A stretch of 64,000 nt of DNA from NCBI GenBank assembly GCA_038893995.1, contig JAWAQK010000001.1, positions 43,776 through 107,775 of the forward strand. The letters run 5' to 3'. Positions 1-64,000 of the stretch are shown here, one piece after another. The notes beneath the pieces are model-generated. The model was not told where the DNA came from. It made no database searches and saw only the letters and a program-made list of their open reading frames with translations. Numbering within the stretch: the first letter of the stretch is position 1; every line of letters starts with the position of its first letter. Made by a program: the position numbers and the translations under genes. The stretch is from Candidatus Thorarchaeota archaeon (GTDB taxonomy: Archaea; Asgardarchaeota; Thorarchaeia; Thorarchaeales; Thorarchaeaceae).

Positions 1-244
1 TGAGTTCCTTCCAGAACTCATAGTGTGCCAACTCCTCATCGGACAGACGCTGGAGGACTTCCCTGTTCGCCGCATCCTTGGTCGAAGATGCCAGTCTACG
101 GTAGACGATGTGTTCAGTGAGTTCATTCTTCTGGTATTCAGCGATCAACGGTAGCAAGTCTCGGATCAGGGGCTCTGGCATCATGACACCGTTGACAAGA
201 ATTCGATTTATCTGTGACGATACCCCCTTCGCCACAGCATCCAT
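1..244 (-). CDS. Partial CDS running off the left edge of the window. It encodes a ferritin-like, rubrerythrin/VIT1-type helical segment.
   Basis: Minus-strand reading frame is open to position 1. It translates to ...MDAVAKGVSSQINRILVNGVMMPEPLIRDLLPLIAEYQKNELTEHIVYRRLASSTKDAANREVLQRLSDEELAHYEFWKEL. The E..HYxFW and YRRLA motifs resemble the ferritin-like domain of VIT1/CCC1 or rubrerythrin-like proteins. The six-frame track only lists the + strand ORF 108..368, which looks spurious. Confidence 0.3.
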   Translation of the reverse strand, partial: MDAVAKGVSSQINRILVNGVMMPEPLIRDLLPLIAEYQKNELTEHIVYRRLASSTKDAANREVLQRLSDEELAHYEFWKEL

Positions 245-458
245 CTCCCTGCCAAACACGACCTGGGAACATCTCTGCAGGATGCTGCTCTTCTTCAGTC
301 TAGGAGGTCAAGATCGCCGTCGCAAGGCCCTGCTCATTTACTGCCTGATGGTGAGATCAAAGCATTGACTTGAGGTACAGAGTAGTTGAGGGACCTAGAT
401 AGTGTCGGCAAGATGGTGACTGGAACGCCAGTGGCGACAGATTTAGGAGGGCTACACC

Positions 459-1514
459 TTGTTTGCCTCGACTGTGACAGGACTGACAACGTTGCTAGAC
501 AAGATGATCGCTCAGTCTAGGATGAGAGTCGCTCAAGACCGACAAGACGAGCTCGCGAAAGAACTCATGCGGAATGCCGCTCAGGGACAGTCGCCGCAAT
601 GGCTACTGATCTCGTCTATAGGACGGGCGGCTCAAGACCTGGACATGTGGAACGTGAAGAGAGGAGAGATGTTCTGTGCAACGCGTATCCCAGGAACGCC
701 AGTCCTCACTCCATCAGACGCTCTGGTCCTGTACGGCGGTCCAGTCGAGTACTTCCATCACTTCCCAGACCGAGTTGGAGCCGTGATGACGTTCGAGATG
801 GACGAGAGCAAGGCGATAGTGGACGAATCGGTCAGGAATATCACCAATGGCGGTCTGCATGACTGCAGCGTGGTGGCTCTTGAGGTCGACTATGAGTCCG
901 CGACAGTAGAACCAATTGCGTTCAATCTTCACGAGCCACGAGAGTTCCCGGGCAGGTTCGTCAGCTATGTCAAGACACCTTCACCTGTGGACGCGAGAGT
1001 CCTCGTAGTCATGTGCTCAGACTCACGCATCTGTCCTCCCGAGACCCCCGACGGGGTTCCCATGGTCATTCGCACTCTCGGAGGCTATCTCCCGCCATAT
1101 GCAGATGGAAGCAACGAGACAACCCTCCTCAATAGATACTTGAGAGTGTGGCTAACGGGCGGACCTGCAGACAAACACATCGTGATAGTTGCTCATGGCG
1201 ACTTTGGAGGGGGAGGTCAGCCATGTGGAGCGGCAAGGGCCGCACTCGATCCGTGCGGGGTGCATGGAGAGTGCCTCAGAGCAGTCATCCAGACCATTAG
1301 GAATGATACAATGAGATACGAGAGGACCGCCATCGTCGATCCGGAGTCCTCTGCAAGATCAATTGCTGAGACCACGAGAAGAAACATCATGTCCTACCCT
1401 GCCGTGGCCGAGTCTATCAGAGCAGGGACCGAGTCTGATGAACTTGTAGGAGTCCTTCTCATGGACACCGTGACAAACGAGCTGTTCCATGCGGATTTGT
1501 CAGACTTTGACTGA
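459..1514 (+). CDS. Protein with a degenerate beta-carbonic-anhydrase-like C-terminal domain.
   Basis: 351-aa ORF. Contains CSDSRI (matching the beta-CA signature C-[SA]-D-S-R-[LIVM]) and a downstream HGDFGGGGQPCG that aligns loosely with the second beta-CA motif (G-H-x2-C-G). The N-terminal 150 aa is unrelated to beta-CA. Confidence 0.4.
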   Translation: MFASTVTGLTTLLDKMIAQSRMRVAQDRQDELAKELMRNAAQGQSPQWLLISSIGRAAQDLDMWNVKRGEMFCATRIPGTPVLTPSDALVLYGGPVEYFHHFPDRVGAVMTFEMDESKAIVDESVRNITNGGLHDCSVVALEVDYESATVEPIAFNLHEPREFPGRFVSYVKTPSPVDARVLVVMCSDSRICPPETPDGVPMVIRTLGGYLPPYADGSNETTLLNRYLRVWLTGGPADKHIVIVAHGDFGGGGQPCGAARAALDPCGVHGECLRAVIQTIRNDTMRYERTAIVDPESSARSIAETTRRNIMSYPAVAESIRAGTESDELVGVLLMDTVTNELFHADLSDFD

Positions 1515-1634
1515 GTCAGTCCAGTCCGGAGAGATCTCATACCGTGGGGCCCAGAGAGACAGGGTCGATCAGCGGTGCCAAGACGCGCAATGTATTTCTG
1601 GTCACGCTGCTCTCTCAAGAGAGACTTACAATCG

Positions 1635-2054
1635 ATGGCCACACGGGTGGGGGCGCCAGTAGACATGAGCGTGAAGGAGCCGGAACATCGTTGCGACTGG
1701 TGTGGGGCAGAGGTTTCACAGTTTCGCTATAAGAACGGCAGGAAGGTCTACTGCTCAGGGAAATGCTGGTCAGCAGGAATGTACCCGCTTTTCTTGCCCC
1801 TCTTCGTCTTCCTTGTTTCGTTTGATGTGCTGATCATGTTGTTCCCAAGTCAGGTAGTGTACATGTTTCTACGATATCAAGGATACAACGGTCCGTTGCC
1901 AAGTGAGCTCAATCTGGCACTCTTCACTGTGATTGCGCAGATCTCATTACTCGTACTGATGACGCTGTGGACTGGGAACGAGGTATGGATAGGTCGGAAG
2001 GTCCGTCGTGAAGTTAGGCAACATACAGACAACTTGACGTCACATCAAATATAG
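1635..2054 (+). CDS. Small membrane protein with an N-terminal zinc-ribbon (CxxC...CxxxC).
   Basis: Within ORF 1575..2054. The motif HRCDWCGAEVSQFRYKNGRKVYCSGKCW is followed by three hydrophobic helices (LFLPLFVFLVSF, LALFTVIAQISLLVLMTLW). Start chosen at an internal Met after the upstream stop at 1514. The start is uncertain (1575, 1635 or 1665). Confidence 0.35.
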   Translation: MATRVGAPVDMSVKEPEHRCDWCGAEVSQFRYKNGRKVYCSGKCWSAGMYPLFLPLFVFLVSFDVLIMLFPSQVVYMFLRYQGYNGPLPSELNLALFTVIAQISLLVLMTLWTGNEVWIGRKVRREVRQHTDNLTSHQI

Positions 2055-2130
2055 CATCATTCAGAACTCCGCGATGCGAGGGACAGACATTCCAGCAGAT
2101 TGTATGATACGCCCGACCTCGCAGACCTTG

Positions 2131-3189
2131 TCAGGACCTGGGAAGCAAGCGCCGTTTAAGTTCAGACTTCACGAACTCCTCACGGACAGTGTTATCTGCA
2201 CCCATCACAAACCGACGCAGCTCTTCGACCATCGATGATAGACCGTCTGCTGCGCTGATATAGGTGCTCAGGACGGATGATCCATCACGGAGATGTGCTG
2301 CGATTGCGAGCGCTGCCATCTCGCCACTCTCTATGGCAGGACGGATGCCCTCACCCGAGAGGGGATTGCATAGCCCTGCAGCGTCTCCGACCAGTAGCAC
2401 ATTCTCGGTACCGTAGATTGTGGGACCGATGGGAATGGACCATCTCTCATTGTTGAGCCTCTCCCGGCAGATCAGCAGACCCTCTCTCTCCAGCCACTCT
2501 CTTAGCATACGGAGGGAGGCTGTGATGTTCATTCTGGATCCTGAGAGAACGCCGGTCCCAACGATGACCTTTCCATCTTTAGGAATGAGATACGAACAGG
2601 CAGGCGAGATGTGTCTGTCAAATAGGACATAGAAGTCGCTCTCATAGTTCCCATCGCCATGCCATGTTTCCTGACCGACAATCATCAGGTTGAACTGACA
2701 TTGTGGGAACAGAACACGTCTGACAGAGGACCGTGCCCCATCTGCCCCGACGACGAAACGTGTGCGAAACAAGCAGGGATGACCCTCCACTTCACAGGCG
2801 ACCAAGATGTCATCGGTCTGCTCAAGTGAGATGAATCTGGTCGAGAACATCACACTCACACCCTCGTCACGGGCCAGGTCGATCAACCACTTGTCGAATG
2901 CGTCACGGTCGATATTATGGACCTCGTACCCATGCATCCTTCCGCCATTTGTCAGACCACTGGGCGGAACATAGGTCAGACCAAGCTGTGGGGGGTACGC
3001 ACTTACCTCGGGAGGAATGTCTCGGCCCAAGATCTGTTCGATTATGTCAGGGGCTACCAGAGGAAGTACACCGCCGCAGGGCTTGTGTCTTCCCCGCTCC
3101 CCTTTCTCCATCAGGAGTACGTTGAAACCCTGCCGGGCGCAACACACAGCTGCTGATACACCGCCGGGCCCCCCACCCACTACTATCAC
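2131..3189 (-). CDS. FAD-dependent geranylgeranyl reductase (digeranylgeranylglycerophospholipid reductase family).
   Basis: N-terminal Rossmann motif MIVVGGGPGGVSAAVCCARQGFNVLLMEKG. Length 352 aa. C-terminal GDAAGLCNPLSGEGI is typical of the GGR family. Confidence 0.8.
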   Translation of the reverse strand: MIVVGGGPGGVSAAVCCARQGFNVLLMEKGERGRHKPCGGVLPLVAPDIIEQILGRDIPPEVSAYPPQLGLTYVPPSGLTNGGRMHGYEVHNIDRDAFDKWLIDLARDEGVSVMFSTRFISLEQTDDILVACEVEGHPCLFRTRFVVGADGARSSVRRVLFPQCQFNLMIVGQETWHGDGNYESDFYVLFDRHISPACSYLIPKDGKVIVGTGVLSGSRMNITASLRMLREWLEREGLLICRERLNNERWSIPIGPTIYGTENVLLVGDAAGLCNPLSGEGIRPAIESGEMAALAIAAHLRDGSSVLSTYISAADGLSSMVEELRRFVMGADNTVREEFVKSELKRRLLPRS

Positions 3190-3208
3190 ATCGTAGGTAG
3201 TCGACAGC

Positions 3209-4801
3209 TCAGCGTCCCCCCATTAGACCCATCGCAGCAAGCCTCAACAGTACTTGCTCAAGCAGCTCAGTCTTAAGGGTAGTCTGGCTCTCGAAGACAC
3301 CTATGTAGGCCTCTCGTTCCTTGCCAAGGTCATAACAGGTAGAATCATCAATGTCGATCAGTATGGCCGGGACTCCTGTGGCGACAAAGTCATCATGGTG
3401 TTTGCAGAAGAATCCCTCACAACAGGACCCCACAAACCCCCTTGCGCCCCTTGCCTTGAACTCGTCAATGGTCGCGATCAGATGCTCGAAGTTCTGAATG
3501 GTACGATAGGGCACCCCGATCTTCTCTATGGTTTCTATCACAGTGCCTACAGTGCAGCCTCCACAGACTGAGCAGCCCTCTTTGCGTCGGTACTCGCACT
3601 CGACCAGCTTGGCACAGTAGGGTAGCAGTACGTAGTCAAACCTCTGCCGACCCAGATGCTCGGGGGAGAAGTTGACGTACATGAGATGGTTGGTCTCATC
3701 GAGCGACAGCCCTAGTTGAGTGAATGCCTGCTTTCGAATGGCCTCAACTATGACGTCTGCCAACTCTTGTGGCTGAATGCCGACCATCACCGCGCCCGAC
3801 TCTGCAAAGAATGACTCGACCTCGTGGCGTATTGTAGACTCGTCAGTGGAGATGTTCTTTAGTCTCGCCTCGAGGTCCATCATGGCCCTCTGAGGAAACA
3901 CCTGAAAATCACCAGTCAGCAGGCTACTCACGATGAAACGACCTGCACTGTCTATAGAGAGAGAGGCTCTCACGAGCCCGCCGGGAGTCTTCCTGACCGC
4001 ATTTACGTGTCCAGTGGACTCTGGTCTTCGACGCTCTAAGAAGATCCACTCATCAGACTGGAAGAAGGGCAGGCTCCTCTCATATGTCCGGATCTCTTCT
4101 TCAAGCAGGCCACCAGGAACCAGTCTGATTCCAAGGACGCTCTCGAAGCCCTCTGCGACTGTACTCTTGATCTCAGCCAATGACGGAGTGTATCCAAGTT
4201 CTCGTGACAACCAAGTGACACGGTCTCTCACACTCTCGATCTCCTTGTCCTTCAACTTCTCCATGGGAATCCTCAGTGACTTGAGCATCAGCTCAAGGTC
4301 GAAATCTATTAGTAGAGTTCCCTGATACATGAAGGACCCGCCTCTCTCGGTCCCTCCGGTCCCCGATATCTTCCGCCCACCTACCTCGATGTCGTTCCTG
4401 GGCCTGAATTCTGCACTGACACCGAGTTTCTTGAGCGCAATTACGACTGCGGAGCAGAGGGTCCGCGCAAGCCAATCGAGGTCCCGGCCCATCTCTGCAA
4501 TGCCTGGTGTCCTCTTGTCAGCATAGATCTCCCAGCCAAGACACTTTGGAGTGAACAGTATTGCACCGCCACCAGTTATGCGTCGATTGATGTCGACGCC
4601 GGTCCTGCGGCAATAGTCGATCCGGATCTCTTGTTCGACAGACTGGTGATAGCCTACAAGGGCAACAGGGGGATTGAACTGTAGGAAGCGTAGTGTATTT
4701 GGAGATATGCCGAGACTATGACACTCCAAAAGAGTGTCGTCCATAGCCATGTTCTGTGCGCCGGTAAGCACACCTGTGTCAAGAAGCCTCCACTCCTTCA
4801 T
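3209..4801 (-). CDS. lplA: Lipoate-protein ligase A (catalytic plus C-terminal accessory domain) fused to a roughly 170-aa Cys-rich C-terminal domain.
   Basis: Sequence MKEWRLLDTG...AQNMAMDDTLL...TLRFLQFNPPVALVGYHQSVEQEIRIDYCRRTGVDINRRITGGGAILF matches LplA/LipB-fold ligases. The extra C-terminal region carries a CAKLVECEY...CSVCGGC...GSCCEGFFCKHHDD cysteine cluster. The start is placed at the internal Met (MKEW), giving an ATGA-type overlap with the stop of the upstream gene at 4803. The ORF track gives 4918 as the longest start. Confidence 0.75.
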   Translation of the reverse strand: MKEWRLLDTGVLTGAQNMAMDDTLLECHSLGISPNTLRFLQFNPPVALVGYHQSVEQEIRIDYCRRTGVDINRRITGGGAILFTPKCLGWEIYADKRTPGIAEMGRDLDWLARTLCSAVVIALKKLGVSAEFRPRNDIEVGGRKISGTGGTERGGSFMYQGTLLIDFDLELMLKSLRIPMEKLKDKEIESVRDRVTWLSRELGYTPSLAEIKSTVAEGFESVLGIRLVPGGLLEEEIRTYERSLPFFQSDEWIFLERRRPESTGHVNAVRKTPGGLVRASLSIDSAGRFIVSSLLTGDFQVFPQRAMMDLEARLKNISTDESTIRHEVESFFAESGAVMVGIQPQELADVIVEAIRKQAFTQLGLSLDETNHLMYVNFSPEHLGRQRFDYVLLPYCAKLVECEYRRKEGCSVCGGCTVGTVIETIEKIGVPYRTIQNFEHLIATIDEFKARGARGFVGSCCEGFFCKHHDDFVATGVPAILIDIDDSTCYDLGKEREAYIGVFESQTTLKTELLEQVLLRLAAMGLMGGR

Positions 4802-4802
4802 C

Positions 4803-5825
4803 TCACTGAGCCTCAACAACTGCTGTGAACAGCGAACAACACTCATCAGACAAGACCACGCGGAGACCTCTCTTTCTCGCATAGTCAAATGCCTCTGGTG
4901 TGGGATATGCGATGGCACTCACCCCCGCATCTATCGCCAGACGATCAGTGAGGACACGGTGTTCTCCCAGTGGTCTTGCACAGCCGAGGATGATAGCCCG
5001 TTCGGGCATCGCGAACCTAGATGCTAGCAAGACCCGTGCTATGTCAATGGGCTCCGGCGGACGCACACCGGTCATCGGAGTCTCATCGAGGGGCATGAAT
5101 GCTACCACGACTACGGACTTGGTCTTGTGCCTCGAGATCAGTCTGATTGCGTTGCCCTCGCCCCTGAGACGGCCAAAATAAAGACCGACAACAACGTGCG
5201 GTACGATCTCAACACCATTCTCCTCCAGTAGATCCATTGATCGGTCAAGGGACTCTGGGCCCATATCAAGGTGATATATGTCATGAAGGGTCTCACGGTC
5301 GCCGATTATGTCAATCATGGCACCATCAACCCCTGCATCAGCCAGTCCCCTGGCGACGTCGGGATACACAATTCCGGTGTGTACCACCAGGTGGAGACCG
5401 AGTTCCCTCTTCACTCTCTTCATGACCTGCGTGTATCGTGATATGGGAGTGTTGCCAAGCCGCGTAGATCCCCCGCTGACCAGTATTCCCTTGCCACCTC
5501 TCCTGACGACTTCCAAGCATATCTCCCACAGCTGCTCCGGCGTCCTGGCAGGGAGCATACTCTCAAGGAGCTTGCCCCTGCAGTGCTCACAGTTGAGAGA
5601 GCACTCCGTACCTGTGACCGAAACGCTCGGGAATCTGAAGATGTTCGTGCCCGAGTAGAAGTCAGTCTCATAGTGTCGCATGCCTGGCATGTGAAATGAT
5701 ATCACGTCGGAGAACCTCTCCCGTGTCAGGCTGTAGGCCCGACTGAACAGGTTCTCAAGGACCTCGACCGGAAGGTCCAGGCACTCCTCAACGGACGGAA
5801 ATGTCTCAGTCAAACTCCGGCTCAT
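4803..5825 (-). CDS. Radical SAM protein. It is a candidate LipS-type lipoyl synthase component.
   Basis: CSLNCEHC (Cx3Cx2C) near the N-terminus and a TIM-barrel-like G-rich region. 340 aa. Sits in the same operon as lplA and a second radical-SAM gene. The archaeal two-component lipoyl synthase LipS1/LipS2 is the known precedent. Confidence 0.55.
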   Translation of the reverse strand: MSRSLTETFPSVEECLDLPVEVLENLFSRAYSLTRERFSDVISFHMPGMRHYETDFYSGTNIFRFPSVSVTGTECSLNCEHCRGKLLESMLPARTPEQLWEICLEVVRRGGKGILVSGGSTRLGNTPISRYTQVMKRVKRELGLHLVVHTGIVYPDVARGLADAGVDGAMIDIIGDRETLHDIYHLDMGPESLDRSMDLLEENGVEIVPHVVVGLYFGRLRGEGNAIRLISRHKTKSVVVVAFMPLDETPMTGVRPPEPIDIARVLLASRFAMPERAIILGCARPLGEHRVLTDRLAIDAGVSAIAYPTPEAFDYARKRGLRVVLSDECCSLFTAVVEAQ

Positions 5826-7080
5826 CCATCCTATACTCTAGCGAATAGTCCCAGATCTGGGTCCGGATCGTATTCAGGTCGTCGTCTGTTGGCGGAAAGG
5901 GCAGGTTTCTCCAATGACCTATGGAGGCCTGGTAGGGTGTGCAGTTACCCATGGGCCGGTTGCATGCATACTTATGGTTCGGACTCGAGCAGCCAGACGT
6001 CATGAAGGCCTCGCCTCTCGAGATCGTCTGGTCCAGCACCTGTGACGGTACCCCGAAATCAATCAGTTGCCCCATTCTGTTGAACTTCATCTGATCGGCC
6101 CTCGCAATGCCCTCGTTGATCATGTAGCGGGCCAGCTGGACTCTCCGATACGCGCCGAGGGGTGGCTGATGGTGTGTTTCCATGATTGACCCCTCCTCAG
6201 GAAAGAAAGAGAATAGATGAGTGTCTGCACCCCTGTCATATGCGCTCTGTATTGTCTCTATCATCTGCTGCTCGGTCTCGCCTAGCCCAACTATGAGATG
6301 GACACCCACGTTGTGTCGTCCGAATATCTCTACGGCCTCGTCCAGTGTCTTCCAATATCGCTCCCACTTGTGTGGGCCGCGAACACCGCTTCCACGTAGC
6401 CTGTCAAACAGATCAGGCGTAGCGGCATCAATGGCCACCCCAATCTTGTCCGCACCGATTTCTCTGACCCTTGCCAGCCACGCACGATCGACTATCGTAG
6501 GCGTCACCAACACTGAGATGTGGTCCATCACTTCCCGCAGGCTAGACACGACCGTGAGTGCGTCCTGACGCGCCCTGCCGGTTGTGATCATTGAAACGCA
6601 GATTCTCTCCACGTGAGGACATTTCCTGTCGGCAATTGCAGCCTTCACATCGTCAACGGAGACAATCGGCCAATCGACTCGAATGAAGGTGTTATTGACC
6701 CAGTCCGTATTCGTGACTCGAGAACCTGAGAGGCCGCAATAGGCACAACGCGCATGACACCCCTCGTCATACGTGAGCAGCAGATTGATGCAGTAGAGCT
6801 TTGCATCCCTGTAGAATCGGCCGTTCGCCTTACCCATTGTCATATAGGCGGCTAGACTCGTGCGGACAAACTCCGGTGACTCGAGGATCCGATCTTCCTG
6901 ATTGACAACATCACGTACGGACATCTTGGGGGTCACCGACAACGTAGAGAGCCACCTTTGCGCTCTTATTACAGTTTCCATAGGAATATTGCAGGGGGCA
7001 TGAATGACTGCGCCTCTGCGATTGCACCAGGGTCCAGGCTGAGTGAGCACTACTCTTAAGTCTGCAGAGACAGACCGCAT
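5806..7080 (-). CDS. Radical SAM protein. It is a candidate LipS-type lipoyl synthase component.
   Basis: CHARCAYC (Cx3Cx2C). 424 aa. Overlaps the downstream radical-SAM gene by 20 nt and sits in the lplA operon. The start is uncertain (internal Mets at METVIRAQ and MSVRDVV). Confidence 0.55.
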   Translation of the reverse strand: MRSVSADLRVVLTQPGPWCNRRGAVIHAPCNIPMETVIRAQRWLSTLSVTPKMSVRDVVNQEDRILESPEFVRTSLAAYMTMGKANGRFYRDAKLYCINLLLTYDEGCHARCAYCGLSGSRVTNTDWVNNTFIRVDWPIVSVDDVKAAIADRKCPHVERICVSMITTGRARQDALTVVSSLREVMDHISVLVTPTIVDRAWLARVREIGADKIGVAIDAATPDLFDRLRGSGVRGPHKWERYWKTLDEAVEIFGRHNVGVHLIVGLGETEQQMIETIQSAYDRGADTHLFSFFPEEGSIMETHHQPPLGAYRRVQLARYMINEGIARADQMKFNRMGQLIDFGVPSQVLDQTISRGEAFMTSGCSSPNHKYACNRPMGNCTPYQASIGHWRNLPFPPTDDDLNTIRTQIWDYSLEYRMDEPEFD

Positions 7081-7149
7081 CTTGATCGAGACATCCGACC
7101 GCAGACAATTGCCAACCCGTATCGAGATGTCTTTCCCATCACTGGGCAG

Positions 7150-8073
7150 GTGATGAAGACTAGCATGGAGAGGATAGCGTTTAGGCGGAGTCAGTTGCTC
7201 ACCATTGTACTCATCTGCATTGCAGCTGTAGTGGGCACTTGGGCATACCTGACAGGGGCCGCTCTTCCCGATGATACGCCACCACTGACTCCATGGAGTG
7301 TGTTGATCCTGATAGCAGTTGGTACGATGGCAGGTATCCTCGGCGGACTGATTGGCACTGGGGGATGTAGTATAATGCTACCAATACTACACTTCTGGTT
7401 GGGCTACCCAGCACCGGTGGCCATTGGGACCACGCTATTTGCAGTCATCTTCACTGCAACTTCCGGCGGTCACGGCCATCTAATACGTGGAAACATTGAC
7501 AGGAGCGCTGCAATGTGGTTGGGTGGCTTTGGTCTGATTGGTATCCTGATAGGGTCGTGGCTGTTTACAATTCTTGCTTCACAAGTAGCATTACTGGGAC
7601 TCATCCTCGGCATGGCGTTCATCCTGCCAGCTCTGCGGATGATATGGGAGGGGTCAAGACCTGCGGAACAGCCCCAAAAGGTAGGAGAGATGATCCAAGG
7701 CTCAAGATACCGAATGGGAGTCTTTGGAATCATCATCGGTGTCCTGACGGGCATTGTAGGCCTTGGTGGCGGCTATGCACTTGTCCCCGGCCTGATCTAC
7801 CTCTTCGGTGCCCCTGTGTATCTCACAATGGGCACATCTCTGTTGACCATGATACCCCTTGCACTGGTCGGAGGGACCATCAAGCTTGCACAGGGGTTCG
7901 TGGCTCTTGTAGCCGCTGTGACAATGGGGGCCGGCTCCACTGTGGGTGCCAGGTTCGCTGCGTCTATAATCAGACGCTTCAAGCCAACTCAACTGAAACT
8001 GCTCTTTGGCATCTACTTTCTCTACGTGTCGCTGAAGTTCATCCTCGGCTACTTTGGAATCATGATATGGTAG
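7150..8073 (+). CDS. TauE/SafE (DUF81) family membrane exporter.
   Basis: 307 aa and polytopic. Gly-rich helices GGLIGTGGCSIMLPIL and GIIIGVLTGIVGLGGGYALVPGLIYLFG are typical of the sulfite-exporter TauE/SafE family. Confidence 0.6.
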   Translation: MMKTSMERIAFRRSQLLTIVLICIAAVVGTWAYLTGAALPDDTPPLTPWSVLILIAVGTMAGILGGLIGTGGCSIMLPILHFWLGYPAPVAIGTTLFAVIFTATSGGHGHLIRGNIDRSAAMWLGGFGLIGILIGSWLFTILASQVALLGLILGMAFILPALRMIWEGSRPAEQPQKVGEMIQGSRYRMGVFGIIIGVLTGIVGLGGGYALVPGLIYLFGAPVYLTMGTSLLTMIPLALVGGTIKLAQGFVALVAAVTMGAGSTVGARFAASIIRRFKPTQLKLLFGIYFLYVSLKFILGYFGIMIW

Positions 8074-8728
8074 AACACTTCACAGACAGAATGTACTGAC
8101 TTGATCTGACCAGAGAAGGAGAATGATGAATAGTGTATGGGCCCGGTGCGGACGCTCGCACCGGGTACTGAACTACTAGGTCGGTGACCCTAGTCTAGTA
8201 TCCCACTAGCAGGCAGACCAGCCTAGGCCGTGATGATCGTCGTACGAGATCACATCTCTTGCTCTGATGTCTCTCGGACGCCTGTGATTGACGCGGCGCT
8301 TGCGAGGGGTTGAATGATTGTGTCTACTCACTCTCTCACCTCCTGACTCCCTGCAAGGTCGGTCTGCCTAGATGGTAAGAAACAAGTATGCAGTCGACCA
8401 CTGGCAATCAGCCCACACTCGTCGGAAAAGTACGAGAGAAGCAGATAGTCCAACACTGACGACGACCTGACTGCCGTGACTCCGTTGGTATGATCCGGGT
8501 GAACCATCTTGGAGCAGTTACACCTGCACATAAGAACAACTGGTGAATGCGAATAAATCTTTGCACGACGTCCCTGGTCCTTCGTGGCGGCAAATAGGGG
8601 CATTCTATGAGCGTAATGTGTTTCGAAGGGCGGCCTGGCCGAAACTCAGAGAAGGGCCGGACGAAGAAGTTCCGTGAGACCCGCTATGACACAATGCATA
8701 AGTGCGAACATCATGAAGGAGGTCGCTG

Positions 8729-9676
8729 ATGGTGCCTCTATCACGGATATACAGAAAGGCAATGATCACTCTACTTGAACTGGGGGTCATACTCACACCC
8801 ACTGCGTTATGGTGGATCGTCATGGATGGACTTGGACTCCCAGTCATGTCGGTCTTCCTGGAACTTGCGCTTCCTATAGCCGGACTCGGACTTGTGTTCC
8901 TCATGCTCGGAGGCATCGAGGTCGTGATGAACATCCATCAACACAGTGTCGCTGTCCGGGGCATCAAGTCCGTCCTCAGCTCCGCCAATATCTCCGGCCA
9001 GTTTACCCCGGCAATGCAACCGGCATATCTCCTTGCGGACTCAATGGACAGAGAGGTGCTCGCAGCCATCAGGGAGATTGGCTCAGACATCCTCGACATA
9101 GAGGATCATCTGGCAAGTAGCGCAGTGCTCCCTGCCGGACAGGACACCTACCGTGTCCTCGCCAAGCTGCGAATGTTGGGGCTGATCATGATATCAGAGA
9201 AATGGGGGAAGGTGTTTCTGACTTCGGCAGGGATTGATGCACTGAATACGCCTGCAATCATGTACACGACGCGGATCCCCGATCAAGTCTGGAACTATGT
9301 GTTTAGCGAGAAGGTCCATCTGTGGAATCAAGAGTGGGGCGAAGTCGTGATCTCTGCTACGAGAGCACTTGAGGCTGCAATGAAGGAGAGGGTCAGGGTC
9401 AGTGTGAGCGCACGGCCTGAGCTGGAACAGGAGATAATGGAGATGGCTGCCGGCAAGCCGGTTGAGACCTGGAGCGCAGGCAATCTGCTTGGAGCCCTGC
9501 GTAAGATAGGCGTGGTGAGATCCAGTAGCCTTGAGGACGTGTTGGCTGGCGAGATCATAAAGACGAGGAATCTGGTTCACGACAAGGGAAGAGAGTACAC
9601 GTTCGGACCGGGAGATGCGGACCGCTGCGACACATGCCTGAGTATCCTGCTGAGGTCATGGTATGGTCCCCGGTGA
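8729..9676 (+). CDS. Hypothetical protein (two N-terminal TM helices plus a soluble helical domain).
   Basis: 315-aa ORF after a 650-bp non-coding gap. The hydrophobic N-terminus is LLELGVILTPTALWWIVMDG / LALPIAGLGLVFLMLGG. No recognisable catalytic motif. Confidence 0.4.
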   Translation: MVPLSRIYRKAMITLLELGVILTPTALWWIVMDGLGLPVMSVFLELALPIAGLGLVFLMLGGIEVVMNIHQHSVAVRGIKSVLSSANISGQFTPAMQPAYLLADSMDREVLAAIREIGSDILDIEDHLASSAVLPAGQDTYRVLAKLRMLGLIMISEKWGKVFLTSAGIDALNTPAIMYTTRIPDQVWNYVFSEKVHLWNQEWGEVVISATRALEAAMKERVRVSVSARPELEQEIMEMAAGKPVETWSAGNLLGALRKIGVVRSSSLEDVLAGEIIKTRNLVHDKGREYTFGPGDADRCDTCLSILLRSWYGPR

Positions 9677-9701
9677 TTAGTCCACCTGCCAGGACTTCCA
9701 C

Positions 9702-10556
9702 CTATGACTGCTCGTCCTCAACTACCGAAGCTATTCGAAGGGACCTTACAATCTCCTTGCACCGGGTTCTCAGTGTCACCTCGGTCACTCCGGCACTGAG
9801 CGCAATGGTCGCCTGGGGAATCCAGCAGTTGAGGTGTCTTCCTGCCAAGTAGATGGCCGCAGCCGCCATACCCCACGGATCCCTTCCAGCGACAAGTCCT
9901 CGCTTCTTTGACTCCTCGACTATGTCACACGCGTGCTTCACAACTTCGGTTCTAAGGTGCAGCTCTGCAGCCACACTCCTCACAGCCGCAGTCGGGTCAG
10001 GAGGAGGCGGTCTCAGGTGTAGCGAGCGGGCAACGATCCTGAATACCCTTTTGAGACGCTCTTCTGACACTCCAGCCATGCTTGCAACTCTGCCTAATTG
10101 TACAGGCTCTCCGGACATCCTACAGGCCGCATACACGGCAGCAGATACCAGTACGTCTCTGGATCGACCTCGAAGACAAACATGGCCAAACGCATCTCTC
10201 AGTATTCCCGATGCGATGACCCTGGTCTCATCGGGGATACCAAGCTTGAATGCGAGCGAGTGAAGACTGAACAGTGAATCACTCAGAAGACGTCTGCCCC
10301 TACGCTGGGATCTCACAGACAGTCTCCTCGTGATGTCAGTCCTGGGGCTTGTCACGCGACCAGGTCCGGAGTGTGTTGCAAGTGCAGTGTCTGCATTCGT
10401 CGACGTACCTGACGTCGTAGCACGAAGGGCATCCCGACCGGAGCCAGAAACGGACTTGACACTCGGGTCGTGACGATCTGAGGGAGAGTAATAGTCGTCA
10501 AGACGCGACTGCCAGTTGTGGTCTAGGTGGTCAGACTCACCGTCTCGCACTCTCAC
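9702..10556 (-). CDS. TFB/TFIIB-like protein with two cyclin repeats but no N-terminal zinc ribbon or B-reader.
   Basis: Two TFIIB-type cyclin repeats, RDVLVSAAVYAACRMSGEPVQLGRVASMAGVSEERLKRVFRIVARSL and RDPWGMAAAAIYLAGRHLNCWIPQATIALSAGVTEVTLRTRCKEIVRSL. The N-terminal 110 aa is low-complexity (S/T/R-rich) and has no CxxC pairs. Confidence 0.6.
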   Translation of the reverse strand: MRVRDGESDHLDHNWQSRLDDYYSPSDRHDPSVKSVSGSGRDALRATTSGTSTNADTALATHSGPGRVTSPRTDITRRLSVRSQRRGRRLLSDSLFSLHSLAFKLGIPDETRVIASGILRDAFGHVCLRGRSRDVLVSAAVYAACRMSGEPVQLGRVASMAGVSEERLKRVFRIVARSLHLRPPPPDPTAAVRSVAAELHLRTEVVKHACDIVEESKKRGLVAGRDPWGMAAAAIYLAGRHLNCWIPQATIALSAGVTEVTLRTRCKEIVRSLRIASVVEDEQS

Positions 10557-10825
10557 CCATAGCCCCTTTGCTAGTCAGTCCTACCGTGGCATCGACGTCT
10601 GATATAGGTAAGGCTCACCATGAATAGTGTTTGTCGTTTTTATGAGTTGTTGCGATATCCACAAGAGATCCTACCCGGATAAGACTGTCCAGACGGATAC
10701 TTCGGTCGACTTCGTCTCGCGCACCGTTTCTAATGCTCACTGGAGAGCTGCGGCAAATCATCCTTAGCTGCACAGGACAGCGTGGTATGAACAGCAGTCG
10801 GAGCCGGATTCGGACGCCATTGCCC

Positions 10826-12970
10826 TCATCCCAGCGAGTATCTGTATCTGTCAATGAACTCTCGTTTCTTGGAGGATCCCCACGAACTCAGTGATTGGCT
10901 GTAGCCAGTGATGCGCGATATGACCTCGACGCCCACATAACCACATCTCGGGCAGGGTATCCTACTGAGTTCATCAACCGAGTTGAACTTCGTGACTCGC
11001 CAATCGATACCGCCCTGGTAGGAGCACTTTGGACAGACTAGAATGTCTTTGGTGAAAGCCCAATATGCTGCCAGAGTTTCCCGAGCGATCTTGAGGTTGA
11101 GCCTCCACAGAGCATCAGGATCAGGATCTGCCTCACCCAGGAACACGTGTGTCAGTGCGCCTCCATCCATATAGGGATGGAACATGGCCTCTTTCTTGAC
11201 GCGTTCAGTCAGAGGCAGACCCGCACCGACGTAGAGGCAAGTGCTATTCGTGTAGTAGACATCGGGGGCCTCTCCCTTCAGGTATTTCCTGATTCCTGGG
11301 TATAGCCTGTAGTCCTTCATCGCTAGTCGTCCGGCCGCGGTCTCAGCCGGCGTTCGGGTCACACCGAAATGCAGACCAGTTTCCTCCTTGAACTCGTCAG
11401 CCCTGGCCTTCAGGTGTTTCAGCACCTTTATTCCAAAGCGTGTGCCTTCCCTCTCGTGAAGAGGATATCCAGTCACTATCTCAGCCATCTCGTTAAAGCC
11501 CACCGTACCAAGCAGATACTCTCTCCTCGTGACATCAATGAGTGGCTTTCCGTTGGGCTTGGGCTGTGTGTAGAATGGCACACTGCCGCTCTCAATCAGC
11601 TTCTGCATCAGTCGCTTCTTCTCAAGAATGACGCCCTTGCAGAGCTCAATGTACTCGTCAAGCTTGGCAAAGAATCTGGCCTCGTCAGCCCGGCCGAGCC
11701 ACGCCGCACGACCGAAGTTTGGAGTGACCATCTGCGATGCTCCGAATACCATATTTCCTGTGAGGAACTCTTCCATCTCTTCCTCGCTACTTGCGGTCCA
11801 AAGATGGGAACAACAGCTACTACAACCGGCCTCAATGCTCGATCTCCAGTTGAGGTAGTTCTCAAAATAGGGTGAACCAAACTTGGCAGCCAACTCTGAT
11901 ACAAGTCGCCAAGAACCTTCGTGTTCAGGAGTCATGAACTCCTCGCGCAGGACTATGTTCGGCTTGGGGAAATTGAAGCCCTTGCCTCTGGCATCTCCTG
12001 CAATCATGACCTCCATGAATGCATCGAAGAACTCACGTGCCTCCAGGTCAAAATCGCCATAGGTGAGATCAGTGACCTTGCCTCCCGGCAGGACAGCAGG
12101 TACATCGCGCATTATCTTTGGGATTCCCGGGGTCAGATCGATTGATGAGAAGATCACCTGGCCACCACGGGCAACATATTGCTGGGTGAGTGTGAATATC
12201 AGTTGCTGAGCGGCCTGTTTGATCTCCCTAAAGGTGTGGCCTCTCATGAAGGGCGCAAGGAAAGTGTTGTAGAAGAAGAATCCCTGTCCCCCTGCGAATG
12301 AGCTCTGGGCAGCAGCTAGCCATATGGCAGAGTGATTGACGGCGACGTTCAGATGCTGAGCCGGCCCAGCAGCACTCGAATGCATGCCTCCCAGTCCATC
12401 AGGTGCGATTCCCAGAAGGAGTACCTGGCGCAGGTCCCATGTCGCACAGTAATCACGTGTGGAGAAATACTCTCTGTCCTTGATGTAGATGTCACCCCTC
12501 AGGTGTGCATCGGCCAGCTTGGGGGGAATAGTCAGATAGCAGTGTTGCTCCATGACCTGGTCGTGGACAAGTTTTGCAATCGTCTCGGGGTTGCGCATGA
12601 GATTGGCATTCGACGTGAATAGCCCAGGACTGCTTATGAGTTGGTTCAGGTCATAGATGGGTATACCGACCCGTGTATACCTGATACGCTCTGCCTCCAG
12701 CCCCATTTCCGCCAAGACACTGTTGCACATCTCACGTATCAGGGGACCAGAGAGAAACTTGATTCCGGAGGCGGCAATCCGATCCATCACCTTCAGTGCA
12801 ACTGTTCGTGCAATGGTTTCACTCATGCCGGTCTCGCGCACTAGGCTGCCCACTATACGGCTGGAGTCGAATGGTTCCATTGTGCTGCTTGTAGTACGCA
12901 CCTGGGGGAGCTTCTTCTCCCTGGACTTGACGCTCTCCAAGTCAGCACCGGTTTCTGTGATCTCGGTCAT
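10826..12970 (-). CDS. nrdD: Anaerobic (class III) ribonucleoside-triphosphate reductase with an N-terminal ATP-cone.
   Basis: 714 aa. ATP-cone region (SRIVGSLVRETGMSETIARTVALKV). C-terminal Zn site (CPKCSY...CPRCGY) and glycyl-radical motif (SRITGYSQ). Confidence 0.85.
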   Translation of the reverse strand: MTEITETGADLESVKSREKKLPQVRTTSSTMEPFDSSRIVGSLVRETGMSETIARTVALKVMDRIAASGIKFLSGPLIREMCNSVLAEMGLEAERIRYTRVGIPIYDLNQLISSPGLFTSNANLMRNPETIAKLVHDQVMEQHCYLTIPPKLADAHLRGDIYIKDREYFSTRDYCATWDLRQVLLLGIAPDGLGGMHSSAAGPAQHLNVAVNHSAIWLAAAQSSFAGGQGFFFYNTFLAPFMRGHTFREIKQAAQQLIFTLTQQYVARGGQVIFSSIDLTPGIPKIMRDVPAVLPGGKVTDLTYGDFDLEAREFFDAFMEVMIAGDARGKGFNFPKPNIVLREEFMTPEHEGSWRLVSELAAKFGSPYFENYLNWRSSIEAGCSSCCSHLWTASSEEEMEEFLTGNMVFGASQMVTPNFGRAAWLGRADEARFFAKLDEYIELCKGVILEKKRLMQKLIESGSVPFYTQPKPNGKPLIDVTRREYLLGTVGFNEMAEIVTGYPLHEREGTRFGIKVLKHLKARADEFKEETGLHFGVTRTPAETAAGRLAMKDYRLYPGIRKYLKGEAPDVYYTNSTCLYVGAGLPLTERVKKEAMFHPYMDGGALTHVFLGEADPDPDALWRLNLKIARETLAAYWAFTKDILVCPKCSYQGGIDWRVTKFNSVDELSRIPCPRCGYVGVEVISRITGYSQSLSSWGSSKKREFIDRYRYSLG

Positions 12971-13320
12971 TTTCCGTTCACCCCGACAGCCTCTCGGACT
13001 TGTTCGACTGTTGGAACCCTACCGCTCCACAAGACTGTCAGTCCCTTGCCATTCTCAACAAGAATGGTGGGCGTTGATGCAATAAAGACTTGTGCCTCTA
13101 ACAGTCTGTACTCGAAGTCAGGGTCCATCTCATCAAGATCAACTTCCTTAACAGACACACACGTTCCCTCGAGGGCCTCAGACAGTACCAGCTTTGCAGC
13201 TGGACAATTGACGCACCCCTTCTGTGTGATCAGATAGACCGTAGTCAAGTCAGCTTGTCCTCCCGACGACATCTGCAAGCACCCGGCGCCTGTATTGATC
13301 ACAGGTACTGGAGATGACAC
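12967..13320 (-). CDS. Glutaredoxin/NrdH-like redoxin.
   Basis: CVNC active site preceded by a beta-strand (TVYLITQKGCVNCP). Overlaps the nrdD start by 4 nt. An alternative start at the internal Met (13272) gives a 101-aa protein. Confidence 0.6.
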   Translation of the reverse strand: MSSPVPVINTGAGCLQMSSGGQADLTTVYLITQKGCVNCPAAKLVLSEALEGTCVSVKEVDLDEMDPDFEYRLLEAQVFIASTPTILVENGKGLTVLWSGRVPTVEQVREAVGVNGK

Positions 13321-13610
13321 CTACGGTTGAATAAAAGTCTTGGCACACCGGAATCTTCCAGCATGGAGCGCTCTGTAGGCTCTTGGAGCCCTTGCTCGAA
13401 CGGGTGTGATACATTGTCAGAGTCATGTGCCCGGTGACCCTTAAGAGCTCCTACGAGGAACACTTCCAGAATCAGGTCGGGCGAATTGCAGTCGCACCGG
13501 ATGACTCGTGACGCGAGAGGGGGACAGGACTCGCTGCACTGCTCACCCCTCCTTGCAGGATTGCGCCACAGACACCTGGACGGAATTGCTAAGACGACCG
13601 TGTTCTGACC

Positions 13611-14318
13611 ATGTCACGAAGGCAAGGAGAATCTCCAGAGAGGACAACAAATCATAATAGGTTCATGCAGAACGACGCCAACAGGTACGAGGCAATGCCC
13701 ATCTATCTGAGAGCAAGGACGCCCGCGGCTGGATGGCGAATGGTTGTAAGAAGAATCATGGAATCGGGAAACACTAGACTTGACGAGCGAGGACTGGAGA
13801 CCCTTTGGCTCGACAACGTGATGATCCACGTCCAGGATCCCTACACCGACAGACTGGCATCCGAGTACCCATTCAGCGAGGATGTGATCAAGAACAAGTA
13901 CGCAACTCAATTACTCACGCCTGACAGGTTGGACTTCGAGTATACGTACGGTGAACGACTCAATGCTTGGGGTGACGAGAGGATCAACCAGGTACAGTAT
14001 GTAATAAGGAAACTTCGAGAGAACAAGAATACCCGTCGCGCCGTGGCGACCACCTGGGACCCGAGGAGGGACCACAAGACTGACGAGGTCCCCTGCCTGA
14101 ACCATTTCGTGTTCATGACCAGAGAGGAGGAACTGGATGTCTCGGTAATGATCAGGTCCAACGACATGTTTGGTGCATGGCCGGCGAACGTCTATGGAGT
14201 GTCGGAGCTACTCAGAAAGATCTCAGCAGACACTGGACTCCGACCGGGAAGAGTCACGACCCTGTCAGTCAATGCTCACATATACAGACACGACTGGGAG
14301 AGAGCATCTACAATCTGA
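13611..14318 (+). CDS. thyA: Thymidylate synthase (ThyA family, short archaeal type).
   Basis: RRAVATTWDPRRD, the catalytic PC in EVPCLNHFVFM, and RSNDMFGAWPANVYGVSELL together match ThyA core motifs (Cys nucleophile, RSxD, GxPxN). Confidence 0.6.
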   Translation: MSRRQGESPERTTNHNRFMQNDANRYEAMPIYLRARTPAAGWRMVVRRIMESGNTRLDERGLETLWLDNVMIHVQDPYTDRLASEYPFSEDVIKNKYATQLLTPDRLDFEYTYGERLNAWGDERINQVQYVIRKLRENKNTRRAVATTWDPRRDHKTDEVPCLNHFVFMTREEELDVSVMIRSNDMFGAWPANVYGVSELLRKISADTGLRPGRVTTLSVNAHIYRHDWERASTI

Positions 14319-14346
14319 TTGGCAGAGCGGTTGTCTTCAATACAGG

Positions 14347-15009
14347 ATGGGCCAGATAGTGACGGAGCGTGCTGCAATGAGACATTCGAGTCGAGGACTA
14401 TCCGATCTGGATGACACTGATCGAAGCATAGTTGCAATACTTCGGTCCAATGGACGTACTAGTCTGTCTCAGATAGGTAGGCGGCTTGGCCTGTCGCACG
14501 TTGCAATCAAGAACAGGATCGACAGGCTGGTCAGGAGGGGACTCCTTCGAGTATCAGCCAACCTAGGTCTGACGAAATTGGGAATGCGTGTGATGTTTAT
14601 CCTATTGACTCTTGACGACCCCAAGTGTGCGGACCACCTGGCAGCAAAGTACTCTGGGTGTCCTCGTGCACTGATAGTAACTCAGCTGACAGGGAAGTAT
14701 CATCTCGCAATGACTATTGTTGCAGAGGACGACAAGTGCCTCGAGTCAATCAGCATGAATCACTCCGTACTGAGAGAGCCGTGTGTGAGCAATGCCGAGC
14801 TCCATAGGGGAACAGTGGTTGCGGAGTCCCGGCATCTCCCCACGGATGTCATACAGGAAACCAACAGCAACTGCAGTACAGCATGCGAGAGATCATGTGC
14901 TGAGTGCAGCCACTATCGCTCAAGGGACTGCCCCGCGTGTCCCGGCACTGTGTGGTACAGATGCAGTGGTGCCGGTCCCTGTGTCAATGGCAGCATGAGG
15001 AAGAGTTAA
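14347..15009 (+). CDS. Lrp/AsnC-family transcriptional regulator with a Cys-rich C-terminal tail.
   Basis: HTH region DDTDRSIVAILRSNGRTSLSQIGRRLGLSHVAIKNRIDRLVRRGLL followed by a RAM-like domain. The tail is CSTACERSCAECSHYRSRDCPACPG. Start chosen at the internal ATG 14347, just after the thyA stop. The ORF track starts at 14170, overlapping thyA. Confidence 0.6.
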   Translation: MGQIVTERAAMRHSSRGLSDLDDTDRSIVAILRSNGRTSLSQIGRRLGLSHVAIKNRIDRLVRRGLLRVSANLGLTKLGMRVMFILLTLDDPKCADHLAAKYSGCPRALIVTQLTGKYHLAMTIVAEDDKCLESISMNHSVLREPCVSNAELHRGTVVAESRHLPTDVIQETNSNCSTACERSCAECSHYRSRDCPACPGTVWYRCSGAGPCVNGSMRKS

Positions 15010-15043
15010 CTCGCCATCGTGAAGGGTTCAGCACGGTGTCTGC

Positions 15044-15634
15044 ATGACAGGCAAGTTCATACATCCTCTTGCGGTCGTCGAGGAAGGAGCTACAATAGGC
15101 GATGGGACCCGGATCTGGCACTTTGCCCATGTCAGGTCTGGAGCCCGGATTGGTGAGAACTGCAACATTGGAAAGGACGTATACATTGACGCGGGTGTGA
15201 CGATAGGAAACCGTGTCAAGATACAGAACGGGGTATCAGTATACCACGGTGTGAGCATCGAGGATGATGTGTTCTGTGGGCCACACATGACCTTTACAAA
15301 TGACATGTACCCCCGTGCGTTCTCGTCCAGCTGGGAAGTCGTGAAGACCCTCGTTAAGAGGGGTGCATCAATAGGGGCACATGCAACAATCGTATGCGAT
15401 ACAGTCCTTGGGGAGTATTGCATGGTCGGCAGCGGCGCGGTCGTGACCAGAGATGTTCCTCCCCACGCACTGGTGGTGGGCAATCCAGCCCGCATAATAG
15501 GATTTGTCTGCTTCTGCGGACAACCTCTGAGAGAGGAGGTACATCGGACTGGCGAGGAAGTAGTATTTAGATGCGGGAAGTGTCGCGAGCAGGTCACGAT
15601 ACCAGTGTCCGTCTACAATCAGAGAGTTGAGTAG
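15044..15634 (+). CDS. Hexapeptide-repeat (left-handed beta-helix) acyl/acetyltransferase.
   Basis: Repeated [LIV]-G-x-x-x-x hexads (IGDGTRIWHFAHVRSGARIGENCNIGKDVYIDAGVTIGNRVKIQNGVSV). 196 aa, with a C-terminal CxxC...CxxC tail. Confidence 0.7.
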   Translation: MTGKFIHPLAVVEEGATIGDGTRIWHFAHVRSGARIGENCNIGKDVYIDAGVTIGNRVKIQNGVSVYHGVSIEDDVFCGPHMTFTNDMYPRAFSSSWEVVKTLVKRGASIGAHATIVCDTVLGEYCMVGSGAVVTRDVPPHALVVGNPARIIGFVCFCGQPLREEVHRTGEEVVFRCGKCREQVTIPVSVYNQRVE

Positions 15635-15639
15635 AGTCC

Positions 15640-17724
15640 TTGGCTCATCTGTACAAGAGATTCGTTGGAGAGAAGGTCGTAGGTCTCCTTGAGAACATCA
15701 AGAACATCAGGAACTGTACAGTGATTGCCCACATCGATCATGGAAAGACGACCCTGACAGACTCCCTCATTGCAGCGTCGGGCCTCCTATCGGACGACCT
15801 GGCTGCGTCTGTGAAGCTCCTAGACTACGATGCCATTGAGCAACAGAGAGGCATTACTATCAAGGCATCCAGCATATCGCTGGTCCATAGGAGGAACGGA
15901 CAGGACTTCCTAATACACCTGATCGACACACCGGGCCACATAGACTTCTCATTCCACGTCACCAAGGGACTCAGGATGGCAGACGGAGCCATCGTCGTGG
16001 TTGACATAGTCGAGGGTATAATGGTACAGACTGAGACTGTGACACGTCAGGCGGCCACTGAACTCGTCAGACCAGTGTTGTTTGTCAACAAGATAGACAG
16101 ACTGATATCTGAGAAGCAATACGGAGCCCAGAGGATCGCGTCAGAGGCGGGTCGAATCGTAACAGAGTTCAACGCAATGCTAGGCAAGTATCTACCCGAT
16201 GAGATCCTCAGTGAATGGGAGGTGTCATTTCGACGAGGGTCCCTGGTCATCGGTTCGGCTCTGGACAAATGGGGAATTGACATCGTTGCACTCATGCATC
16301 GGGCCGGAAACGATCGGCAGCCCAGGAAACTCGAGAGAGCACTCATGGAGATCCTTGAGGATATCGTGTCCCTATACAGAGAGGGTCAGGAGCAGGTCCT
16401 CTCGAGAAGATATCCACTGGCCAGGTGCGTCCTAGACGCAGTCGCTGATAGCGTGCCCAGTCCGGATGTTGCCCAGTCATATAGAGTCAGACACTTCTGG
16501 CGTGGCGATACTGAGTCTGACGTTGGTAGGGCCCTGCTGAGATGCGAGAGAGATACGGGCTGCATAGTGTCCGTGGGCGATGTTCAGTCAGACAGACATG
16601 CTGGGACTGTCGCAGCCGTACGCGTGATGACTGGCAGGCTCACAAGAGGTCATGAACTACGGAATCTGAGGACGGGGAAGGTGTCAAGAACCCTGCAGGT
16701 AGGGCTATTCATGTCCAAGACCAGGGTTCCTGTCGATACAGTCCCTGCGGGAAATCTCGCATTCATCACTGGCATTTCCGAAGTGGCAATTGGCGACACG
16801 CTCGTGGAGGGGGACATGCCCAAGATCCAGCCGCTTGATGAACCTCAGTATCCAACTGAACCCGTCGTCACCTACAGTGTGGAGCCCAGGAACCTCGCGG
16901 ACCTGAAGAACATACAGGAACCAATCATGAGGATGGTCCAGTCGGACCCTTCACTCGAGTTCTATGTGAGTCCGGACTCTGGCGAAAACCTGCTCTCGGG
17001 AGCTGGCGAACTTCACATCGAGATAGTGGTGGAGAAGTTGGCCAGAGAGGGAGTGGAGATAGTCGTTGGGAAGCCGATGGTAGTACTCAAGGAGCAGATG
17101 GCCCACGATGGGGAGACCCAAGAAGCGGGAGGAGGAGATGTCAGCTGGTTCAGGGTCCGTGCCCTGCTCACACCAGAAGGACTTGAGTCACCGCCTCCCG
17201 GTACCGTATTCTCAGATGCAAGACAGGGATGCTACCTAGTGGACCAGACAGGCACCATCAACGCACAAAGTCCGGCGTTCGAGTGGGTGGTCGACGGATT
17301 CAAGACCCTGATACGTAATGGGCCTGTGTCCGGGGAGAGGATGAGACGGTTGACAATCAGGATCGAGGATGCCACGATAGTTGCAAGCACACCTGAAACA
17401 TCGTGGAGGGATGTCACACAGCCACTGATTGATGCGTCTAGGGCCAGCATCCTGAGTGGTAAGCCCATGCTGATGGAGCCATGGACAAGGCTTGAGATCA
17501 ACACCCCTGGCCAATACGTCGGTGACGTGAGTGCAATAGTAGCCCGTAGGGGAGGCAGGATAATCGATCTGACTTCGACCAGGTTCATGTTCAAGATAGA
17601 GGCCGAGATACCAGTGAGACAGTCATTCGGATTCTCGACGGAGCTGAGGACTGCGACATCAGGATGGGCGACCTGGGGCGCGCGCTCGGGCGGATATCGA
17701 CCAGTCAGCAATGATAGATCATGA
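15640..17724 (+). CDS. Divergent EF-2/EF-G-family GTPase paralog.
   Basis: G1 AHIDHGKTT, G3 DTPGH, G4 NKID and five-domain length (694 aa). Domain IV reads EDATIVASTPETSWRDV with no His at the diphthamide position. It lies 5 bp downstream of the acyltransferase gene. Confidence 0.8.
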   Translation: MAHLYKRFVGEKVVGLLENIKNIRNCTVIAHIDHGKTTLTDSLIAASGLLSDDLAASVKLLDYDAIEQQRGITIKASSISLVHRRNGQDFLIHLIDTPGHIDFSFHVTKGLRMADGAIVVVDIVEGIMVQTETVTRQAATELVRPVLFVNKIDRLISEKQYGAQRIASEAGRIVTEFNAMLGKYLPDEILSEWEVSFRRGSLVIGSALDKWGIDIVALMHRAGNDRQPRKLERALMEILEDIVSLYREGQEQVLSRRYPLARCVLDAVADSVPSPDVAQSYRVRHFWRGDTESDVGRALLRCERDTGCIVSVGDVQSDRHAGTVAAVRVMTGRLTRGHELRNLRTGKVSRTLQVGLFMSKTRVPVDTVPAGNLAFITGISEVAIGDTLVEGDMPKIQPLDEPQYPTEPVVTYSVEPRNLADLKNIQEPIMRMVQSDPSLEFYVSPDSGENLLSGAGELHIEIVVEKLAREGVEIVVGKPMVVLKEQMAHDGETQEAGGGDVSWFRVRALLTPEGLESPPPGTVFSDARQGCYLVDQTGTINAQSPAFEWVVDGFKTLIRNGPVSGERMRRLTIRIEDATIVASTPETSWRDVTQPLIDASRASILSGKPMLMEPWTRLEINTPGQYVGDVSAIVARRGGRIIDLTSTRFMFKIEAEIPVRQSFGFSTELRTATSGWATWGARSGGYRPVSNDRS

Positions 17725-17728
17725 GAGC

Positions 17729-20032
17729 TCAGGAACGTATGTAGGACCTACGGTTGAGGACCGAACCGAGATGGACCATCACTCTACGCTCCACCATCGC
17801 AACACCATCCATCATCCGGACTGCACGAGAGATATTCGAGAGCACTGCATTCATGTACGGTTGTACCCTTGTCGGCTCTCCTTGAGCCATCATCCCTATG
17901 TAGGCATTGGTTATCTTTACTAGTCCTAGCCAGTCCTCGGGAAGTAGGAATGAAGACTCAAGGAACATATCATCTGATGGAATGGTTTCGGTGTGATCCA
18001 CAGACACCTCGTACTGAACCTCAAGGGCACTTAGAAGTCGCGAGAGCATATTTGTGAACGACGTTGCAACTGAGAGAATGAACTCACGAGACTCTGAGAT
18101 CGATGAGTCTTCTGAATGACATCTTCCGAATGACACGGCAGCTTGATGCAGCAGAGGAGCCAGTTCCTGGTGATTCCTGTTCTCGAAGAAGAGTCGGATT
18201 CCACTAGCCAGCAGGGCCTGGCCCTCCCAGTATCTTGTCAGGACGGGGTCAATATCATGTACCGAGAACTGCTCAGGACTGACGATGCCACTGACTGTTT
18301 CCGTACCAAGAGGTTGGATGTTTATCTTTGCTGTAGCAAAGGCCGCCATCAGCCTACCTACATCTCTGAGTTCAGAGTTGCGCTCCACGAGACTGAGGGC
18401 CCTTCTCTTGAGTTGGAACCAGTCACCGAACATCAGAGGCACAGCGAGTGATATTCCTTCAACGATCGAGGGACTGTCAGGAGGGCACAAGTCAAGGATC
18501 ATCCTATCCAGATCAAGAATGACCCTGCGCAGTCGCTCAGGAATGAATAGTCTATGCCTCAGAGAGAGCCAGGCAATATCGTACAATGCGATTGCGGCCT
18601 CGACAAGAGCACGCGAGTCAGAGGGAAAGAGTCGCATGTAGCGCAGTAGAGATTCACTCAGGAGATCGTTCGCACGGTCATCAATCGTTTCGGACTCACA
18701 GATTGCCGCGAGGCCCAATCCAACCATGGAGCTCAGTAATGCAATCTCCAGGCATTGACCCTTGTTGAGTAGAGATGTCCTCATCTCTACAGAACGCTGA
18801 AACGACTCAACTGCGGCAGACCGAAACTCTGCAGACTCCGAGAGTAGACAGGCCCAGCCAATAGCATGCAGACAACTGGCGATCTCAGACATCATGTCGT
18901 TCTCTGGAGACTTCAGGTCGTCTGCGACTTTCTGAGCCCGGCGGAGGTAGTCGATTGCAAGTGCTGTGCCGTCATCACTTCCGGTCAGGCTGTGGGCATG
19001 GCCGAGACCTACTAGGCAGCGCAGCAATGCCATCCGCTGCTCTCTTGTCGGGTCCTCGATCGATTCATAGACTGCGAGAGCCGCGTTCAGGCGTTCTACG
19101 GCCTGGGGTATCGCCTCCCGCCACCCACCAATGAGTATCGTCGAACCTACTAGAAGATATGCTGCCGCGAGATCGCCCCTGGTCATAAGACCTGCATCCA
19201 CGCTTCTCTCGTACTCCTGCAGTGCACGGTCAGCAAGGTCACGGGCAGTCTGATAGCTCACACCTTCGTCTCGCGTCTCATTTATCGCAAGCTGGAGAGC
19301 CAGTTGAATCCGTGATGCGGGCGGGAGTTCGGAGCCCATCTCTGATTCAAGCTGTTTCAGTAGACTCCTGGAGCGATCGAAGAGTTCCAGGTCAGTAAGG
19401 ACGGAGGCGAGGTCCAGGGTGAGGTCCAGCAAGAGGTCTCTGAATCCCAGCTGTCGTGATACTGAGAGTAGCCGGTCCAGGAGTGGTTCGGCACACTCTG
19501 CAAGGCCTTCATCCATCAGGGACCTGGCCAGGTAGTGCACCTCGGCCACTGCCAACTTGGTGAAGGATATCTGGTCACGGGCGATGATCGAGTCTAGCGT
19601 ATGGAGTGTTTCGTCAGCCAGGAATGCCAAGAGGGGACGTAGACCATGCCCTAAGGAGACTGACATGGACTGGCCCAGCTCACCAAGCAGGTCAATCAGA
19701 ATTGGCAGAGCCTCAAGATCGGGAAGGTCCTCCGCCGCCGTACGTCTGTACTCATTGGTGAACCTGGTGTCCAGTAGAGATATCAGCTCTGACAGCTCCG
19801 ATGTCTTATCAAATGAGTGACGCACGATGAGTTCAAGGAACTTGTAGTTTGCAAGTGCCGGCCTTCTGAGAAGCACTTCCTCGAGGGCTCGTGCCAACTC
19901 ATGACCCAGTTCATGAGAGTCGGGGGAGAAACGTGAGATTCCTTGAAGTGCAGCGAGACCATCGTCGAGGGAGACAGATGCACACAGTAGGTCCCTCAAG
20001 ATTGTCCGAATCCTTGGATCCAAACAGTTCAC
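17729..20032 (-). CDS. Large helical-repeat (TPR/HEAT-like) hypothetical protein.
   Basis: 767 aa, Leu/Ala/Glu/Arg-rich, predicted all-alpha, no catalytic motifs. Sits 47 bp downstream of the KaiC-like pair on the same strand. Confidence 0.5.
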   Translation of the reverse strand: MNCLDPRIRTILRDLLCASVSLDDGLAALQGISRFSPDSHELGHELARALEEVLLRRPALANYKFLELIVRHSFDKTSELSELISLLDTRFTNEYRRTAAEDLPDLEALPILIDLLGELGQSMSVSLGHGLRPLLAFLADETLHTLDSIIARDQISFTKLAVAEVHYLARSLMDEGLAECAEPLLDRLLSVSRQLGFRDLLLDLTLDLASVLTDLELFDRSRSLLKQLESEMGSELPPASRIQLALQLAINETRDEGVSYQTARDLADRALQEYERSVDAGLMTRGDLAAAYLLVGSTILIGGWREAIPQAVERLNAALAVYESIEDPTREQRMALLRCLVGLGHAHSLTGSDDGTALAIDYLRRAQKVADDLKSPENDMMSEIASCLHAIGWACLLSESAEFRSAAVESFQRSVEMRTSLLNKGQCLEIALLSSMVGLGLAAICESETIDDRANDLLSESLLRYMRLFPSDSRALVEAAIALYDIAWLSLRHRLFIPERLRRVILDLDRMILDLCPPDSPSIVEGISLAVPLMFGDWFQLKRRALSLVERNSELRDVGRLMAAFATAKINIQPLGTETVSGIVSPEQFSVHDIDPVLTRYWEGQALLASGIRLFFENRNHQELAPLLHQAAVSFGRCHSEDSSISESREFILSVATSFTNMLSRLLSALEVQYEVSVDHTETIPSDDMFLESSFLLPEDWLGLVKITNAYIGMMAQGEPTRVQPYMNAVLSNISRAVRMMDGVAMVERRVMVHLGSVLNRRSYIRS

Positions 20033-20079
20033 CCGCGATGCGGGTTGACTATTTCATTGGACTGTTAAAGACTTCCGTA

Positions 20080-20787
20080 TCAGCTGAGTCTGAACTCGAC
20101 CCACGCGCGCTTGGTCTCAGTCCCTCTCATTCTCTCCATCCGCACGAAGAACTTGGGAGTATCGCTAGTATCATCCACCCTGAATCTCAGGACCGCATCT
20201 GCGGAGTACGCGAAGCTGGCATACGTCTTGTCGTCATGTACCCCCTCCTCGAGAATGTACATGATACTGTGAGAACCCTGAGTCAGTCGACCGCTGAGTC
20301 TTTGCACGGCCTGAGGTAGAGCTGCAGCACTGGAACTCATGATGAGTGTCGTCAGGCTGTCAACCACGACTCTTGCAACTACAAGTTTCTCCAGCGCCTC
20401 CGTGAGGACGATTCCAAGCTCTGTTATGTCGTCGACCTTTGAGAGTGAGTAGGGACTTGTGCTCTTGACGCCCATCCGGTCCGAATACCCATCTACAAAG
20501 GTGAACATACCATTTCGCTCGTGCTTCTCGATCGGCCAACCATGTCGGCTCATGTCGTTTCGTATCACTCTGGGAGATACATCTGTCGTCACAAAGACCG
20601 CAGGGAAACCCAGCACTAGCCCCTCGGCGAGATATGCCTCGGCATACGTGGTCTTTCCAGAGCCTATCGGCCCCAGTAGCAATATCGACTGTTGAGTCAG
20701 TTGGCCAAACTCGACCAGGTCTCCTAATGTGGGGCTCACCTTGACAGGGTTGCGTTCGTCGATTCGACTATCATCTCGAGCCGTCAA
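20080..20787 (-). CDS. KaiC/RadA-like single-domain RecA-superfamily ATPase.
   Basis: Walker A LLLGPIGSGKTT. Walker B region VVVDSLTTL. 235 aa. Confidence 0.7.
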   Translation of the reverse strand: MTARDDSRIDERNPVKVSPTLGDLVEFGQLTQQSILLLGPIGSGKTTYAEAYLAEGLVLGFPAVFVTTDVSPRVIRNDMSRHGWPIEKHERNGMFTFVDGYSDRMGVKSTSPYSLSKVDDITELGIVLTEALEKLVVARVVVDSLTTLIMSSSAAALPQAVQRLSGRLTQGSHSIMYILEEGVHDDKTYASFAYSADAVLRFRVDDTSDTPKFFVRMERMRGTETKRAWVEFRLS

Positions 20788-20814
20788 TCAATTCACCTCT
20801 CGGATCTAGCTGAT

Positions 20815-21558
20815 TCAGCTGCCGGGGCTTATCTCAGTAGGCCAGACCCGAATACCCTCGTCAGTGATTCTCATGGAGTGTATCCTGGAGCTGTGCTTGG
20901 ATCCTCGGAGCTTCAATACCTCGATCGAACGGGAACGCGACGTGTCGCTTATCTTCTCGTTGTAGAGCACAATGACGCCTGATGCAAGGAAGGCTTCGAT
21001 GTCAAATACGCCCAGTCCGGTGTCCTGTGCAGGTATCTCTGATGTCAGCAGCAGGGTGGCACCTGTGCCTGTTATCTTGGAGCACATCTTGAAGAACTCT
21101 TCTCTGAGAATGTCTCTGCTCCTGAACTTGTATGCAAGGATTGATAGGGTGTCTATGACTACTCTCTTGGCATTCACCTTCTTCATGTTGCTCAGGATGA
21201 TTGACACTAGTGCCGACAGGTCGAAGCTCGGATACTCCTCCACCATGACGGGAGAGGGACGTGACGGTGACAGGTCTACGATCGCCAGCATACCCTGGTT
21301 CTCTAGTTTCTCGAGGTCCATGCCAAATCTCAACATGTTGCGCTTTATGAGGTGAGGGGGCTCCTCGAGAGTGACAAGCACGCCAGGTTCTCCGTATTCG
21401 GTGGCTCCCTTATACAGGAACTGGTTTGCGAGAATGCTCTTCCCAGTACCTGCCTTTCCTGCAATGAGTATGGTGTCACCTCTGGGAAAACCTCCCTCTA
21501 TCAGTTCGTCGAGTCCCGGGATTCCGGTCTTGACTCTATCAATTTGGTAGCCGGTCAT
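20815..21558 (-). CDS. KaiC/RadA-like single-domain RecA-superfamily ATPase.
   Basis: TGIPGLDELIEGGFPRGDTILIAGKAGTGKS (Walker A) and VVIDTLSIL (Walker B). The start is either the internal Met (MTGYQIDRV, 21558) or 21588. Confidence 0.7.
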   Translation of the reverse strand: MTGYQIDRVKTGIPGLDELIEGGFPRGDTILIAGKAGTGKSILANQFLYKGATEYGEPGVLVTLEEPPHLIKRNMLRFGMDLEKLENQGMLAIVDLSPSRPSPVMVEEYPSFDLSALVSIILSNMKKVNAKRVVIDTLSILAYKFRSRDILREEFFKMCSKITGTGATLLLTSEIPAQDTGLGVFDIEAFLASGVIVLYNEKISDTSRSRSIEVLKLRGSKHSSRIHSMRITDEGIRVWPTEISPGS

Positions 21559-21910
21559 CTGGAACACCTCTACGTTTTCTGTATCCAAGGATCATCCTGA
21601 GGATTGACTCTGGTTCGGGTATGCCGGTTATGGAGGCACCTCCGATCATTATCGTCGGAGCAGCGAGTACCCCATAGTACTGTGCGACTTCTGGCTCTTG
21701 GACCACATCAATCTCTCGCAGAGTGAACATGTCAGTATCAAACTCGCCAAGTATGTCTAGCAGTACCTGTTTAGCTCGCGGACAGAAGGGGCATTCATCG
21801 TGGCTAAAGAAGAGGACCTCAACCTTCGAGGATTCCTTCCCATCTTTGGAGCACCCTTCTTCATCAGACGGAGCCAACGAGACGCACTCCCTGTCCTGTG
21901 TGACCTCCAA
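21539..21910 (-). CDS. Thioredoxin/glutaredoxin-like protein (CPFC active site).
   Basis: VLFFSHDECPFCPRAKQVL ... PTIMIGG is a thioredoxin-fold pattern. 123 aa with an acidic N-terminal extension. Same operon as Roadblock and the KaiC-like genes. Confidence 0.55.
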   Translation of the reverse strand: MEVTQDRECVSLAPSDEEGCSKDGKESSKVEVLFFSHDECPFCPRAKQVLLDILGEFDTDMFTLREIDVVQEPEVAQYYGVLAAPTIMIGGASITGIPEPESILRMILGYRKRRGVPDDRLPN

Positions 21911-21948
21911 CTGTGGAGCTGTGCTCTATTGAATGTTATTGCGTCGGC

Positions 21949-22335
21949 CTAACGACGATATGCCATCATCTTTCGTATCTTGGTCGCCACTTTCCCGAGC
22001 GACCGAGAGTGATATCTGAGATGCCGAGGCATCACTGCGGCCAAGAGGAAGGACTGCCCACTGTCGACCAATATCTTGCGGACGACAAACTTTCCCTCCG
22101 AACAACGAATGGAGATCTCGGAGAGCTCCCCAAGCAGCAGTTCGTTCCGGAGACGCTCAACGGAGGAGGCCACATAGCCAGACATTGCAGCAACGATGTC
22201 ACGGTTTGTGGTGGGGGATGCTGAGGATGCCATGAGTAGGCCGTCATCTCGCGCAAGGATTGATGCGACATAGCCTCCGTTTCTGACCATGTCATCAAGC
22301 ATCTCGGTCAATGCCCTGTAGTCAGGTCTTTCCAT
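21949..22335 (-). CDS. Roadblock/LC7 (MglB-like) domain protein.
   Basis: 128 aa. GGYVASILARDDGLLMAS...AAMSGYVASSVERL...SEISIRCSEGKFVVRKILVDSGQSFLLAAVM matches the Roadblock/LC7 alpha-beta-alpha pattern. Confidence 0.7.
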   Translation of the reverse strand: MERPDYRALTEMLDDMVRNGGYVASILARDDGLLMASSASPTTNRDIVAAMSGYVASSVERLRNELLLGELSEISIRCSEGKFVVRKILVDSGQSFLLAAVMPRHLRYHSRSLGKVATKIRKMMAYRR

Positions 22336-22482
22336 GTGAATCGCTCCGTCATCCCTAATCGATTGCGCATTTTTCTTTTAAAGGATGAGGTCACATCCCC
22401 TGCTCCAGTATCTTGCAGTTGCACTCACAACATAGTTTTAAGTTAGGCTCCAAATGTGAGTCAGACGAGGATGTGATGTCGT

Positions 22483-23031
22483 TTGACTGCCGAATATAGA
22501 TTCAAGGTGGTCATGCTCGGTGATGGCGCGGTAGGGAAGACTGCGCTCACCAACATGTTCACGCAGGGCCACTTCATCTCCGAATACAAACGGACGATTG
22601 GGTCAGACTTTGCAGTCAAACGTGTCTCAGTACCCCAGAGGAATGCACAGGTCACTCTCCAGGTATGGGACTTGGCAGGACAACCACGATTCGAGATAGT
22701 CAGGCAATCTTTCTATCGTGGAGCAAGAGGAGGATTGCTTGTCTACGATGTCACACGACGCAGGACATTCCTGAACCTCGATCACTGGAGACAGGAAACT
22801 AAGAACAGTCTGAGTCGCGAAATACCCCTGGTCGTGGTCGCCAACAAGGTGGATCTGACAGGCGCACGCGTCGTGACGAGGGAGGAGGGAGAACAGTATG
22901 CTGCCAAGAGCGGACTCATATATGTGGAGGCAAGTGCACTCACAGGCCAGAACGTAGAGGATGCATTCGTGGAACTATGTGTCGAGATGATCGACGAGTC
23001 AAAGTCGGAAGCGAGATCTCAGACAGGTTGA
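22483..23031 (+). CDS. Rab/Ras-like small GTPase (Asgard type, no C-terminal prenylation motif).
   Basis: G1 GDGAVGKT. Switch I YKRTIGSDF (Rab-like TIGxDF). G3 WDLAGQ. G4 NKVDL. G5 EASA. 182 aa. Confidence 0.8.
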   Translation: MTAEYRFKVVMLGDGAVGKTALTNMFTQGHFISEYKRTIGSDFAVKRVSVPQRNAQVTLQVWDLAGQPRFEIVRQSFYRGARGGLLVYDVTRRRTFLNLDHWRQETKNSLSREIPLVVVANKVDLTGARVVTREEGEQYAAKSGLIYVEASALTGQNVEDAFVELCVEMIDESKSEARSQTG

Positions 23032-24179
23032 CCCTTCAAGAGGCCTAGATGCTTCTTGCACTGCCAGACGATATAGAAGATGGTCTTGTCCTGCAACACC
23101 TCACTGCCATATTGTGACATCAGGGACTCGAACCTGCGTACCAGATCAACCCTTCTCTCGCCTGCAGTATCGCTCTCGATCTCTCGCAGCAGTGCCTGGA
23201 GGGGCTCAATCATTGCAGTCCTGTCGACGATTTCCCACCGCCTTATTGCTCCGGTGGACTCACAGGTCAGGAACTCGTTCGAATCTGCCACCCATTCTAG
23301 AGAGTCCGGTTCGCCCCGTGTCATTGTCTCGGCCTGCCTAGTGAAATCACTTGTCCGCCACAGGAAGATGTTCTTGTCAGCAGACCCAGACGCAATAAGG
23401 GACCCATCGTGGTTGAATCCCACACAGCGGACCTCTTGTGTATGTCCTGTGAGTGTCTTCTCATGTCTGAGCTGCCCGTCTGAGGCGTCCCAGACCATGA
23501 CCGTCTGATCAGAAGATGCCGAGGCCACCCTGGTACCGTCCCTGGAAAAGCGCACCTGATGCAGTGCAGATCTGTGTTCTTGGAGCCACTCTATCCTCTC
23601 ACCAGTCGTCGGATCCCAGAGACCAATCATCGCATCGACACCACCGGACACTATCCGATCTCCACGAGGATCCCAGTCGCAGGACACTACGTATAGAGAA
23701 TGGCCCTTGAGCTGTCTCAGTGGCTTGGAACTGCCGATGTCCCACACCATGAGGGTCGTATCGCCACTCGATGACACTAACCTATCGCAGTCGGGAGAGA
23801 AGGCGAGCGACAATATGGGATACCGATGACCCTCGAGACGACATATCAACTCTGCACTCCTGACGTCCCAGACCTTGATAACCCTGTCAACACCACCAGA
23901 CGCTATCACATCACTCCGGGGGCTGAATGCAAGGGCTGTGCACAGGAAGTCGTCTGTGATTCGCTGGACCTCTTGGCAGTCTCTCGCATCGTACAGACGT
24001 ATTGTTCGGTCCTGATGAGCAGCAGCGAACATGCGTCCCACTCTGTTGATGGTGAAACGACGAATGATGTCGTCAGCAGTTTCCGCCTCGGGTCTTAGCA
24101 GCCTAGGACGAAGAAACAATGATGGTACGGACTCCGTCATCTTGCTCACCAGAGTGATTGTCATCGTCTCAAGCAGCAT
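23019..24179 (-). CDS. WD40 repeat (7-bladed beta-propeller) protein with a C-terminal helical tail.
   Basis: Seven GH...WD-type repeats (VWDVRS, MVWDIGS, IGLWDPTT, VMVWDASD, IFLWRTSD, IRRWEIVD). The C-terminal roughly 70 aa are non-WD. Starts 82 bp downstream of the second Rab-like gene on the same strand. Confidence 0.8.
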   Translation of the reverse strand: MLLETMTITLVSKMTESVPSLFLRPRLLRPEAETADDIIRRFTINRVGRMFAAAHQDRTIRLYDARDCQEVQRITDDFLCTALAFSPRSDVIASGGVDRVIKVWDVRSAELICRLEGHRYPILSLAFSPDCDRLVSSSGDTTLMVWDIGSSKPLRQLKGHSLYVVSCDWDPRGDRIVSGGVDAMIGLWDPTTGERIEWLQEHRSALHQVRFSRDGTRVASASSDQTVMVWDASDGQLRHEKTLTGHTQEVRCVGFNHDGSLIASGSADKNIFLWRTSDFTRQAETMTRGEPDSLEWVADSNEFLTCESTGAIRRWEIVDRTAMIEPLQALLREIESDTAGERRVDLVRRFESLMSQYGSEVLQDKTIFYIVWQCKKHLGLLKGQPV

Positions 24180-24261
24180 ATCTAAAAAGAGTTGTGAGGA
24201 TGCGATGGGCCCCTCAAGTCAGTATGGTATGGGTGGCTGGTGGTCCGAAGATGAGCATGGC

Positions 24262-24834
24262 TCAGAGAGTACTCTGGCCAATCGACTCGACCATCATGAT
24301 GATGAGCTCAATGAATGCCTTCTCCACGTTGTGTCCGGTCTTGGCAGATGTTTCAAGGAAGACCGTGCTGACCCCACTTTCTCTGAGCGCCTGTGTGAAC
24401 TTCTCACCCTCCTGCGTCGTGACTATCGATCCCTTCATGGCAGGATTGTCCTTGAACTGGTCCCGGAGATCAGTCTTGTTGCCGATGACTACAATAGGAA
24501 TGGTCTTGCCTGTGTTCGCCCAGCACTCCTCAAGCCAGTTGGGAAGATTATCAAATGACGAACGTTCCACAGTCGAGTATACAGCCAATGCTCCCTGGGC
24601 ACCCTTGTAGAAGGTTGATCGTACGTTCTTGAAGTGAGCCTGTCCAGCAAGATCCCATATCTGGATGTGCACCTCTGTGCCACTCTCAAGTGCCAGTTTT
24701 TTCACTGCGAAATCGGCGCCGATGGTGACCATGTATGAGGCCTTGAAACCTTCGCCCATGTAGGTCCGACGGAGCGAAGTCTTACCTACTGAGCCGTCGC
24801 CCATGAGAACTATCTTGAACAATGCTCTCGGCAT
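24262..24834 (-). CDS. Rab/Ras-like small GTPase.
   Basis: G1 GDGSVGKT. TIGADF. WDLAGQ. GNKTDL. ETSAKTGHNVEKAF. 190 aa. Confidence 0.8.
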   Translation of the reverse strand: MPRALFKIVLMGDGSVGKTSLRRTYMGEGFKASYMVTIGADFAVKKLALESGTEVHIQIWDLAGQAHFKNVRSTFYKGAQGALAVYSTVERSSFDNLPNWLEECWANTGKTIPIVVIGNKTDLRDQFKDNPAMKGSIVTTQEGEKFTQALRESGVSTVFLETSAKTGHNVEKAFIELIIMMVESIGQSTL

Positions 24835-25079
24835 CTGGTGTCACCTTGTAAGTCGGGTGAGTGTTCGCTCCGTAATCCGGAGTTCCACTATATGAGTCTA
24901 TGTGGACTGTGTTCTTGTGCCTCTCAGATACTCTCCTGGTGGAGCCATTGACCATCTTGACTTGACCTGATGCGGAGAGAGACCTTGTTGAGCAGGCGCT
25001 GTTGGGATTCGGTTATGCCCATCCCTCATGAGATCAATGGCCATGGCGACGAATAAGGGGACCATAGATATGTCTTCTG

Positions 25080-25649
25080 ATGCCACATCATCGATGGAAT
25101 CTCCTCAAGGCACTTCCCGAGAGACCACCGATGGCGTTGTTCGCTCGGGACACAGTCCCAGCGGCTCTGTATACGGTGGCCCCGCTGACTAATGCTATCA
25201 ACATTCACTTTCGGTCATCCGTCCCCGACGAACACGTCTGTGAGAATGAACATGAGTCAGAAACAAACCCCAACTATGACGTCATCTTGAGGAAACTACA
25301 ACCTGTAAGGAAACATCGTATCAGAACCCCCTCCTGGAGTTGGATTGAGATGGGTAGGACAGCCCATACCTTTCACGATCTCCTCGCAATGGAGGAGAAA
25401 CGCTGGAGTCAGTTCAGACGCGTACTCAGACAGTCGAAGCGGGAGTTGGTGGACAGGGTGTTCGACTACGCCAGAAAGAATTCTGATGCTGGCTCAATGG
25501 TATTGACACTCCGACCAATGGAAGTCGTACTCATGACTGCAGTCATTGAGATCCTCGACGAGCTGACCAGACTTGATGAGCGAGTCGGTATGCTGGAGAG
25601 GAGGGTCATGGGAGGTGCCAGCAGCGAAGAAGCGAGGCTGGCTACTTGA
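25080..25649 (+). CDS. Hypothetical protein.
   Basis: 189-aa ORF upstream of polB, overlapping it by 76 nt. No motifs recognised. The true start may be an internal Met (MGRTAHTFHDLL). Confidence 0.3.
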   Translation: MPHHRWNLLKALPERPPMALFARDTVPAALYTVAPLTNAINIHFRSSVPDEHVCENEHESETNPNYDVILRKLQPVRKHRIRTPSWSWIEMGRTAHTFHDLLAMEEKRWSQFRRVLRQSKRELVDRVFDYARKNSDAGSMVLTLRPMEVVLMTAVIEILDELTRLDERVGMLERRVMGGASSEEARLAT

Positions 25650-27888
25650 CGTCAGCCTGGATGACGAAAAAGGGGACCTGATCCTGTGGATAAGGGATGA
25701 GACAGGGACCAAGGGACTCAGATATCGTCGATTCAGACCGTCCCTGTTTGTGAAGACAGACCTGATCGACAGACCGGAGTTTCCGGTCAGAGAACTGATC
25801 AGGAGAGTCAGCGAGCATCCCAGAGTTCTCGGCGTTCGGCTTGTCAAGAGATACCTCTCCGTATATGACGAACATAGGAGCAAAGTACTACAGGTATTCG
25901 TCAGAGGAAACTCATTGCAGAGAGTTGCAGAAGACCTGGAAACATTGCCAGGGGCAATCGTGTTTCATGCAGACCTAGATGCCGTACAGCAGTTCTTCAT
26001 CGACAGAGAGATCTTTCCCTTCAGTCTCATCGAGTATGAGACGGATGGCATCGAGTTGTTCGACATCAGGTGCCTCAGCAGGAGGGAGGAGGTAGAATAC
26101 GAAGTGCCCCCGCTCAGAGAGATACAGATTGAGCCATACATGGAAACGAGAGGCCCCTTTCCCAGAATCGAGGATCCAATTCACCACATTCGAGTTAGAT
26201 TCGACAATCGGACTCTCTACGTGAGAGGACACAGCGAGAGAGAGACACTGTGTCTGTTTCAGGAGGTAATTGACCGCATAGACCCCGATATCATCATCAC
26301 ACGTGGCGGAGACGATGGAGTGCTAAGATATCTCAGCATGAGATACAGGGTCAACAACATGGCCCTGAGACTCTCAAGAGACGGAAGGCCGCTCATCATC
26401 AATGAGAGAGAACCGTCTTCATTCTGGCAGTACAATAGGATCGTCTTCAGACCGGGCAATCAGGTCATGCTCAGAGGCAGGATACATATAGATATGGCAG
26501 ATAGTCTCTACTACGCGCCCTCCAGGGTGGAGGGGGTGATTGAGGGCTGTAGACTTGCGATGGCACCTCCCCAGAGAGTTGCACGTATGTCCATCGGAAG
26601 CGTCAACGCGGCAATGCAGTACTACACCGCAATGAAGAGGGAGATCCTCATTCCCCCAGTCAAGCGCAATCCCGAGTATCTCAAGACAGTGGAGAGGCTC
26701 CTCAATCTTGACAGGGGAGGGCTCATACTTCAGCCACGTCCAGACATCTATGAAAATGTGGGGGAGTTTGATTTCTCATCGATGTATCCGACAATAATGA
26801 TCACCAAGAACATCAGCCCTGAAACTGTCTGCACACGAACCACCTGTCCCTACGATAAGAAATACTGCATCGATGTTCCAGAACTCGACTACAAGATATG
26901 TGGCCGAAAGAGGGGACTTGTGCCCGAGTCATTAGAGCTAGTGGTCAAGAAGAGAAATCAGCTCAAGAGGCTCATGCTTGACGGAAAGGACGTCAGACGG
27001 CATGGAGTCATCCAGAACACCCTCAAGGGAATACTGGTCTCCTGTTTTGGATACCTCGGATTTAGAAACGCCCGATTTGGCCGTGTTGAGGCGCATGCTG
27101 CAGTGACGGCCTTTGCGCGAGACATTCTGCTCAGGACGCAGGAGATTGCGGAGGAGAGAGGCCTTGAGTTGGTGCATGGGATCGTCGATTCTCTCTGGGT
27201 ACACTCGAGAACAGAGTTGGGTCACCAAGACCTGTTGGAGTTCGCCAGACAAGTCACCGAGTGCGTCGGCATTGAGATGACGCTGAAGGGAGTCTACAGA
27301 TGGATGGTCGTGCCATCATCAAGACTGCATCCAGTGGTAGCACCCATGAATCGTTACTACGGAGTATATCGGAATGGTTCAATAAAGGTCAGGGGTATTG
27401 AGGCCAGACGCAGAGACACTTGTCTCTACGTGAGGGACTGTCAAAAGGAGATGATCCGGACGCTTGCACATGCACCAGACAGAGATGCTCTTATCCGGGC
27501 AATACCCGATGCGAGGGCGGTCTGTGAGGAATTCATCCGGAAACTGAGGGAGGGAGATGTTGACATTAGAGACCTGGTCCTGCAGTCAAGACTGACACAT
27601 CATCCGGATGAGTATCATGGTACTACAAGAGTGGCGGTGGCAGCCCGCCAGTTAGCAGGCATGGGACGGAGACTCTACCCTGGACAAAGCGTGCGATACA
27701 TAATGGTGGAGTCCAAGTCAAGGAACCCGGCTCGACGGGTGAGGGCCATCGAGCTGGTAGATGAATCCACAAGATATGACCCGGACGCATATTCGGAACT
27801 CTGTATCCGTGCCTTCGAGAATCTGATACCGGCCCAGTATCTCGACTCATCATCAGAACTGGCTCACTCGGAGACCAGATTGACCTGA
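25573..27888 (+). CDS. polB: Family B DNA polymerase with degenerate exonuclease motifs and a degenerate polymerase motif C (PolB2-like paralog).
   Basis: Motif A DFSSMYPTIM. KxY/motif B region LKGILVSCFGYLGF. Motif C reads HGIVDSLWV instead of YxDTDS. Exo I reads LFDIRCL instead of FDIET, and Exo II reads TRGGDDGVLRYL. 771 aa, no inteins. Confidence 0.8.
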   Translation: MMSESVCWRGGSWEVPAAKKRGWLLDVSLDDEKGDLILWIRDETGTKGLRYRRFRPSLFVKTDLIDRPEFPVRELIRRVSEHPRVLGVRLVKRYLSVYDEHRSKVLQVFVRGNSLQRVAEDLETLPGAIVFHADLDAVQQFFIDREIFPFSLIEYETDGIELFDIRCLSRREEVEYEVPPLREIQIEPYMETRGPFPRIEDPIHHIRVRFDNRTLYVRGHSERETLCLFQEVIDRIDPDIIITRGGDDGVLRYLSMRYRVNNMALRLSRDGRPLIINEREPSSFWQYNRIVFRPGNQVMLRGRIHIDMADSLYYAPSRVEGVIEGCRLAMAPPQRVARMSIGSVNAAMQYYTAMKREILIPPVKRNPEYLKTVERLLNLDRGGLILQPRPDIYENVGEFDFSSMYPTIMITKNISPETVCTRTTCPYDKKYCIDVPELDYKICGRKRGLVPESLELVVKKRNQLKRLMLDGKDVRRHGVIQNTLKGILVSCFGYLGFRNARFGRVEAHAAVTAFARDILLRTQEIAEERGLELVHGIVDSLWVHSRTELGHQDLLEFARQVTECVGIEMTLKGVYRWMVVPSSRLHPVVAPMNRYYGVYRNGSIKVRGIEARRRDTCLYVRDCQKEMIRTLAHAPDRDALIRAIPDARAVCEEFIRKLREGDVDIRDLVLQSRLTHHPDEYHGTTRVAVAARQLAGMGRRLYPGQSVRYIMVESKSRNPARRVRAIELVDESTRYDPDAYSELCIRAFENLIPAQYLDSSSELAHSETRLT

Positions 27889-29219
27889 GATAGGATCAAT
27901 GGCCTGAGCTCACGGAGAGGTATTCCCGTCTCAAGGGAGATCTTACCCACATCATCTGCCTCAGGTTTGATGTTGACAACGCTACCATCTGGGGAACGTG
28001 AGACCTTGACACGGACCATGTACTCCCTCTCGTCAATCCTGACCCTGCATACCATGGACTCTCTGAACGTCTTCAGACGTTGCCAGCTGGTGTAACGGAT
28101 GCCCAAGGTCCCAAGGTGGTGTATCATCAACCTTGCAATTGTCTTCAGTCCGGTCCTAGGAGCCACGACCTGAACTATTGTACACGGACGATTCTTCTTG
28201 CCGTAGGCCGGGATCATCACTACATCGTAGGCCAGCCCCTCGGATAGGAGAAAGTCGAACAGCTGGCCCATTACTTCGCCGTCCACATCGTCCACTGTGG
28301 ACTCAATGACTACGACCTCGTCGGTGTCCCACGCGTCGAGGGGCTCAGTCGTTTCAGGGACCGCCTCCTTAGCGGTCACGGCGGCCGAGACAGGGGCTCC
28401 AGTTGCCTTGGCACGGAGACGTGGTTCGACCTCTGTAGATTCTACGCTCGGCACCTCGATGTCGCCGATGAGTATTCTCATCGTGTTAGGAAGGGTACCA
28501 AGGTCCCTTGCGCCAAAACCAACGCCCTGTCGCTTGATCATGAAACCCTCCAGACTATCGACATAAGACTGTACCAGTGCAGCAATGAGGGCGGCGCCAG
28601 TTGGTGTTAGCACCTCGGTCTTTGCATCACCAGGGTGATGGGGTATATTGTGCTTTGTCAGGATCTCAACGACCGCTGGCACTGGGACCTGCATCGTGCC
28701 ATGTTCAGTCACAATCTGGCCACTGCCAACCGCAACATGCGTAGCCATGAACTTCGCTCGGTCAATCAGACGGGCCCTCTCCAAGAGATACACAGTCCCC
28801 AGGATGTCAAGCATCGTGTCAATCGAGCCAGTCTCATGCAGCTTCAGATTCTCAATCGTGGTACGGTGTGCCTTCATCTCAGCCTCGAGCAATATCTCAA
28901 GCGCGGTGCGTGCGATCTTCTTGGCTGCGGGGGACAACTCGAGTTCCTCGCTGACTGTTGAGAGCATTCCATGCAATGAGCCCGGAGAAAAGCGGACTCC
29001 CCTGTCACACGACACGTCAATTCTCTTGCCCGACCCTGATTCCGAGACCCGTGAGTTGACCCTGACTCGAAGTTGTGGGTCATATATCAGGAGACTTGCA
29101 GCCACGGGAACCAACGCCTGGTCCTCCCCGAGGAGGTCTACCAATGCAGACAGGAACATGTCTCCAGATGCTCCAGCCCTGGAAACATCAAAGAGGACTA
29201 TACTCTCCGGCAAGCACAC
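27864..29219 (-). CDS. larC: LarC-family (DUF111) protein, a putative nickel-insertion / CTP-dependent enzyme.
   Basis: N-terminus LFDVSRAGASGDMFLSALVDLLGE matches the DUF111/LarC start (FDCFSGISGDMLLGALVDLG). 451 aa. Confidence 0.6.
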   Translation of the reverse strand: MCLPESIVLFDVSRAGASGDMFLSALVDLLGEDQALVPVAASLLIYDPQLRVRVNSRVSESGSGKRIDVSCDRGVRFSPGSLHGMLSTVSEELELSPAAKKIARTALEILLEAEMKAHRTTIENLKLHETGSIDTMLDILGTVYLLERARLIDRAKFMATHVAVGSGQIVTEHGTMQVPVPAVVEILTKHNIPHHPGDAKTEVLTPTGAALIAALVQSYVDSLEGFMIKRQGVGFGARDLGTLPNTMRILIGDIEVPSVESTEVEPRLRAKATGAPVSAAVTAKEAVPETTEPLDAWDTDEVVVIESTVDDVDGEVMGQLFDFLLSEGLAYDVVMIPAYGKKNRPCTIVQVVAPRTGLKTIARLMIHHLGTLGIRYTSWQRLKTFRESMVCRVRIDEREYMVRVKVSRSPDGSVVNIKPEADDVGKISLETGIPLRELRPLILSQVNLVSE

Positions 29220-29378
29220 ATTGCTCCTTGGGGTGTGCGGCGGGCGCGCAGTTTCGATGCTAATCGGTCCTAAATAACATTATGACCGGGCCTCGACACT
29301 AGGATTGACAGACGCCAAACGATATCAGGCATGATGAGATGGTGCCCCTCAGGGAGCCATCACCTGTCTGGCAGTTCC

Positions 29379-30173
29379 TCAGTCATGATGTAATGTCTGC
29401 CGATTTCCCCGGCGCCACTGCTCAAATATGGCCATGTACATACACTCATCTGGGGGAATCCACATCTCAGAGGAATCGAATGAGCGGTCCACAAACTCAA
29501 CGGGAGCGTCTCTCACAAGCACTGCAGGAACGGACTCATCGGACTCTCCCATCACTGCTGTACAGGCAGAGGCGATATTGTCAGCAACGGCCCTCCGAGT
29601 GATCCTGAGACGATTCCCGAAGAGGTCCTGTCGACCCCGATCGTCAGCTACCGGGCGAAATCCGGAGACTCCCAACGCCATGCCTATGTTACCGAGCCGC
29701 AGGGGCTGAGTCCGACTGTCAATCACCATCACGCCTATGGATTTGCCGAACCGTCTCCGGACCTCCTGCCTGATTCTCTCTGCGCTTCCAGCGGGGTCTC
29801 TGGGTAACAGACATGCAAACCCTGGAGGCACATTCGACTTGTCGATACCAGCATTGGCCATCAGCGTGTTGTCCTTGATCGTGAGGACCACGTGAGGAAT
29901 CCCGCCCAGGATCTCGTCAGACTCGCGCAGGATCAGCTCGGCGACGGCCGGCAGGAGATCGTACTTCTTCGCGAGCTCCTCGGCGCGGGGAGATACTGTC
30001 ACCGTGGATAGTCGAATGACGCATCCCTCAGTCGTCCCAAGCGGAGTCTCAGCGACAACTAGAATGTCACGATCCTGAAACTCGTACCCCGCCCGGTGCA
30101 TTCCTTCGGTTATCACGTCAAGAATGTTGTCAGTAGGAGTTATGATGCGTGTCCTTATTGGCAAGACCAGCAA
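29379..30173 (-). CDS. cofE: CofE-family protein (F420-0:gamma-glutamyl ligase-like).
   Basis: The conserved CofE blocks are all present: NAGIDKSNV, LLPRDPAGSAERIR, GKSIGVMVIDS, RAVADNIASACTAVMGESDESVPAVLVRD. 264 aa. Confidence 0.65.
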   Translation of the reverse strand: MLVLPIRTRIITPTDNILDVITEGMHRAGYEFQDRDILVVAETPLGTTEGCVIRLSTVTVSPRAEELAKKYDLLPAVAELILRESDEILGGIPHVVLTIKDNTLMANAGIDKSNVPPGFACLLPRDPAGSAERIRQEVRRRFGKSIGVMVIDSRTQPLRLGNIGMALGVSGFRPVADDRGRQDLFGNRLRITRRAVADNIASACTAVMGESDESVPAVLVRDAPVEFVDRSFDSSEMWIPPDECMYMAIFEQWRRGNRQTLHHD

Positions 30174-30333
30174 TCTTGGACCCTCGACTCCGTACGACAG
30201 GAATCTCTAGAAAAAGGCACCGTCATGCAGGTACTATTGCCGCGCAACTCGTATGCCGACGTGGCTACGCGATCAGGCGGGTTGTGTCAGGGAGGTATGT
30301 CTATATCGATGATGCTGCTGGGGGAGCAACAAC

Positions 30334-31251
30334 ATGTTCGTGTTCAAGAGAGAGCAGACAGTCTTTGACGCAGGAGGTGTCAGGATAGGCGGTCAGCCAG
30401 GTGAGAATCCCACAGTCCTCGTTGGAGGTCTGTTCTTCAAGGGTCAGCCGATAGTTGAGGATGTCAGCAGTGGGAGGTTTGATCAGGCACTGGCTGCTGA
30501 ATGGATATCGACTGCGATGGGCATGTCCCAGAGGACTGGGCATCCGCTCATCCTGCAGGTCTATGGCGCCACGCCAGAGGCAATGGAGAGGCATCTACAG
30601 TGGGTCACAGAGAAGTTCGATGGCCCCTTCATGTTTGAGTCTACCAACAGTGATGCAAGGAAGCGAGGTATCACCTACTGCAGTGAAGTCGGACTCGAGA
30701 ACAGGACCATTTACAACTCGGTCAACATGTCCATGAGGGATGACGAGAGAGAAACTCTGAGGAACAGTCCGATACACATGGCGGTCATCCTTGGATGGTC
30801 ACCCCGGATTGTCTCAATGCTGGACAGGATGGAACTGATCAGGTCCACATTGAGTGAGGCGGAGGGCCTGGGAATCGATGTCTTCCTCGTGGATCCAGCC
30901 GTGATGCCAGTCGGAGCGGGCTATGGGAGTGAGTACAGGACCCTGATCTCCATCAAGGCAGAACTTGGACTCCCGACCTGTCTTGGGCCTCACAATGCGG
31001 TGTCGTCCTGGAGCTACCTCAGACAACACAGTTCCGACAATAGAGACATGTATCTTGCATCAATCGCTGCGTCTGTCGCTGCGGCTCAGGTCTGTGCCGC
31101 GGACTGCATAATGTTCGGTTCTCTGCAGTGGGCGAGGGAGATATTCGCATCAGTGGCACTCGTTCAGAACGCCATAGTGACAGCTGTGGGAGAGGCTGAC
31201 GAGACACTCGGGCTGAAGCGAGATCTGTTCGAACCACCAACATGCAGATAG
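30334..31251 (+). CDS. mtrH: MtrH-like corrinoid:tetrahydromethanopterin/tetrahydrofolate methyltransferase.
   Basis: MFVFKREQTVFDAGGVRIGGQPGENPTVLVGGLFF...GHPLILQVYGATPEAMERHLQWVTEKFDGPFMFEST matches MtrH/pterin-binding (DHPS-like) methyltransferases. Confidence 0.75.
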   Translation: MFVFKREQTVFDAGGVRIGGQPGENPTVLVGGLFFKGQPIVEDVSSGRFDQALAAEWISTAMGMSQRTGHPLILQVYGATPEAMERHLQWVTEKFDGPFMFESTNSDARKRGITYCSEVGLENRTIYNSVNMSMRDDERETLRNSPIHMAVILGWSPRIVSMLDRMELIRSTLSEAEGLGIDVFLVDPAVMPVGAGYGSEYRTLISIKAELGLPTCLGPHNAVSSWSYLRQHSSDNRDMYLASIAASVAAAQVCAADCIMFGSLQWAREIFASVALVQNAIVTAVGEADETLGLKRDLFEPPTCR

Positions 31252-31264
31252 GGGGTGCTGAGAC

Positions 31265-31957
31265 ATGACCAATTCTGACAAGCGAAAGTGGCCGCCGGTA
31301 CCAGGTGACTACCGTGTCGGGAATGCCAGCAGCCCTGTCGCCATCTGCACACTGGGAAAATGGATTGATGTCGATGTCGACTACGCGATTCTTGGCACCT
31401 GCAAGACAGAGAACATAGGAATTGAACGGATCATCGTAAATACCATATCAAATCCTCACATCCGATTCTTCATTCTTGCAGGCCCCGAGGTCCCAGGACA
31501 CAGGACCGGTGCCTCGATAAGAGCCCTGTTTCAGAACGGGGTCGATCCCAGAGACCGCAGAATAGTAGGAGCCGAGGGCGCAATACCCTACATCGAGAAC
31601 ATTCCACTCGAGGCAATCGAACGTTTCCGGAGGCAGCTTACGCTCTGCGACATGTTAGATGTGGTAGAACCCGAGAGAATCAGGGCGGCGGCAGTGGCCC
31701 TTATCTCAAGACCAGTGGAACCTCTCGCAGAGGAACCGATGTGGGTTGACTTTGGGTCAGGCAAGCGAAGTACGCAGCATGCGATGCAGGCAGGGAGTGT
31801 CTCTTTAGTCCCCGAGTTAGGACTGGTCCTGGATCCGCGCATATCCATGGTATCCAGACAGAGCCGAAGTGCAACGGTGACCCAGCATCCGTCACCAGCG
31901 GGCGTGGAGATTCAGACTAGGGATGGGGGAACACTACTGATGGCAAGGGGGTATTGA
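31265..31957 (+). CDS. mtrA: MtrA-like corrinoid-binding protein (soluble, no C-terminal TM anchor).
   Basis: YRVGNASSPVAICTLG...TCKTENIGIERIIVNTISNPHIRFFILAGPEVPGHRTGASIRALFQNGVDPRDRRIVGAEGAIPYIENIPLEAIERFRRQ aligns closely with the MtrA N-terminal cobamide-binding domain, including the His in GHxTG. Confidence 0.75.
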   Translation: MTNSDKRKWPPVPGDYRVGNASSPVAICTLGKWIDVDVDYAILGTCKTENIGIERIIVNTISNPHIRFFILAGPEVPGHRTGASIRALFQNGVDPRDRRIVGAEGAIPYIENIPLEAIERFRRQLTLCDMLDVVEPERIRAAAVALISRPVEPLAEEPMWVDFGSGKRSTQHAMQAGSVSLVPELGLVLDPRISMVSRQSRSATVTQHPSPAGVEIQTRDGGTLLMARGY

Positions 31958-31960
31958 GAG

Positions 31961-32896
31961 TTGTTTGTGTTCGAGAGAGAACAATACATCTACAACATCG
32001 GAGGCGTCAGGATAGGGGGCAACCCGGGCGAGAGAGCGACTGTACTGGCTGGCACCATATTCTATTCGGGAGACAAGACTGTCAGCGACCCCAGTGCGGG
32101 TGTGTTCGACAGGACCGCGGCCGAGACACAGATCCGGAACCAGGATGCGATCTCAGAGACTACGGGAAATCCTGCACTGGTACAGGTATTCGCAGAGTCG
32201 GAGAGCGCCATGACGAGGTATATCGACTTCGTGACCGAGATGACAGACGCTCCGTTCCTCATTGACTCCACGGATCCGAAGGTCCGGATAGCCGGTCTCA
32301 GACACGCAGAAGAGGTGGGAGTCATAGGTCGGGCCATCTACAACTCGCTCAATGTCAGCATCAACACAGAAGAGTTGCAGACTCTCTCCGAACTGAGACC
32401 AGAGGCCGCGATCATATTGGCTTTCAATCCTGCCGACACGTCAATTGCTGGAAGACGTGCAGTGCTAGAGGAACCGTATGCTGAGTATGGCGAGGGTCTG
32501 CTATCACTTGCCAAGAGGGTCGGAATAACAAAGCCCCTCGTCGATACCGCAACTACTGCTATGGGCGCAGGAGCAGGTCCATCTGTGTCTTTCGTGTTCG
32601 TGGCCAAGAGCGTCTATGGTCACCCAACAGGATCTGGAATCCACAACGCTCCATCATCGTGGCCATGGCTGAGAGCGCACAAGAAGGTCAACCGTGCGGC
32701 CTTTGAGGCATGTGATGTCGCATCGGCACTGCTCGTACATTCTATGGGGGCGGACTTCATCTTGTACGGGCCCATCGTGAATGCAGACAGGGTCTTTCCT
32801 GTGGTGGCCATGGCTGATGTCCTGGCCGCAGAGTCTCTGTCTACGGAGTTTGGTCTGGGGCCACCTGAGAATCACCCATTCCGAAGGCTCCTATGA
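31961..32896 (+). CDS. mtrH: MtrH-like methyltransferase (second paralog).
   Basis: MFVFEREQYIYNIGGVRIGGNPGERATVLAGTIFYSGDKTVSDPSAGVFDRTAAE...DAPFLIDSTDPKVR. Starts 3 bp after mtrA. Confidence 0.75.
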   Translation: MFVFEREQYIYNIGGVRIGGNPGERATVLAGTIFYSGDKTVSDPSAGVFDRTAAETQIRNQDAISETTGNPALVQVFAESESAMTRYIDFVTEMTDAPFLIDSTDPKVRIAGLRHAEEVGVIGRAIYNSLNVSINTEELQTLSELRPEAAIILAFNPADTSIAGRRAVLEEPYAEYGEGLLSLAKRVGITKPLVDTATTAMGAGAGPSVSFVFVAKSVYGHPTGSGIHNAPSSWPWLRAHKKVNRAAFEACDVASALLVHSMGADFILYGPIVNADRVFPVVAMADVLAAESLSTEFGLGPPENHPFRRLL

Positions 32897-32918
32897 CAGA
32901 TGTCGAGGAATCCGGTCA

Positions 32919-34355
32919 ATGAGGTACAGGATCATTCACCCGCGCGGCATAAGCATGCTCTCGGTCAGGCTGGGCTCCTTCTTCACTGTTGCGTCGGTTG
33001 AACTCGGCAATACCACGACCAAGTGTATCGTGGTCACCACTAATCTGAAGACGGCCGAGGTATTTGAGATTGGGAAGGAGGTGCGGATGACGCGTGACAT
33101 CAGATTACCATGGGACGGGGAGACACCATTTGGGCATACAATCACCCGCAGGCCTCTCACGAGAGAGGCTGTATCGGAGATGGTGAGTGACATCCTGACA
33201 ACAACGGTGAAGCGCAATGGTATGGATATGAAGACTGATCTTGACTTCGTCGTACGCTCTACAGGCGTTACGGCGGGATTCGCACATCCTGATGAAGTAG
33301 ATGGGATGATCAGAGCGCTTGCAGACGGTTGTCTGAATGCGGGCGTGCCACCTGGAAAGATGATGGCCGCAATGTCAGTAATCAACCTCAACCCACGATT
33401 GCGCTCCCACAGCTGGTTGAACAAGGTGCACTTCGATGGTGCAGTTGCGAGCTGTCTTCCACCGGCAGGCAGACAGGTGGTGGCAAATGAGATGGAGGGC
33501 GAGCTTGTCACTGCCGGAATAAAGGGGGCCGCCAAGGGTACGGGTATTGACTTCCGCAATCCAGTCGCCACGATGGACTTTGGAACGACCCTCGCAGGGA
33601 GAATCACAGACGACTCCTATCCGTACGCAAACACAGTGGCCTCCTTTGTTGGCCTTGCAGGAGCCATTCCTGACGCCGTTGTGAGAGGGACCGGTTTCGT
33701 AGACAGGAACGAGGGATGCACCATCGACCTCACCTTACCGCACAAGAGAGAGGAGATAGAGGAATCGTCTTCGTGGTTGGAGGAGGCCAGCAGGATCATT
33801 ACGGTCGATAGGGTGCCCAGGGGAGTGGAGAGGTTCGGGACTGTACCCGTAGACATGAGGGCTGCAGAGGAGGCAGACCTGACCTTGCTCGGAGTCGATG
33901 TGGGGTGCAATGGATCTAGACTAGCTGATCTTGGTGAGATAGGACTCAGCATTGTTCAGGAGAAGGGCCCAGAAATCTTGCACTCATTTCTTGATCATCT
34001 TCAGGCACGCATAGTCCACAGACTGATAGAACTCGCTGAGTCAGAGGGACTGGTCAACGGACGCACATCGATAGGCCTCACAGGACGGGCGATAACAACT
34101 GGAATGAAACCTGAGCTGATCAGCAGCTGGCTGGAACGGTCTGGCGTATTGCCCCAGAGAGAGCAGGACATCGTAGTCTTTGTAGAAGATGGCCTCGCAT
34201 TTGGCGCAGCTGTGGCCGCCAGGTGCATGAACTCACTGGGAACGCCTCATGAGCCAATGGGAGGACGTAGGGGAGACAGATGCATAATGGGGGCGCGCAT
34301 GGCAATCCAGTCAGGCAGGGCTGGGGAGGTCAGGAGGAACTCGGCAGACAACTGA
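32919..34355 (+). CDS. ASKHA-fold (acetate/sugar kinase / BadF-BcrA-HgdC-like) ATPase-like protein. It is a possible corrinoid activase or chaperone.
   Basis: N-terminal phosphate-1-like motif VASVELGNTTTKCIVV. Further Gly-rich D/G motifs (MDFGTTLAG, LGVDVGCNGS, IGLTGRAITTG). 479 aa from the internal ATG 32919, 22 bp after mtrH. No ferredoxin Cys cluster. Confidence 0.4.
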   Translation: MRYRIIHPRGISMLSVRLGSFFTVASVELGNTTTKCIVVTTNLKTAEVFEIGKEVRMTRDIRLPWDGETPFGHTITRRPLTREAVSEMVSDILTTTVKRNGMDMKTDLDFVVRSTGVTAGFAHPDEVDGMIRALADGCLNAGVPPGKMMAAMSVINLNPRLRSHSWLNKVHFDGAVASCLPPAGRQVVANEMEGELVTAGIKGAAKGTGIDFRNPVATMDFGTTLAGRITDDSYPYANTVASFVGLAGAIPDAVVRGTGFVDRNEGCTIDLTLPHKREEIEESSSWLEEASRIITVDRVPRGVERFGTVPVDMRAAEEADLTLLGVDVGCNGSRLADLGEIGLSIVQEKGPEILHSFLDHLQARIVHRLIELAESEGLVNGRTSIGLTGRAITTGMKPELISSWLERSGVLPQREQDIVVFVEDGLAFGAAVAARCMNSLGTPHEPMGGRRGDRCIMGARMAIQSGRAGEVRRNSADN

Positions 34356-34394
34356 ACAAGTGCCGAAAAGTGCAGGCCCCTCTCCGGGATCATT

Positions 34395-35756
34395 TCAGGT
34401 CAGATAGGACTTCTCAGGAGGAGAATCGATGCACTTCAGACTACCTTCGGGCAGCCCCCTGGCTAGGTGCTCAGCAACATCCTTGCTGAGGATGACCTCA
34501 ACAAGAATCTGATCCTCGCCGAACTCCTCTCGCTCAATCCGAGCGACCTCATGAATCCACGACAACAACCTCATGCCCTCAGAGCCATATGGGAGGGTCA
34601 CCACAAATCTCTGTTCGGAGGGAAGCATCGATATGATCTGATCGATCAGAAGATCGATGTTGTGACCAGTCTTCGCTGACACCGGTACCACTTCTCTCGA
34701 GAAATGGCTGAGCAGTTGTAATCGGTCGGGCACTAGGGCGGGGTCTATCATATCGATCTTGTTGAGTACGATTGCCAGGTTCGGTGTGAGGACTCCGATC
34801 GACTCGAGTGTTGAGAAACATGCCTCCGTCTTTCGGACCATCTCGTTCGAGGGCTCCGAACCATCAACAACGAGCAGGACCACATCTGCAGTTCCGATCT
34901 CCCTCAGGGTCGTGTTGAATGCCTGAAGTAGGGAACGAGGGAGATCGCTCACAAAACCGACGGAGTCTGTGACCACAATGTTCCTTCCTGTGACACTCAT
35001 CCTCGACGTCTTTGTCGACAGCGTGGTGAACATCTGGTCACTCACTTCAGCATCAGACTGTGTCAGAGCCCTATGCAATGTACTCTTGCCCGCGTTGGTA
35101 TAGCCTGCGAGTGCTACCTCGTAGTATCCCTCACGGATCCGCTTCTTTCTCTTCAGATCCTCTGCATCCGAGATCGTTCTGAGCTTGTCTCTTATGATGG
35201 CGATACGCCTTCTGACCTCCATCATCCTGAGGTTGAGAATGTCTTCACCGGCACCTACCTGCTGCCCAACCGGACGAGCACCTGTATGCTCCCTCTGCAG
35301 ACGTTTCCGCAGCTGGTGACGGATGAAGGGCAGTTCATATCTCAGCCGGGCCTCCTCGATCTGAAGCTTCGCCTGGGGTGTCCTCGCGTGGAGATCAAAG
35401 ATCTCGAGGATGACCTGACCCCTGTTCCGGACATCAGTCTTCCACGCTCTCATAAGACGATACATCTGGCTTGATGTGAGATCCGGAGACACTAACACTA
35501 CGTCCACCTCGTTGTTCCTGATGTACTCTCCAATCTCATCCACCTTACCAGCACCAATTCCGTACCTCGTCTGATGTCGGCCCACTATGTCAAACCGACC
35601 TACCACGTCGTACCCTGCTGTCGATGCAAGTGCCTCAAACTCAGCAAGTAGATTCTCCGAGGCAGGGTTCCTGCGCTGTATGATGATGGCTCTCTGTCGT
35701 TCCACACGGAACGGACCCATGGATACTGTCTTAAGTAGTTCGGGCCGGGACACCAC
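34395..35756 (-). CDS. hflX: GTPase HflX.
   Basis: HflX N-terminal domain. G-domain VALAGYTNAGKSTL...DSVGF...LNKID. 453 aa. Confidence 0.8.
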   Translation of the reverse strand: MVSRPELLKTVSMGPFRVERQRAIIIQRRNPASENLLAEFEALASTAGYDVVGRFDIVGRHQTRYGIGAGKVDEIGEYIRNNEVDVVLVSPDLTSSQMYRLMRAWKTDVRNRGQVILEIFDLHARTPQAKLQIEEARLRYELPFIRHQLRKRLQREHTGARPVGQQVGAGEDILNLRMMEVRRRIAIIRDKLRTISDAEDLKRKKRIREGYYEVALAGYTNAGKSTLHRALTQSDAEVSDQMFTTLSTKTSRMSVTGRNIVVTDSVGFVSDLPRSLLQAFNTTLREIGTADVVLLVVDGSEPSNEMVRKTEACFSTLESIGVLTPNLAIVLNKIDMIDPALVPDRLQLLSHFSREVVPVSAKTGHNIDLLIDQIISMLPSEQRFVVTLPYGSEGMRLLSWIHEVARIEREEFGEDQILVEVILSKDVAEHLARGLPEGSLKCIDSPPEKSYLT

Positions 35757-35821
35757 AGTTCACCGTGAGAGAATACTACTGAGATTCATGAGACCCCCAA
35801 GACCTGCAAGGGGATAGGAAG

Positions 35822-37879
35822 ATGGATGTCTTCGAGTTGAGGGACCGAGATGGTCTTGCCAGACTTGGCCGACTGATCACAAGACACGGGACTGTGACAA
35901 CACCTCTCCTGATGCCGGTGGTACATCCCGGGAAGTCGACCGTCACTGCACAGGAACTGCGAAGCGAGTTTGGATTCGAGATGGTGATAGCCAACTCGTT
36001 CATAATCCGGTCTCGGCCGGAATATAGGGACGTCGCGCTCGAGAGAGGAATACATGCCCTGCTAGACTTCAACGGGCCGGTGATGACTGACTCAGGAACG
36101 TTCCAGATGTACTATCATTCGCTGCCTCGTGAGACTATCGACCCCATCGAGATCGTCAGATTTCAACGGAGCATCGGGACGGACATTGGTACGATACTTG
36201 ACGTGTTCTCAAGACCCGACGCAGGAAGAGAGAAGATCGAGGAGGACGTCAGGACATCAGTTGAGAGGGCGAGGAGGTCGGTTGGGGAAAAGGGAGACAT
36301 GCTCCTGGCAGGAACAGTGCAGGGAGGGGCCTACACTGACCTGAGAGAGGCATGCGCACGAGAGCTCGCCTCAATGGACTTTGATCTACACCCAATCGGC
36401 GGGGCAGTACCACTCATGGAGAGTTACCGGTATTCAGACATTGTCAGGGTCGTCCTTGCCGCAAAGAGGAATCTCCCAGCTAACCGGCCCGTACATCTGT
36501 TTGGGTGTGGACACCCGATGTTCCTGGCTCTCGCAGTGGCCCTGGGATGCGATCTGTTTGACTCGGCGTCATATGCTAAGTTTGCAGAGGACGGAAGACT
36601 ACTCCTACCAAGTGGTACTGTGCATCTGGACGACCTGAATGAGATGCCCTGCGAATGCAAGATATGCTCAAGCACGACACCTGAGGAGATCAGACGACTG
36701 GAGAGGGACCAGCGCGAAGACATGATCACTCGACACAACCTCTACGTCATGGCCGCCGAGATGAGGAGAGTACGGCAGGCGGTCCGAGAAGAGAAGATAC
36801 TCGAGCTTGCAGCGCTCAGGGCGAGGTCGCATCCTCGGCTAATCGAGGCGCTGATGCAGCTGCTCAACCACGCAGACCAGATCGAGGCTGAGGACCCCGT
36901 GGGGAAGACTGCATCGGTGTTCTACACAGGACCTGAGACCGCCCTTCATCCCTCACTGTACCGCTTTCACAAGAGGGTACTCGAGAGGTATCCGTATCTC
37001 GAAACGGACACCTTGCTCCTAGTCCCAGACATGGGGTACGTTCCATTCTCAGAGTCCAATCCGACAATCGAAAGTCTGGCCGGCACTCACACCCCCGAGG
37101 AGCTCATCGTGGTGTATGTGACTCCCATTGGTGTTGTCCCGTGGGAGTACGGACAGGTCTATCCGGCCCAGCAGTGCGTCTTCGGGAGGATGCTAGATAC
37201 AGATACCCTTGATACGGTGGCCAGGAGAACAAGTCAGTTTGTTGATACTGTGACCTGCCGCCGTGTCGTGTGGGTTCAGAGAGAGCATGTAGTTGACTCG
37301 GTGCGTCAGAGGATGAAATGGTCTGTCGAGCCAGATACGATCAGTCCATCGGACCTGTCGAAAGATCTGGTACCGGAGGCAGAGGGTCGTGAGAAACTTG
37401 CCGTGGAGCGAACTCTGAAGGCCCTGTTTCGATACCAATGGGGGGTCGATATCACGCGGGCAATTCCCATAGAGCAGATGAGGTGCGAATTCTCGAGGCG
37501 CACAGGCAAGATGAGACATCTGTTCCACGGGGAAGAATTGCTCTTCACGATTGTCCCCACCACAGGTCTCATGACGCCAACTGTTCGAGGTGCGCAGGTG
37601 CTCCTCGATGCAGGCATCGGCGACGATTACCGAGTTGTAGTATCTGACGAGGCAGCACCCTTCATCCGACAGGGAAAGTCAGTGATTGCCAAGTTCGTCA
37701 TGAGGGCCGGTACTGACCTGAGGCCTGGCGAGGAGGTGCTGATCCTCGATCAGGACGGAAATCTGCTTGGAACCGGACCTGCACTGTTGAGTGGCCGAGA
37801 GATGTTGACGTTCAAGAGGGGAGTGGCTGTAAATACTAGGCACCAGCAGAGGCAGCAGCCTGCGATGAGTGACGCGTAA
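35822..37879 (+). CDS. tgtA: Archaeosine tRNA-guanine transglycosylase (ArcTGT) with C-terminal PUA-type domains.
   Basis: TIM-barrel TGT core (VMTDSGTFQMY, GGAVPLM, CxCxxC Zn site CECKICS). 685 aa, the long C-terminal extension is typical of archaeal TgtA. Confidence 0.85.
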   Translation: MDVFELRDRDGLARLGRLITRHGTVTTPLLMPVVHPGKSTVTAQELRSEFGFEMVIANSFIIRSRPEYRDVALERGIHALLDFNGPVMTDSGTFQMYYHSLPRETIDPIEIVRFQRSIGTDIGTILDVFSRPDAGREKIEEDVRTSVERARRSVGEKGDMLLAGTVQGGAYTDLREACARELASMDFDLHPIGGAVPLMESYRYSDIVRVVLAAKRNLPANRPVHLFGCGHPMFLALAVALGCDLFDSASYAKFAEDGRLLLPSGTVHLDDLNEMPCECKICSSTTPEEIRRLERDQREDMITRHNLYVMAAEMRRVRQAVREEKILELAALRARSHPRLIEALMQLLNHADQIEAEDPVGKTASVFYTGPETALHPSLYRFHKRVLERYPYLETDTLLLVPDMGYVPFSESNPTIESLAGTHTPEELIVVYVTPIGVVPWEYGQVYPAQQCVFGRMLDTDTLDTVARRTSQFVDTVTCRRVVWVQREHVVDSVRQRMKWSVEPDTISPSDLSKDLVPEAEGREKLAVERTLKALFRYQWGVDITRAIPIEQMRCEFSRRTGKMRHLFHGEELLFTIVPTTGLMTPTVRGAQVLLDAGIGDDYRVVVSDEAAPFIRQGKSVIAKFVMRAGTDLRPGEEVLILDQDGNLLGTGPALLSGREMLTFKRGVAVNTRHQQRQQPAMSDA

Positions 37880-38996
37880 GTGGGTGGCCCCGAACTCTCT
37901 TCAGGGCCTCAACACCGCCCGTAGGAAGCACCATCACGTTCGAGGGTGAAACAAACAAGTGAAGGGTGTCTCCGGCATTGACTGTACTATGAGGAGGCAA
38001 CAGGGCCTGAGCACTCACATCACCGACATTGAAGTAGACCTCAAGTGAGTTGCCAACAAAGATCGTTCGACTGACTGTGCCGATAATCTCGTTGTCCTCA
38101 GGACTCTGACGAGACATCGACATGGCCTCGGGTCGGATTGCACAGATCGCCGACTCGCCTATCTCGAATGGATAACCGGTGACTGTCGATCTCCCCCGGA
38201 CCTCCTGTCTGGCTGAGAGTTGAACAACAGTCCAGTCACCGATCGAAGATATGGAGCCTCTCAGTAGCGTGCATTTTCCTATGAAGTCGGCCACAAACAC
38301 AGTCTGCGGATTCAGGTATATCTGCCGAGGCGTGTCAAACTGCTGCACATATCCACGGTCCATCACAGCAACTCGGTCAGAGATGCTGAGCGCCTCGTGC
38401 TGATCGTGAGTCACGTAGACGGTGGTGATAGACAGTTCCTTCTGGATACGCACTATCTCCTCTCGCATGTCACTACGCAGCTTGGCATCGAGATTTGAGA
38501 GCGGTTCGTCGAGTAGAAGGACTGCGGGCTCTATCACAAGTGCGCGGGCCAGTGCGACCCTCTGTTGTTGACCACCAGATAGTTGGTGAATATGTCGATT
38601 CTCAAGACCCTCGAGCCGGACTAGGGCGAGCGTCTGGGAAACACGTCTGTGGATGGCACTGGCGGTATACTTCATTCCATTGATGCGCTTCAACTTGAGA
38701 CCATATGCTACGTTTTCGAACACAGACATGTGTGGCCAGAGGGCATAGTTCTGGAAGCACATGCCCGTGTTTCGTTTGTGAGGGGGTAGCTCAGTCACAT
38801 CACGGTCGTCAAAGTAGATCTTACCGGAATCAGGGCGATAGAATCCTGCGATAAGCCGAAGTAGCGTGGTCTTGCCACATCCAGATGGACCAAGCAAGGT
38901 CGATAGTTCGCCCTCCCTGAGGACGAGATTGACCTCATCAGTGGCGACCACGTTGCCGAATGTCTTTCGGAGATTCTCCAGACGTATCTCAACCAT
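37836..38996 (-). CDS. ABC transporter ATP-binding protein with a C-terminal TOBE domain (Fe3+/spermidine/thiamine importer type).
   Basis: Walker A GPSGCGKTT. Signature LSGGQQQRVALARA. Walker B LLLDEPLSNLD. 386 aa. Confidence 0.85.
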   Translation of the reverse strand: MVEIRLENLRKTFGNVVATDEVNLVLREGELSTLLGPSGCGKTTLLRLIAGFYRPDSGKIYFDDRDVTELPPHKRNTGMCFQNYALWPHMSVFENVAYGLKLKRINGMKYTASAIHRRVSQTLALVRLEGLENRHIHQLSGGQQQRVALARALVIEPAVLLLDEPLSNLDAKLRSDMREEIVRIQKELSITTVYVTHDQHEALSISDRVAVMDRGYVQQFDTPRQIYLNPQTVFVADFIGKCTLLRGSISSIGDWTVVQLSARQEVRGRSTVTGYPFEIGESAICAIRPEAMSMSRQSPEDNEIIGTVSRTIFVGNSLEVYFNVGDVSAQALLPPHSTVNAGDTLHLFVSPSNVMVLPTGGVEALKRVRGHPLTRHSSQAAASAGA

Positions 38997-39005
38997 AGTG
39001 ACACC

Positions 39006-40919
39006 TCATATACCCGTCATTGCAGATGTCCTAGTACCCAGTATCTTGGTGGTCACTGCGATTACTGCCATCTGCATGGACATCATGAGCGTTCCTAGGC
39101 ACGCCGCATTAAACGGACCACCATAACGTCCTGTGGCATACAGGATCTCTCTGGTCCAGAACGTCATTGGGGCAAACTCGTGTCCGAGACTGCCCAGAAT
39201 CAGGCTAGTACTTACTTCACTGACTGAGTACACGAACGACAGCAACGCACCTGCCAAGACATTGACCCCTATCAGGGGGAGTGTTATCCGAAGGAATGTC
39301 TGACTCTTGCTTACTCCGACACTCTGTGACGCTTCCTCGAGTGAGACAGGCGTAGAACGTAGACCCGCATATGCAGCCCGGACCGTGAATGGAAACTTCC
39401 TCACTGTGTAGGACCACACGAGCAGAAAGGCAGGACCGGGCCAGCCCTGTGCGGGAAAGAACGGGGTATTATAGAAGAGTGTGAAGTAGCCAGTTGCAAT
39501 GACGATCCCGGGCAGTGCGACTGGGGATGTGACAAGCAGATCAAGAATGGTCCGACCAGGAATGTCTTTTCGGACTATGATGTAGGCGGCCCCGGTGCCC
39601 AGTAATGATATCATTGCTGTTGCAATGAGACCATACAACAGAGTTAGCAGTATAGAGTTCCTGACGTCCGGATAGGCCCAAAGCACAGAATAGTTGTCTA
39701 GGGTCCAAGCATCGGGGAGCACGGCATTAGTGGACCAATAGCTCGTCAGAGACAGGACTATGACGCTCATCTGAGGGATCAACGCGAGAAACAGCAACGG
39801 GATGAGCACTGCGTAGAGAATGATGGTCGATCTACGAGAGAGCCTTCGGACTCGAGGATTCCACTGACCCCCCTTGGTGCCAGACTCGTAGGACCTCAAC
39901 GAGGCGTATCGTCGGATGGCTATAAAACCTGCAAGTGCAAAGGTGAGCAGGATGACACCGATGGCGGGTCCCACGGGGTTGATCGTGCCCGCCTGGGTCG
40001 CGATGCTGCTGAACACCTGAAACGACAGAGTCTTTTGCGCCTGTAGGTTCTCGTAGTACACTATCGGTCCGCCGAGGTCTTCCAGGCTGATGATAAAGGT
40101 GAGAATTGCACCAGCCTGAATGCCAGGCATGGCCAGCGGGAGGGTGACCGAACGAAATAGCTTGAAGCCAGTTGCCCCGAGATTCTCTGCCTGTTCCTCT
40201 AGTGAGGGGTCGATGCTCATGAAGGATGAATATGCATTGAGATAGACTAGAGCAAAGAGCGACAGCGACTGAACGAAGATTATGGCGGCGAGACCCTGCA
40301 GCTGTATCCTGGGGGGAGTCTCGATTGCGAGCCAGGGAAGGGTCGTCTGTAGCCAGGAAACAATGGCTCTTGCCGCGTTATTGAAGAAGCCATGTGTACC
40401 CATGAAGTACTTTACACCTATAGCACCTACGAAGGGAGTGGCCAGGATTGGGAATATCAAAACAGTGCGGAGTACTCTCTTGCCGGGGAAATCGTAACGA
40501 GCCATGACGAACGCGAGGAAAACACCAATGATGACAGCGAAGAATGTCACGAATGTGGCGACATATAGTGAGTTGAGTATGGCACCAAGGTCCCAGCCTC
40601 GAATGACAATCGTTTCCGGTCCTACCACGATCGTTTCCAGATTAATATAGAACACCCAGCCTGAGTTGGGATCATACTGAAAGGGCCAGATATTGGAGTT
40701 CTGGAAAAGAGACTGAAAATGTATCAACGATGGCAGTCCTGTACTCTGGTCAGTGAAAGAGAATCGGATGACATCAGCAAGCGGCAGCACGAGGAACAGA
40801 CCAAATGCAATGAGTACAGCTGCAAGCTGAACAGTAGACAACATGTCTAGTTCTGCCCGGAGCTTGACAAACATTCCACGAATTGCTGCAGCAGGGTTTC
40901 TTGAGCGCCACGCCACCAT
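39006..40919 (-). CDS. ABC transporter permease with fused double TMD (FbpB/ThiP-like).
   Basis: Two repeats of the permease EAA-like region (LEEQAENLGATGFKLFRSVTLPL and LEEASQSVGVSKSQTFLRITLPL) and about 12 TM helices. The start is uncertain: the longest ORF start is 41174, and internal Mets at 40970, 40919 and 40874 lie after the SBP stop at 41108. Confidence 0.7.
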   Translation of the reverse strand: MVAWRSRNPAAAIRGMFVKLRAELDMLSTVQLAAVLIAFGLFLVLPLADVIRFSFTDQSTGLPSLIHFQSLFQNSNIWPFQYDPNSGWVFYINLETIVVGPETIVIRGWDLGAILNSLYVATFVTFFAVIIGVFLAFVMARYDFPGKRVLRTVLIFPILATPFVGAIGVKYFMGTHGFFNNAARAIVSWLQTTLPWLAIETPPRIQLQGLAAIIFVQSLSLFALVYLNAYSSFMSIDPSLEEQAENLGATGFKLFRSVTLPLAMPGIQAGAILTFIISLEDLGGPIVYYENLQAQKTLSFQVFSSIATQAGTINPVGPAIGVILLTFALAGFIAIRRYASLRSYESGTKGGQWNPRVRRLSRRSTIILYAVLIPLLFLALIPQMSVIVLSLTSYWSTNAVLPDAWTLDNYSVLWAYPDVRNSILLTLLYGLIATAMISLLGTGAAYIIVRKDIPGRTILDLLVTSPVALPGIVIATGYFTLFYNTPFFPAQGWPGPAFLLVWSYTVRKFPFTVRAAYAGLRSTPVSLEEASQSVGVSKSQTFLRITLPLIGVNVLAGALLSFVYSVSEVSTSLILGSLGHEFAPMTFWTREILYATGRYGGPFNAACLGTLMMSMQMAVIAVTTKILGTRTSAMTGI

Positions 40920-41107
40920 CTTTGCCCAGTCCCGTGGCCTTGAAACCAGCGATGAGTATGCACGCAGCATCCTCCGCTTGACAAGGGAGGGGAGTGCGCC
41001 CACGGCCTCTCTGACCCTGCCAGGGATGCTGTCTGGGACCAGTTCCGTTTCCTCAGGCTGGTGTCCCGTCCTTTGGTCTGTCGTTCCCGACACACTCCTG
41101 ATAGAGG

Positions 41108-42616
41108 TCACTGAAACAAGGCTTGAACGAGACTCATCACATACTGATACTGGTTCTTTGCGGCAGTCGTCCACCGGCTTGCAACTATTGAGGCATAGGA
41201 TGCATCGTATATCATGTCATGGTTTATTGACCGGGCATACTCCACGGTGAACTTCTCGTCCTTCAAGGTCTTCGGGTCTTGAATCGTGACCGGGGATCCC
41301 ATCAGGCCAGCGTAGTAGTCGACATCGATCAGCGAGATACGACCTTCGAAGTAGGCACTCAATATTGCGGTCCAGCAATTCACGAGCTCAGTGTGAGCAT
41401 GAGTGAACACAGACTGGAAGTACCTAATGAACGCGGAATTGGTCTCGACTGACAGGGTGTCATTGAATTCGATCCCATGTGTCGCTACAGTCCTGTTATA
41501 GGCTGCATAGAGGTCCTGCGCTTCGCTGGCCTCGGGCTCGAGGAATGCCTCCCTGAGAATGGGCATTCTCCGGATGCTCTCGTCAAGCCACAGGACTTGG
41601 CCACGAGGCGACAGTACAAAGTCGATGAAGCCTTCTGCCAGTTCCATCTTTGAGGTCGTAGCGGCTATTGCTATGGGGTCTGCATTGACAATGGTCTGAC
41701 CCTCAGGGACTATGTACTCACAATCGGGATTCCTGTACTGCGTCTGGTAACCATAGAAGTCTATTGACATCGCTATGCCTACCTGTCCAGTCTCGGCAGC
41801 ACTCTGAGTTTCGACCGAGCCTCCGTAGATGTTTGCGCTACCCGCCATCCTCGCCAATGTGATCCATCCAGCATCCCAACCAAGGGCCTGAGTGATGATC
41901 TCGTAGATGCGTGTGTTCGAGGTCGTGTCTGGAGCATTACCCATTGCTATGGTTGCCTGTGAAGGTAGGAGCTTCCCGTAAGTCACATTGGCGAGATCTG
42001 TCCATGTATGGGGAGTGGGAAGACCATACTCGTCGAGAAACGCATGATTCACAGTAAAGCCGAAAGAAGATATTGCAGCGCCAATCCACACGGTCTCGCC
42101 TGCCGTATTGTTTCGCTTCATTACTGAACCGGCGATTGTATTGTTTACGCGGGCTGCGACTTCAAGCATGAGAGGGCTTGTCAGGGGGGCAAGCCTTCCA
42201 TCACGTGCCAATTGATCGAAGAGAGTCGGACCGCCGCCCCAGCATACATCAACCTGTCCGGTGTCGATCAGATCATCCCAGAATTCCTGAGAGGGGGTCC
42301 TCCAGATAATATCTACAAGCCCGTGAGATCGTGCAAACTCTGTCTGCAAGAACGCTGGTTCAAACACATTCTGAATTGAAGTGTCATGCCGCGTCAGGAT
42401 AGTCAGAGTCGTGGTTTGAGTAGTGTCTTCAGCCAGAGGTCCACTGAGTATCACGAGGCCGACTGCAGAAGACACGACAACCAGTGCCGCAATGGCTGCA
42501 ACAAGCTTCGTCTTTGAGGCTGTTTCAAACTCAGACACCTGTACACACACCTCTCTAGGCCATGGGATGATGGAGTCATGTACCTCTGCTCGTAGTCGGA
42601 ATAATAAACCTTTCAC
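41108..42616 (-). CDS. ABC transporter substrate-binding protein (family-1 SBP, iron(III)/thiamine type), membrane-anchored.
   Basis: N-terminal signal/anchor helix LVAAIAALVVVSSAVGLVILSG, then a periplasmic-binding-protein-like sequence. 502 aa. Heads the operon with the permease and ATPase. Confidence 0.7.
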   Translation of the reverse strand: MKGLLFRLRAEVHDSIIPWPREVCVQVSEFETASKTKLVAAIAALVVVSSAVGLVILSGPLAEDTTQTTTLTILTRHDTSIQNVFEPAFLQTEFARSHGLVDIIWRTPSQEFWDDLIDTGQVDVCWGGGPTLFDQLARDGRLAPLTSPLMLEVAARVNNTIAGSVMKRNNTAGETVWIGAAISSFGFTVNHAFLDEYGLPTPHTWTDLANVTYGKLLPSQATIAMGNAPDTTSNTRIYEIITQALGWDAGWITLARMAGSANIYGGSVETQSAAETGQVGIAMSIDFYGYQTQYRNPDCEYIVPEGQTIVNADPIAIAATTSKMELAEGFIDFVLSPRGQVLWLDESIRRMPILREAFLEPEASEAQDLYAAYNRTVATHGIEFNDTLSVETNSAFIRYFQSVFTHAHTELVNCWTAILSAYFEGRISLIDVDYYAGLMGSPVTIQDPKTLKDEKFTVEYARSINHDMIYDASYASIVASRWTTAAKNQYQYVMSLVQALFQ

Positions 42617-42674
42617 AATCGAGCTATAAAGGTTAAATCCAAGCGTTTGATTCGGAAACTACCCAACGAGCCCG

Positions 42675-43751
42675 GTGCTCGAGGAGAGAGACTCCATGAA
42701 TCAGACGAGAGTGAAGAGCATCCTCGCAATGACCATGATATTGATCATGGTCGCTTCCATATTCTATAGCTACTCGATACCGGCCACAGCAAGTGACGTC
42801 ACACCCGGCTACCGTGGGAAGATACTCATCGACTATTCACACGGACAGTTCAAGGAAACGGCTCAGTACCTTGACAATCTTCTTGCGGCTAACCTTACTG
42901 AGATGGGCTTTGAGGTGGTCTTCCTGCGGGGAGGAATTAACAGCACAGTGTTGTCAGACGCAACAGGGCTGATAGTCAGTGGTATATACGAACCGACAAA
43001 CGCCATCTTGCCCGCTGAGGTCGAGGCGATAGCAGCATGGTTCAACGCGGGACACAAGTTCCTGTGGGTCGGTTATGACTCAGACTATCCCACCACAACA
43101 ACAGGCCAGTGGATCCTGGACAACATGACTGCGATACTTGAGGCAGTGGGCTCTCACGTCTACGGAGAACCAACTGCGGTACAGGACCCAGTACTGAACG
43201 CCGGAGCAGCATACAGACCAATCGCCAATGGCACAAGTAACGATCCGGTCGTCGCATCATGTGTGGCAAACGTGGGTCGAGTCCTAGTTCACAGCCCGAC
43301 CATCCTCTATGGCAGCAACAGTCCGACTCCAGGTGAGAACGTCAGTCCAGTGGCGCTTGAGGAGGTACAGATTGAGAATGTATACCCAATCCTGTATCAC
43401 AGCAAGAACGCCACTATAGTCGACAGCGATACCCTGTATCCCTATGCCCACCAGGATGGCCAGAGAGGCGCATTTGTGTCAATGACCCTGGAGCTGAAGG
43501 CAGGTGCAGCCAAGAACGGCGCCATCGTTGTCTCCGGTGCCAACCCCATCGGCTACTACTGGCCAATGACCGCTGACTTCTATTATGGACAACTGAGGCT
43601 GACAGGTTTCAACTTGGTACTCCAGACAATTGACTTTGGCATTACCGAGGCGCTGAAGGTTCAGTTTGACTGGACAACAATCATCGTAATTGGCGGGGTA
43701 GTCGCACTCGTTGTGATCGTTGCAGCTGTAGCGATCAAGCTCAAGAAGTAG
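42675..43751 (+). CDS. Secreted, C-terminally membrane-anchored surface protein with many N-glycosylation sequons (ThuA/DUF4350-like fold suspected).
   Basis: N-terminal signal helix ILAMTMILIMVASIF. C-terminal anchor TIIVIGGVVALVVIVAAVAIKLKK. At least 9 N-x-S/T sequons (NQT, NLT, NST, NMT, NGT, NAT and others). The ILIDYSHGQ region is paralogous to the N-terminus of the next gene. Confidence 0.5.
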   Translation: MLEERDSMNQTRVKSILAMTMILIMVASIFYSYSIPATASDVTPGYRGKILIDYSHGQFKETAQYLDNLLAANLTEMGFEVVFLRGGINSTVLSDATGLIVSGIYEPTNAILPAEVEAIAAWFNAGHKFLWVGYDSDYPTTTTGQWILDNMTAILEAVGSHVYGEPTAVQDPVLNAGAAYRPIANGTSNDPVVASCVANVGRVLVHSPTILYGSNSPTPGENVSPVALEEVQIENVYPILYHSKNATIVDSDTLYPYAHQDGQRGAFVSMTLELKAGAAKNGAIVVSGANPIGYYWPMTADFYYGQLRLTGFNLVLQTIDFGITEALKVQFDWTTIIVIGGVVALVVIVAAVAIKLKK

Positions 43752-43820
43752 AAGAGAATCGCCCGGCAACGGCCGGGCCTCATTTTTCTTTCTTGGTCCC
43801 ATAGGAGAACGAGAATACTT

Positions 43821-46241
43821 ATGAGAGGCGGCGACAGTGTCAGGGCGACTATGAAGACAGGACGACTGGGCACGACCATCCCTGTGTTGTTGATCATTCT
43901 GTTCATTATGTTTCCATGGATTGTAGTTACGGATTCTGTGCACACGACCGAACCCGATCGTGAGCCAACATCAGACGCTATCTCAGCGAGAGTACTGATC
44001 GACGAGTCTCACTGTGCGAACGGAAGTAGTCTGTGGACTCCCGGCAACCTATCTCTCTTTGGATGGATACTTCAGCAGAACGGCCATGTAGTGACTACAA
44101 ATCTTGCCACGAGCCTGGATTCTGGGATCCTGCAGGACTACGATGTTGTCGTCCTCTTCTATCCTGCAGTCAACCTGACCGCAGGCGAATTTGATGCTAT
44201 CCGAGCGTTCGTTGAGTCGGGTAGGGGACTAGTCCTGGTTGGTACCGACAATGAGAATTGGTGGAAGCTCAGGCCAGATTATCTCAACACAATCTCCCGA
44301 GGATATGGTATAGAGTTCAACCAGGACCGTGTGACTGCCGATGTGACAGATCTTGCTGTGCACCCCATCAACCATCAGGTCTCGGTGCTTCACACGAGAG
44401 GGATCCAACTTGATGGGTGTACTCTCACTCTAAGCGGAGCGGCAGCGTATATTGCAGCAGTCCCTACGGGTCCAGTTGCTGCAGTAACAGAGGCCGGTGC
44501 GGGTAAGATCGTTGCAGTGGGTACGCCCGCACCATTCTACATGTACCGCATGCTCGACCCATCAGCCAGCAGAGCACATTTCCAGTTCGCTCTAAACATA
44601 ATTGATTGGCTGGCGAGCAATTCACCCAGGACCGTCAACGAGCCCGAATATGCCATCATTAGAGTCAAGTCAGGACCGACTCTGAGTGCTGAGGACCTGG
44701 AAAGATACAAGCTGTACGTAGGACTGTATCACGACCACACCACTCATAGTGACGGCGCAAACTCGGCTGCACGCATGCTTGAAGCAGGGCTCGAAAAGGG
44801 ACTCGACTTCATGATACTGACGGACCATTCGCACTTGCAGCCAAACACCATATCCGGGGTGTATGGAGCCATGGAGGCGAGGAGCATCGCCGAGAAGTAC
44901 GGACTCGACTGTCTTCAAGTCATTGGAGCTGAACTGTCGTCCGTAAAACACACAGCGGGATTCCCACTGAATGAGAATATCTGGACAAACAACCAGTCGG
45001 AGGCAGTCATTCGGATTCACGAACAGGGCGGAATCGCTATACTCTGCCATCCGACAATGGAATACTCCTACGGCGAGGTCTTCTCGCGAATGAACGAACT
45101 CAACTATGACGCATTTGAGGTCGACAACAGCGGATACATTTTCGGCTCGGGCGAGGATGCTCTGATCTGGCCATTCATGGGTGCCTGTGACAGTCACTCT
45201 GCGTCCCATGTAGGTGACGTGCTGAACGCCCTTTTCGTCGAGAACCCCAGCGGACAGGAGGGACAACTGGCAGATGAGGACATCAAGAACGCAGTCCTCA
45301 CCAGACAACTGGTCGTGCTGGATCAGCTCAACAAGATCATACTCGGCGACAAGACATGGGTCGACAGACTCGTGGAGATGTGGGACAATGCCAAGAATGA
45401 CATCACACAGACGGAGAATCTTCTGACCCAGATCGAGTCAACAGGACAGAAAGTTACCATGTCCAGATACTACCTCGACTCAGCAAGGACCTCGCTCGAA
45501 CACATGAGCATCGGACGTGCAGGACGTCTACTTGGAAATGCGACATCTGAACTTGTGTTGGGATTGGACATTGGAATTGAAACGATCGAGATTGGCGAGC
45601 CTTGGTCCAGCATACCAATAGTGATCAGGTTGGCCAACAACCATTCAGCTCCAGTCGTTCTAAATACAACCGTCTATCCGCTGGGTGAGGTGGTGATTGA
45701 CCCTATCAACCAGATCATCAATGCCTCTGCCAAGTCTGTGACAACTGAGACAAGGACCATGCAAACCGGAAACTATGGCTATCTGAATTTCTGGCTCAAT
45801 GTCATGAGCCTGTCTGATGAATATACTCTCATTCCTATCTTCATCTCAAGTCGGGGTCTTATCGATCATGTGACACACACAATAACACCTGTAGGTGACA
45901 GCTTTCAGGTCGAGTTTCAATTCTGGATAGGGAGGCAGAACACCAAGACAGTCATCGATGCGTCTCTATTCTACGACACGGGATCGGGCTGGACGATGGC
46001 CAAAATGGAAGAGTCCTGGAACTACTTCTTTGCCCGAGTTGGTCAACTGCAGGCAGGCATGAAGATTCGTTATCGTGTCGTCGTGGTCACTGAGAGTGGT
46101 GTATTCACCCTCCGTGAGAGGTTGGCAGAGATACCTGGCACAAGTCCAGACCTGGGCATCATAGGGCTAGTCGTTGCCGTGGGAGCGCTTGGGCTGGTCA
46201 CTGTGCTTGGCGTCTGGCGCATGAGGATCCGTCGAAACTGA
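43821..46241 (+). CDS. Surface-anchored protein with an N-terminal domain paralogous to the previous gene, plus a PHP-family phosphoesterase domain.
   Basis: Signal helix LGTTIPVLLIILFIMF. VLIDESHCANGS...VVLVGTDNEN resembles the upstream paralog. PHP motifs are LYHDHTTHSDG and IAILCHP. C-terminal TM anchor GIIGLVVAVGALGLVTVLGVW followed by a basic tail. 806 aa. Confidence 0.6.
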   Translation: MRGGDSVRATMKTGRLGTTIPVLLIILFIMFPWIVVTDSVHTTEPDREPTSDAISARVLIDESHCANGSSLWTPGNLSLFGWILQQNGHVVTTNLATSLDSGILQDYDVVVLFYPAVNLTAGEFDAIRAFVESGRGLVLVGTDNENWWKLRPDYLNTISRGYGIEFNQDRVTADVTDLAVHPINHQVSVLHTRGIQLDGCTLTLSGAAAYIAAVPTGPVAAVTEAGAGKIVAVGTPAPFYMYRMLDPSASRAHFQFALNIIDWLASNSPRTVNEPEYAIIRVKSGPTLSAEDLERYKLYVGLYHDHTTHSDGANSAARMLEAGLEKGLDFMILTDHSHLQPNTISGVYGAMEARSIAEKYGLDCLQVIGAELSSVKHTAGFPLNENIWTNNQSEAVIRIHEQGGIAILCHPTMEYSYGEVFSRMNELNYDAFEVDNSGYIFGSGEDALIWPFMGACDSHSASHVGDVLNALFVENPSGQEGQLADEDIKNAVLTRQLVVLDQLNKIILGDKTWVDRLVEMWDNAKNDITQTENLLTQIESTGQKVTMSRYYLDSARTSLEHMSIGRAGRLLGNATSELVLGLDIGIETIEIGEPWSSIPIVIRLANNHSAPVVLNTTVYPLGEVVIDPINQIINASAKSVTTETRTMQTGNYGYLNFWLNVMSLSDEYTLIPIFISSRGLIDHVTHTITPVGDSFQVEFQFWIGRQNTKTVIDASLFYDTGSGWTMAKMEESWNYFFARVGQLQAGMKIRYRVVVVTESGVFTLRERLAEIPGTSPDLGIIGLVVAVGALGLVTVLGVWRMRIRRN

Positions 46242-46486
46242 TTGACCCAGTGATGTGGCCGCGTACATTACTGCGAGCAGTACAATAGTTTCCCGGGTGG
46301 ACCGACTGTCACGTGTCGGTCTGGGATCAAAGCCAATTGACTGCTTATGCATCCTTGAAACCGGTGACGGACATAGACACTAGGACTGCGAACATTTGAC
46401 CGGGTCTGTGTCTAGTAGTCATCGGCTAGAACTCGAGAAGTTCTATCTGCCCAAAGTAGCTCGCAAGCTCCATCTCTGGTCCTTCA

Positions 46487-46500
46487 CATAATTTAATATT
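46487..46500 (+). promoter_or_regulatory. Putative archaeal TATA box / BRE for the 46567 gene.
   Basis: ATAATTTAATATT lies in an otherwise GC-rich intergenic region about 70 nt upstream of the ATG. GGAACTGGAG precedes the start codon. Confidence 0.3.
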
Positions 46501-46566
46501 CATTGATGAGTATTGTACATAAGATAGGGATAGAACTTACATCGGACTGAGTGAGAGGAACTGGAG

Positions 46567-47139
46567 ATGCACGACCTCGAACGGGACGTAATAACAGCCT
46601 TCGGTCATGCAGTTGTTGAGTTCGAGGCCGCCCTGTATCAGAAGTTCATCATGATGTCTAGCGGTCATTCGTTGATAACCGTGGAGGAGTTCAGGAAGAT
46701 CCTGCAGGAGATGTACGCCAAGGGCTACATCAGTCCGTTAGATCTTCTGGGGAAGAAGGCATGGAAGAAGCTCGTGATCGAGGACAGGATCGATGACGCA
46801 CTGGTGCCACGAAGAATGATGATGAGTGGCGAGACACCCCCAGAGAGGATGGTCAAGACAAAGGGTCGTGTCGTCACTGAGTCCAGATGGGTTGCAGATC
46901 AGATAATGGAGGCCCTATCACGTAGCAGGTTCACAAGTAAGTCGCCTGAGAAGCGCATGGTCGAACTGCAGAAACATCTCTTAGAGATGAGGAAGGCACT
47001 CACGGTATCACAGAATGAGTTCATGAGCTATGTCGACAGGCACTTCCCCGATGTCAAGGAAGATCTGGCCAACCTGTTGAGGTCAAGAGGGGACCAGATG
47101 CTACTCCTTGGCATTAGGGTCCTGGAGGCTGTCGCATGA
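46567..47139 (+). CDS. Hypothetical protein.
   Basis: 190 aa, helical, charged, no recognised motif. Preceded by an AT-rich TATA-like element and a GGAG-type RBS. Confidence 0.4.
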   Translation: MHDLERDVITAFGHAVVEFEAALYQKFIMMSSGHSLITVEEFRKILQEMYAKGYISPLDLLGKKAWKKLVIEDRIDDALVPRRMMMSGETPPERMVKTKGRVVTESRWVADQIMEALSRSRFTSKSPEKRMVELQKHLLEMRKALTVSQNEFMSYVDRHFPDVKEDLANLLRSRGDQMLLLGIRVLEAVA

Positions 47140-47148
47140 GAGGCTGAA

Positions 47149-48270
47149 CTAGTAATCTCTCTTGACCAGGAATTCAGAGAAGTCCAACAGGAACTTACTG
47201 TATTTCTCGACGAGAGGTGGTAGTGCTTTTCCAAGACTCCTCTGACCCTCGTTGAGGAGCTCGAGCATAAGGCGCCTGGAGGCCTCAAGCGCACCGGAGT
47301 CTACGAAGACCTTCCGCACCTGATCAACCTCTTCGGGGGTCATGTCTCTCTTCCCCAGTAGCTCACGGAGAATACGTCTGTGTTCCGAACTGCCCATCTC
47401 GTTTGTCTTGACCACCAGGATCGTCTTCTTACCCTCTCGTATGTCCCCATCAGCGGACTTGCCTGTCACCTTCTCATCGCCGAAAGATCCAAGTATGTCA
47501 TCCTGAATCTGGAAGGCCTGACCCACCCGTGTTGCATAGACACTCAGCGATGACTTCTGGGACTCACTGGCACCAGCAATCGTGGCGCCCATCAAAAGTG
47601 ACTTCTCGATAAGCGCAGCAGTCTTCATTCGAATCATATCGAGGTAGGACGCAGTACTTGTCTCGGTATCGTGGACCATCACCATCTCAAGGAGTACTCC
47701 ATCGACAAGCTCGTGGTATGCGGCCTGGTAATGACGCATGCACTCGACGCATGTCGTGGGATCTAGTCCAGAGCTCGCAATCAACTCGGCACCCATGTTC
47801 AGTACTGAGTCGCCACTGAGTATGGCCATAGCGGCTCCAAATTCTGCAGCCCGGTCGGGGGCTGCACCTCGTGTCTTGGCCGCCCAGTCACGGTAGAGAG
47901 CGTGGACAGTGGGACCACCCCTACGCGTTTCATCACGGTCGATCAGATCATCGTGAAGAAGCGAACCGTTGTGGAGGAACTCCACTGCGCATGACACCCT
48001 ATAGAGATTGGCGGGCGCGGGCTGGTCTGAAATGGCCTTGTAACCTATCACGGTCAAGAGTGGTCGCAGACGCTTTCCCCCACGCATCATATAGTCGCGG
48101 ATGTTCGTGTAGAACTGGTGGAACAGAGGTCCCATCTTCTCGCTGCCGACGAGTATTGATGCAAAGTGCTCGGACAATGCTGCGCTAACACGCTGGAGTT
48201 CGGTGGTCATTATCTGTTCGTATTCTGACAGGTGTCTCAGCCCCTTGACGACGGGAGCGAAAGACCTCAC
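47149..48270 (-). CDS. idsA: Polyprenyl (geranylgeranyl) diphosphate synthase with a C-terminal extension.
   Basis: FARM LLHDDLIDRDETRRG and SARM FQIQDDILG. 373 aa. Confidence 0.8.
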   Translation of the reverse strand: MRSFAPVVKGLRHLSEYEQIMTTELQRVSAALSEHFASILVGSEKMGPLFHQFYTNIRDYMMRGGKRLRPLLTVIGYKAISDQPAPANLYRVSCAVEFLHNGSLLHDDLIDRDETRRGGPTVHALYRDWAAKTRGAAPDRAAEFGAAMAILSGDSVLNMGAELIASSGLDPTTCVECMRHYQAAYHELVDGVLLEMVMVHDTETSTASYLDMIRMKTAALIEKSLLMGATIAGASESQKSSLSVYATRVGQAFQIQDDILGSFGDEKVTGKSADGDIREGKKTILVVKTNEMGSSEHRRILRELLGKRDMTPEEVDQVRKVFVDSGALEASRRLMLELLNEGQRSLGKALPPLVEKYSKFLLDFSEFLVKRDY

Positions 48271-48777
48271 CTATTTTAGCGTTACTGATTGTGTCGAGTC
48301 TCAGTTCTTCAATCAACGATAGGGCAAGAAGAGTTGGACACTGACACGGGTCTATTGTGGCTCGACTAGATGATGTAGGACACTGCAATTGTTCCGTGTG
48401 GCTACAGAGTTGCTACGATCACTCGGTACGGACAATCTATGGATGTCCCACCCGACATGCCCGACGCTCGGACACTGGGACCTCGACGCATTGAATCCAT
48501 TGTCGTAAGGCGCATAGTAGATCTAGGAATCCCACACATTCGACGTGTAGTTTAAGCCTGGTTTAACCCAGACCGTGAGGTCAGGATCGTATCCTCTGGG
48601 GTATCGCCCAATGGGATGGCCGGCACTACCAGACCCGGGTTGTAGACATGCTTTTGACGAATATGCAATCCACCTGAACCCCAGGCCTGGTCCCTCATTG
48701 CTGACGGGCCTCAACGGGCGCGTGCTATCACGATCAAGTCTGTCATGGGCATCGAGCGTATAGTTCTGTGAGCACAC

Positions 48778-49698
48778 TCAGATCAGGAGGGTGCCTCTCA
48801 TGACAGTCACTCCCTTTCCACTCACCTTGACGTGTCTGATCTCGTTCTGGTCACCGTCAACCTCAACGAAGATCTTACCGGGTCTGCCAAGTATATGCCC
48901 CTGCTCAATGACAATACTCGTGACAGGCTGCGAAGGAGCAATGATGCCATACTTGATCAGGTAGCCGGCCATGCTTCCTGCAGCCGAGCCTGTCACAGGG
49001 TCCTCTTCAATTCCAAGCAGTGGGGCAAAGTGCCTGACATGAACATCTGATGTGGGATCCAACGTTTCTCTTGTGAAGACCTGTATAGACAGCCAATCGG
49101 AGTCACTCTGAAGTTGGTTGAGCAGTTCAGGATTGGGCTGGATGCGTCGGAGAGCACGGAGACTGGACACCGGTACCATCAGCTGAGGAACACCGGTACT
49201 TACGGTCTGGATAGGAAAGGGGGACATGATATCGGCCAGTGACAGTCCCAGAGCCATGGCATACTCGTGTGGGTCATATGTCTTCATGAAGGTGGGACGT
49301 TCGTGAGTTATCTGGACCTCGTGAAGTCCAGTCACCCGATCGTGTACGACCTCGATCTGGAGCACACCGGCTCTAGTTTCCAGGCTATGGACTGAAACGT
49401 CTCTCGATGTGTCGATCAGTCCCTGATCAATGAGGGCTACGAAGCCCGCCACGGTTAGATGTCCTGAGAATGGCATCTCTCCTCCCCGGGTCATGTAACG
49501 AAACAGCCAGTTTGCCGATGCAGACTTTCCAATGAACACGGTCTGGCCAGGACCGATCTCATCCACGATCTTCATCATCTGGTCGTCATTCAGATCGGTA
49601 CTGAACACCACAAGTGCGGGATTGCCGCCAAACGGGATATCGGTAAAGGCATCTACCTGGAAGACACCGATTTCGCTTCTACGATGCGCCATGCTCAA
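48778..49698 (-). CDS. PhzF-family (phenazine biosynthesis-like) isomerase/epimerase-fold protein.
   Basis: FQVDAFTDIPFGGNPALVVF at the N-terminus, and a second half with GSAAGSMAGYL, typical of PhzF/DAP-epimerase-like duplicated domains. 306 aa. Confidence 0.7.
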   Translation of the reverse strand: MSMAHRRSEIGVFQVDAFTDIPFGGNPALVVFSTDLNDDQMMKIVDEIGPGQTVFIGKSASANWLFRYMTRGGEMPFSGHLTVAGFVALIDQGLIDTSRDVSVHSLETRAGVLQIEVVHDRVTGLHEVQITHERPTFMKTYDPHEYAMALGLSLADIMSPFPIQTVSTGVPQLMVPVSSLRALRRIQPNPELLNQLQSDSDWLSIQVFTRETLDPTSDVHVRHFAPLLGIEEDPVTGSAAGSMAGYLIKYGIIAPSQPVTSIVIEQGHILGRPGKIFVEVDGDQNEIRHVKVSGKGVTVMRGTLLI

Positions 49699-50140
49699 CT
49701 ACACAAATCACACACCTGCTAATTAACCCTGTTCAGGTGTTCGACTTGTGAGACCAGGTGGTTGAGAATGAGGTGGCAGGCACATGGGACATCGTGGTAG
49801 GAGGGGGAGTTTCATAGTTGAGGGCATACAACTAAAAACAACCCATGTACCTGCCATTGCTAAGTGATTGCACCAGGGTTGTGTCTCGCGCTACCACTGT
49901 ACCATAGACAGAAGTCCTCGCCCTATTTAATATTTCTATTATGCGATGACTAAACGAGTGTTTAGTCCGTGTGACAGTTCCGGTACTTCGTAGTTTAAGA
50001 TGCATGAATCAATATCGCAGAAACGTATTGCAGGTAGAAGACGAACAGTGGCAAGGCCAGCCAGGGAATGTGCACCCGGCCAGCCCGACACACCGCTAGC
50101 ATGCTCCTCGGAACTAGGGCGGACTTGCCACCTCAGCGGA

Positions 50141-51844
50141 CTAGACATGGAACGGCCGAGATATGCTCTCTTCCTCAACGGCGTCAGGTCTATGGCCCTC
50201 TCTCCACTGATCCAGAGTCACGGAGTACTTTCTCTCTAGCCTGGACCGGTGAATGGTATTCATGGTGCAGAAGGGTACGATTCGGCCGTCGGGAGTAGCA
50301 TAGTTCACGTCACAGTGTTGCACACGTTCGAGGTCGAGGTTGAAAGGATCCTGAAAGTGCATTATGCCGATCATGATGACACGACGCATGAACTTCGCCA
50401 ACGATTCGTAGTCACCCCGGTTGAGGAAGGCGACCAGCAAGTCCTTTAGGACGCCCTTCTTCTTGATGAAACGGACACTGCCCAGCATCTTCGCCTTCGC
50501 ACGGGCACTTGCACCCCGTTTCTCGTTGGCATAGAGATCAGAGATCTCCGAAAGCACCTCAAGGAACTTATCCACGTCGATCATGTCCGTGATGGGACGA
50601 TAGCTGCCGTCCTCGTCAATGTATATGAACGTGGACATCCCACATGCAAAGTGTGAGCTGAGTTCTAGCTGAGGACTGCCCTTCATGAAACCCAGGGCCC
50701 TCCCAACGGGCAACATGGCTGGCACTGGATACCACACCGTTGCAGGGATGAGACCATTGGTCTGCTCTTCGATGAGGTGTATGACATCGGGAACAGTGAT
50801 CCTCATCTTCATCCGTGCGCTATAGTCAATCCTACCAGTGATGCTGACTGGCTGGAAGTTCACACAACGCACCACATCCCTGTTCTGTACTGCGAACTCA
50901 ACTATCTTGCCAAGTTGGTCATCATTCACGCCCCTAACAACAGTGGGAACTAGCACGAGAGACTCCATACCTATCTCTCGAGCATTCTGGATTGCCTGTT
51001 TCTTCACATCGAGCAGGTTCATCCCTCGGGCGGCAATGTAGGGTTCGGGCGTGACTCCATCAAACTGCATGTAGACTGTCGACAGTCCGGCGTCTCTGAG
51101 CTCCTGGAGATACTCCTTGCTCTTCCCAATCCGAATCCCGTTACTGGCGATCTCCACGTGCCTGAAACCAAGCTGCTTTGCCCATCGTATGTACTGAGGC
51201 AGATGCTTACTGACTGTGGGCTCACCACCTGCGAACTGGATGGCTGGGGCGGGCACCGGAAGGTTTCTCCTCAGATTTCGCATCATTTCCAGGACCTCTT
51301 CGGGTTTGGGCTCGTAGACTGTGCCGCCCTCTGCTGCAACCGCGAAACAGATTGGACATCTCAGGTTGCAGCGGTTCGTGACGTCCAGGAGTGCAAGCGC
51401 AGTGTGGGACTTGTGCTGTGGGCACTGTCCGCAGTCCTCGGGGCAACCTGCTACAGTTTGGGTCCTGGGATTGTCCAACCCTACTGATCTGTACCACCGG
51501 CTCATGGCTCTCCTGAACATATCTGCGTCGCCCCAGTATATATCGACGAACTCGCCGTGCTTCTCGCATGTCTTCTTGTACATGACCTTCCCGTCTTCTT
51601 CATACAGCGTGGCATCGATGACATGCACCTTGTCCTCTCCCAAGAAGCACTCTGGACAGATTGACTTCGTGGTGTATGGGAGGGACCTCATAGGATACTT
51701 CTCGATCCGATACCTTGACAGACTGCCTCCATCGGCATGGGTCACCGGTTTCTCTGGAATAGGAGTCACATCTCCAGATGTCATATCATTCACCCAGACA
51801 ACTATTTTACCACTAGACAGGGTGGTATTGTAGCAACACGGCAA
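50141..51844 (-). CDS. Radical SAM protein with N-terminal and mid-protein Cys clusters (Tes/GDGT-MAS-like architecture).
   Basis: CNLRCPICF (Cx3Cx2C). Upstream CPECF...C...H and CPEDCGQCPQH clusters. 567 aa with a long C-terminal domain. Confidence 0.55.
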   Translation of the reverse strand: MPCCYNTTLSSGKIVVWVNDMTSGDVTPIPEKPVTHADGGSLSRYRIEKYPMRSLPYTTKSICPECFLGEDKVHVIDATLYEEDGKVMYKKTCEKHGEFVDIYWGDADMFRRAMSRWYRSVGLDNPRTQTVAGCPEDCGQCPQHKSHTALALLDVTNRCNLRCPICFAVAAEGGTVYEPKPEEVLEMMRNLRRNLPVPAPAIQFAGGEPTVSKHLPQYIRWAKQLGFRHVEIASNGIRIGKSKEYLQELRDAGLSTVYMQFDGVTPEPYIAARGMNLLDVKKQAIQNAREIGMESLVLVPTVVRGVNDDQLGKIVEFAVQNRDVVRCVNFQPVSITGRIDYSARMKMRITVPDVIHLIEEQTNGLIPATVWYPVPAMLPVGRALGFMKGSPQLELSSHFACGMSTFIYIDEDGSYRPITDMIDVDKFLEVLSEISDLYANEKRGASARAKAKMLGSVRFIKKKGVLKDLLVAFLNRGDYESLAKFMRRVIMIGIMHFQDPFNLDLERVQHCDVNYATPDGRIVPFCTMNTIHRSRLERKYSVTLDQWREGHRPDAVEEESISRPFHV

Positions 51845-51901
51845 TAGGGCCGGATATAATCTTTGTCCGACGAATCAGAGTATGAATAGATAGTCCGGTA
51901 G

Positions 51902-52225
51902 TCAGATGGACATGACGAGACCCTGGTCAAAACCACCACGAGACTTACGTTTCTGTTCACGGATCTGGTCAATCTCTGCAGGAGAGACACCCCGAATGTC
52001 AAGAAGACGTGAAACAGCCTCTAGTAGGTCAGCGATCTCCTCAATGTCGCCTGACTGCTCGAGTTCATATGCCTCCTCCACTATCTTCCGTCGGAGCATG
52101 AGGTCGAGCTCGACACCCGTCACGATACGTACTCTCACGGAACAGCCCCTGCTCCGCATGATATCAGGGACTCTATCACGGACCAGTTTTTCAGCGGGCT
52201 GCAAGATACCGGGCCCATTGCCCAT
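51902..52225 (-). CDS. MazG/PRA-PH-like all-alpha NTP pyrophosphohydrolase.
   Basis: KLVRDRVPDIM...EEAYELEQSGDIEEIADLLEAVSRLL...KRKSRGGF matches the PRA-PH/MazG-like family pattern. 107 aa. Confidence 0.5.
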   Translation of the reverse strand: MGNGPGILQPAEKLVRDRVPDIMRSRGCSVRVRIVTGVELDLMLRRKIVEEAYELEQSGDIEEIADLLEAVSRLLDIRGVSPAEIDQIREQKRKSRGGFDQGLVMSI

Positions 52226-52242
52226 CGGCCGTCACTCCCCCG

Positions 52243-52944
52243 TCACAGGATCATTGCCACGTCAATGTGGTCCCTGGCTGTGGTCATGAAAGAGTCGACG
52301 GCGGTAGCAACGTCGTCAGGCAGACTTCCGCTCCAGATTGCTGGGTCACTACGTTTCAGGCCGGCCCTCATCCGCTCCAGTGGTAGGAATCGGGGAGTCC
52401 GGTGAGTCAGGCTGAGAGATCCGAGCCACCGGCCCTGCCTCACGAGCTCATAGAGCGGCCGCAGTCCCAGCATCTCTTCAGGCACTAGAGCATCCCAGAA
52501 GAACGATACGCCACCGAACTGCTCAGGCTCGCCAATTCCGATCGCGTAGGTGTCAAGCGTAGCAACGGCTGAGCGGATGTCATAGAGCAGTCCGACCCGG
52601 CAATTGAGACACTGGTTGAACTCAAGACCATCACCGTTCGGTGCAACAAAGGCTATGCCGTTCTTCTCGACGTTGCTGTCGTTGCAGTGCATGCAGAGGT
52701 TCATTCCCCACCGTACCTGAAGATGATCCTTCATGGGTCCGTTCAGCAGTCGTCGCATCGACCCGTCGAAGGCATCTCTTACAACATCATGACCCTCAGT
52801 ATCGAGGCGTTGTCGAATAGCGCTCCAGAGATGTAGCCGGTCCTGCCAGAGGACATTCACAACCATGTCAGCCAATCGGTCAATACTCTTGGAGTCCAGT
52901 CCACTCACAGTCTCGCACCTAGGACTAGACAGGAGTCGCACCAA
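52243..52944 (-). CDS. Hypothetical protein.
   Basis: 233-aa ORF in the same operon as the MazG-like gene. No recognised motifs. A CxxC pair is present (CLNC). Confidence 0.35.
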   Translation of the reverse strand: MVRLLSSPRCETVSGLDSKSIDRLADMVVNVLWQDRLHLWSAIRQRLDTEGHDVVRDAFDGSMRRLLNGPMKDHLQVRWGMNLCMHCNDSNVEKNGIAFVAPNGDGLEFNQCLNCRVGLLYDIRSAVATLDTYAIGIGEPEQFGGVSFFWDALVPEEMLGLRPLYELVRQGRWLGSLSLTHRTPRFLPLERMRAGLKRSDPAIWSGSLPDDVATAVDSFMTTARDHIDVAMIL

Positions 52945-53185
52945 TTAAGTCTTGGCTGCGTCAATGGTCGACTCTGCTGCACATGGCCCGCCTCGGGATT
53001 GCCGAATGTTTTTAAGGGGATAGAGACTCGGAGCTTCCGGCAGCGGTCAGGTGAGATAAAGGATGGATTGCCAAATCGTCACTGCATCTCTATGACGTAC
53101 ATGAGATAGATGTCGTCACTTCACCTGAAGTCTTGCTGGATAACACTTTCTGCCCTTGTCTATTACTCTCAAAGAGGATACTGAG

Positions 53186-56100
53186 ATGAGTCCACTATCT
53201 AAGAGGTACGAACCACAAGCAGTAGAGGAAGAAGTGCTCGAGTTCTGGAGCAAGAACCGCATATTTGAGAAGACCGTGAAGATGCGCGAGACAGGTCCCA
53301 GATGGAATTTCCTTGAGGGGCCTCCAACCACGAATGGGTTCATGCATGTGGGCCACGCGCGCGGACGCGCAATGAAGGACGCAAAGATAAGGTACATGAC
53401 AATGAGGGGCTACAACGTCTGGAGACGCGGTGGCTGGGACATGCAGGGACTTCCAGTGGAGCTGGAGGTCGAGAGAAAGGAGGGGATCGAGGAGAAGGGA
53501 GATGTAGAGAAGACCATTGGGCTGGATCTCTTCGTGCGCAAGTGCAAGGAACTTGTGGACTACTACCTCGAGGGATGGGTCAGAGACTCAGTCCGACTTG
53601 GTCTCTGGCTCGACTTTGATACGGCCTACCAGACGAGGAGAGACGACTACATAGAGCATGTCTGGCACTTCGTAAAACTTGCCAGTGAGAAGGGTCTACT
53701 GAGCAGGGGGTATCGTATCAACCCAGTCTGTCCACGATGTGTGACTGCGCTCTCTGGTCACGAAGTCTCACAGGGATACATGACCAAGACAGACCCATCC
53801 ATATACGTGAAGTTCCGACTCGTCAGGAATCCCAGGGAGTATCTCGTCATCTGGACAACCACACCATTCACACTGCTATCGAACGAGATGGTCTCAGTCC
53901 ATCCTGACTATTCATACGCAAAGGTCCATGTCGGAGACGAAGAGTGGTGGATCGCGGAGAGTCTCGTGGAAACGGTCATGTCAAAGGCAGGCGTATCAGA
54001 GTGGAAGGTGGTCACCACTCTTAGGGGAAGTGACATGCTAGGCTGGAAGTACGAACACCCCTTCAAGGACGAGGTCGCGTGGCATTCGGAACATACAGAG
54101 CAGTACATGCATGCCGTCGTGACCGGAGAGCATGTCACCATAGAGGATGGCACAGGACTGGTACACACGGCGCCAGGGTTCGGTCCAGACGACTTCGAGA
54201 TGGGAAAAGAGTATGGAGTACCTGTGTTCTGTCCGGTGACAATGTCGGGGCGCTTCACCAGCGATGTCCCCATGTTCAATGGGATGTCAGTATTTGAAGT
54301 CAACCCGTTAGTACCACCGATGCTCAGGAACAAGGGTCTCCTTGTCAAGGAGGAAACGATCGACCACGAGTATCCTCACTGTTGGAGATGCGACACGCCT
54401 CTCGTCTACCTGGCGGATGCATCACAGTGGTTCTTGAAGATGGAGGGAGTAAGAGACAGGCTCGTGGAGCTTAACAGGCAGATAGACTGGACACCCGAGT
54501 GGGCGGGCACCGGGAGATTCGGTGACTGGTTGGAGAATGCAGATGACTGGTGTATCTCCAGATCTCGTATATGGGGATCGCCTCTACCGGTATGGATCTG
54601 TGAGAGATGCGGGAACGAGATCGTGGTCGGATCGAGAGACGAACTCTCAATGCTGGCGGGGGGACTCCCGGCTGACTTTGAGCTCCACAGACCATGGGTG
54701 GACAGAGTGGACGTCAAGTGCCCCAGGTGCGGCGGGCACGCCAAAAGAGAACCATTCGTGGTGGACTGCTGGCTTGACTCGGGTATGGCGCACACTGCGA
54801 GCGTGGACTATCTGAAGGATCCAAGCCTCTTCAGAGAACTGTTTCCATTTGACTTCATCACAGAAGCGGTCGACCAGTCGAGGGGCTGGTTCTATAGTCT
54901 CCTGTACACATCGGCGGTCATGCACGACGAAACTCCCTTCAAGTCATGCCTGAGTCAGGGGCACGTACTCGACGAGCAGGGAGGGAAGATGAGCAAGTCC
55001 AAGGGCAACGTGGTCTGGGCGGAGAACGCGTTCAGGGATGTGGGTGCGGATCCATTCAGGCTCTTCGTACTGAGTCGATCAGCCCCCTGGTCAGCCATGA
55101 ATTACTCCAGGTCCGAACTGGAATCGGCGACCAAGAACCTGAATATTCTCTGGAATGTGGTCCTGTTCGCAGACACCTACATGACTCTTGACCATTTTCG
55201 GTTTGACAGGGACAGAATGCTGAGAATGTTGCCTAAGGCGGATCTCGAAGACAGATGGCTCGTGTCAAGGACCCAGTCCGCCCTCAAGACGTATCACGAA
55301 TACATGTCACGTCATCTGTTCCACCAGGCGAGCAGGGTCATGCTGGACCTGATAACGGAGGACATAAGCAGGGTCTACCTTCCCCTCGTCAAGAAACGCG
55401 TCTGGCTGGAGAGCAATGATCCGCGAAAGATGATGGCCTACGACGTGATGTACTATGCCCTCCAGGTGGTAACTAGAGCATTCAATGTATTCACACCCTT
55501 CCTGTGCGAAAAACTGCATCAGGACTTCCTCCGTAAGTTCGGCGATAGCGATGTTGAGTCAATCAACATGACGGAAATACCCGATGCTGACATGGACCTG
55601 AACGATCCAGAAGTGGAGAGGGCGTTCGATCTGTTGCAGGAGTTGCGGACGGCCGCCAGCCACGCCCGAAACAAGAGAGGCGTAAAGCTCAGACACCCTG
55701 TCGCATCTGTGATGTTTCTGCCCTCTACTCCCGAGGCCAGAACTGATGCACAGAGACTGTCAGGCATACTGCCAGAGGACCTGAACACCAAGGAGTTCCT
55801 GATACTCGATGAGAGCTCAGTACCATCGTTTGTCAAGGTGGTAGCCAAGCCAAACTTCAAGGTCCTTGGTCCAAGGGTGAGAGACAAGATGAGGCAACTT
55901 GTGGCCTCCCTCGAGAGCACAGATGTGACTTCCCTGCGCAGGGACTTGGAGAAGGGGTCGGCGAGGTTGAGAGTTGGTGACGAGTACATCGAACTTGTGC
56001 CTGGTGACCTGGAGTTCGAGGAGACCATGCCTGATAACATAGGCGTCGCCCAGTGTAGAATGGGCACTGTCTATGTCGATGTCTCGAGGACCAGAGAGCT

Positions 56101-56383
56101 GCTTGCTGAGGGACTCATCAGAGATGTGACCCGAAGAGTCCAGGTGATGAGAAAGGAACTCGACCTCAGCGTGGAACAGTTTGTGAAGATAGCCATCAGG
56201 TTCTCAGACGAGGAATCAAGAGAACTTGCACAGTCATTCACCGACTATCTCTCCAGTGAGACTCGTGCAAGGAGTCTCAAGATCCTTGGACCCAAGGGTC
56301 GGACAAGGTGGAGTGACTTCAAGCACGTCAAGGACTGGGAGATAGAAGATCTGAAGATCAGGATTGGTATGTCACCTGCGTGA
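53186..56383 (+). CDS. ileS: Isoleucyl-tRNA synthetase.
   Basis: HIGH motif PPTTNGFMHVGHARG. KMSKS motif GGKMSKSKGN. CP1 editing domain. C-terminal Zn-binding CxxC pairs. Start taken at the internal ATG (MSPLSKRY). The ORF track starts at 53156. Confidence 0.9.
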   Translation: MSPLSKRYEPQAVEEEVLEFWSKNRIFEKTVKMRETGPRWNFLEGPPTTNGFMHVGHARGRAMKDAKIRYMTMRGYNVWRRGGWDMQGLPVELEVERKEGIEEKGDVEKTIGLDLFVRKCKELVDYYLEGWVRDSVRLGLWLDFDTAYQTRRDDYIEHVWHFVKLASEKGLLSRGYRINPVCPRCVTALSGHEVSQGYMTKTDPSIYVKFRLVRNPREYLVIWTTTPFTLLSNEMVSVHPDYSYAKVHVGDEEWWIAESLVETVMSKAGVSEWKVVTTLRGSDMLGWKYEHPFKDEVAWHSEHTEQYMHAVVTGEHVTIEDGTGLVHTAPGFGPDDFEMGKEYGVPVFCPVTMSGRFTSDVPMFNGMSVFEVNPLVPPMLRNKGLLVKEETIDHEYPHCWRCDTPLVYLADASQWFLKMEGVRDRLVELNRQIDWTPEWAGTGRFGDWLENADDWCISRSRIWGSPLPVWICERCGNEIVVGSRDELSMLAGGLPADFELHRPWVDRVDVKCPRCGGHAKREPFVVDCWLDSGMAHTASVDYLKDPSLFRELFPFDFITEAVDQSRGWFYSLLYTSAVMHDETPFKSCLSQGHVLDEQGGKMSKSKGNVVWAENAFRDVGADPFRLFVLSRSAPWSAMNYSRSELESATKNLNILWNVVLFADTYMTLDHFRFDRDRMLRMLPKADLEDRWLVSRTQSALKTYHEYMSRHLFHQASRVMLDLITEDISRVYLPLVKKRVWLESNDPRKMMAYDVMYYALQVVTRAFNVFTPFLCEKLHQDFLRKFGDSDVESINMTEIPDADMDLNDPEVERAFDLLQELRTAASHARNKRGVKLRHPVASVMFLPSTPEARTDAQRLSGILPEDLNTKEFLILDESSVPSFVKVVAKPNFKVLGPRVRDKMRQLVASLESTDVTSLRRDLEKGSARLRVGDEYIELVPGDLEFEETMPDNIGVAQCRMGTVYVDVSRTRELLAEGLIRDVTRRVQVMRKELDLSVEQFVKIAIRFSDEESRELAQSFTDYLSSETRARSLKILGPKGRTRWSDFKHVKDWEIEDLKIRIGMSPA

Positions 56384-56392
56384 GGGCCCCTG

Positions 56393-57706
56393 TTAGTGGA
56401 GCAGACCCTCTATCAGCCGTTGGAACATCCGACCATTCTCCTCCACTGACCTGAGGGAGACCCACTCATTTGGACCGTGGATGTTTCCGCCAACTGGACC
56501 AAAGTCAAAGACCTGGGCATGGCGGTGGAAGTACCTGGAGTCAGAGGCACCGTAGCCCTCGACAAGGGAGTACCGAATTCCCTCAGCCTCGGCTGCTTGC
56601 CGAGCTGCTCTGATCAGTGGTGAGTTCGGGTCAGAGCACACACAGCCAGCACCAGCACTGACAGTCAGACTCTCAGGAACCACATACAGCTCAAGTGCTC
56701 TGGCAACAGCCTCTCGAAGCGGTTCCCCGTCATCAGTCATGGCTCGGACATCGAAGTACAGGTCCCATAGGCCATTTTCATAACGCATGACGTTTGGAGA
56801 GATTGTCGTTCCCCTGTCAGAGTGCTGGGTCGGGAAGTTGACATGCGAGACCGGAAGAAGTGACCTCATCAGGCCCGTGAGTCCCGCGTCGTACTGACAC
56901 TCAGTCCCACCGGAGTCCTCATGCACCACGTCTAGTTCCACCCAGTCGGGTACCACATTCGACTTCACAAACGACCCACGGATGTCTCTTACCACCGTAT
57001 GGGGATTTAGGTCAAGATATTTCGATGCTGCAAGCATCGAGTGTCTGTCTACACCTCTCTGCATGTAGGCAGAATGTCTTGACTCGTTTCCGAAAGTCTC
57101 AGTATGGATCCTGATAGTCTCATTCACGCCGGTGATGGTCCGAATGGAGCTCTTCACGCTGATTCGAACAGACATTGCGTTTCGTCTTCTGAAGATTATC
57201 TGTTGACCGATGCCATCTGCGACAACGACATAGTCCGGACTTGACCCGGTTTCTTTCAAGTGAGCCGCGAGATACCCGGCACCCGAAGAGCCACCAACCT
57301 CCTCATCGCCAGTGACTGCAAACAGGATCCTACATCCCGGTGTCTTGCGACATACGCTCTCAGCAGTGATCAGTAGTGAAACAATATTCCCCTTGTCATC
57401 ACAAGTTCCACGACCATATGCTCGGTCGCCCTCGACAACAAGATCAAAGGGATTCGTATTCCAGCCTTCGCCGATTGGGACTGTGTCGAAGTGTGCCAGA
57501 AAGAGGATTGTAGGGCAACCCGCGCCCACGCGACCCAGCACTGAATACACGCCTCCGTGCTCGAGCATCTCCGCCTCGAGACCGAGTTCCCTGAACCGCG
57601 AGAGTATGTGGAGGGGACACTCACGTCCGGGCCTGATACCATTGGCCGGGTCACTGACGGTATTGAAAGCCACGAGATCCCTCAGTTCCATCTTGACGTC
57701 CGTCAT
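56393..57706 (-). CDS. M20-family metallopeptidase/deacylase (ArgE/DapE/CPG2-like).
   Basis: HFDTVPIGEGWNTNPF and GRGTCDDKGNIV match the M20 metal-binding/catalytic blocks. 437 aa. Confidence 0.7.
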   Translation of the reverse strand: MTDVKMELRDLVAFNTVSDPANGIRPGRECPLHILSRFRELGLEAEMLEHGGVYSVLGRVGAGCPTILFLAHFDTVPIGEGWNTNPFDLVVEGDRAYGRGTCDDKGNIVSLLITAESVCRKTPGCRILFAVTGDEEVGGSSGAGYLAAHLKETGSSPDYVVVADGIGQQIIFRRRNAMSVRISVKSSIRTITGVNETIRIHTETFGNESRHSAYMQRGVDRHSMLAASKYLDLNPHTVVRDIRGSFVKSNVVPDWVELDVVHEDSGGTECQYDAGLTGLMRSLLPVSHVNFPTQHSDRGTTISPNVMRYENGLWDLYFDVRAMTDDGEPLREAVARALELYVVPESLTVSAGAGCVCSDPNSPLIRAARQAAEAEGIRYSLVEGYGASDSRYFHRHAQVFDFGPVGGNIHGPNEWVSLRSVEENGRMFQRLIEGLLH

Positions 57707-57887
57707 TCTGACGTGGACAGGGGTGGCACCCGTATATCAACCGCTCGATGACAGTAGAGGAAGTCGCATCTATATCTGAAATGCACATGCATTAGGACTG
57801 TGTCTGAGCAGATGCTCTACAGAGTCCTCTGGTCACTTGGAACGAGGGAAGAGACACCGGGGAGCCCGACTTCAGGCTCCACTCGGC

Positions 57888-60113
57888 CTAACCAGTACGC
57901 TTGTAGACGAATCGAGACCAGTTGCTAATGGTCGGAACTTCAGCTGGCAGATTCTTCCTCTTTCGGATGTCGGCTATCTTCGACTCACTCAGATGGGACG
58001 GTAGCGGTTCGAACCCGCGGAACTCGTATCCAAAGAAGCTTCTGCCTGACGTCGCGCCACGAAACTCATCCGCGATACCGATGGTCTCTGCGGTAGGCAA
58101 GGTCCCTCTGACTGTTACTGTATCCTCCTCTGCATCGATGGTGAGAATCTGTCCCCTGTGGCCGGTCAAGACCTTGATCACCTGCCCCTGAGTGTCTGTA
58201 GGGGTCTTGATGTCCACGTTCAGGACGGGTTCGAACAGCACAGGGGCTCCGGTCAGAAACGACATGTTGAGTGCCGCTCCAGTCATCGTTGCAACTTCGC
58301 TGTAACCCGTGTGGGCAGGATCAGTGTGTATTGTGGCATCTGTAATGACTGCTTTTACGCCCATGACGGGCTCGCGTGCCAGTGGACCCCCATCAATGAA
58401 TTCCCTGAACGTCGCCTGGACATACGGAAAGATCCGATCAAATCGCTGCACTCCAGTCATTGCGTCAATGAGCATCGACGTCTCGTATATGTCAATGATC
58501 TTTCGGGCCTCCTTCGGGTCCCATCCTGCCTCTGCACGAAGTATCTCTGCCCTGTCCTTTGCGTTCTGTTCCGCAGTGATCTTCTTCTTGCGAATTAGCT
58601 CGAGAGTCTTCTCGTCCAGTGGCTCGAGGTACATCTTGATGCGGTTGTGACCGTTTGGTGACTTGGTGTGGAACTCCTCGCCGCGCTGAGTCATGCGTTC
58701 CCTGTAAACTATGATGGGCTCTGAGACCTTGATCTTGACCTGCTCGTCGATTCGCTTGGTCAATATCTCGATCTGAAGCGGGTCAATACCATCAAGGCGA
58801 TACTCTCCTGACTCCTTGTCGTGAACGAACCGAGCAGTAGGATCAGCCATGATCCACTTGGAAACGACCTCGCCAAGTCTGGCTATGTCCTGTGGGTCCA
58901 CGGGCTTTATGCTCCTGCTAACTACCGGCTCACAGACGTACTCTATGGCCTCGAAGCCGGGGATATCAGAGTCTGGGTCAACAAAAGACTCACCCGAGGG
59001 ACACATGAATCCAAAGATCGAGAACAGGTTGCCTGCAGGTACTTCGTCAATGTCAAGGATATCAGTTATCTCCTGGACACCAAGCCTGCGCACTCGGGCG
59101 TTCTGTTTCATATTGACTAGTCTGATCTCCTGACCTGACCTCAGGGTGCCCGAGAAGAGACGACCAATGAGGGTGGGCCTCTTGCTCTTGGGATCTACGA
59201 ATATCTTCGTTATCATACCGACAAGGGGTCCCTTCGGATCGCAGTTCAATAGTGCCTGACCCGCAGGACTATTCAGGTCACCTCTCCATATTCGCGGAAT
59301 CTTGTACTTCTGGGCCTCCCTGGGGTTTGGCAGGTGCTTGACTATCATCTCGAGTAGGGCATCGTCAAGCGGTAAGTTCTCCCTGAGCCATCTGTCGTCG
59401 CCAGACTGATACTTCTCAAAGACGACCATAGGATTGACGTTCTTCCTCCTGAGGACGTTGGACGTGAAGGCCCATCCAGTCTTGGCGCTACCTATGGCAA
59501 CACTGCCTGCCTGGAAGCTCACCTGCCAGTCCTTTGCATGCTCGGGCGGTGCCACCTTTCTGATCAGCTCGTTGACCTTGGCAATGATCGCATCAATACG
59601 TTCTGATACTTTCTTGGGTGGTAGCTTCAGCTCATTGATTAGTCTGTCGACCTTGTTGACGAAAAGGACTGGTTTGCAACCCTCACCACCCACTGAGAGA
59701 CGGATGTTTGTTTCAGTCTGGGTCATGACACCCTCGAGTGCGTCCACCAGCAGAACAACACCATCACTGGCACGCAACGCGCGTGACACCTCGCCAGTGA
59801 AGGACAGGTGACCTGGCGTGTCCGAGAGCTGAACTAGGTACTCCTCTCCGTCGATCTCAAAGTTCAGCAGCACTACGGATGTGAATATCGTGATACCTCG
59901 GGCCTTCTCTTCCTCATCACTGTCAGTGAGTAGGGCCTGACCAGCCTGTGCATCGCTCATGAGACCTGCTGCACGCAGAAGATAGTCTGACGTAGTCGTC
60001 TTGCCATGATCAATATGTGCACTGATCGATATTATCCGCTTGTGCTCAAAGTCGTCAGACTTGATGAGATTCTTGATGGCCTCAGGATCCTTGATCTTGA
60101 CCAATGTGTTCAC
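57888..60113 (-). CDS. fusA: Translation elongation factor 2 (aEF-2), the canonical-type paralog.
   Basis: AHIDHGKTT, DTPGH, NKVDR. Five-domain layout. Domain IV reads DATIHTDPAHTGYSEV. No in-frame ATG upstream of the G-domain. A GTG start at 60113 gives a typical roughly 30-aa lead before G1. The ORF track runs to 60182, also from GTG. Confidence 0.8.
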   Translation of the reverse strand: MNTLVKIKDPEAIKNLIKSDDFEHKRIISISAHIDHGKTTTSDYLLRAAGLMSDAQAGQALLTDSDEEEKARGITIFTSVVLLNFEIDGEEYLVQLSDTPGHLSFTGEVSRALRASDGVVLLVDALEGVMTQTETNIRLSVGGEGCKPVLFVNKVDRLINELKLPPKKVSERIDAIIAKVNELIRKVAPPEHAKDWQVSFQAGSVAIGSAKTGWAFTSNVLRRKNVNPMVVFEKYQSGDDRWLRENLPLDDALLEMIVKHLPNPREAQKYKIPRIWRGDLNSPAGQALLNCDPKGPLVGMITKIFVDPKSKRPTLIGRLFSGTLRSGQEIRLVNMKQNARVRRLGVQEITDILDIDEVPAGNLFSIFGFMCPSGESFVDPDSDIPGFEAIEYVCEPVVSRSIKPVDPQDIARLGEVVSKWIMADPTARFVHDKESGEYRLDGIDPLQIEILTKRIDEQVKIKVSEPIIVYRERMTQRGEEFHTKSPNGHNRIKMYLEPLDEKTLELIRKKKITAEQNAKDRAEILRAEAGWDPKEARKIIDIYETSMLIDAMTGVQRFDRIFPYVQATFREFIDGGPLAREPVMGVKAVITDATIHTDPAHTGYSEVATMTGAALNMSFLTGAPVLFEPVLNVDIKTPTDTQGQVIKVLTGHRGQILTIDAEEDTVTVRGTLPTAETIGIADEFRGATSGRSFFGYEFRGFEPLPSHLSESKIADIRKRKNLPAEVPTISNWSRFVYKRTG

Positions 60114-60686
60114 CTTGGAATTACTTCGACAACCCCCATCACACAACAGGCCAGCTGCGAAGAAGTCTGGCGGGGGAACCACGTGGGCGTGGCACTTGGA
60201 GCGACGTCCAGACTATCCAATAAAAGATTATCGTCATGACTCGAGGAATTCAGGACGGCTCCAGTCGCGAGAGGCCATATGTCGTTTCTACGACCATGAG
60301 ACATGACTGCAGAGCACTCACTGAATAGGAACACATAATCTAGAGTGGTCCGACATATGGCCGCAGGTTTAGATGTATGCGGGACAGTGACCACCAGAGT
60401 GGAGCGACCCGCACCTGTCGTTCTCGCCGGGAGGGAAGCAGACTTGACCAACAGGAAGTATACGTCCAGTAAGGACTACGGGTCGTATCTCCGTCGGAGG
60501 AGACTTATAACTTACCTATAAAGATATTCTTCTGAGCATTGGGGGAACGATCTGTCGCAAAATCGAGGAGCCACTCAAGACAGTTTGGAAGTATCGGCAC
60601 GAGTCAGGGACCCCAACTCGAGAACGATTCTGGAGGCCTAGCTGAGCTGAGGCTGCGAGAAGGACATCACAAAACGAACAGTTGAA

Positions 60687-60762
60687 TGGTAGCCCCGCCA
60701 GGATTCGAACCTGGGTCAATGGATCCAGAGTCCATTGTGCTTGACCACTACACTACGGGGCT
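60687..60762 (-). tRNA. tRNA-Gln (anticodon CUG) with genomically encoded CCA.
   Basis: The reverse complement folds as a canonical cloverleaf: acceptor AGCCCCG/CGGGGCT, anticodon stem ATGGA/TCCAT with loop CTCTGGA (U33, anticodon CTG, G37), T-arm CCAGG-TTCGAAT-CCTGG, discriminator A, then CCA. 76 nt. Confidence 0.85.
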
Positions 60763-60805
60763 ATCATCAGGAGATCCAGGATGGACCTGGCCTAGCGTAC
60801 CTGCC

Positions 60806-60820
60806 AGTGATTTAATAACT
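60806..60820 (-). promoter_or_regulatory. Putative TATA-like element upstream of tRNA-Gln.
   Basis: The minus-strand reading GAGTTATTAAATCA (TTATTAAAT) lies about 45-55 nt upstream of the tRNA 5' end. The spacing is somewhat long, hence the low confidence. Confidence 0.2.
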
Positions 60821-60875
60821 CTTGCGCAGCGAGTATGCGCATCGACAATCAGCTGCGGGGACGAGAACCGGAACT

Positions 60876-61610
60876 ATGCCAAGATGGACAGAGCTGACGC
60901 ACCTGAGTTTTGTCAAGGCGATATCAGGCACCAGGGTCGCCATTCTTCCCACTGGATCCCTGGAGGCCCACGGAAATCACCTGCCTCTTGGTACCGACAC
61001 AATACTGCCGGAGTACCTTGCTGACAGGGTGAGCCGAAGGACGCATGCGCTGGTACTGCCGCCCATCCCATTCGGCGACAGCTGGGCCCTTGAGGGGTTT
61101 GCCGGTACCGTGACTGTAAGGCACCAGACGCTGGTCGAGTTCTACTGCGAGGTCATGGAGAGCATCTTCAGGAACGGCCTGAGCAGAATCGTCGTCCTGA
61201 ACGGTCACGGGGGTAACACGTCTGCGATAGAGTCTGCTGCGAAGACTGCCACCCAGGACAACGACAGGATCGTGGTGATAGTCAACTGGTGGGTGGACCT
61301 CGCCAAGGAAACCAGACGCGAGGTCCTAGAGACCCCGGAGGGACACGCTGCTGAGGACGAAACTTCCGAACTCATGTATGTCAGGCCGGACCTCGTCGAC
61401 ATGACTGACCTGAAGTCAAGTACAGTACTGATGAGATACCGGGTGATATCAGCAGAGCATAGGAATGACCTCTATCGGTACGCTGCAAGTGGTGATCCAG
61501 GGAAGGCCAACCCGGAAAAAGGAAAAAGGATTCTCGAGTCTGCCGAGGACGAACTGGTGCATCTCGTGGAGGATCTTGAACGCGACCTCCTGCCCGTTGA
61601 GAGAGGCTAG
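60876..61610 (+). CDS. Creatininase-family amidohydrolase.
   Basis: VAILPTGSLEAHGNHLPLGTD and VLNGHGGN match creatininase-family metal-binding motifs. Start at the internal ATG 60876, so the ORF no longer overlaps the tRNA. Confidence 0.65.
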   Translation: MPRWTELTHLSFVKAISGTRVAILPTGSLEAHGNHLPLGTDTILPEYLADRVSRRTHALVLPPIPFGDSWALEGFAGTVTVRHQTLVEFYCEVMESIFRNGLSRIVVLNGHGGNTSAIESAAKTATQDNDRIVVIVNWWVDLAKETRREVLETPEGHAAEDETSELMYVRPDLVDMTDLKSSTVLMRYRVISAEHRNDLYRYAASGDPGKANPEKGKRILESAEDELVHLVEDLERDLLPVERG

Positions 61611-62440
61611 AGACCCACCTTGAAGATCAGGGCATCACGGAGTATTCTTTGAAACATCCTCACGAGGTTCTTTCCCTCTGTGGCTACGGTCGGAAAGACC
61701 GGATGGGCCTCCAGGCCGAGCAGACTCATCATGTAGTCGATTGGAAGCGCGTTTGGCAGGTCCCTCTTGTTGAGTGCCACGACGAGGGGTATGGTCGCCA
61801 TCCTGTCGGTCCCCAGAGCCATTCTCAGCTCCTCTATGGATGCTATGTTCTCATTCATGGACTCAGGACGGGAATCAGCCATGAATATTATGCCATCTGC
61901 GTCCTTCAGAACGAAGATACGATTCTGAGCGTGTCGTCTCTGACCAGGGACCGTGAACACATCAAAGACCACTCTCTCGTTGGCGGACACGGGTACGAAA
62001 TCGAAGAAGGTCGTACGTCCGAGCTCATCCATCACTTCGACCAGTCGACTCTTGGAGAGTGTCCTCAGATTTGCAAAGAGCCACCTCAACGCGGTTGTCT
62101 TTCCCGACAGTGAGGGCCCGTAGAAGACGATCTTGATATGGAGCCGGCCAGCGCTGTCGCGCTTCAACAACCTTCCTGGGACCAGCTCAGCTGTGCTCAT
62201 TGGCTCAATACCAGCAGTCTGAGCCCTTGCCATCGTGGCAGATACGTCCATGATATCTTCATGTGTTGCGACCAGTGTACCAGCAGGGGTCAGGGGAGTT
62301 CTTGCCTCGGGAGAGACTGACGGAGAAGACTCTACAACATGGGTCTCTCCAGGGGGAGAACTGGTCTCTACACTAGTTTCTTCGGGCTTGGCCTCGGGGG
62401 CACGTCTCCTGCCCAACCGGGCCGCCAACCAACGAATCAC
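61607..62440 (-). CDS. mglA: MglA-family small GTPase with a Pro/Ser/Glu-rich N-terminal extension.
   Basis: KIVFYGPSLSGKTT (compare MglA KIVYYGPGLCGKTT), TTFFDFVPVS, TVPGQ, NKRDLPNA, all MglA hallmarks. An N-terminal extension of about 110 aa of low-complexity sequence follows if the start is 62440. Alternative starts are at 62251 and 62200. Confidence 0.7.
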   Translation of the reverse strand: MIRWLAARLGRRRAPEAKPEETSVETSSPPGETHVVESSPSVSPEARTPLTPAGTLVATHEDIMDVSATMARAQTAGIEPMSTAELVPGRLLKRDSAGRLHIKIVFYGPSLSGKTTALRWLFANLRTLSKSRLVEVMDELGRTTFFDFVPVSANERVVFDVFTVPGQRRHAQNRIFVLKDADGIIFMADSRPESMNENIASIEELRMALGTDRMATIPLVVALNKRDLPNALPIDYMMSLLGLEAHPVFPTVATEGKNLVRMFQRILRDALIFKVGL

Positions 62441-62542
62441 GGCGCTCCTCTCCGTAACCTAAAACGGATGGCCATGTTTTAAAACTTCGTCAGATAGTGT
62501 CCGAGTGATGTTTATCAGTACGGAGGCCTAGCGGGTAGCACC

Positions 62543-63670
62543 GTGGACGAGAAGAGCGTTCGAGATCTTGTGGCCAGGTCCTTTCCCAGCCTGGCAGAGA
62601 TGACGTACCTCAACAATGCATCGACAGGGATACCTCCTGTCGAGATGATCAATGCCGTGAACGCCTACCTGAGCGAGCGCATGATGGCGAAAGACCTGAT
62701 GGAGTATACCATTGAGAAGATGACAAGCGTCCGAGAGAGGCTTGCACGTCTCCTAGGGGGGCGTCCCGAGAACTACGCACTCATGACCAGCACATCGGAT
62801 GGCCTCAACGCTGCAGCTCACAGCATATCGTATCGGCCCGGTAGCAACATTGTCATCAGTGATCTAGAGTTCCCATCCAACTACATCCCCTGGCAACACG
62901 CATGTCGGTTGTATGGTACGGAACTGCGTGTGGTGAGGTCCAAGAACGGAGCAGCGCCCGAAGAAGACTACATCCGGCTCATAGACGACAAAACCACAAT
63001 TGTAGCAGTCAGTCACGTTCAGTTCGCATCTGGCTACAGATCAGACCTGTCCCTGCTGAGTGAGTCTGTTCATCAGGTCGGCGGCTATCTCGTGGCAGAC
63101 ATCATTCAGTCTGCGGGGTGTGTCTGCATCGATCTTGAGCGACTCGGGGTGGACTTCGCGGCTGCACAGGCTGCAAAGTGGCTGATCGGGCCCATTGGAG
63201 CAGGGTTTCTCTACGTCAGCGATCGAGCCATCGAGACCGTGACACCGCGTTATGCGAGCTGGTGGGGAATGGAAGACCTAGAGGACTTCTCATTTCGGGA
63301 ACGCAGGATGTTGCCTGACGCACGGAGATTCCAGACCGGATCATTGCCAATGATGCCCCTTGTAGGATTCGATGCATGTCTTCACGTGCTGTCCACCATC
63401 TCAATCGATACCGTTTCGAATCTGGCAAATGATAGAGCGGACTATCTGAGGAGCAGGTTACATGAGGAGGGTGTGAGCCACTATGACTTCGGCAGAGAAC
63501 ACAACTCGACGATCGTCTCTCTTCAGGTTTCAGATGCCGAAGAGGTCGTCAAGAGATTGGCTGAGGAACGCATCTACTGTTCTGCAAGACAGGGTCGACT
63601 GAGGGTCTCGCCTCATTTCTATAACACACGTGGTGATATAGACCGGCTCATTGAACATCTGGTGATGTGA
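62543..63670 (+). CDS. Class V aminotransferase-fold PLP-dependent enzyme (cysteine desulfurase / epimerase-like).
   Basis: 375 aa. AVSHVQFASGYRSDLSLL...GGYLVADIIQSAG...AAQAAKWLIGPIGAGFLYV is an AAT-V pattern with a candidate PLP-Lys. Confidence 0.65.
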   Translation: MDEKSVRDLVARSFPSLAEMTYLNNASTGIPPVEMINAVNAYLSERMMAKDLMEYTIEKMTSVRERLARLLGGRPENYALMTSTSDGLNAAAHSISYRPGSNIVISDLEFPSNYIPWQHACRLYGTELRVVRSKNGAAPEEDYIRLIDDKTTIVAVSHVQFASGYRSDLSLLSESVHQVGGYLVADIIQSAGCVCIDLERLGVDFAAAQAAKWLIGPIGAGFLYVSDRAIETVTPRYASWWGMEDLEDFSFRERRMLPDARRFQTGSLPMMPLVGFDACLHVLSTISIDTVSNLANDRADYLRSRLHEEGVSHYDFGREHNSTIVSLQVSDAEEVVKRLAEERIYCSARQGRLRVSPHFYNTRGDIDRLIEHLVM

Positions 63671-63671
63671 G

Positions 63672-64000
63672 TTGTTTGAGACAATAGACGAGTGCATTCA
63701 CTTCCGTGCTAGCACCTCATTTGATAGCAATATCACTTTCCTGGACTGCGGGGCCAGCCGCGTACTGATAGACACGGGAACGGGTCTATTCCACGACAGG
63801 CTTGAACAGGACCTGGCAAAGATTGGAAGGAAGCCCAGCGAGATCACGGACATTGTTCTGACACACAGTCACATCGATCACATCGGAGGAGTTGCTAACT
63901 TCCTCGACAACGAGGACTTGACTGTTCATCTACACCGGATTGAGGCGGAGAGAATAAACAAGGGGGACCTTGAACTTACCCTGGTTGACACGTTTGGTGG
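63672..64000 (+). CDS. Metallo-beta-lactamase-fold hydrolase, 5' part (runs off the right edge of the window).
   Basis: Frame translates ...FLDCGASRVLIDTGTGLF...IVLTHSHIDHIGGVANFLD (HxHxDH motif). No in-frame ATG, so a TTG at 63672 overlapping the upstream stop is the likely start. Confidence 0.45.
   Translation, partial: MFETIDECIHFRASTSFDSNITFLDCGASRVLIDTGTGLFHDRLEQDLAKIGRKPSEITDIVLTHSHIDHIGGVANFLDNEDLTVHLHRIEAERINKGDLELTLVDTFG

Follow-up and report, generated by a model that had tools for sequence, protein, structure and literature searches.

The locus lies in a 64,000-nt stretch of Thorarchaeota DNA (here called the window), and its core is formed by five minus-strand ORFs. All five proved to be real, and the families that an earlier note on this DNA had named for them were borne out by an ORF check and by Pfam profile matches, yielding a Roadblock protein, a CxxC thioredoxin, two KaiC-like ATPases (KaiC1 and KaiC2), and a TPR-type solenoid of ~765 aa (H767). 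As summarized in Table 1, four of these genes fall within positions 20080-22335, the segment to which the whole cluster had been assigned, and the gene for the helical protein lies outside it.

Ortholog alignments shifted three start codons, those of the thioredoxin, KaiC1, and the helical protein. The thioredoxin ORF, originally read as 21539-21910 with a CPFC motif, was revised to start at TTG 21877, as six other species carry in-frame stops in the additional stretch, which is thereby marked as noncoding; KaiC1 (originally 20815-21588) was revised to ATG 21558, and H767 probably starts at TTG 20023, giving 764 aa, which equals the NCBI protein length. With the revised starts, the spacings are 71 nt for Roadblock-thioredoxin, a 20-nt overlap for thioredoxin/KaiC1, 27 nt for KaiC1-KaiC2, and 47 to 56 nt for KaiC2-TPR, and the former description of this packing (gaps of 50 bp or less, or overlaps) is thus roughly right rather than exact.

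Table 1. Genes and DNA elements of the locus, with positions in the window
Feature	Positions	Strand	Matches or sequence
H767, all-alpha TPR-type solenoid, 764-767 aa, 33 helices	17729..20032	-	weak TPR_12 match
TATA-like box, KaiC2-TPR gap	20063..20071	-	window TCTTTAACA; consensus GAAACCTTTAAAGC
KaiC2, divergent single-domain KaiC-like paralog	20080..20787	-	PF06745, E 5e-28, 98.6 bits; DUF7504
KaiC1, single-domain KaiC ATPase, 247 aa	20815..21558	-	PF06745, E 1e-71, 241 bits
Trx, Mj0307-type thioredoxin/glutaredoxin-like, 112 aa	21539..21877	-	Glutaredoxin and Thioredoxin_3 matches; TIGR00411
17-nt DNA motif, Roadblock-thioredoxin spacer	21925..21941	-	window CAATAACATTCAATAGA; consensus TCAAAACATTCAAGTGA
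Robl, Roadblock/LC7, 128 aa	21949..22335	-	PF03259, 26.9 bits versus gathering score 23
Divergent intergenic region, Roadblock/Rab1	22336..22482	.	two conserved TATA-like boxes
Rab1, Rab/Ras-like small GTPase	22483..23031	+	Ras PF00071, E 5e-51, 172.9 bits
WD40 beta-propeller protein, 386 aa	23019..24179	-	WD40 PF00400, E 3e-50
Rab2, second Ras/Rab-like GTPase	24262..24834	-	Ras PF00071, E 6e-44

Promoter-like elements and predicted transcription units

Between the divergent Roadblock and Rab1 genes, one TATA-like box (TTTAAAAG, 22375-22382, minus strand) precedes the Roadblock ATG by ~44 nt, and another (22435-22442; minus strand, CTTAAAAC; plus strand, GTTTTAAG) precedes the Rab1 start by ~45 nt. 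An alignment of 48 loci revealed that both boxes are conserved, as TTTA(A/T)TAGG and ATTTAAATC, together with a GGAG before the Roadblock ATG, and we infer that the two boxes are promoters.

The 17-nt motif in the Roadblock-thioredoxin spacer precedes a conserved AGGAG and the thioredoxin start codon (TTG/GTG) by ~30 nt. AACATTCAAG was present in 40 of 55 loci and ATTCAA in 46 of 55, once per locus and nowhere but in this spacer. Searches for an Rfam match and for a conserved RNA fold of this motif were both negative, and it is probably an internal noncanonical promoter or a regulator-binding site. In a 56-locus alignment of the KaiC2-TPR gap, a TATA-like element was present in 33 to 38 loci and a run of at least four T in 35; since the box is often preceded by the T-run, the TPR gene is predicted to have its own promoter.

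The KaiC1-KaiC2 gap (median, 25 nt) contained only a Shine-Dalgarno-like GAGGTG, with no promoter motif, and the thioredoxin stop overlapped the KaiC1 start (median, -4 nt over 56 loci). It is only the thioredoxin, KaiC1, and KaiC2 genes that look cotranscribed and translationally coupled. The single operon of five genes proposed in the earlier note is unsupported as stated: the Roadblock, thioredoxin, and TPR genes are each preceded by a promoter-like motif, and KaiC2 is often followed by a T-run, from which three transcription units are predicted.

Rab1 and the divergently encoded Roadblock protein

The assignment of the 128-aa protein to Roadblock/LC7, which the earlier note had put up for checking, was upheld by sequence and predicted fold. 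Its ortholog profile matched PDB chains of Roadblock proteins and LAMTOR2 (E values of 8e-6 to 4e-4), and its AF2 model (pLDDT 88) comprised the elements H6-20, E24-29, E34-39, H45-66, E73-78, E81-89, E95-103, and H110-125, i.e., an alpha-beta-beta-alpha-beta-beta-beta-alpha fold that includes the C-terminal helix and represents the full MglB/LAMTOR2-type architecture. In a Foldseek search with this model, TM scores were 0.83 for MK-D1 Roadblock3, 0.8 for MglB, and 0.79 for LAMTOR2.

The existence of the Rab-like GTPase gene divergent from the Roadblock gene was confirmed. Rab1 matched the crystallized Thor-Rab (PDB 7EZB) at an E value of 8e-79, and 7EZB is 100% identical to the product of the gene that is divergent from the Roadblock gene in Thorarchaeota SMTZ1-45 (locus L008); through this locus, Rab1 is the positional ortholog of crystallized Thor-Rab. 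The GTPase core of Thor-Rab is Rab/Ras-like rather than MglA-like, and Thor-Rab on its own shows low, Rab-like GTPase activity, implying a GAP and/or a GEF; its Arg37 occupies the position of MglA Arg53, where other Thor Rab paralogs have no arginine (PMC10933270). This switch-I Arg37 was invariant in 50 of 50 Rab1 orthologs. The Rab1 C terminus (...DESKSEARSQTG) contains no cysteine, so the prenylatable cysteines of eukaryotic Rabs are missing, as they are in Thor-Rab (PMC10933270).

Such an invariant arginine in switch I, as in MglA, agrees with an MglB-like Roadblock protein as the GAP partner of Rab1, and the identification of Rab1 as a Thor-Rab ortholog with such an intrinsic arginine strengthens the earlier reading of the Roadblock protein as a GTPase regulator. 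Rab1 and the MglB/LAMTOR2-type Roadblock encoded head to head with it could form a small-GTPase switch, the first of two adjoining modules, in which a Roadblock dimer would bind Rab1-GTP and act as a GAP or a platform, bringing Arg37 and Gln67 into place in the way that MglB acts on MglA.

The pair resembles MglA/MglB of Myxococcus and Thermus in the MglB-type Roadblock fold (TM of ~0.8) and in the adjacency of the Roadblock gene to that of a small GTPase whose switch I has an arginine where MglA has Arg53. It differs in that the GTPase and Roadblock genes are divergent, not in an mglBA-type operon, and in that the Roadblock gene is then followed by codirectional thioredoxin and KaiC-like genes, an arrangement that we know from no mglBA locus. 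The divergence of the Roadblock and Rab1 genes, which leaves them without mglBA-like cotranscription, weakens the explanation that we favor for the locus.

LAMTOR2, which ranked among the best sequence and structure matches of the Roadblock protein, connects the locus with the Ragulator (LAMTOR2/3)-Rag system, and the Asgard LAMTOR1-like/Rab-like/DENN operon (Liu et al., bioRxiv 10.1101/2020.10.19.343400) likewise combines a Roadblock platform and a Rab-like GTPase within an Asgard genome. Unlike these systems, the present locus encodes no DENN or longin protein and no GTPase of the Rag type that carries a Roadblock domain at its C terminus. Its Roadblock and Rab-like genes are accompanied instead by those for a thioredoxin, a TPR solenoid, and two KaiC-like ATPases. 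Moreover, the search for further instances of the present cluster found it in Thorarchaeota only, rather than in most Asgard lineages.

The thioredoxin and the two KaiC-like ATPases

Both C29-x-F-C32-P-R-A and the cis-Pro motif L-P74-T were invariant in the thioredoxin (24/24 sequences), and the cysteines were retained in 56 of 56. When its profile was searched against the PDB, the Mj0307 thioredoxin (1FO5) was matched at E = 2e-16 and KaiB only at 1e-4, the KaiB chains ranking below dozens of thioredoxins. The TIGR00411 score (43.4 bits) is below the equivalog cutoff of 92.75; judged by these profiles, the protein is a related subfamily of the Mj0307-type redoxins, not an equivalog. KaiB itself was tried as an identification and rejected (PF07689, 16.8 bits versus 27; TIGR02654, 19.7 bits versus 145). 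To our knowledge, a CxxC motif is not a feature of KaiB.

KaiC1 was the most conserved protein of the cluster (74 to 85% identity), and its Walker A (GKAGTGKS), catalytic Glu-Glu (LVTLEEPP), and Walker B (VVIDTL) motifs were all invariant in the orthologs. It matched KaiC in the PDB with E values from 5e-74 down to 3e-89 and matched CI, the KaiB-binding domain of clock KaiC, over the full length (203 bits, versus 96 bits for CII), with residues aligned to KaiC K52/T53 and E77/E78. KaiC1 is therefore predicted to be a catalytically intact, active CI-like ATPase. As a bona fide clock KaiC it was rejected, having a single domain and scores of 159 bits versus 546 for TIGR02655 and 203 versus 408 for PRK09302.

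KaiC2 keeps Walker A (GPxGSGKT) and Walker B, and in the ortholog columns an invariant Thr68-Asp69 (FVTTDVSP) replaces the catalytic Glu-Glu; hhalign placed this T-D opposite the E-E of KaiC1 (probability 98.4, 28% identity). Its best PDB match was PH0284 (E = 3e-22), and it aligned with the CI region only of the KaiC chains, leaving its C-terminal part unaligned; in these general alignments, no CII match or phosphosite equivalent was detected for KaiC2. With KaiC1 closer to CI and KaiC2 confined to it, the CII autophosphorylation sites (Ser431/Thr432) and A-loop of a clock KaiC were attributed to neither. The protein probably binds nucleotide and is impaired in hydrolysis, and, from its motifs, is best described as a KaiC-like paralog with a degenerate active site. 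The phosphorylation switch that had been read into the two ATPases found no support, as KaiC1 resembles the nonphosphorylating CI domain and KaiC2 lacks the catalytic Glu pair. A combination of active and degenerate paralogs with putative input and adaptor proteins is also seen among the archaeal single-domain KaiC-like ATPases (PH0284, PH0186, ArlH, and CirA-D). In 2017, Makarova, Galperin and Koonin reportedly proposed a role as signaling hubs for KaiC-like proteins, including those with inactivated KaiC domains (cited via PMC5847659). A partner set for KaiC-like proteins consisting of Roadblock, an Mj0307-type thioredoxin, or a TPR solenoid was not found in the searchable literature.

The NCBI name for the KaiC2 family, "RAD55 family ATPase," raises the alternative of a role in DNA metabolism, with the ATPases as aRadC/Rad55-like recombination mediators and the thioredoxin in nucleotide metabolism. 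The weak RadA and DnaB matches are in line with such a role, as are the nearby genes for NrdD (accompanied by a redoxin of its own), ThyA, and PolB, but we regard it as very unlikely. KaiC1 matched KaiC CI at E values of 1e-64 to 1e-89, versus 4e-14 for the RadA paralog SSO2452 and 0.003 or weaker for RadA models, which also settles in favor of KaiC a check that the earlier note had set. NrdD is already served by its own overlapping redoxin (12967-13320), PolB and NrdD lie 3 to 7 kb off, on other strands and in separate transcription units, and domain-profile searches detected no DNA-binding domain in the five cluster proteins.

The locus also recalls the kaiBC clock or hourglass of cyanobacteria and proteobacteria, given a KaiC1 close to CI, with Walker A, Walker B, and E77/E78 equivalents, and a thioredoxin-fold gene directly upstream that overlaps the KaiC gene as kaiB does with kaiC. 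The ATPases could then be a split two-tier KaiC (KaiC1 plus KaiC2) and the thioredoxin a redox-active KaiB stand-in that binds the CI-like ring after ATP hydrolysis, so that a slow ATPase would time the Rab1/Roadblock switch. Such a timer seems highly improbable. The end-to-end CI match of KaiC1, the mimicry of the kaiB-kaiC order, and the weak thioredoxin-KaiB similarity (E = 1e-4 to 6e-3) speak for it. Against it stand the alignment of KaiC2 with CI instead of CII, the much stronger match of the thioredoxin to Mj0307 than to KaiB, and its retained CxxC; moreover, no KaiA, CikA, or SasA-like gene was found in the neighborhood. The architecture differs as well, since here two genes encode single-domain ATPases, the second without catalytic glutamates, and the gene upstream of them specifies an Mj0307-family CxxC thioredoxin rather than KaiB, with KaiA and the output kinases missing.

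A census of conserved cysteines gave 100% for the thioredoxin CxxC, 98% for Roadblock Cys78, 95% for TPR Cys395, and 96% for Rab1 Cys166, and zero conserved cysteines across the orthologs of KaiC1 and KaiC2. The view of the thioredoxin as a redox sensor is weakened: its CxxC is invariant, but neither ATPase has a conserved cysteine, and the thioredoxin may instead be a ring subunit or a partner reductase. The second module would be a KaiC-type ATPase unit, expressed as thioredoxin-KaiC1-KaiC2, in which KaiC1 and KaiC2 may form a mixed or stacked ring with KaiC2 as a regulatory, nonhydrolyzing subunit. The thioredoxin, in the gene position of the thioredoxin-fold KaiB of kaiBC operons, might be a redox-state-dependent subunit of this ring or might reduce the thiol of a partner (Roadblock Cys78, TPR Cys395, or Rab1 Cys166).

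Synteny of the locus and the relation between its modules

The gene order was compared among 69 Thorarchaeota species genomes and scored only in loci that were long enough. In all 45 to 49 species loci of sufficient length, order and orientation were identical, so the conservation of the neighborhood, another point that had been set for checking, held within Thorarchaeota, and the arrangement is well beyond chance. The five-gene order lies inside a 17-kb block, from NrdD (10826) to PolB (27888), that is syntenic in >90% of the species and also holds ThyA, an AsnC-type regulator, a hexapeptide transferase, and an EF-2 paralog. Because the order is embedded in this block, adjacency alone is no proof of coupling, and synteny singles out no five-gene set. 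H767 is convergent with the EF-2 paralog (gap of ~4 nt), and this junction is as invariant as those within the cluster, which makes adjacency in this lineage weak evidence of function.

The block, with its functionally unrelated housekeeping genes, would be expected if the locus held two or three unrelated modules (Rab1/Roadblock, thioredoxin-KaiC1-KaiC2, and TPR) that are coinherited in a rearrangement-resistant region, without cross-talk between GTPase and ATPase. Each unit possesses its own conserved promoter-like element, a mirror-tree test was uninformative, yielding no specific coevolution signal, and the GTPase and Roadblock genes of Asgard archaea as a rule do not form informative operons (PMC10933270), all of which agrees with this reading. 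We take it as a serious contender that nevertheless falls short of an even chance. Five codirectional genes with spacers of at most 90 nt in every species, at a TPR protein identity of 37 to 50%, are a stronger pattern than unrelated genes usually show. Roadblock was never parted from thioredoxin-KaiC in the sampled loci and remains with it at the two (L040 and L045) where Rab1 is missing beside it. Besides Rab1 Cys166 and WD40 Cys374, conserved cysteines that a thioredoxin might target occur in Roadblock and TPR, with none in the ATPases.

The explanation that we favor, at about even odds, is an MglA/MglB-like Rab-Roadblock pair beside a thiol-redox-linked KaiC ATPase module, the two adjoining modules constituting a lineage-wide signaling neighborhood of Thorarchaeota. 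Communication between them through Roadblock is plausible; Roadblock stays with thioredoxin-KaiC in the sampled loci, whereas Rab1 is missing from its side at two. Gene content, motifs, predicted folds, conservation, and the Thor-Rab identity are the observations behind this proposal, whose physical interactions and direction of signaling we infer. In these archaea, which are closely related to eukaryotes, the placement of a GTPase switch beside a KaiC-type ATPase module is undescribed, and the link between the two is so far circumstantial. Full integration of the five gene products and Thor-Rab into one machine, in which a slow ATPase ring of active KaiC1 and degenerate KaiC2, gated by the redox-active thioredoxin in the place of KaiB and mounted on a lineage-specific TPR scaffold, would set the GTP/GDP cycle of an MglA-like, arginine-finger Rab through the Roadblock dimer, appears unlikely to us. 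If true, these archaea would possess a GTPase regulator that senses redox state and energy and foreshadows the Ragulator-type control of small GTPases in eukaryotes.

In our favored two-module explanation, the TPR solenoid, expressed from its own predicted promoter, would be an adaptor that recruits partners or targets. Its helices are predicted to form tandem helix-turn-helix repeats that build a super-helix, as in TPR proteins, its family is restricted to Thorarchaeota, and it is a putative interaction scaffold. Compared with the TPR scaffolds LGN/Pins and Rap/NprR/PlcR, H767, with its 33 helices, exceeds twice their length and carries no GoLoco, phosphatase, or HTH module; at 11 to 15% identity, the likeness is at the fold level only. 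A search with the PADLOC models of antiphage defense returned only trivial P-loop or WD40/HEAT-ARM noise, with no match at all for four of six proteins.

On the far side of Rab1, the WD40 gene is convergent with it, overlaps it by 13 nt, and was found in 39 of 43 loci; its product is a conserved neighbor and possibly a further component of the system. Cys374 of this protein is another conserved cysteine among the neighbors. Upstream of the WD40 gene lies the Rab2 gene (37/38 loci), and counts of residues in the Rab2 orthologs revealed Ile or Val in place of the switch-I arginine.

Gene families and predicted transcription units

The ORF listing of the window revealed five co-directional minus-strand genes together with a divergent gene for a small GTPase, Rab1. 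As summarized in the table, Pfam and NCBIfam matches bore out all the families that an earlier note, made from the sequence alone, had named; the interval given there, 20080-22335, leaves out the gene of the helical tetratricopeptide (TPR) protein. No other paralogues of Roadblock, KaiC or thioredoxin were found within the 64-kb window. A defence-system identity or a defence island was excluded, there being no PADLOC match.

Features of the locus and its surroundings (window positions unless another locus is named)
Feature	Position	Strand	Description
Roadblock		minus	Robl_LC7, 26.9 bits against a gathering score of 23
Thioredoxin-gene motif TCAAAACATTCAAGTGA	21925-21941	minus	15-17 nt, Roadblock-thioredoxin spacer; counterpart in orthologous locus L007 at 8060-8074
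Thioredoxin		minus	glutaredoxin/thioredoxin fold, CPFC; top NCBIfam match MJ0307 thioredoxin family; KaiB matches weak
KaiC1		minus	strong KaiC-family ATPase match, E 1e-71
KaiC2		minus	weaker KaiC-family match, E 5e-28; DUF7504 also matched
Helical (TPR) protein	17729-20032	minus	sole domain signal a weak TPR_12 match
Rab1	22483-23031	plus	divergent from Roadblock; Ras/Rab-like, E 5e-51
WD40 propeller			past Rab1
Rab2	24262-24834	minus	second Ras-like GTPase, past the WD40 gene
EF-2/EF-G-like GTPase paralogue	15640-17724	plus	694 aa; convergent with TPR gene, gap of about 4 nt in nearly all species
NrdD	10826-12970	minus	one end of the 17-kb block
Redoxin	12967-13320	minus	CVNC motif
TFIIB	9702-10556		outside the block
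Gap between Rab2 and WD40 genes	24180-24261		82 nt
HEAT-repeat gene, orthologous locus L002	4435-5658	minus	407 aa
DUF8156 ORF	25080-25649	plus	overlaps PolB start

Orthologue alignments were used to reset the start of thioredoxin to a TTG at 21877 (112 aa) and that of KaiC1 to an ATG at 21558 (247 aa), and they place the start of the TPR protein probably at a TTG at 20023. After this correction, Roadblock in the window lies 71 nt from thioredoxin, which overlaps KaiC1 by 20 nt; the two further gaps measure 27 nt and 47-56 nt. Selenocysteine insertion or other recoding was considered for the in-frame stops found 5′ of thioredoxin in six species and was rejected: the stops lie at different positions, and a conserved Shine-Dalgarno-like element and a TTG/GTG start come after them. 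Thus, the stretch upstream of thioredoxin is 5′ non-coding.

Intergenic alignments revealed a TTTA(A/T)TAGG element about 45-50 nt 5′ of the Roadblock ATG, with a mirror-image TATA-like box on the Rab1 side. Ahead of thioredoxin, the almost invariant TCAAAACATTCAAGTGA precedes a conserved AGGAG and the start by about 30 nt, and GAAACCTTTAAAGC lies 5′ of the TPR gene, often downstream of a T-run, while nothing but a Shine-Dalgarno-like GAGGTG was seen between KaiC1 and KaiC2. Because promoter-like elements are conserved before the Roadblock, thioredoxin and TPR genes and the KaiC1-KaiC2 spacer has the Shine-Dalgarno-like element only, we predict three transcription units from these alignments, namely Roadblock, thioredoxin-KaiC1-KaiC2 and the TPR protein.

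The motif TCAAAACATTCAAGTGA occurs in one copy per locus and is nearly unchanged across Thorarchaeota species whose proteins share just 40-60% identity. It contains no canonical TATA box. An RNA element in the Roadblock-thioredoxin spacer was ruled out by the absence of both an Rfam match and a conserved pairing or fold, and the putative element would therefore act at the DNA level, where it could be the binding site of a specific regulator.

Conservation of the locus in Thorarchaeota

The window belongs to a Thorarchaeota (Asgard) metagenome-assembled genome, and its TPR protein (767 aa before the start was reset) is 100% identical to an NCBI protein from 'Candidatus Thorarchaeota archaeon'. 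The TPR protein had 88 homologues, all of about 765 aa, with an identity of 38-50% and the label Thorarchaeota in nearly all cases. Among 1.84 billion representative proteins, a profile search returned three full-length TPR-protein clusters, the rest being partial TPR-like matches, and no full-length relative outside Thorarchaeota was found among these proteins. Its AlphaFold2 model (pLDDT 87.9, pTM 0.81) comprises 33 helices, and we read the protein, in which no catalytic domain is recognisable, as a putative TPR adaptor specific to this lineage.

One genome per GTDB species was queried with the alignment of this protein, and gene order was then read by tblastn of the window proteins. The scan yielded 69 loci, all from Thorarchaeota-type metagenome-assembled genomes. 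Essentially every locus that was long enough shared the order PolB, Rab2, WD40, Rab1 (reverse), Roadblock, thioredoxin, KaiC1, KaiC2, TPR protein, EF-2 paralogue (reverse) and hexapeptide transferase, and a Logan contig has the same order around the Roadblock gene. Among loci with enough flank, KaiC2 was present in 49/49, KaiC1 in 47/47, thioredoxin in 47/47, Roadblock in 45/45, Rab1 in 42/44 and WD40 in 39/43. Median spacers over about 55 species were −4 nt (thioredoxin-KaiC1), 25 nt (KaiC1-KaiC2), 61 nt (KaiC2-TPR gene) and about 87 nt (Roadblock-thioredoxin). Word-indexed searches with KaiC2 and Roadblock recovered Thor-type orthologues only. A 3.7-kb contig binned as 'Candidatus Hodarchaeota' (locus L071, JBHLJV010000237.1) follows the Thorarchaeota order from WD40 through Rab1, Roadblock, thioredoxin and KaiC1 to KaiC2, with 68% identity in Roadblock, and probably comes from Thorarchaeota and was mis-binned; the same pattern was seen at several loci with a Lokiarchaeota, Hermodarchaeota or Promethearchaeota label.

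The cluster lies within a 17-kb block, from NrdD at 10826 to PolB at 27888, comprising 14 or more genes on both strands (including NrdD, a redoxin, ThyA, an AsnC-type HTH regulator, the hexapeptide transferase, the EF-2 paralogue, the cluster itself, Rab1, WD40, Rab2 and PolB) whose synteny holds in over 90% of the species genomes of Thorarchaeota and stops at the TFIIB gene (0/18 loci). Such synteny is unusually strong for this divergence. The claim of the earlier note that the five genes form one operon is weakened: the genes are co-directional with short spacers, but promoter-like elements lie inside the cluster and the conserved block extends well around it.

Since the cluster is embedded in this block and the junction of the TPR gene with the EF-2 paralogue is no less invariant than those within the cluster, adjacency alone does not mark a functional unit in this lineage. 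The main rival explanation, that the parts are merely co-inherited within a frozen chromosomal block, draws on this observation, and we give it a substantial, though less than even, likelihood. Mirror-tree and partial Mantel analyses of 30 species yielded correlations that just follow the divergence of each protein (r = 0.85 for the EF-2 paralogue vs the TPR protein). Rab1 is gone from the side of Roadblock in two species, through a synteny breakpoint at locus L040 and a deletion at locus L045, and at both loci Roadblock is still joined to thioredoxin-KaiC. The reading that we favor, to which we assign an even chance, is that of two adjoining modules: an MglA/MglB-like switch that Rab1 and Roadblock would form, and an ATPase unit of thioredoxin, KaiC1 and KaiC2 with the TPR protein as a possible adaptor, the two perhaps converging through Roadblock. 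An interaction of the parts would make this the first case in which KaiC-type ATPase signalling is tied to thiol redox state and to a Ras-superfamily switch; failing that, the locus would still provide two novelties, a thioredoxin-KaiC-iKaiC operon and a TPR family confined to Thorarchaeota.

No description of the cluster came up in full-text searches that paired KaiC with terms for Roadblock or Asgard. An Asgard Roadblock-Rab-DENN operon, unlike this cluster, was described by Liu et al. (bioRxiv 10.1101/2020.10.19.343400), and KaiC goes unmentioned in a structural survey of Asgard proteins from 2026. While the component families are known, their combination, the TPR family and the Thor-Rab/Roadblock pairing appear to be new.

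Several minor features of the block were also observed. Pairwise distances of Rab2 orthologues gave a Mantel r of about 0 against every other block protein, all others lying at 0.4-0.9; some 'Rab2' best matches are Rab1 where Rab2 is missing, with a switch-I Arg in 15/50, and either misassignment or paralogue exchange may account for the odd signal. In most Thorarchaeota loci, Rab2 and WD40 are separated by the HEAT-repeat gene, which has the opposite orientation; the lineage of the window is without it, having a short gap instead. The DUF8156 ORF was found by tblastn in just 7/38 loci, despite the conservation of its neighbours, and is therefore either fast-evolving or partly mis-called.

Roadblock and Rab1

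Ideas on the origin of eukaryotic membrane and nutrient signalling give a central place to the small GTPases and Roadblock proteins of Asgard archaea, and to our knowledge no Asgard GTPase has yet been paired with a regulator. The AlphaFold2 model of the cluster Roadblock (pLDDT 88) has the complete alpha-beta-beta-alpha-beta-beta-beta-alpha architecture and superposes on MK-D1 Roadblock3, MglB and LAMTOR2 with TM scores of 0.79-0.83. Rab1 matched the 'Thorarchaeota Rab' of PDB 7EZB with an E value of 8e-79, and 7EZB is 100% identical to the product of the gene divergent beside the Roadblock-thioredoxin-KaiC cluster of LRSL01000056.1 (locus L008).

In this protein, Thor-Rab, Arg37 lies where MglA has its intrinsic arginine finger, a residue missing from other Thor Rab paralogues, and the low unassisted GTPase activity of Thor-Rab implied a GAP and/or GEF (PMC10933270). 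The authors found genome layout of little help in pairing GTPases with regulators, the Roadblock that they crystallised (KXH72322.1) is a different gene from the cluster Roadblock, and a term search found no mention of KaiC in their paper (PMC10933270). We found Arg37 to be invariant in 50/50 Rab1 orthologues, whereas Rab2 has Ile or Val there. An Arg-bearing Rab1 head-to-head with an MglB-type Roadblock resembles MglA/MglB, and the MglA-like Arg in the one Rab beside this Roadblock is the strongest mechanistic clue of the locus. The sole Thor Rab with this Arg and the MglB-type Roadblock, head-to-head in nearly all loci examined (two exceptions), thus present a concrete testable GTPase-regulator pair, and the locus is directly testable because Thor-Rab has already been expressed, purified and crystallised.

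The KaiC-family ATPases and the thioredoxin

KaiC1 is the most conserved protein of the locus (74-85% identity). Its match to clock KaiC in the PDB had E values of 5e-74 for the single sequence and 3e-89 for the profile. This match covers the CI domain end to end (203 bits, vs 96 bits for CII) and surpasses those to PH0186 and PH0284, single-domain proteins of archaea, and by far that to the RadA paralogue SSO2452 (E 4e-14). The KaiC match being tens of orders of magnitude better, an identity of the ATPases as RadA paralogues in DNA repair was rejected, and we rank a role of the locus in DNA metabolism as quite unlikely. The top PDB matches of KaiC1 were 8ZN5, 8ZN6 and 8ZN7, entries named just 'KaiC' (8ZN5, E 3e-89), about 50 bits above Synechococcus KaiC.

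Walker A, Walker B and a Glu-Glu pair aligned to KaiC E77/E78 are all invariant in KaiC1. KaiC2 shares 28% identity with KaiC1 (hhalign probability 98.4) and keeps both Walker motifs, with an invariant Thr-Asp at the position of the Glu-Glu pair. Read with established knowledge of KaiC/RecA-family catalysis, this substitution predicts that KaiC2 would bind nucleotide but hydrolyse it barely or not at all. CII-type features are shown by neither protein, which leaves without support the 'phosphorylation switch' to which, along with a redox sensor, the earlier note had proposed that GTPase regulation is wired.

In a search of the PDB, the profile of thioredoxin orthologues matched 1FO5, the Mj0307 thioredoxin, best (E 2e-16), followed by archaeal protein disulfide oxidoreductases and many thioredoxins, with KaiB at only E 1e-4; CxFCPRA and the cis-Pro LPT are invariant. 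The scores and the invariant CxxC ruled out KaiB, and by these sequence features the cluster redoxin is a redox-active thioredoxin-fold protein. Its gene overlaps the start of a CI-like KaiC, a likeness to kaiB-kaiC; with the thioredoxin assigned as above and CII-type features lacking, a KaiBC-like timer is very improbable. The redoxin gene of the block overlaps the start of nrdD by 4 nt, and this second pairing of a redoxin with its client has the translational-coupling layout seen in thioredoxin-KaiC1.

A cysteine census found no conserved Cys in KaiC1 or KaiC2 and near-invariant single ones in Roadblock (Cys78, 98%), the TPR protein (Cys395, 95%) and Rab1 (Cys166, 96%). The thioredoxin would therefore either be a redox-state-dependent subunit of the ATPase or act on Roadblock, the TPR protein or Rab1 as its clients.

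Follow-up and report, generated by a model that had tools for sequence, protein, structure and literature searches.

The genomes of Asgard archaea contain genes for dozens of eukaryote-like small GTPases, and we know of no on/off switches for them. To our knowledge, no Asgard Rab-like GTPase other than Thor-Rab has had both its crystal structure solved and its GTPase rate measured. The locus described here, located within a 64,000-nucleotide stretch of a Candidatus Thorarchaeota genome (hereafter ‘the window’), places a Roadblock gene next to the gene for a GTPase of the Thor-Rab type, and raises the question of whether the regulator of such a GTPase is encoded beside it, as in the bacterial MglA/MglB system.

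The window contains approximately 57 genes, among them three for small GTPases and one for a Roadblock protein. We estimate that a Roadblock gene and a GTPase gene would be neighbors by chance in such a window with a probability of roughly 10%. A single adjacency is therefore not significant alone, and conservation in other genomes is the real test.

Organization of the divergent gene pair

The Roadblock/LC7 gene (21949–22335, minus strand) and the Rab-like GTPase gene (22483–23031, plus strand) are arranged head-to-head, and both the ORF listing and the sequence bear out the separation of 147 bp given in the initial annotation. The accompanying claim of a shared promoter region survives in part. 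The two genes do share the 147-bp spacer (22336–22482), but judging from its TATA-like boxes the spacer contains two back-to-back putative core promoters; because each gene has its own conserved box approximately 39 nucleotides upstream of its start codon, the promoter is not literally shared.

On the Roadblock side, the TATA-like box of the operon, TTTAAAAG (22375–22382, minus strand), was identified by motif match 39 nucleotides upstream of the ATG, and orthologs display the consensus TTTAATAGG at an equal distance from the start. Just downstream of this box is a further motif, ATGCGCAA (22363–22370, minus strand), found at the matching position in 13 of 39 loci. On the GTPase side, a motif match corresponds to a BRE/TATA-like element, ACATAG TTTTAAGT (22430–22443, plus strand), again 39 nucleotides upstream of the start codon (TTG), and orthologs of the GTPase gene contain ACAGTAG and (A/G)TTT(T/A)A(A/G)(G/T) at an equal distance. 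No start codon lies between that TTG, at 22483, and the in-frame stop preceding it, and most orthologs have an ATG at the aligned position. The TATA-like boxes are conserved on both sides of the spacer across orthologous loci, and the spacer itself ranges from 126 to 283 bp in 35 of them.

Sequence features of the GTPase

The GTPase (22483–23031, plus strand; 182 amino acids) is an ortholog of Thor-Rab (PDB 7EZB, E = 7.6e-79). Its Pfam matches are to the Ras family (172.9 bits), followed by Roc and Arf. All of the motifs named in the initial annotation were recovered (TIGSDF, within KRTIGSDF, residues 36–43; WDLAGQ, 62–67; NKVD, 121–124), and together with GDGAVGKT (13–20), T38, DLAGQ (63–67) and SAL (151–153) they supply motifs G1 to G5 in the order that defines a Ras-superfamily small GTPase (GxxxxGK[ST], T, DxxGQ, NKxD, SA[KL]). 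The RabF motifs IGVDF, KLQIW, RFrsiT, YYRGA and LVYDIT have as their equivalents IGSDF, TLQVW, RFEIVR, FYRGA and LVYDVT. Similarity to Rabs and the presence of RabF motifs have likewise been reported for Thor-Rab (Tran et al., PMC10933270).

The best 60 PDB matches of the protein are all Rabs, Thor-Rab itself aside, with no MglA among them. Its bit scores are 125 against human Rab1A, 87 against HRAS and only 27 against the MglA-like protein of the same window. Its G3 motif (WDLAGQ) departs from the T/GxPGQ that, with overall similarity, marks the MglA family. Judged by its sequence, the GTPase is clearly Rab/Ras-like and not MglA-like, as initially annotated; a grouping with MglA, which would have argued otherwise, was not seen. 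The absence of a prenylation motif was also confirmed: the C-terminus reads ...DESKSEARSQTG (ending in SEARSQTG), with no cysteine after C166. Because the C-terminal cysteine or cysteines that are geranylgeranylated in the Rab family are absent, we refer to the protein as Rab-like rather than as a Rab.

One feature of the protein nevertheless corresponds to MglA. An arginine, R37, directly precedes the switch-I threonine T38, and aligns with the arginine of GRTTFFDF in the MglA homolog encoded elsewhere in the window; the surrounding YKRTIG is invariant in 42 orthologs of the GTPase. [quoted passage not shown] The glutamine of WDLAGQ is Q67.

The MglA-family GTPase that had been noted at 61607–62440 (minus strand) is also genuine. 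Its C-terminal ∼180 residues match MglA from Thermus thermophilus and Myxococcus xanthus (E = 4e-34 to 1e-31), and the MglA-type domain itself (61607–62152; PDB 3T12, E = 4.4e-34) carries GRTTFFDF and TVPGQ; the first ∼95 codons of the listed ORF are probably an over-extension. No Roadblock gene is found beside it, its neighbors being creatininase and aminotransferase genes.

Fold and relatives of the Roadblock protein

The Roadblock/LC7 gene (21949–22335, minus strand) encodes 128 amino acids, is the first gene of a minus-strand operon, and matches Pfam Robl_LC7 (PF03259) at 26.9 bits against a cutoff of 23 bits. An AF2 model of the protein (pLDDT 83, pTM 0.79) displays an alpha-beta-beta-alpha-beta-beta-beta-alpha topology (helix 7–20, strands 24–29 and 34–39, helix 45–66, strands 73–78, 81–89 and 95–102, helix 110–125), with small residues A49, A50 and G53 invariant on helix alpha-2. 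Foldseek matched the model to Roadblock3 of MK-D1, to p14/LAMTOR2 and to MglB (TM up to 0.77–0.80, probability 1.00), and on this model the protein is a Roadblock protein with the complete MglB/LAMTOR2 fold. The chain stops three residues past helix alpha-3, leaving no C-terminal extension, and the modeled structure thus lacks the C-terminal helix beyond the Roadblock fold that is found in M. xanthus-type MglB.

At the level of sequence the protein matches Asgard Roadblocks and LAMTOR2 at E ∼1e-3, with LAMTOR2 the best match outside of Asgard archaea; bacterial MglB was not detected by sequence. Among the matches listed from single-sequence and profile searches, the relatives at E ≤ 1e-39 are almost all Thorarchaeota-named or nameless, the exceptions being one record each from Hodarchaeota (P0125), Lokiarchaeota (P0128) and Hermodarchaeota (L042, from a genome scan). 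The family appears to be confined to Thorarchaeota and not distributed across the majority of Asgard lineages.

Conservation of the pair across genomes

Each Thorarchaeota species genome in the comparison contributed one orthologous locus, giving 44 loci, of which 39 were assessable. A divergent Roadblock ortholog is present in 38 of these 39 genomes and is directly adjacent to the GTPase gene in 35, and an independent gene call of another assembly gives the identical gene order; the adjacency is thus not unique to one genome. The loci closest to Thor-Rab itself (L014 and L044; 85% identity) also have the Roadblock neighbor. MglA/MglB modules are recognized by a Roadblock/MglB homolog within four genes of the GTPase gene, and here it is the immediate neighbor. 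This conservation argues for an MglB-like partner, but less strongly than is apparent: collinearity in the clade extends over at least 14 kb, with EF-G-like, PolB and LarC genes also kept in place beyond the conserved island described below, and because the whole region is collinear the conserved adjacency is not specific evidence for the pair.

The closest Lokiarchaeal relatives (41–45% identity) retain the arginine (QRTIG), and no Roadblock gene was detected at any of their loci; in the ORFs of two of them (L047 and L049) the divergent neighbor is a coiled-coil/zinc-ribbon gene. For 149 ORFs taken from the flanks of 33 other Asgard Rab-like genes, Robl_LC7 did not rank within the 25 most frequent Pfam families (at most four ORFs match), and none of ten small immediate neighbors of such genes matched Roadblock. 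A conserved 144–146-residue ORF upstream of Heimdall Rab-like genes gave no significant match to the Roadblock profile.

The Roadblock operon and the surrounding island

The five genes of the minus-strand operon are conserved in the order Roadblock, thioredoxin-like, KaiC-like ATPase, degenerate KaiC-like and 767-residue helical-repeat protein. The second of these (21539–21910, minus strand) encodes a thioredoxin/glutaredoxin-like protein according to Pfam and NCBIfam, with a CPFC motif that is conserved as CPFCP in 37 sequences. We also considered KaiB as its identity, and rejected it: matches to KaiB fall well short of the threshold, and the protein conserves the redox CPFC motif. The third gene (20815–21588, minus strand) encodes a single-domain KaiC-like ATPase (Pfam PF06745, 241 bits) in which Walker A, the catalytic EE pair and Walker B are all conserved; the fourth (20080–20787, minus strand) encodes a degenerate KaiC-like protein (98.6 bits) that retains Walker A and has VTTDVSP in place of the catalytic EE pair. 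The last (17729–20032, minus strand) encodes an all-helical, TPR-like repeat protein with orthologs of 38–45% identity in at least 26 loci. Its single-sequence AF2 model contains about 32 helices at a pLDDT of 54, too poor for a fold search. Pfam searches with 23 orthologs and a PDB-sequence profile search for DENN, TBC and other GAP or GEF domains in this protein gave only weak TPR/PPR repeats.

Three further genes complete an island of eight. The GTPase gene lies outside of the operon, and is convergent with a gene for a 386-residue WD40 beta-propeller protein (23019–24179, minus strand; Pfam WD40, 166.9 bits), the 3' ends overlapping by 13 bp; this protein has a conserved C-terminal helical tail, and its gene adjoins the GTPase gene in most loci. 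Upstream of the WD40 gene and co-oriented with it is a second Rab-like GTPase gene (24262–24834, minus strand; 190 residues, 41% identical to the first), 1.2 kb from the first and conserved in 29 loci, in which valine (isoleucine in most orthologs) takes the place of R37. A PADLOC search for an anti-phage defense system produced only incidental WD40 and P-loop matches, and that assignment was rejected.

The organization of the operon bears directly on a competing explanation, in which the Roadblock protein serves its operon partners (the thioredoxin-like protein, the KaiC-like pair and the helical-repeat protein) by regulating those NTPases or acting as their adaptor, and its adjacency to the Rab-like gene is inherited synteny. 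The five co-oriented genes are tightly spaced (−20 to 47 bp), and no locus that spans them shows any change in their order, whereas the Roadblock–GTPase junction is interrupted in four genomes (by a TnpB-like IS, by two membrane-protein genes in two cases, and by an integrase-bearing element); every insertion falls between those two genes and none within the operon. The general collinearity of the region is consistent with the same explanation, as is the finding that the strongest residual co-variation in a mirror-tree analysis of 27 genomes involves the thioredoxin-like, KaiC2 and TPR proteins rather than the Roadblock–GTPase pair. The partial correlation of that pair is 0.26, which is mid-range among island gene pairs and therefore uninformative on the pair itself. 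The Roadblock superfamily was, moreover, first proposed to comprise general NTPase regulators (Koonin and Aravind 2000). The Roadblock partners that have been characterized are, however, small GTPases or, in eukaryotes, dynein; we found no described Roadblock regulation of a KaiC/RecA-type ATPase in the literature; and service to the operon would leave unexplained why the only Rab paralog with an MglA-type arginine is the one that adjoins the Roadblock gene. We regard this explanation as rather unlikely.

A second alternative is that the Roadblock protein forms a non-catalytic, Ragulator/LAMTOR2-like platform that joins the Rab-like GTPase or GTPases to the WD40 and helical-repeat proteins, acting as a scaffold or exchange factor and not as a GAP. 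The LAMTOR2 matches (E ∼1e-3) and the presence in the island of a second Rab-like GTPase, a beta-propeller and an alpha-solenoid are compatible with this, and eukaryotic Roadblock/longin platforms are mostly GEFs or scaffolds. Yet the Roadblock subunits of Ragulator are heterodimers that contact Roadblock domains fused to the Rag GTPases, whereas this locus has one Roadblock gene and single-domain GTPases, and one subclade (L028, L031, L032 and L034) keeps the Roadblock–GTPase pair in a neighborhood that lacks both the WD40 gene and the second Rab-like gene. Such a platform seems to us distinctly improbable.

A candidate regulatory mechanism

The adjoining Roadblock protein is the obvious candidate regulator of the Thor-Rab-type GTPase, and we give about even credence to the explanation that it is the cognate, MglB-type regulator of its neighbor. 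Gene proximity is a useful guide in the bacterial case: across 1,611 prokaryotic genomes, an mglB homolog is found no more than four genes away from 404 of the 488 MglA genes (PMC4316618), and a small GTPase gene beside a Roadblock gene is therefore usually half of a working pair. The ‘MglB–MglA logic’ originally ascribed to the locus thus holds to a degree. It is strengthened by the group-1 arginine beside the G2 threonine and by the retention of the pair in 38 of 39 genomes, and weakened by the confounding of adjacency with regional collinearity, by the separate TATA-like boxes, and by the placement of the Roadblock gene in an operon that excludes the GTPase gene. The insertions at the junction in four genomes, the unremarkable mirror-tree correlation of the pair, the arginine-bearing Lokiarchaeal relatives with no Roadblock gene detected beside them, and the greater sequence likeness of the Roadblock protein to Asgard Roadblocks and LAMTOR2 than to bacterial MglB also count against it.

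With gene identities, fold, conserved residues and gene order established, we infer binding and GAP activity, and a role for the other island genes, as follows. A homodimer of the Roadblock protein would bind the GTPase in its GTP-loaded state, spanning the switch regions. The dimer would contribute no catalytic residue, but would position the GTPase's own Arg37 and Gln67 for hydrolysis, in the manner of MglB on MglA, and would thereby speed up an enzyme whose unaided activity is slow. Because the Roadblock chain ends directly after helix alpha-3, with no C-terminal extension, it would be expected to resemble the GAP-only MglB of T. thermophilus rather than the GAP/GEF MglB of M. xanthus. The other island products would likely act as upstream inputs or effectors of the pair, and the KaiC, thioredoxin, WD40 and solenoid genes provide leads on both. 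Several published observations on Thorarchaeota accord with such a mechanism: Thor-Rab is the only Rab paralog of its own genome with an arginine at the position of R37, unaided it hydrolyzes GTP as slowly as Rab11B does (Tran et al., PMC10933270), and an AlphaFold3 prediction by others docks a Thorarchaeota Roadblock dimer on its own GTPase as MglB docks on MglA.

If the pair works in this way, a Rab-fold GTPase would employ the catalytic trick of bacterial MglA/MglB, which would bear on how the trans arginine fingers of TBC GAPs in eukaryotic Rab regulation replaced an older intrinsic mechanism. It is highly improbable that all eight conserved genes form one machine, in which a redox input and a KaiC-type switch driven by ATP or by phosphorylation would set the Rab-like nucleotide state via a Roadblock platform, with the propeller and solenoid as effector scaffold; if true, that would make the island an archaeal forerunner of Roadblock/propeller/solenoid GTPase regulators such as Ragulator–GATOR and intraflagellar-transport complexes.

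Comparison with known systems

The actinobacterial conservons (CvnA-D, Mfp), composed of a sensor kinase, a Roadblock protein, a DUF742 protein and a small GTPase, resemble this island in placing Roadblock and small GTPase genes inside a multi-gene signaling cluster. They differ in that the island has no histidine kinase or DUF742 gene, and in that the conservon GTPase belongs to group 2 of the MglA family (PMC4316618) and is not Rab-like. With Ragulator (LAMTOR2/LAMTOR3 and the Rag GTPases) the locus shares the Roadblock fold and the status of LAMTOR2 as best non-Asgard match; unlike Ragulator, it offers no heterodimer pair (a family HMM finds one Roadblock ORF per locus), and its GTPases (182 and 190 residues) are not Rag-like, having no C-terminal Roadblock domain.

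Linkage between Roadblock-superfamily and Rab-like GTPase genes has also been described in Asgard archaea, in an operon of LAMTOR1-like Roadblock, Rab-like and DENN genes (Liu et al. 2020/2021). Here the partners are instead KaiC-like ATPases, a thioredoxin-like protein and a helical-repeat protein, and Pfam and PDB-sequence profile searches detected a DENN domain in none of the island proteins (a very divergent DENN might escape such searches).

The closest characterized relative of the GTPase is Thor-Rab of Thorarchaeota SMTZ1-45 (KXH73347; PDB 7EZB, 7EZD and 7EZE; Tran et al. 2024), an ortholog of ∼70% identity in which R37 is kept. The Roadblock protein crystallized from the same source, Thor-RB (KXH72322; PDB 7F8M), is by contrast a different paralog from the one in the window, and the two match each other only at E = 2e-3 to 2e-4. 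An MglAB-like pairing of Thor-Rab with a Thor Roadblock protein has already been proposed and modeled, using another Roadblock paralog (Dinet et al. 2024/2026), and genome layout is reported to make GTPase partners hard to assign, at least in MK-D1 (Tran et al. 2024). We found no mention of a Roadblock gene adjoining Thor-Rab in the literature on Thor-Rab and Thor-RB. What is new here is thus the genomic Roadblock neighbor of the Thor-Rab-type GTPase and the eight-gene island, and not the MglAB-like idea itself; the locus supplies a concrete, matched regulator candidate for Thor-Rab in that neighbor, rather than in the unlinked paralog that was crystallized and modeled.

A 2014 survey included 121 prokaryotic GTPases bearing eukaryote-like motifs (Rup), and not one of them was coupled with an mglB homolog (PMC4316618). 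From MglA/MglB of T. thermophilus and M. xanthus the present pair differs in several respects: the GTPase has a Rab/Ras-like sequence, and its crystallized ortholog a Rab/Ras-like structure as well; the G3 motif of the GTPase is DxxGQ (WDLAGQ) in place of TVPGQ, and its match to the MglA homolog from its own genome reaches only 27 bits; the two genes are divergent and not in one operon; and the Roadblock protein has no detectable sequence similarity to MglB. The likenesses are that a Roadblock-fold gene adjoins the gene for a single-domain small GTPase, the modeled Roadblock protein superposes on MglB (TM up to 0.77–0.80), and the GTPase has both an arginine directly before the switch-I threonine and the catalytic glutamine in G3.

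The divergent Roadblock and GTPase genes

The plus-strand ORF at 22483–23031 encodes a 182-residue Ras-superfamily GTPase (Pfam Ras, 172.9 bits), and the minus-strand ORF at 21949–22335 encodes a 128-residue Roadblock/LC7 protein (Pfam PF03259, 26.9 bits; cutoff 23). ORF coordinates and sequence confirm the initial annotation of these genes as a head-to-head pair with 147 bp between them. The accompanying claim of a shared promoter does not hold literally: each gene is preceded by its own TATA-like box (a motif match), positioned approximately 39 nucleotides 5′ of the start codon, and both boxes are retained in loci whose spacers carry insertions. Judged from these motifs, the two genes are back-to-back without a common core promoter. 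The GTPase gene begins with TTG, the first start past an in-frame stop, where most orthologs have ATG at the aligned position.

The motif ATGCGCAA lies a few bases 3′ of the Roadblock TATA box (22363–22370, minus strand) and is placed identically in 13 of 39 loci, which represent several subclades; possible roles are a regulator site and an initiator-region element. At their 3′ ends, the GTPase gene and a convergent WD40 gene share 13 bp (23019–23031); other genomes have ∼10–90 bp between the two.

A Rab-like GTPase with an MglA-type arginine

All five G motifs are found in the GTPase. A C-terminal cysteine is absent, as is the prenylation motif that had already been described as missing; the lack of prenylation cysteines is its sole departure from the Rab definition. 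Its top PDB match is ‘Thorarchaeota Rab’ (7EZB/7EZD/7EZE; E 7.6e-79, residues 1–175), and matches 2–60 are without exception eukaryotic Rabs. It scored 125 bits against human Rab1A, 87 bits against HRAS and 27 bits against the MglA homolog of the window. Because of these PDB matches and bit scores, we agree with the earlier assignment of the protein as Rab-like rather than MglA-like.

The claim that a genuine MglA-family GTPase is encoded elsewhere in the genome was also upheld, with the C-terminal ∼180 residues of the ORF at 61607–62440 matching MglA structures (E 4e-34). No Roadblock gene was found among its neighboring ORFs. This MglA-type protein carries the motifs GRTTFFDF and TVPGQ, its gene is flanked by creatininase-family and aminotransferase genes, and its ∼95-codon low-complexity N-terminal extension is probably not translated.

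The protein in these PDB entries is Thor-Rab (KXH73347) of Thorarchaeota SMTZ1-45, the one Asgard Rab-like GTPase that has been both crystallized and assayed for its GTPase rate; its Arg37, absent from every other Rab paralog of that genome, immediately precedes the switch-I threonine at the position of the MglA intrinsic arginine finger, and its unaided hydrolysis is slow, like that of Rab11B (Tran et al. 2024, PMC10933270). For Wuichet and Sogaard-Andersen, this arginine is the defining residue of group-1 MglA; their survey found an mglB homolog coupled to 404 of 488 MglA genes and to 0 of 121 ‘Rup’ GTPases, whose motifs are eukaryote-like (PMC4316618). The corresponding sequence, YKRTIG, is invariant in the alignment of 42 orthologs of the GTPase. 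In the window's second Rab-like paralog, encoded 1.2 kb from the first, this residue is valine; most orthologs of that paralog have isoleucine. The GTPase thus joins a Rab fold and DxxGQ motif with an MglA arginine and a Roadblock neighbor.

Conservation of the pair and its surroundings

When a single genome of each species was scanned, 44 loci with GTPase orthologs emerged (62–74% identity), nearly all labeled Thorarchaeota or belonging to Asgard MAGs without a label. Five end at a contig edge just upstream of the GTPase gene; in 38 of the 39 assessable loci a Roadblock ortholog lies upstream on the opposite strand, so that the adjacency is not peculiar to one genome. The spacer measures 126–283 bp in 35 loci, and the gene order is matched in another assembly with independent gene calls. 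The sole exception (L026) carries an integrase/tyrosine-recombinase element (4648–5775) directly upstream of the GTPase gene. Other genomes, that of L026 included, mark this spacer as a hot spot for insertions: L024 contains a TnpB/IS605-OrfB-like gene (4625–5845), and L007 and L043 each contain two small membrane-protein genes.

The pair belongs to an eight-gene island (17729–24834, both strands) that is kept across Thorarchaeota and for which we found no published description. Its minus-strand run, with intergenic gaps of −20 to 47 bp, comprises Roadblock, a thioredoxin-like protein (CPFC conserved), a KaiC-like ATPase (Walker A, EE and Walker B all intact), a degenerate KaiC-like protein (KaiC2; 20080–20787, minus strand) and a 767-residue helical-repeat (TPR) protein. 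KaiC2 keeps a Walker A motif (GPIGSGKT) and has lost the catalytic EE pair, with TLEEPP of the ATPase replaced by VTTDVSP; from these motifs it is probably a nucleotide-binding yet inactive partner of the adjacent ATPase. Past the GTPase gene lie the convergent WD40 propeller gene and the second Rab-like gene. Many Thorarchaeota have an extra ∼420-residue gene between these two (L081, 4764–6026), with no Pfam match; the window lacks it and has a gap of 82 bp there. Two EF-G/EF-2-family paralogs occur within the 64 kb (15640–17724 and 57888–60182), the shorter of which directly abuts the island, as in other genomes.

The positions of the EF-G-like gene, PolB and LarC, all outside the island, are likewise conserved, and the region is therefore collinear throughout the clade. 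The conserved Roadblock–GTPase adjacency is weaker evidence than it appears. The closest relatives outside the clade, Lokiarchaeal GTPases of 41–45% identity, retain the arginine (QRTIG), and no Roadblock gene was detected at any of their loci. At the two of these whose ORFs were read (L047, 4577–5833; L049, 4561–5793), where the arginine lies within QRTIGSNF, the divergent gene encodes a conserved ∼415-residue coiled-coil protein with a C-terminal CxxC...CxxC zinc ribbon. Flanks of other Asgard Rab-like genes indicated no general association with Roadblock, in agreement with literature statements. In Heimdallarchaeal loci L072–L077 (∼5390–5830; L073, 2466–2900), a conserved ORF of 144–146 residues (listed as 164 in L072) lies directly upstream of, and on the same strand as, a Rab-like gene. 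It has no Pfam match; its pattern resembles Roadblock/longin by eye, with a profile comparison to Roadblock that was not significant.

The Roadblock protein and its possible roles

An AF2 model of the Roadblock protein (35 homologs; pLDDT 83, pTM 0.79) displays the full α-β-β-α-β-β-β-α fold. The chain ends directly after helix α3 and therefore, unlike M. xanthus MglB, has no extra C-terminal helix. Foldseek matched the model to MK-D1 Roadblock3, p14/LAMTOR2 and MglB (probability 1.00, TM up to 0.77–0.80). Its nearest sequences among Roadblock structures are those from Asgard archaea and LAMTOR2 (E 2e-4 to 2e-3), with no sequence-level match to bacterial MglB. The crystallized Thor-RB (KXH72322, 7F8M) is a separate paralog.

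We regard the chances as evenly balanced that this Thor-Rab ortholog has the Roadblock protein as its cognate, MglB-type regulator. The Roadblock dimer would bind the GTP form of the GTPase and position R37 and Q67 (the glutamine of WDLAGQ) for hydrolysis. A less probable, though still credible, explanation is that the Roadblock protein acts for the KaiC-like ATPases of its own operon and lies beside the GTPase gene only incidentally; in a mirror-tree analysis of 27 genomes, the Roadblock–GTPase partial correlation (0.26) was below those of thioredoxin–TPR (0.58) and KaiC2–TPR (0.56). That it forms a non-catalytic, Ragulator-like platform for a larger complex seems improbable.

Comparison with known systems

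Roadblock/longin dimers are established in the literature as small-GTPase platforms. An MglAB-like complex of Thor-Rab with a Thorarchaeal Roadblock protein, argued from the MglA-like arginine, was proposed in 2024 (Dinet et al.), and AlphaFold3 models supported it in 2026, apparently with the crystallized, unlinked paralog. In the searchable literature we found no mention of a Roadblock gene as Thor-Rab's own neighbor, of the retention of this arrangement in almost all Thorarchaeota, or of the pair's membership in an eight-gene island with KaiC-like ATPases. An operon of Roadblock, Rab-like and DENN genes is known from Asgard archaea (Liu et al. 2020/2021), whereas the present cluster has no DENN gene detectable with Pfam or a profile search of PDB sequences. 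The finding holds and is of an ordinary kind: a well-defined GTPase/Roadblock module with hybrid features. Its main value is that it opens the control of a Rab-like GTPase from Asgard archaea to direct testing.

Follow-up and report, generated by a model that had tools for sequence, protein, structure and literature searches.

A WD40 protein confined to Thorarchaeota and encoded beside Thor-Rab: a candidate partner of a Rab-like GTPase

Asgard archaea have dozens of genes for Rab-, Arf- and Rag-like GTPases. To our knowledge, almost nothing is known about the partners of these proteins. A group of genes in a 64-kb stretch of Thorarchaeota DNA (the window) raises the question of whether a GTPase and its partners might be encoded side by side. 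Positions 21949-24834 of the window contain one Roadblock gene, two genes for Rab-like GTPases (GTPase A and GTPase B), and one gene for a seven-bladed WD40 protein. Does the WD40 protein work with either GTPase, and if so, with which one?

We found all of the genes that a preliminary description of this DNA had listed, each where it had been placed. As that description had claimed, both GTPases are Rab-like (the solved structures that match them best are those of Rabs) and the two GTPases, the WD40 protein and the Roadblock protein form a compact cluster, which proved to be common to about 60 Thorarchaeota species. We compared the four proteins with all open reading frames of the window using phmmer. 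All four signature genes were inside 2.9 kb, and no further gene for a WD40 protein, a Rab-like GTPase or a Roadblock protein was present in the 64 kb. In the same species the cluster has a fixed position between housekeeping genes, and an entire block of ~17 kb is syntenic: F420 ligase, LarC-like, PolB, the cluster, the KaiC genes, a 767-aa protein, and EF-2.

A Thorarchaeota-specific WD40 protein with a conserved helical tail

The WD40 open reading frame (23019-24179, minus strand) encodes 386 aa from its first ATG and matches Pfam WD40 with 166.9 bits (cutoff 27). Alignment with 34 orthologues placed the real start at M14 (position 24140), giving a protein of 373 aa. This start is supported by an SD-like motif, GGTGA, directly 5' of the ATG at 24140, and by a conserved TATA-like box some 50 nt further upstream, within which the first ATG of the open reading frame falls.

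The preliminary description had proposed seven blades and a C-terminal helical tail, and structure prediction with AF2 bore this out (pLDDT 92.6, pTM 0.87). A disordered N-terminus leads into a strand, and 28 strands make up seven blades of four strands each (residues 21-319 of the 386-aa open reading frame), with LFLRPRLLR as the closing strand. The M14 start, the closing strand and the propeller, assigned by alignment, AF2 and Pfam, correspond to 23223-24140 (minus strand). Pfam WD40 calls five stretches, and seven units of the GH...WD type are visible in the sequence. Several Pfam beta-propeller families passed their thresholds together, as expected of a consensus-like WD40 protein. In Foldseek, the model matched seven-bladed WD40 structures as a closed propeller (target-normalised TM up to 0.93). 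The matches were generic propellers (the prokaryotic 5yzv, ODA16, Tup1, WDR5, and G-beta; E 1e-25 to 1e-30, 25-31% identity). The protein is like these scaffolds in fold and repeat chemistry. However, it is orthologous to none of them, and its C-terminal helical tail had no match in the Foldseek results.

The tail, about 65 aa, is encoded together with the stop codon by 23019-23222 (minus strand). AF2 placed helices at residues 320-336, 343-354, 359-362 and 365-378 (pLDDT 91-96); the last of them is not strongly amphipathic. The tail terminates in a near-invariant motif, FYxxWQCKxxLGLLKG, and the orthologue alignment contains nine invariant tail residues (P326, L331, L362, F368, Y369, W372, L378, L381 and K382). 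No Pfam family matched the tail. A search of 1.84 billion representative proteins with a profile of the tail gave six hits, all of them members of the same WD40-tail family or fragments of members.

The family comprises about 82 full-length clusters at 50-60% identity, below which scores fall from 397 to 295 bits, where generic WD40 proteins begin. We recovered 63 loci encoding a WD40-tail protein, almost all in MAGs labelled Thorarchaeota or unclassified archaeon. These results show that the WD40-tail protein belongs to a lineage-specific family, confined to Thorarchaeota, in which a canonical seven-bladed propeller is joined to a unique and highly conserved four-helix tail. The preliminary description had named membership in a widespread housekeeping family as an outcome that would undo its reading, and the restriction to Thorarchaeota speaks against such membership. 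We know of no homologue of the WD40-tail protein with a known partner.

Several more specific identities were considered and rejected. The preliminary description had seen a resemblance to RCC1-like or coatomer-like proteins, which did not hold up. The best 25 of 47 Pfam matches were all to WD40-type beta-propellers and included no RCC1 family, the repeats are of the canonical WD40 type, and Foldseek found only generic WD40 propellers. The propeller is followed by just four helices (about 60 aa) and not by an alpha-solenoid of the kind found in coatomer or proto-coatomer architectures. A heterotrimeric G-beta subunit was rejected on the basis of the N-terminus, which is disordered and then forms a strand, and of the neighbouring GTPases, which are Ras-fold proteins of 182-190 aa without a helical domain. 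The helix of G-beta is N-terminal and pairs with G-gamma, whereas the helices of the WD40-tail protein are C-terminal. An anti-phage defence system was rejected as well: PADLOC gave nothing beyond a generic match to WD40 repeats and two marginal P-loop hits, and the position of the locus is fixed.

Thor-Rab and a Roadblock protein as neighbours of the WD40-tail gene

We found that GTPase A (22483-23031, plus strand; 182 aa; Pfam Ras 172.9 bits) is the positional orthologue of Thor-Rab, a crystallised GTPase with demonstrated activity. GTPase A matched Thor-Rab (PDB 7EZB) over its full length (266.5 bits, E 7.6e-79; about 69% identity by tblastn). On the SMTZ1-45 contig LRSL01000056.1, the gene at the position of GTPase A encodes a protein 100% identical to 7EZB. 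After Thor-Rab, the top PDB sequence matches of GTPase A were Rab14, Rab2 and Rab11. Its motifs include R37 in switch I (YKRTIG), DLAGQ, and NKVD, and across 31 orthologues R37 is conserved to at least 90%. Compared by eye with the RabF1-F5 consensus of Pereira-Leal and Seabra, the corresponding segments (IGSDF, TLQVW, RFEIVR, FYRGA and LVYDVT) were mostly a good match. The C-terminus (...SEARSQTG) has no Cys and so no CC, CXC or CAAX motif.

The structure and GTPase activity of Thor-Rab (PDB 7EZB/7EZD/7EZE) have been reported (Tran et al. 2024, Commun Biol, PMC10933270). On its own, Thor-Rab is a slow GTPase, with activity comparable to that of Rab11B, and its RMSD is 1.04 Å to Rab1B versus 2.38 Å to MglA (PMC10933270). 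High similarity of its RabF motifs was reported; its Arg37 aligns with Arg53 of MglA, and other Thor Rab paralogues are without Arg37 (PMC10933270). The protein is without C-terminal cysteines, and homologues of REP and Rab GGTase were not found (PMC10933270). GTPase A, from a different Thorarchaeota species, shares with Thor-Rab the Arg37, the Rab-like core, the absence of C-terminal cysteines, and the genomic position in SMTZ1-45. The authors noted that partners (which GAPs or GEFs belong to which GTPase) are hard to predict from genome layout, and the word "WD40" does not occur in their text, which leaves the neighbour unmentioned (PMC10933270).

The stable neighbour of the WD40 gene is GTPase A, not GTPase B. 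The two genes are convergent, as the preliminary description had claimed, and the junction between them was intact in 54/54 loci, with a median spacing of 6 nt. At one exceptional locus the WD40 gene was kept and GTPase A was missing. The preliminary description had also reported that the two stop codons overlap in the window. In fact, the coding regions share 13 nt (23019-23031), whereas the stop codons (23019-21 and 23029-31) are separate. Such an overlap is ordinary here and not a meaningful feature, as 8/10 convergent pairs in the window are within 25 nt of each other and 4 overlap.

On its other side, GTPase A adjoins the Roadblock/LC7 gene (21949-22335, minus strand), which encodes 128 aa and matches Robl_LC7 with 26.9 bits (cutoff 23). 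The protein had weak PDB matches to the Asgard Roadblock structure 7F8M and to LAMTOR2. It is a different paralogue from the crystallised Thor-RB (KXH72322.1), and we consider it a candidate MglB-like regulator of GTPase A. The Roadblock gene adjoined GTPase A in 46/50 loci, with a median spacer of 149 nt; the other 4/50 hold unrelated insertions. In the window, each of the two genes has a TATA-like box of its own in the divergent spacer (22336-22482), TTTTAAG on the side of GTPase A and TTTAAAAG on that of Roadblock. Orthologous spacers contain conserved gene-specific boxes, ACAGTAGAATTTTAAGG before GTPase A and TTTAATAGG before Roadblock.

The Roadblock gene heads a same-strand run, the rest of which (17729-21910, minus strand) was annotated with Pfam and NCBIfam as a CPFC thioredoxin-fold protein, two single-domain KaiC-family ATPases and the 767-aa protein. 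The latter had no PDB match. All four junctions (Roadblock to thioredoxin-fold, thioredoxin-fold to the first KaiC, first to second KaiC, and second KaiC to the 767-aa protein) were kept in 40-43/40-43 loci, and their median spacers range from -4 to 89 nt.

We suggest, with a probability of about 0.4, that the WD40-tail protein is a candidate partner of these two neighbours, a scaffold or effector in a Thor-Rab/Roadblock switch. Thor-Rab would cycle between its GTP and GDP forms. The Roadblock protein, probably a dimer, would act on Thor-Rab in the manner of MglB: as a GAP, it would bring the Arg37 and Gln of the GTPase itself into position. In this switch, the WD40-tail protein would serve as a protein-interaction platform. 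It might be an effector that binds GTP-bound Thor-Rab. Alternatively, it might be an adaptor whose helical tail docks on the Roadblock dimer, like the helices of the dynein intermediate chain or of LAMTOR1. The narrower proposal, that it is a direct partner of Thor-Rab (effector, GEF or GDI-like platform) with the Roadblock protein as an MglB-like GAP, seems to us unlikely.

It is also quite possible that these genes are neighbours by descent only, that the function of the WD40-tail protein is unrelated to GTPases, and that the gene order has been inherited in a compact, slowly rearranging region. The whole ~17 kb block is syntenic, not just the cluster. The convergent pair of LarC-like and PolB genes, which are unrelated, was adjacent in 32/32 loci (median 2.5 nt) and is as invariant as the junction between the WD40 gene and GTPase A. 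Synteny is therefore weak evidence for a link to Thor-Rab, since all of the loci come from one lineage and an unrelated pair is equally fixed. Insertions were found only where a junction includes the start of one or both genes; convergent junctions, which contain no promoter, are poor targets for insertion. There is also no sign of shared regulation, because each gene of the cluster has its own promoter-like box, different from the others.

Covariation of the distances between proteins pointed both ways. Under the first of two controls, 19/28 gene pairs were "significant". Covariation between the WD40-tail protein and GTPase A is not robust: r was 0.44 under the first control and 0.17 (p = 0.06) under the second. 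Under the second control, r was 0.51 between the WD40-tail protein and PolB, a value without functional meaning, and WD40 distances followed those of PolB at least as well as those of the GTPases, consistent with shared descent. In contrast, covariation between the WD40-tail and Roadblock proteins survived both controls (r 0.35 and 0.32), which counts against an explanation by descent only. For GTPase A and Roadblock, r was 0.37 and 0.38 under the two controls.

Two further observations count against descent only. Neighbourhoods of a GTPase with a Roadblock gene, and of a GTPase with KaiC, recur in other Asgard classes. In addition, the WD40 gene is flanked by two Rab-like GTPases, with a Roadblock gene further out, and the other 61 kb contain no gene of these kinds, an arrangement unlikely to be due to chance (below 1%, as a rough estimate from Asgard gene counts).

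GTPase B and the WD40-tail gene

GTPase B (24262-24834, minus strand; 190 aa; Pfam Ras 149.8 bits) shares 41% identity with GTPase A. Its motifs are GDGSVGKT (G1), DLAGQ (G3) and NKTD (G4). It has V36 where GTPase A has R37, and a 9-aa insert after NKTDL, at the position of the Rho insert. Its best PDB sequence matches were Thor-Rab and then Rab2, Rab1 and Rab8, and the top 50 Foldseek matches of its AF2 model (pLDDT 88.9) were all Rabs. By eye, the segments corresponding to the RabF1-F5 consensus are IGADF, HIQIW, HFKNVR, FYKGA and AVYSTV, with RabF5 degenerate. The C-terminus (...SIGQSTL) has no Cys and so no CC, CXC or CAAX motif; we found no lipid-anchor motif in either GTPase. A protein identical to GTPase B (P0126) is encoded in an NCBI Thorarchaeota MAG.

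We found that the adjacency of GTPase B to the WD40 gene varies. GTPase B was directly adjacent in 17/46 loci, 436-572 nt away in 6, and more than 1.3 kb away in 23. In at least four loci (L013, L017, L028 and L029) it was missing from the upstream sequence, which in each case extends over more than 4.5 kb. At two loci that we inspected (L018 and L013), the gap holds an opposite-strand gene for a 405-aa HEAT-repeat protein, whose middle region is rich in beta structure and whose C-terminal region is alpha/beta. This HEAT-repeat gene was divergent from and directly upstream of the WD40 gene in 37/63 loci, and is absent from the 64-kb window. These results show that GTPase B is a very conserved Rab-like paralogue in its own right, and that its adjacency to the WD40 gene differs between clades. 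The preliminary description had looked to synteny in other Asgard genomes, which was not found: the WD40 family occurs only in Thorarchaeota, and five of the closest relatives of GTPase B outside Thorarchaeota had no WD40 gene in the flanking DNA that we inspected, which reached up to 5 kb to either side.

The spacer between GTPase B and the WD40 gene (24141-24261, minus strand) contains a promoter-like element, CACAACTCTTTTTAGATA, at about 24179-24196, in addition to the SD-like motif. In 59/59 loci a conserved promoter-like BRE/TATA element preceded the WD40 start, regardless of which gene lies upstream. The element, TTCAYAAsAYTTTTAS, was 43-55 nt upstream of the start in 57/59 loci (49-51 nt in 42), and 32 and 63 nt upstream in the other two. 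An SD-like motif preceded the start in 54/59 loci. The only match to TTCAYAAsAYTTTTAS in the window is the one in this spacer. The WD40 gene thus appears to be transcribed on its own from this conserved promoter-like element. Judged by these sequence features, GTPase B and the WD40 gene probably do not form an operon, with read-through transcription possible.

The preliminary description had placed GTPase B and the WD40 gene in one operon, 82 bp apart on the same strand. The strand is correct, and the stop codon of GTPase B is indeed 82 nt from the first ATG of the WD40 open reading frame, but the distance to the real start, M14, is 121 nt. We consider it improbable that the two are a co-transcribed GTPase-effector or GEF pair, like RCC1-Ran, Sec12-Sar1 or coatomer. 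The shared strand, the short spacer of 82-121 nt in the window and the 17 loci with direct adjacency are consistent with such a pair, and beta-propellers, among them Sec12 and RCC1, can act as GEFs for small GTPases. However, the conserved promoter-like element lies inside the spacer, and GTPase B is often distant or absent. Moreover, distances of the WD40-tail protein and GTPase B did not covary (r = 0.10 and -0.19 under the two controls), the WD40-tail protein has neither an RCC1 match among its best 25 Pfam matches nor an alpha-solenoid, and the five outside relatives of GTPase B are without a WD40 neighbour.

Least probable is a split proto-coat or adaptor, in which GTPases would recruit the propeller and a separate helical-repeat protein for membrane remodelling: the frequent upstream HEAT-repeat gene (405 aa) and the weak TPR hit of the 767-aa protein in the neighbouring conserved run could supply such a partner, but the HEAT gene is missing from the window, the WD40-tail and 767-aa proteins did not covary in distance (r = 0.09 and -0.03 under the two controls), the WD40-tail protein itself has no solenoid, the GTPases have no lipid-anchor motif, and the final tail helix is not strongly amphipathic.

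Relation to known GTPase systems

The pairing of Thor-Rab with a Roadblock protein is reminiscent of MglA-MglB, a bacterial switch for polarity made up of a Ras-like GTPase and its Roadblock/LC7 GAP. GTPase A has a switch-I arginine at the position of Arg53 of MglA, and its gene adjoins one for a Roadblock/LC7 protein. Unlike MglA, GTPase A is Rab-like in sequence and structure. The G3 motif of the MglA type is TxxGQ instead of DxxGQ, and GTPase A has the canonical form (DLAGQ). In addition, GTPase A and Roadblock are divergent genes with separate promoter-like boxes and not an operon, and insertions separate them in 4/50 loci. We know of no WD40 partner of MglA or MglB.

WD40 and Roadblock proteins also occur together in eukaryotic assemblies, the dynein intermediate chain with Roadblock/LC7 and Ragulator/GATOR2 with Rag, the latter with GTPases. 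In these assemblies, a propeller protein with helical segments docks on Roadblock dimers, and GTPases are regulated by Roadblock-fold proteins. The same types of domain are encoded here, a comparison that we regard as a lead. Evidence of homology does not extend beyond the shared domains, and the helical segment is C-terminal here.

An operon of a LAMTOR1-like Roadblock protein, a Rab-like GTPase and a DENN protein was described in most Asgard lineages (Liu et al. 2020/2021, bioRxiv 10.1101/2020.10.19.343400), in a study that treats WD40 as a promiscuous domain. The cluster is like that operon in pairing, as a conserved Asgard feature, a Roadblock-superfamily protein with a Rab-like GTPase. 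It differs in its third component, the WD40-tail protein, and in being found only in Thorarchaeota. Pfam scans of the cluster genes gave no DENN hit, and there was no DENN among the Pfam families of three orthologous loci.

The neighbourhood of Thor-Rab, conserved across about 60 Thorarchaeota species, contains an uncharacterised Roadblock paralogue and a WD40-tail protein found only in this lineage. As Thor-Rab has already been expressed, purified, crystallised and assayed, these are two concrete candidate partners. If the link between them is false, the locus is a warning that conserved synteny in a single lineage is no proof of functional coupling. If the link is true, the proteins would form a first defined regulatory or effector module for an Asgard Rab-like GTPase. 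Under the narrower proposal of a direct partner, the locus would encode an archaeal GTPase switch of three parts, with a beta-propeller that reads the state of a Rab-like GTPase. This would be an independent, Thorarchaeota-specific parallel to eukaryotic pairs of a propeller and a GTPase such as G-beta/G-alpha, Sec12/Sar1 and GATOR2/Rag, and Thor-Rab would be the first Asgard Rab-like GTPase with defined partners.

Gene content and boundaries of the region

We assigned genes between 17.7 and 29.2 kb of the window with Pfam and NCBIfam. Two Rab-like GTPases, GTPase A (22483-23031, + strand; Ras family, 172.9 bits) and GTPase B (24262-24834, - strand; Ras family, 149.8 bits), flank a WD40 open reading frame (ORF) (23019-24179, - strand; 166.9 bits against a cutoff of 27), and a Roadblock/LC7 protein is encoded at 21949-22335 (- strand). 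A phmmer search with these four signature proteins against all ORFs of the 64-kb window gave no further WD40, Rab-like GTPase or Roadblock gene. The cluster that the preliminary description had pointed out is therefore real and localised.

The Roadblock gene is part of a same-strand run with short or overlapping spacers (17729-22335, - strand), together with a CPFC thioredoxin-fold protein (21539-21910), two single-domain KaiC-family ATPases (first, 20080-20787; second, 20815-21588) and a 767-aa protein (17729-20032). This run looks like a real operon in which KaiC-type ATPases are connected with a Roadblock protein. The thioredoxin-fold protein is MJ0307-like, with weak KaiB matches. The 767-aa protein has only a weak TPR match, and no match in PDB or NCBIfam. 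Beyond GTPase B are a small ORF, PolB (family-B DNA polymerase; + strand) and a LarC-like nickel-insertion protein (- strand). A 189-aa ORF (25080-25649, + strand) lies upstream of PolB and overlaps it. Its C-terminal part corresponds to a small conserved gene (about 90-100 aa, annotated DUF8156) that is always ahead of PolB in related loci, and its 5' end is probably over-extended.

We found that the start of the WD40 gene had to be moved. Alignment of 34 full-length orthologues placed the family start at the equivalent of ORF residue M14, giving a 373-aa protein that begins at position 24140. The ATG at 24140 is preceded by a Shine-Dalgarno-like motif (GGTGA), and the first ATG of the ORF falls within a TATA-like box. 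With this start, GTPase B and the WD40 gene are separated by 121 nt rather than by the 82 bp first described. An exact-sequence look-up of the 386-aa ORF gave no record because its start was over-extended.

The WD40 gene had also been described as overlapping GTPase A stop on stop. The coding regions do overlap, by 13 nt, and the stop codons themselves are separate. An overlap of this kind is ordinary in this genome: among the 10 convergent ORF pairs in the window, 8 lie within 25 nt and 4 overlap, and these pairs include the genes for PolB and the LarC-like protein (-25 nt) and for EF-2 and the 767-aa protein (+4 nt). Convergent 3' overlaps of 44 nt (35822-37879/37836-38996), 25 nt (25573-27888/27864-29219) and 4 nt (60822-61610/61607-62440) were seen. 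Since such overlaps are common, terminators must often fall inside the opposing gene.

Conservation of gene order and of promoter-like elements

We scanned one genome per GTDB species and recovered 63 related loci (designated by L numbers). Synteny was analyzed by tblastn of the window proteins against these loci, plus ORF boundary calls, and genes were considered adjacent if the gap was 300 nt or less. In the canonical order, the LarC-like gene converges on PolB, GTPase B is followed in the same direction by the WD40 gene, which converges on GTPase A, and the genes for Roadblock, thioredoxin-fold, KaiC, KaiC and 767-aa proteins follow, transcribed in that order.

WD40 and GTPase A were adjacent in all 54 of 54 loci (median spacing 6 nt, range -59 to +53). 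GTPase B and WD40 were adjacent in only 17 of 46 (median 968 nt) and were more than 1.3 kb apart in 23. Based on these counts, the GTPase B-WD40 junction, on which the preliminary description had put the emphasis, is the least stable of the cluster and the WD40-GTPase A junction the most stable. GTPase A and Roadblock were adjacent in 46 of 50 loci (median 149 nt), and the four junctions within the Roadblock run were intact wherever scored (40-43 of 40-43 loci; medians -4 to 89 nt). On the other side, PolB and GTPase B were never adjacent (0/37; median 554 nt).

The insertions between GTPase A and Roadblock were unrelated genes (pyruvate kinase in L007, membrane proteins in L054), and GTPase A was absent from L050. 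In L046, GTPase A seemed to have given way to a different paralogue, a reading that we rejected: over its C-terminal two-thirds the protein is almost identical to the usual orthologue, and the divergent N-terminus falls at a contig end, most likely through an assembly artefact.

In the GTPase B-WD40 gaps inspected, the space was filled by an opposite-strand gene for a 405-aa HEAT-repeat protein. This gene was also present in L013, L017, L028 and L029, where GTPase B was missing across more than 4.5 kb of upstream sequence. In 37 of the 63 loci (L018:6616-7839, - strand; L013:6671-7888, - strand; and 35 others), the HEAT gene (protein of about 405 aa) lies directly upstream of the WD40 gene and divergent from it; it is absent throughout the 64-kb window. 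Its product carries HEAT repeats at the N-terminus (Pfam HEAT_2, 33 bits), followed by a middle region rich in beta structure and a C-terminal region of alpha/beta type, an architecture that loosely recalls adaptor/appendage proteins.

We found a conserved element, TTCAYAAsAYTTTTAS (in the window, CACAACTCTTTTTAGATA), upstream of the WD40 start in 59 of 59 loci. It resembles an archaeal BRE plus TATA box. It was 49-51 nt upstream in 42 of the 59 loci and 43-55 nt upstream in 57, and was kept whether the upstream neighbour was GTPase B, a small ORF or the divergent HEAT gene. Positions that the search pattern did not force were also almost invariant (A at -9, 58/59; A at -8, 56/59; A at -11, 53/59), and the motif has a single match in the whole window. 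GTPase A, GTPase B and Roadblock have their own, differing conserved TATA-like boxes, and no cis-element common to the four promoters was found. Because each gene has a separate conserved box, the WD40 gene is most likely monocistronic, though some read-through may occur. The proposal that it shares one operon with GTPase B is unsupported, given the promoter-like element ahead of WD40 in every locus.

The WD40-tail protein and the two GTPases

An AF2 model of the WD40 protein, built from the orthologue alignment (pLDDT 92.6, pTM 0.87), has 28 strands forming seven four-stranded blades (residues 21-319), followed by tail helices at 320-336, 343-354, 359-362 and 365-378. Foldseek against PDB matched the propeller to generic seven-bladed WD40 propellers only (25-31% identity), including a Thermomonospora WD40 domain, ODA16, Tup1, WDR5 and G-beta, and left the tail unmatched (query-normalised TM about 0.7). 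Several Pfam beta-propeller families were above threshold simultaneously for the ORF, which is consensus-like WD40 behaviour and no evidence for orthology.

Conservation of the tail is high: P326, L331, L362, F368, Y369, W372, L378, L381 and K382 are invariant in the orthologue alignment, and the tail contains the motif FYxxWQCKxxLGLLKG. It matched no Pfam family, and a tail-only word-index search gave no candidates with common words. When a tail profile was run against 1.84 billion representative proteins, it matched just six, each a member or a fragment of the WD40-tail family. In one of the six, a 128-aa metagenomic protein (P0125), the last 40 tail residues (QYDDEVLRDKRLFYIIWQCKKALGLLKG) are joined to an unrelated N-terminus, which might reflect a chimeric assembly or, rarely, shuffling of domains. 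A C-terminal amphipathic membrane anchor is not indicated (hydrophobic moment of the last tail helix below 0.45).

In a search of 5.8 billion proteins, full-length orthologues (about 375 aa, 50-60% identical) fell into about 82 clusters, from Thorarchaeota wherever named. Scores fell sharply past the family, from 397 to 295 bits, and the next matches were long generic WD40 proteins. The 63 loci were nearly all from metagenome-assembled genomes (MAGs) labelled Thorarchaeota or unclassified archaeon, with a few carrying the phylum name Promethearchaeota and one labelled Hermodarchaeota. The WD40-tail protein is a Thorarchaeota-specific family. It is not a widespread housekeeping family, an alternative that the preliminary description had raised.

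GTPase A matched the crystallised "Thorarchaeota Rab" (Thor-Rab; PDB 7EZB, 7EZD, 7EZE) over its full length (266.5 bits). Thor-Rab comes from Thorarchaeota SMTZ1-45 contig LRSL01000056.1 (PMC10933270). That contig is one of our loci (L021), where a gene encoding exactly the 7EZB protein (100% identity) takes the place of GTPase A, convergent on a WD40 orthologue. Thor-Rab has the accession KXH73347.1; in L021 the WD40-tail gene is at 8028-9119 and the neighbouring Roadblock gene at 9828-10205. Tran et al. (PMC10933270) reported that Thor-Rab is structurally closest to Rab1B (RMSD 1.04 A) and farther from MglA (2.38 A), that its GTP hydrolysis is slow, comparable to that of Rab11B, and that it is without prenylatable cysteines. 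Its Arg37 takes the position of the MglA intrinsic arginine finger, Arg53, and is unique to Thor-Rab among the Rab paralogues of that genome (PMC10933270). In the window, GTPase A has R37, which is at least 90% conserved across orthologues. The Roadblock protein crystallised by Tran et al. is another paralogue than the one adjoining Thor-Rab. They noted that genome layout makes matching GTPases to GAPs or GEFs hard, and WD40 is unmentioned throughout their paper (PMC10933270).

The two GTPases share 41% identity, and GTPase B shows the strongest conservation of all proteins in the region (mean pairwise distance 0.19). It has V36 in place of the switch arginine of GTPase A, a degenerate RabF5-like motif (AVYSTVER) and, at about residues 121-139, a 9-aa insert (DLRDQFKDNPAMKG). 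The insert immediately follows the G4 region (NKTDL), where Rho-family GTPases have their insert helix. The top 50 Foldseek matches of its AF2 model (pLDDT 88.9) were all Rabs. An identical copy is present in an NCBI Thorarchaeota MAG, and the window is therefore thorarchaeal. Beyond Thorarchaeota, its nearest relatives share 50-56% identity with it; among them are Baldr-, Heimdall- and Kariarchaeal proteins, which are without the insert and AVYSTVER; these two features were found in Thorarchaeota and one sister group only.

Outside Thorarchaeota, the GTPase B-WD40 pairing did not recur: no WD40 gene was present in five contexts of GTPase B relatives (DNA examined up to 5 kb per side). In Baldrarchaeia (L074:3579-5567) the relative adjoins a 470-aa KaiC/GvpD-type ATPase and a second small GTPase, and in Heimdallarchaeum (L073:1960-5564) it has a Roadblock gene 3 kb away. 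This suggests that GTPase-KaiC and GTPase-Roadblock neighbourhoods recur in other Asgard classes, without WD40.

Possible role of the WD40-tail protein

The WD40-tail protein, with its own promoter-like element, is thus permanently tail-to-tail with the Thor-Rab orthologue, beside the Roadblock-led run, and GTPase B is a neighbour in its own right, adjacent in some loci and not in others. Pairing of a Roadblock protein with a small GTPase is known in bacteria (MglA/MglB). By analogy, Thor-Rab, with its MglA-like arginine, and the adjoining Roadblock protein would form an MglA/MglB-like switch, of which the WD40-tail protein would be a scaffold or effector, possibly docking via its helical tail. 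We hold this candidate role tentatively, at a probability of roughly 0.4.

Our results might also indicate that the gene order is merely inherited, the genes being neighbours by descent. This is the main rival, and we regard it as a serious possibility, short of an even chance. The LarC-like/PolB junction is equally invariant (adjacent in 32/32 loci; median 2.5 nt) and joins functionally unrelated genes, and junction conservation within a single lineage is, alone, no proof of functional coupling. The main argument against pure chance is thematic coherence, with four signalling-type genes within 2.9 kb.

Covariation of pairwise protein distances over the loci (mirror-tree, partial Mantel) was measured with two different controls. 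The correlations under controls 1 and 2, respectively, were 0.37 and 0.38 for GTPase A-Roadblock, 0.35 and 0.32 for WD40-Roadblock, 0.44 and 0.17 for WD40-GTPase A, and 0.10 and -0.19 for GTPase B-WD40. Nominal significance was reached by 19 of 28 pairs under control 1, and the highest value under control 2 was for WD40-PolB (r = 0.51), which is functionally meaningless. Covariation is control-dependent and counts as weak, ranked evidence. A defence-system reading was rejected: it found no support in a PADLOC scan, and the locus context is fixed and housekeeping.

All domains of the cluster are already known, and an Asgard Roadblock-Rab-like-DENN operon was described by Liu et al. (bioRxiv 10.1101/2020.10.19.343400). 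Neither the WD40-tail family nor the neighbourhood of Thor-Rab turned up in the searchable literature. These findings are valuable mainly for the concrete, immediately testable partner candidates that they offer for Thor-Rab, the one Rab-like GTPase of Asgard archaea already available in purified and crystallised form.
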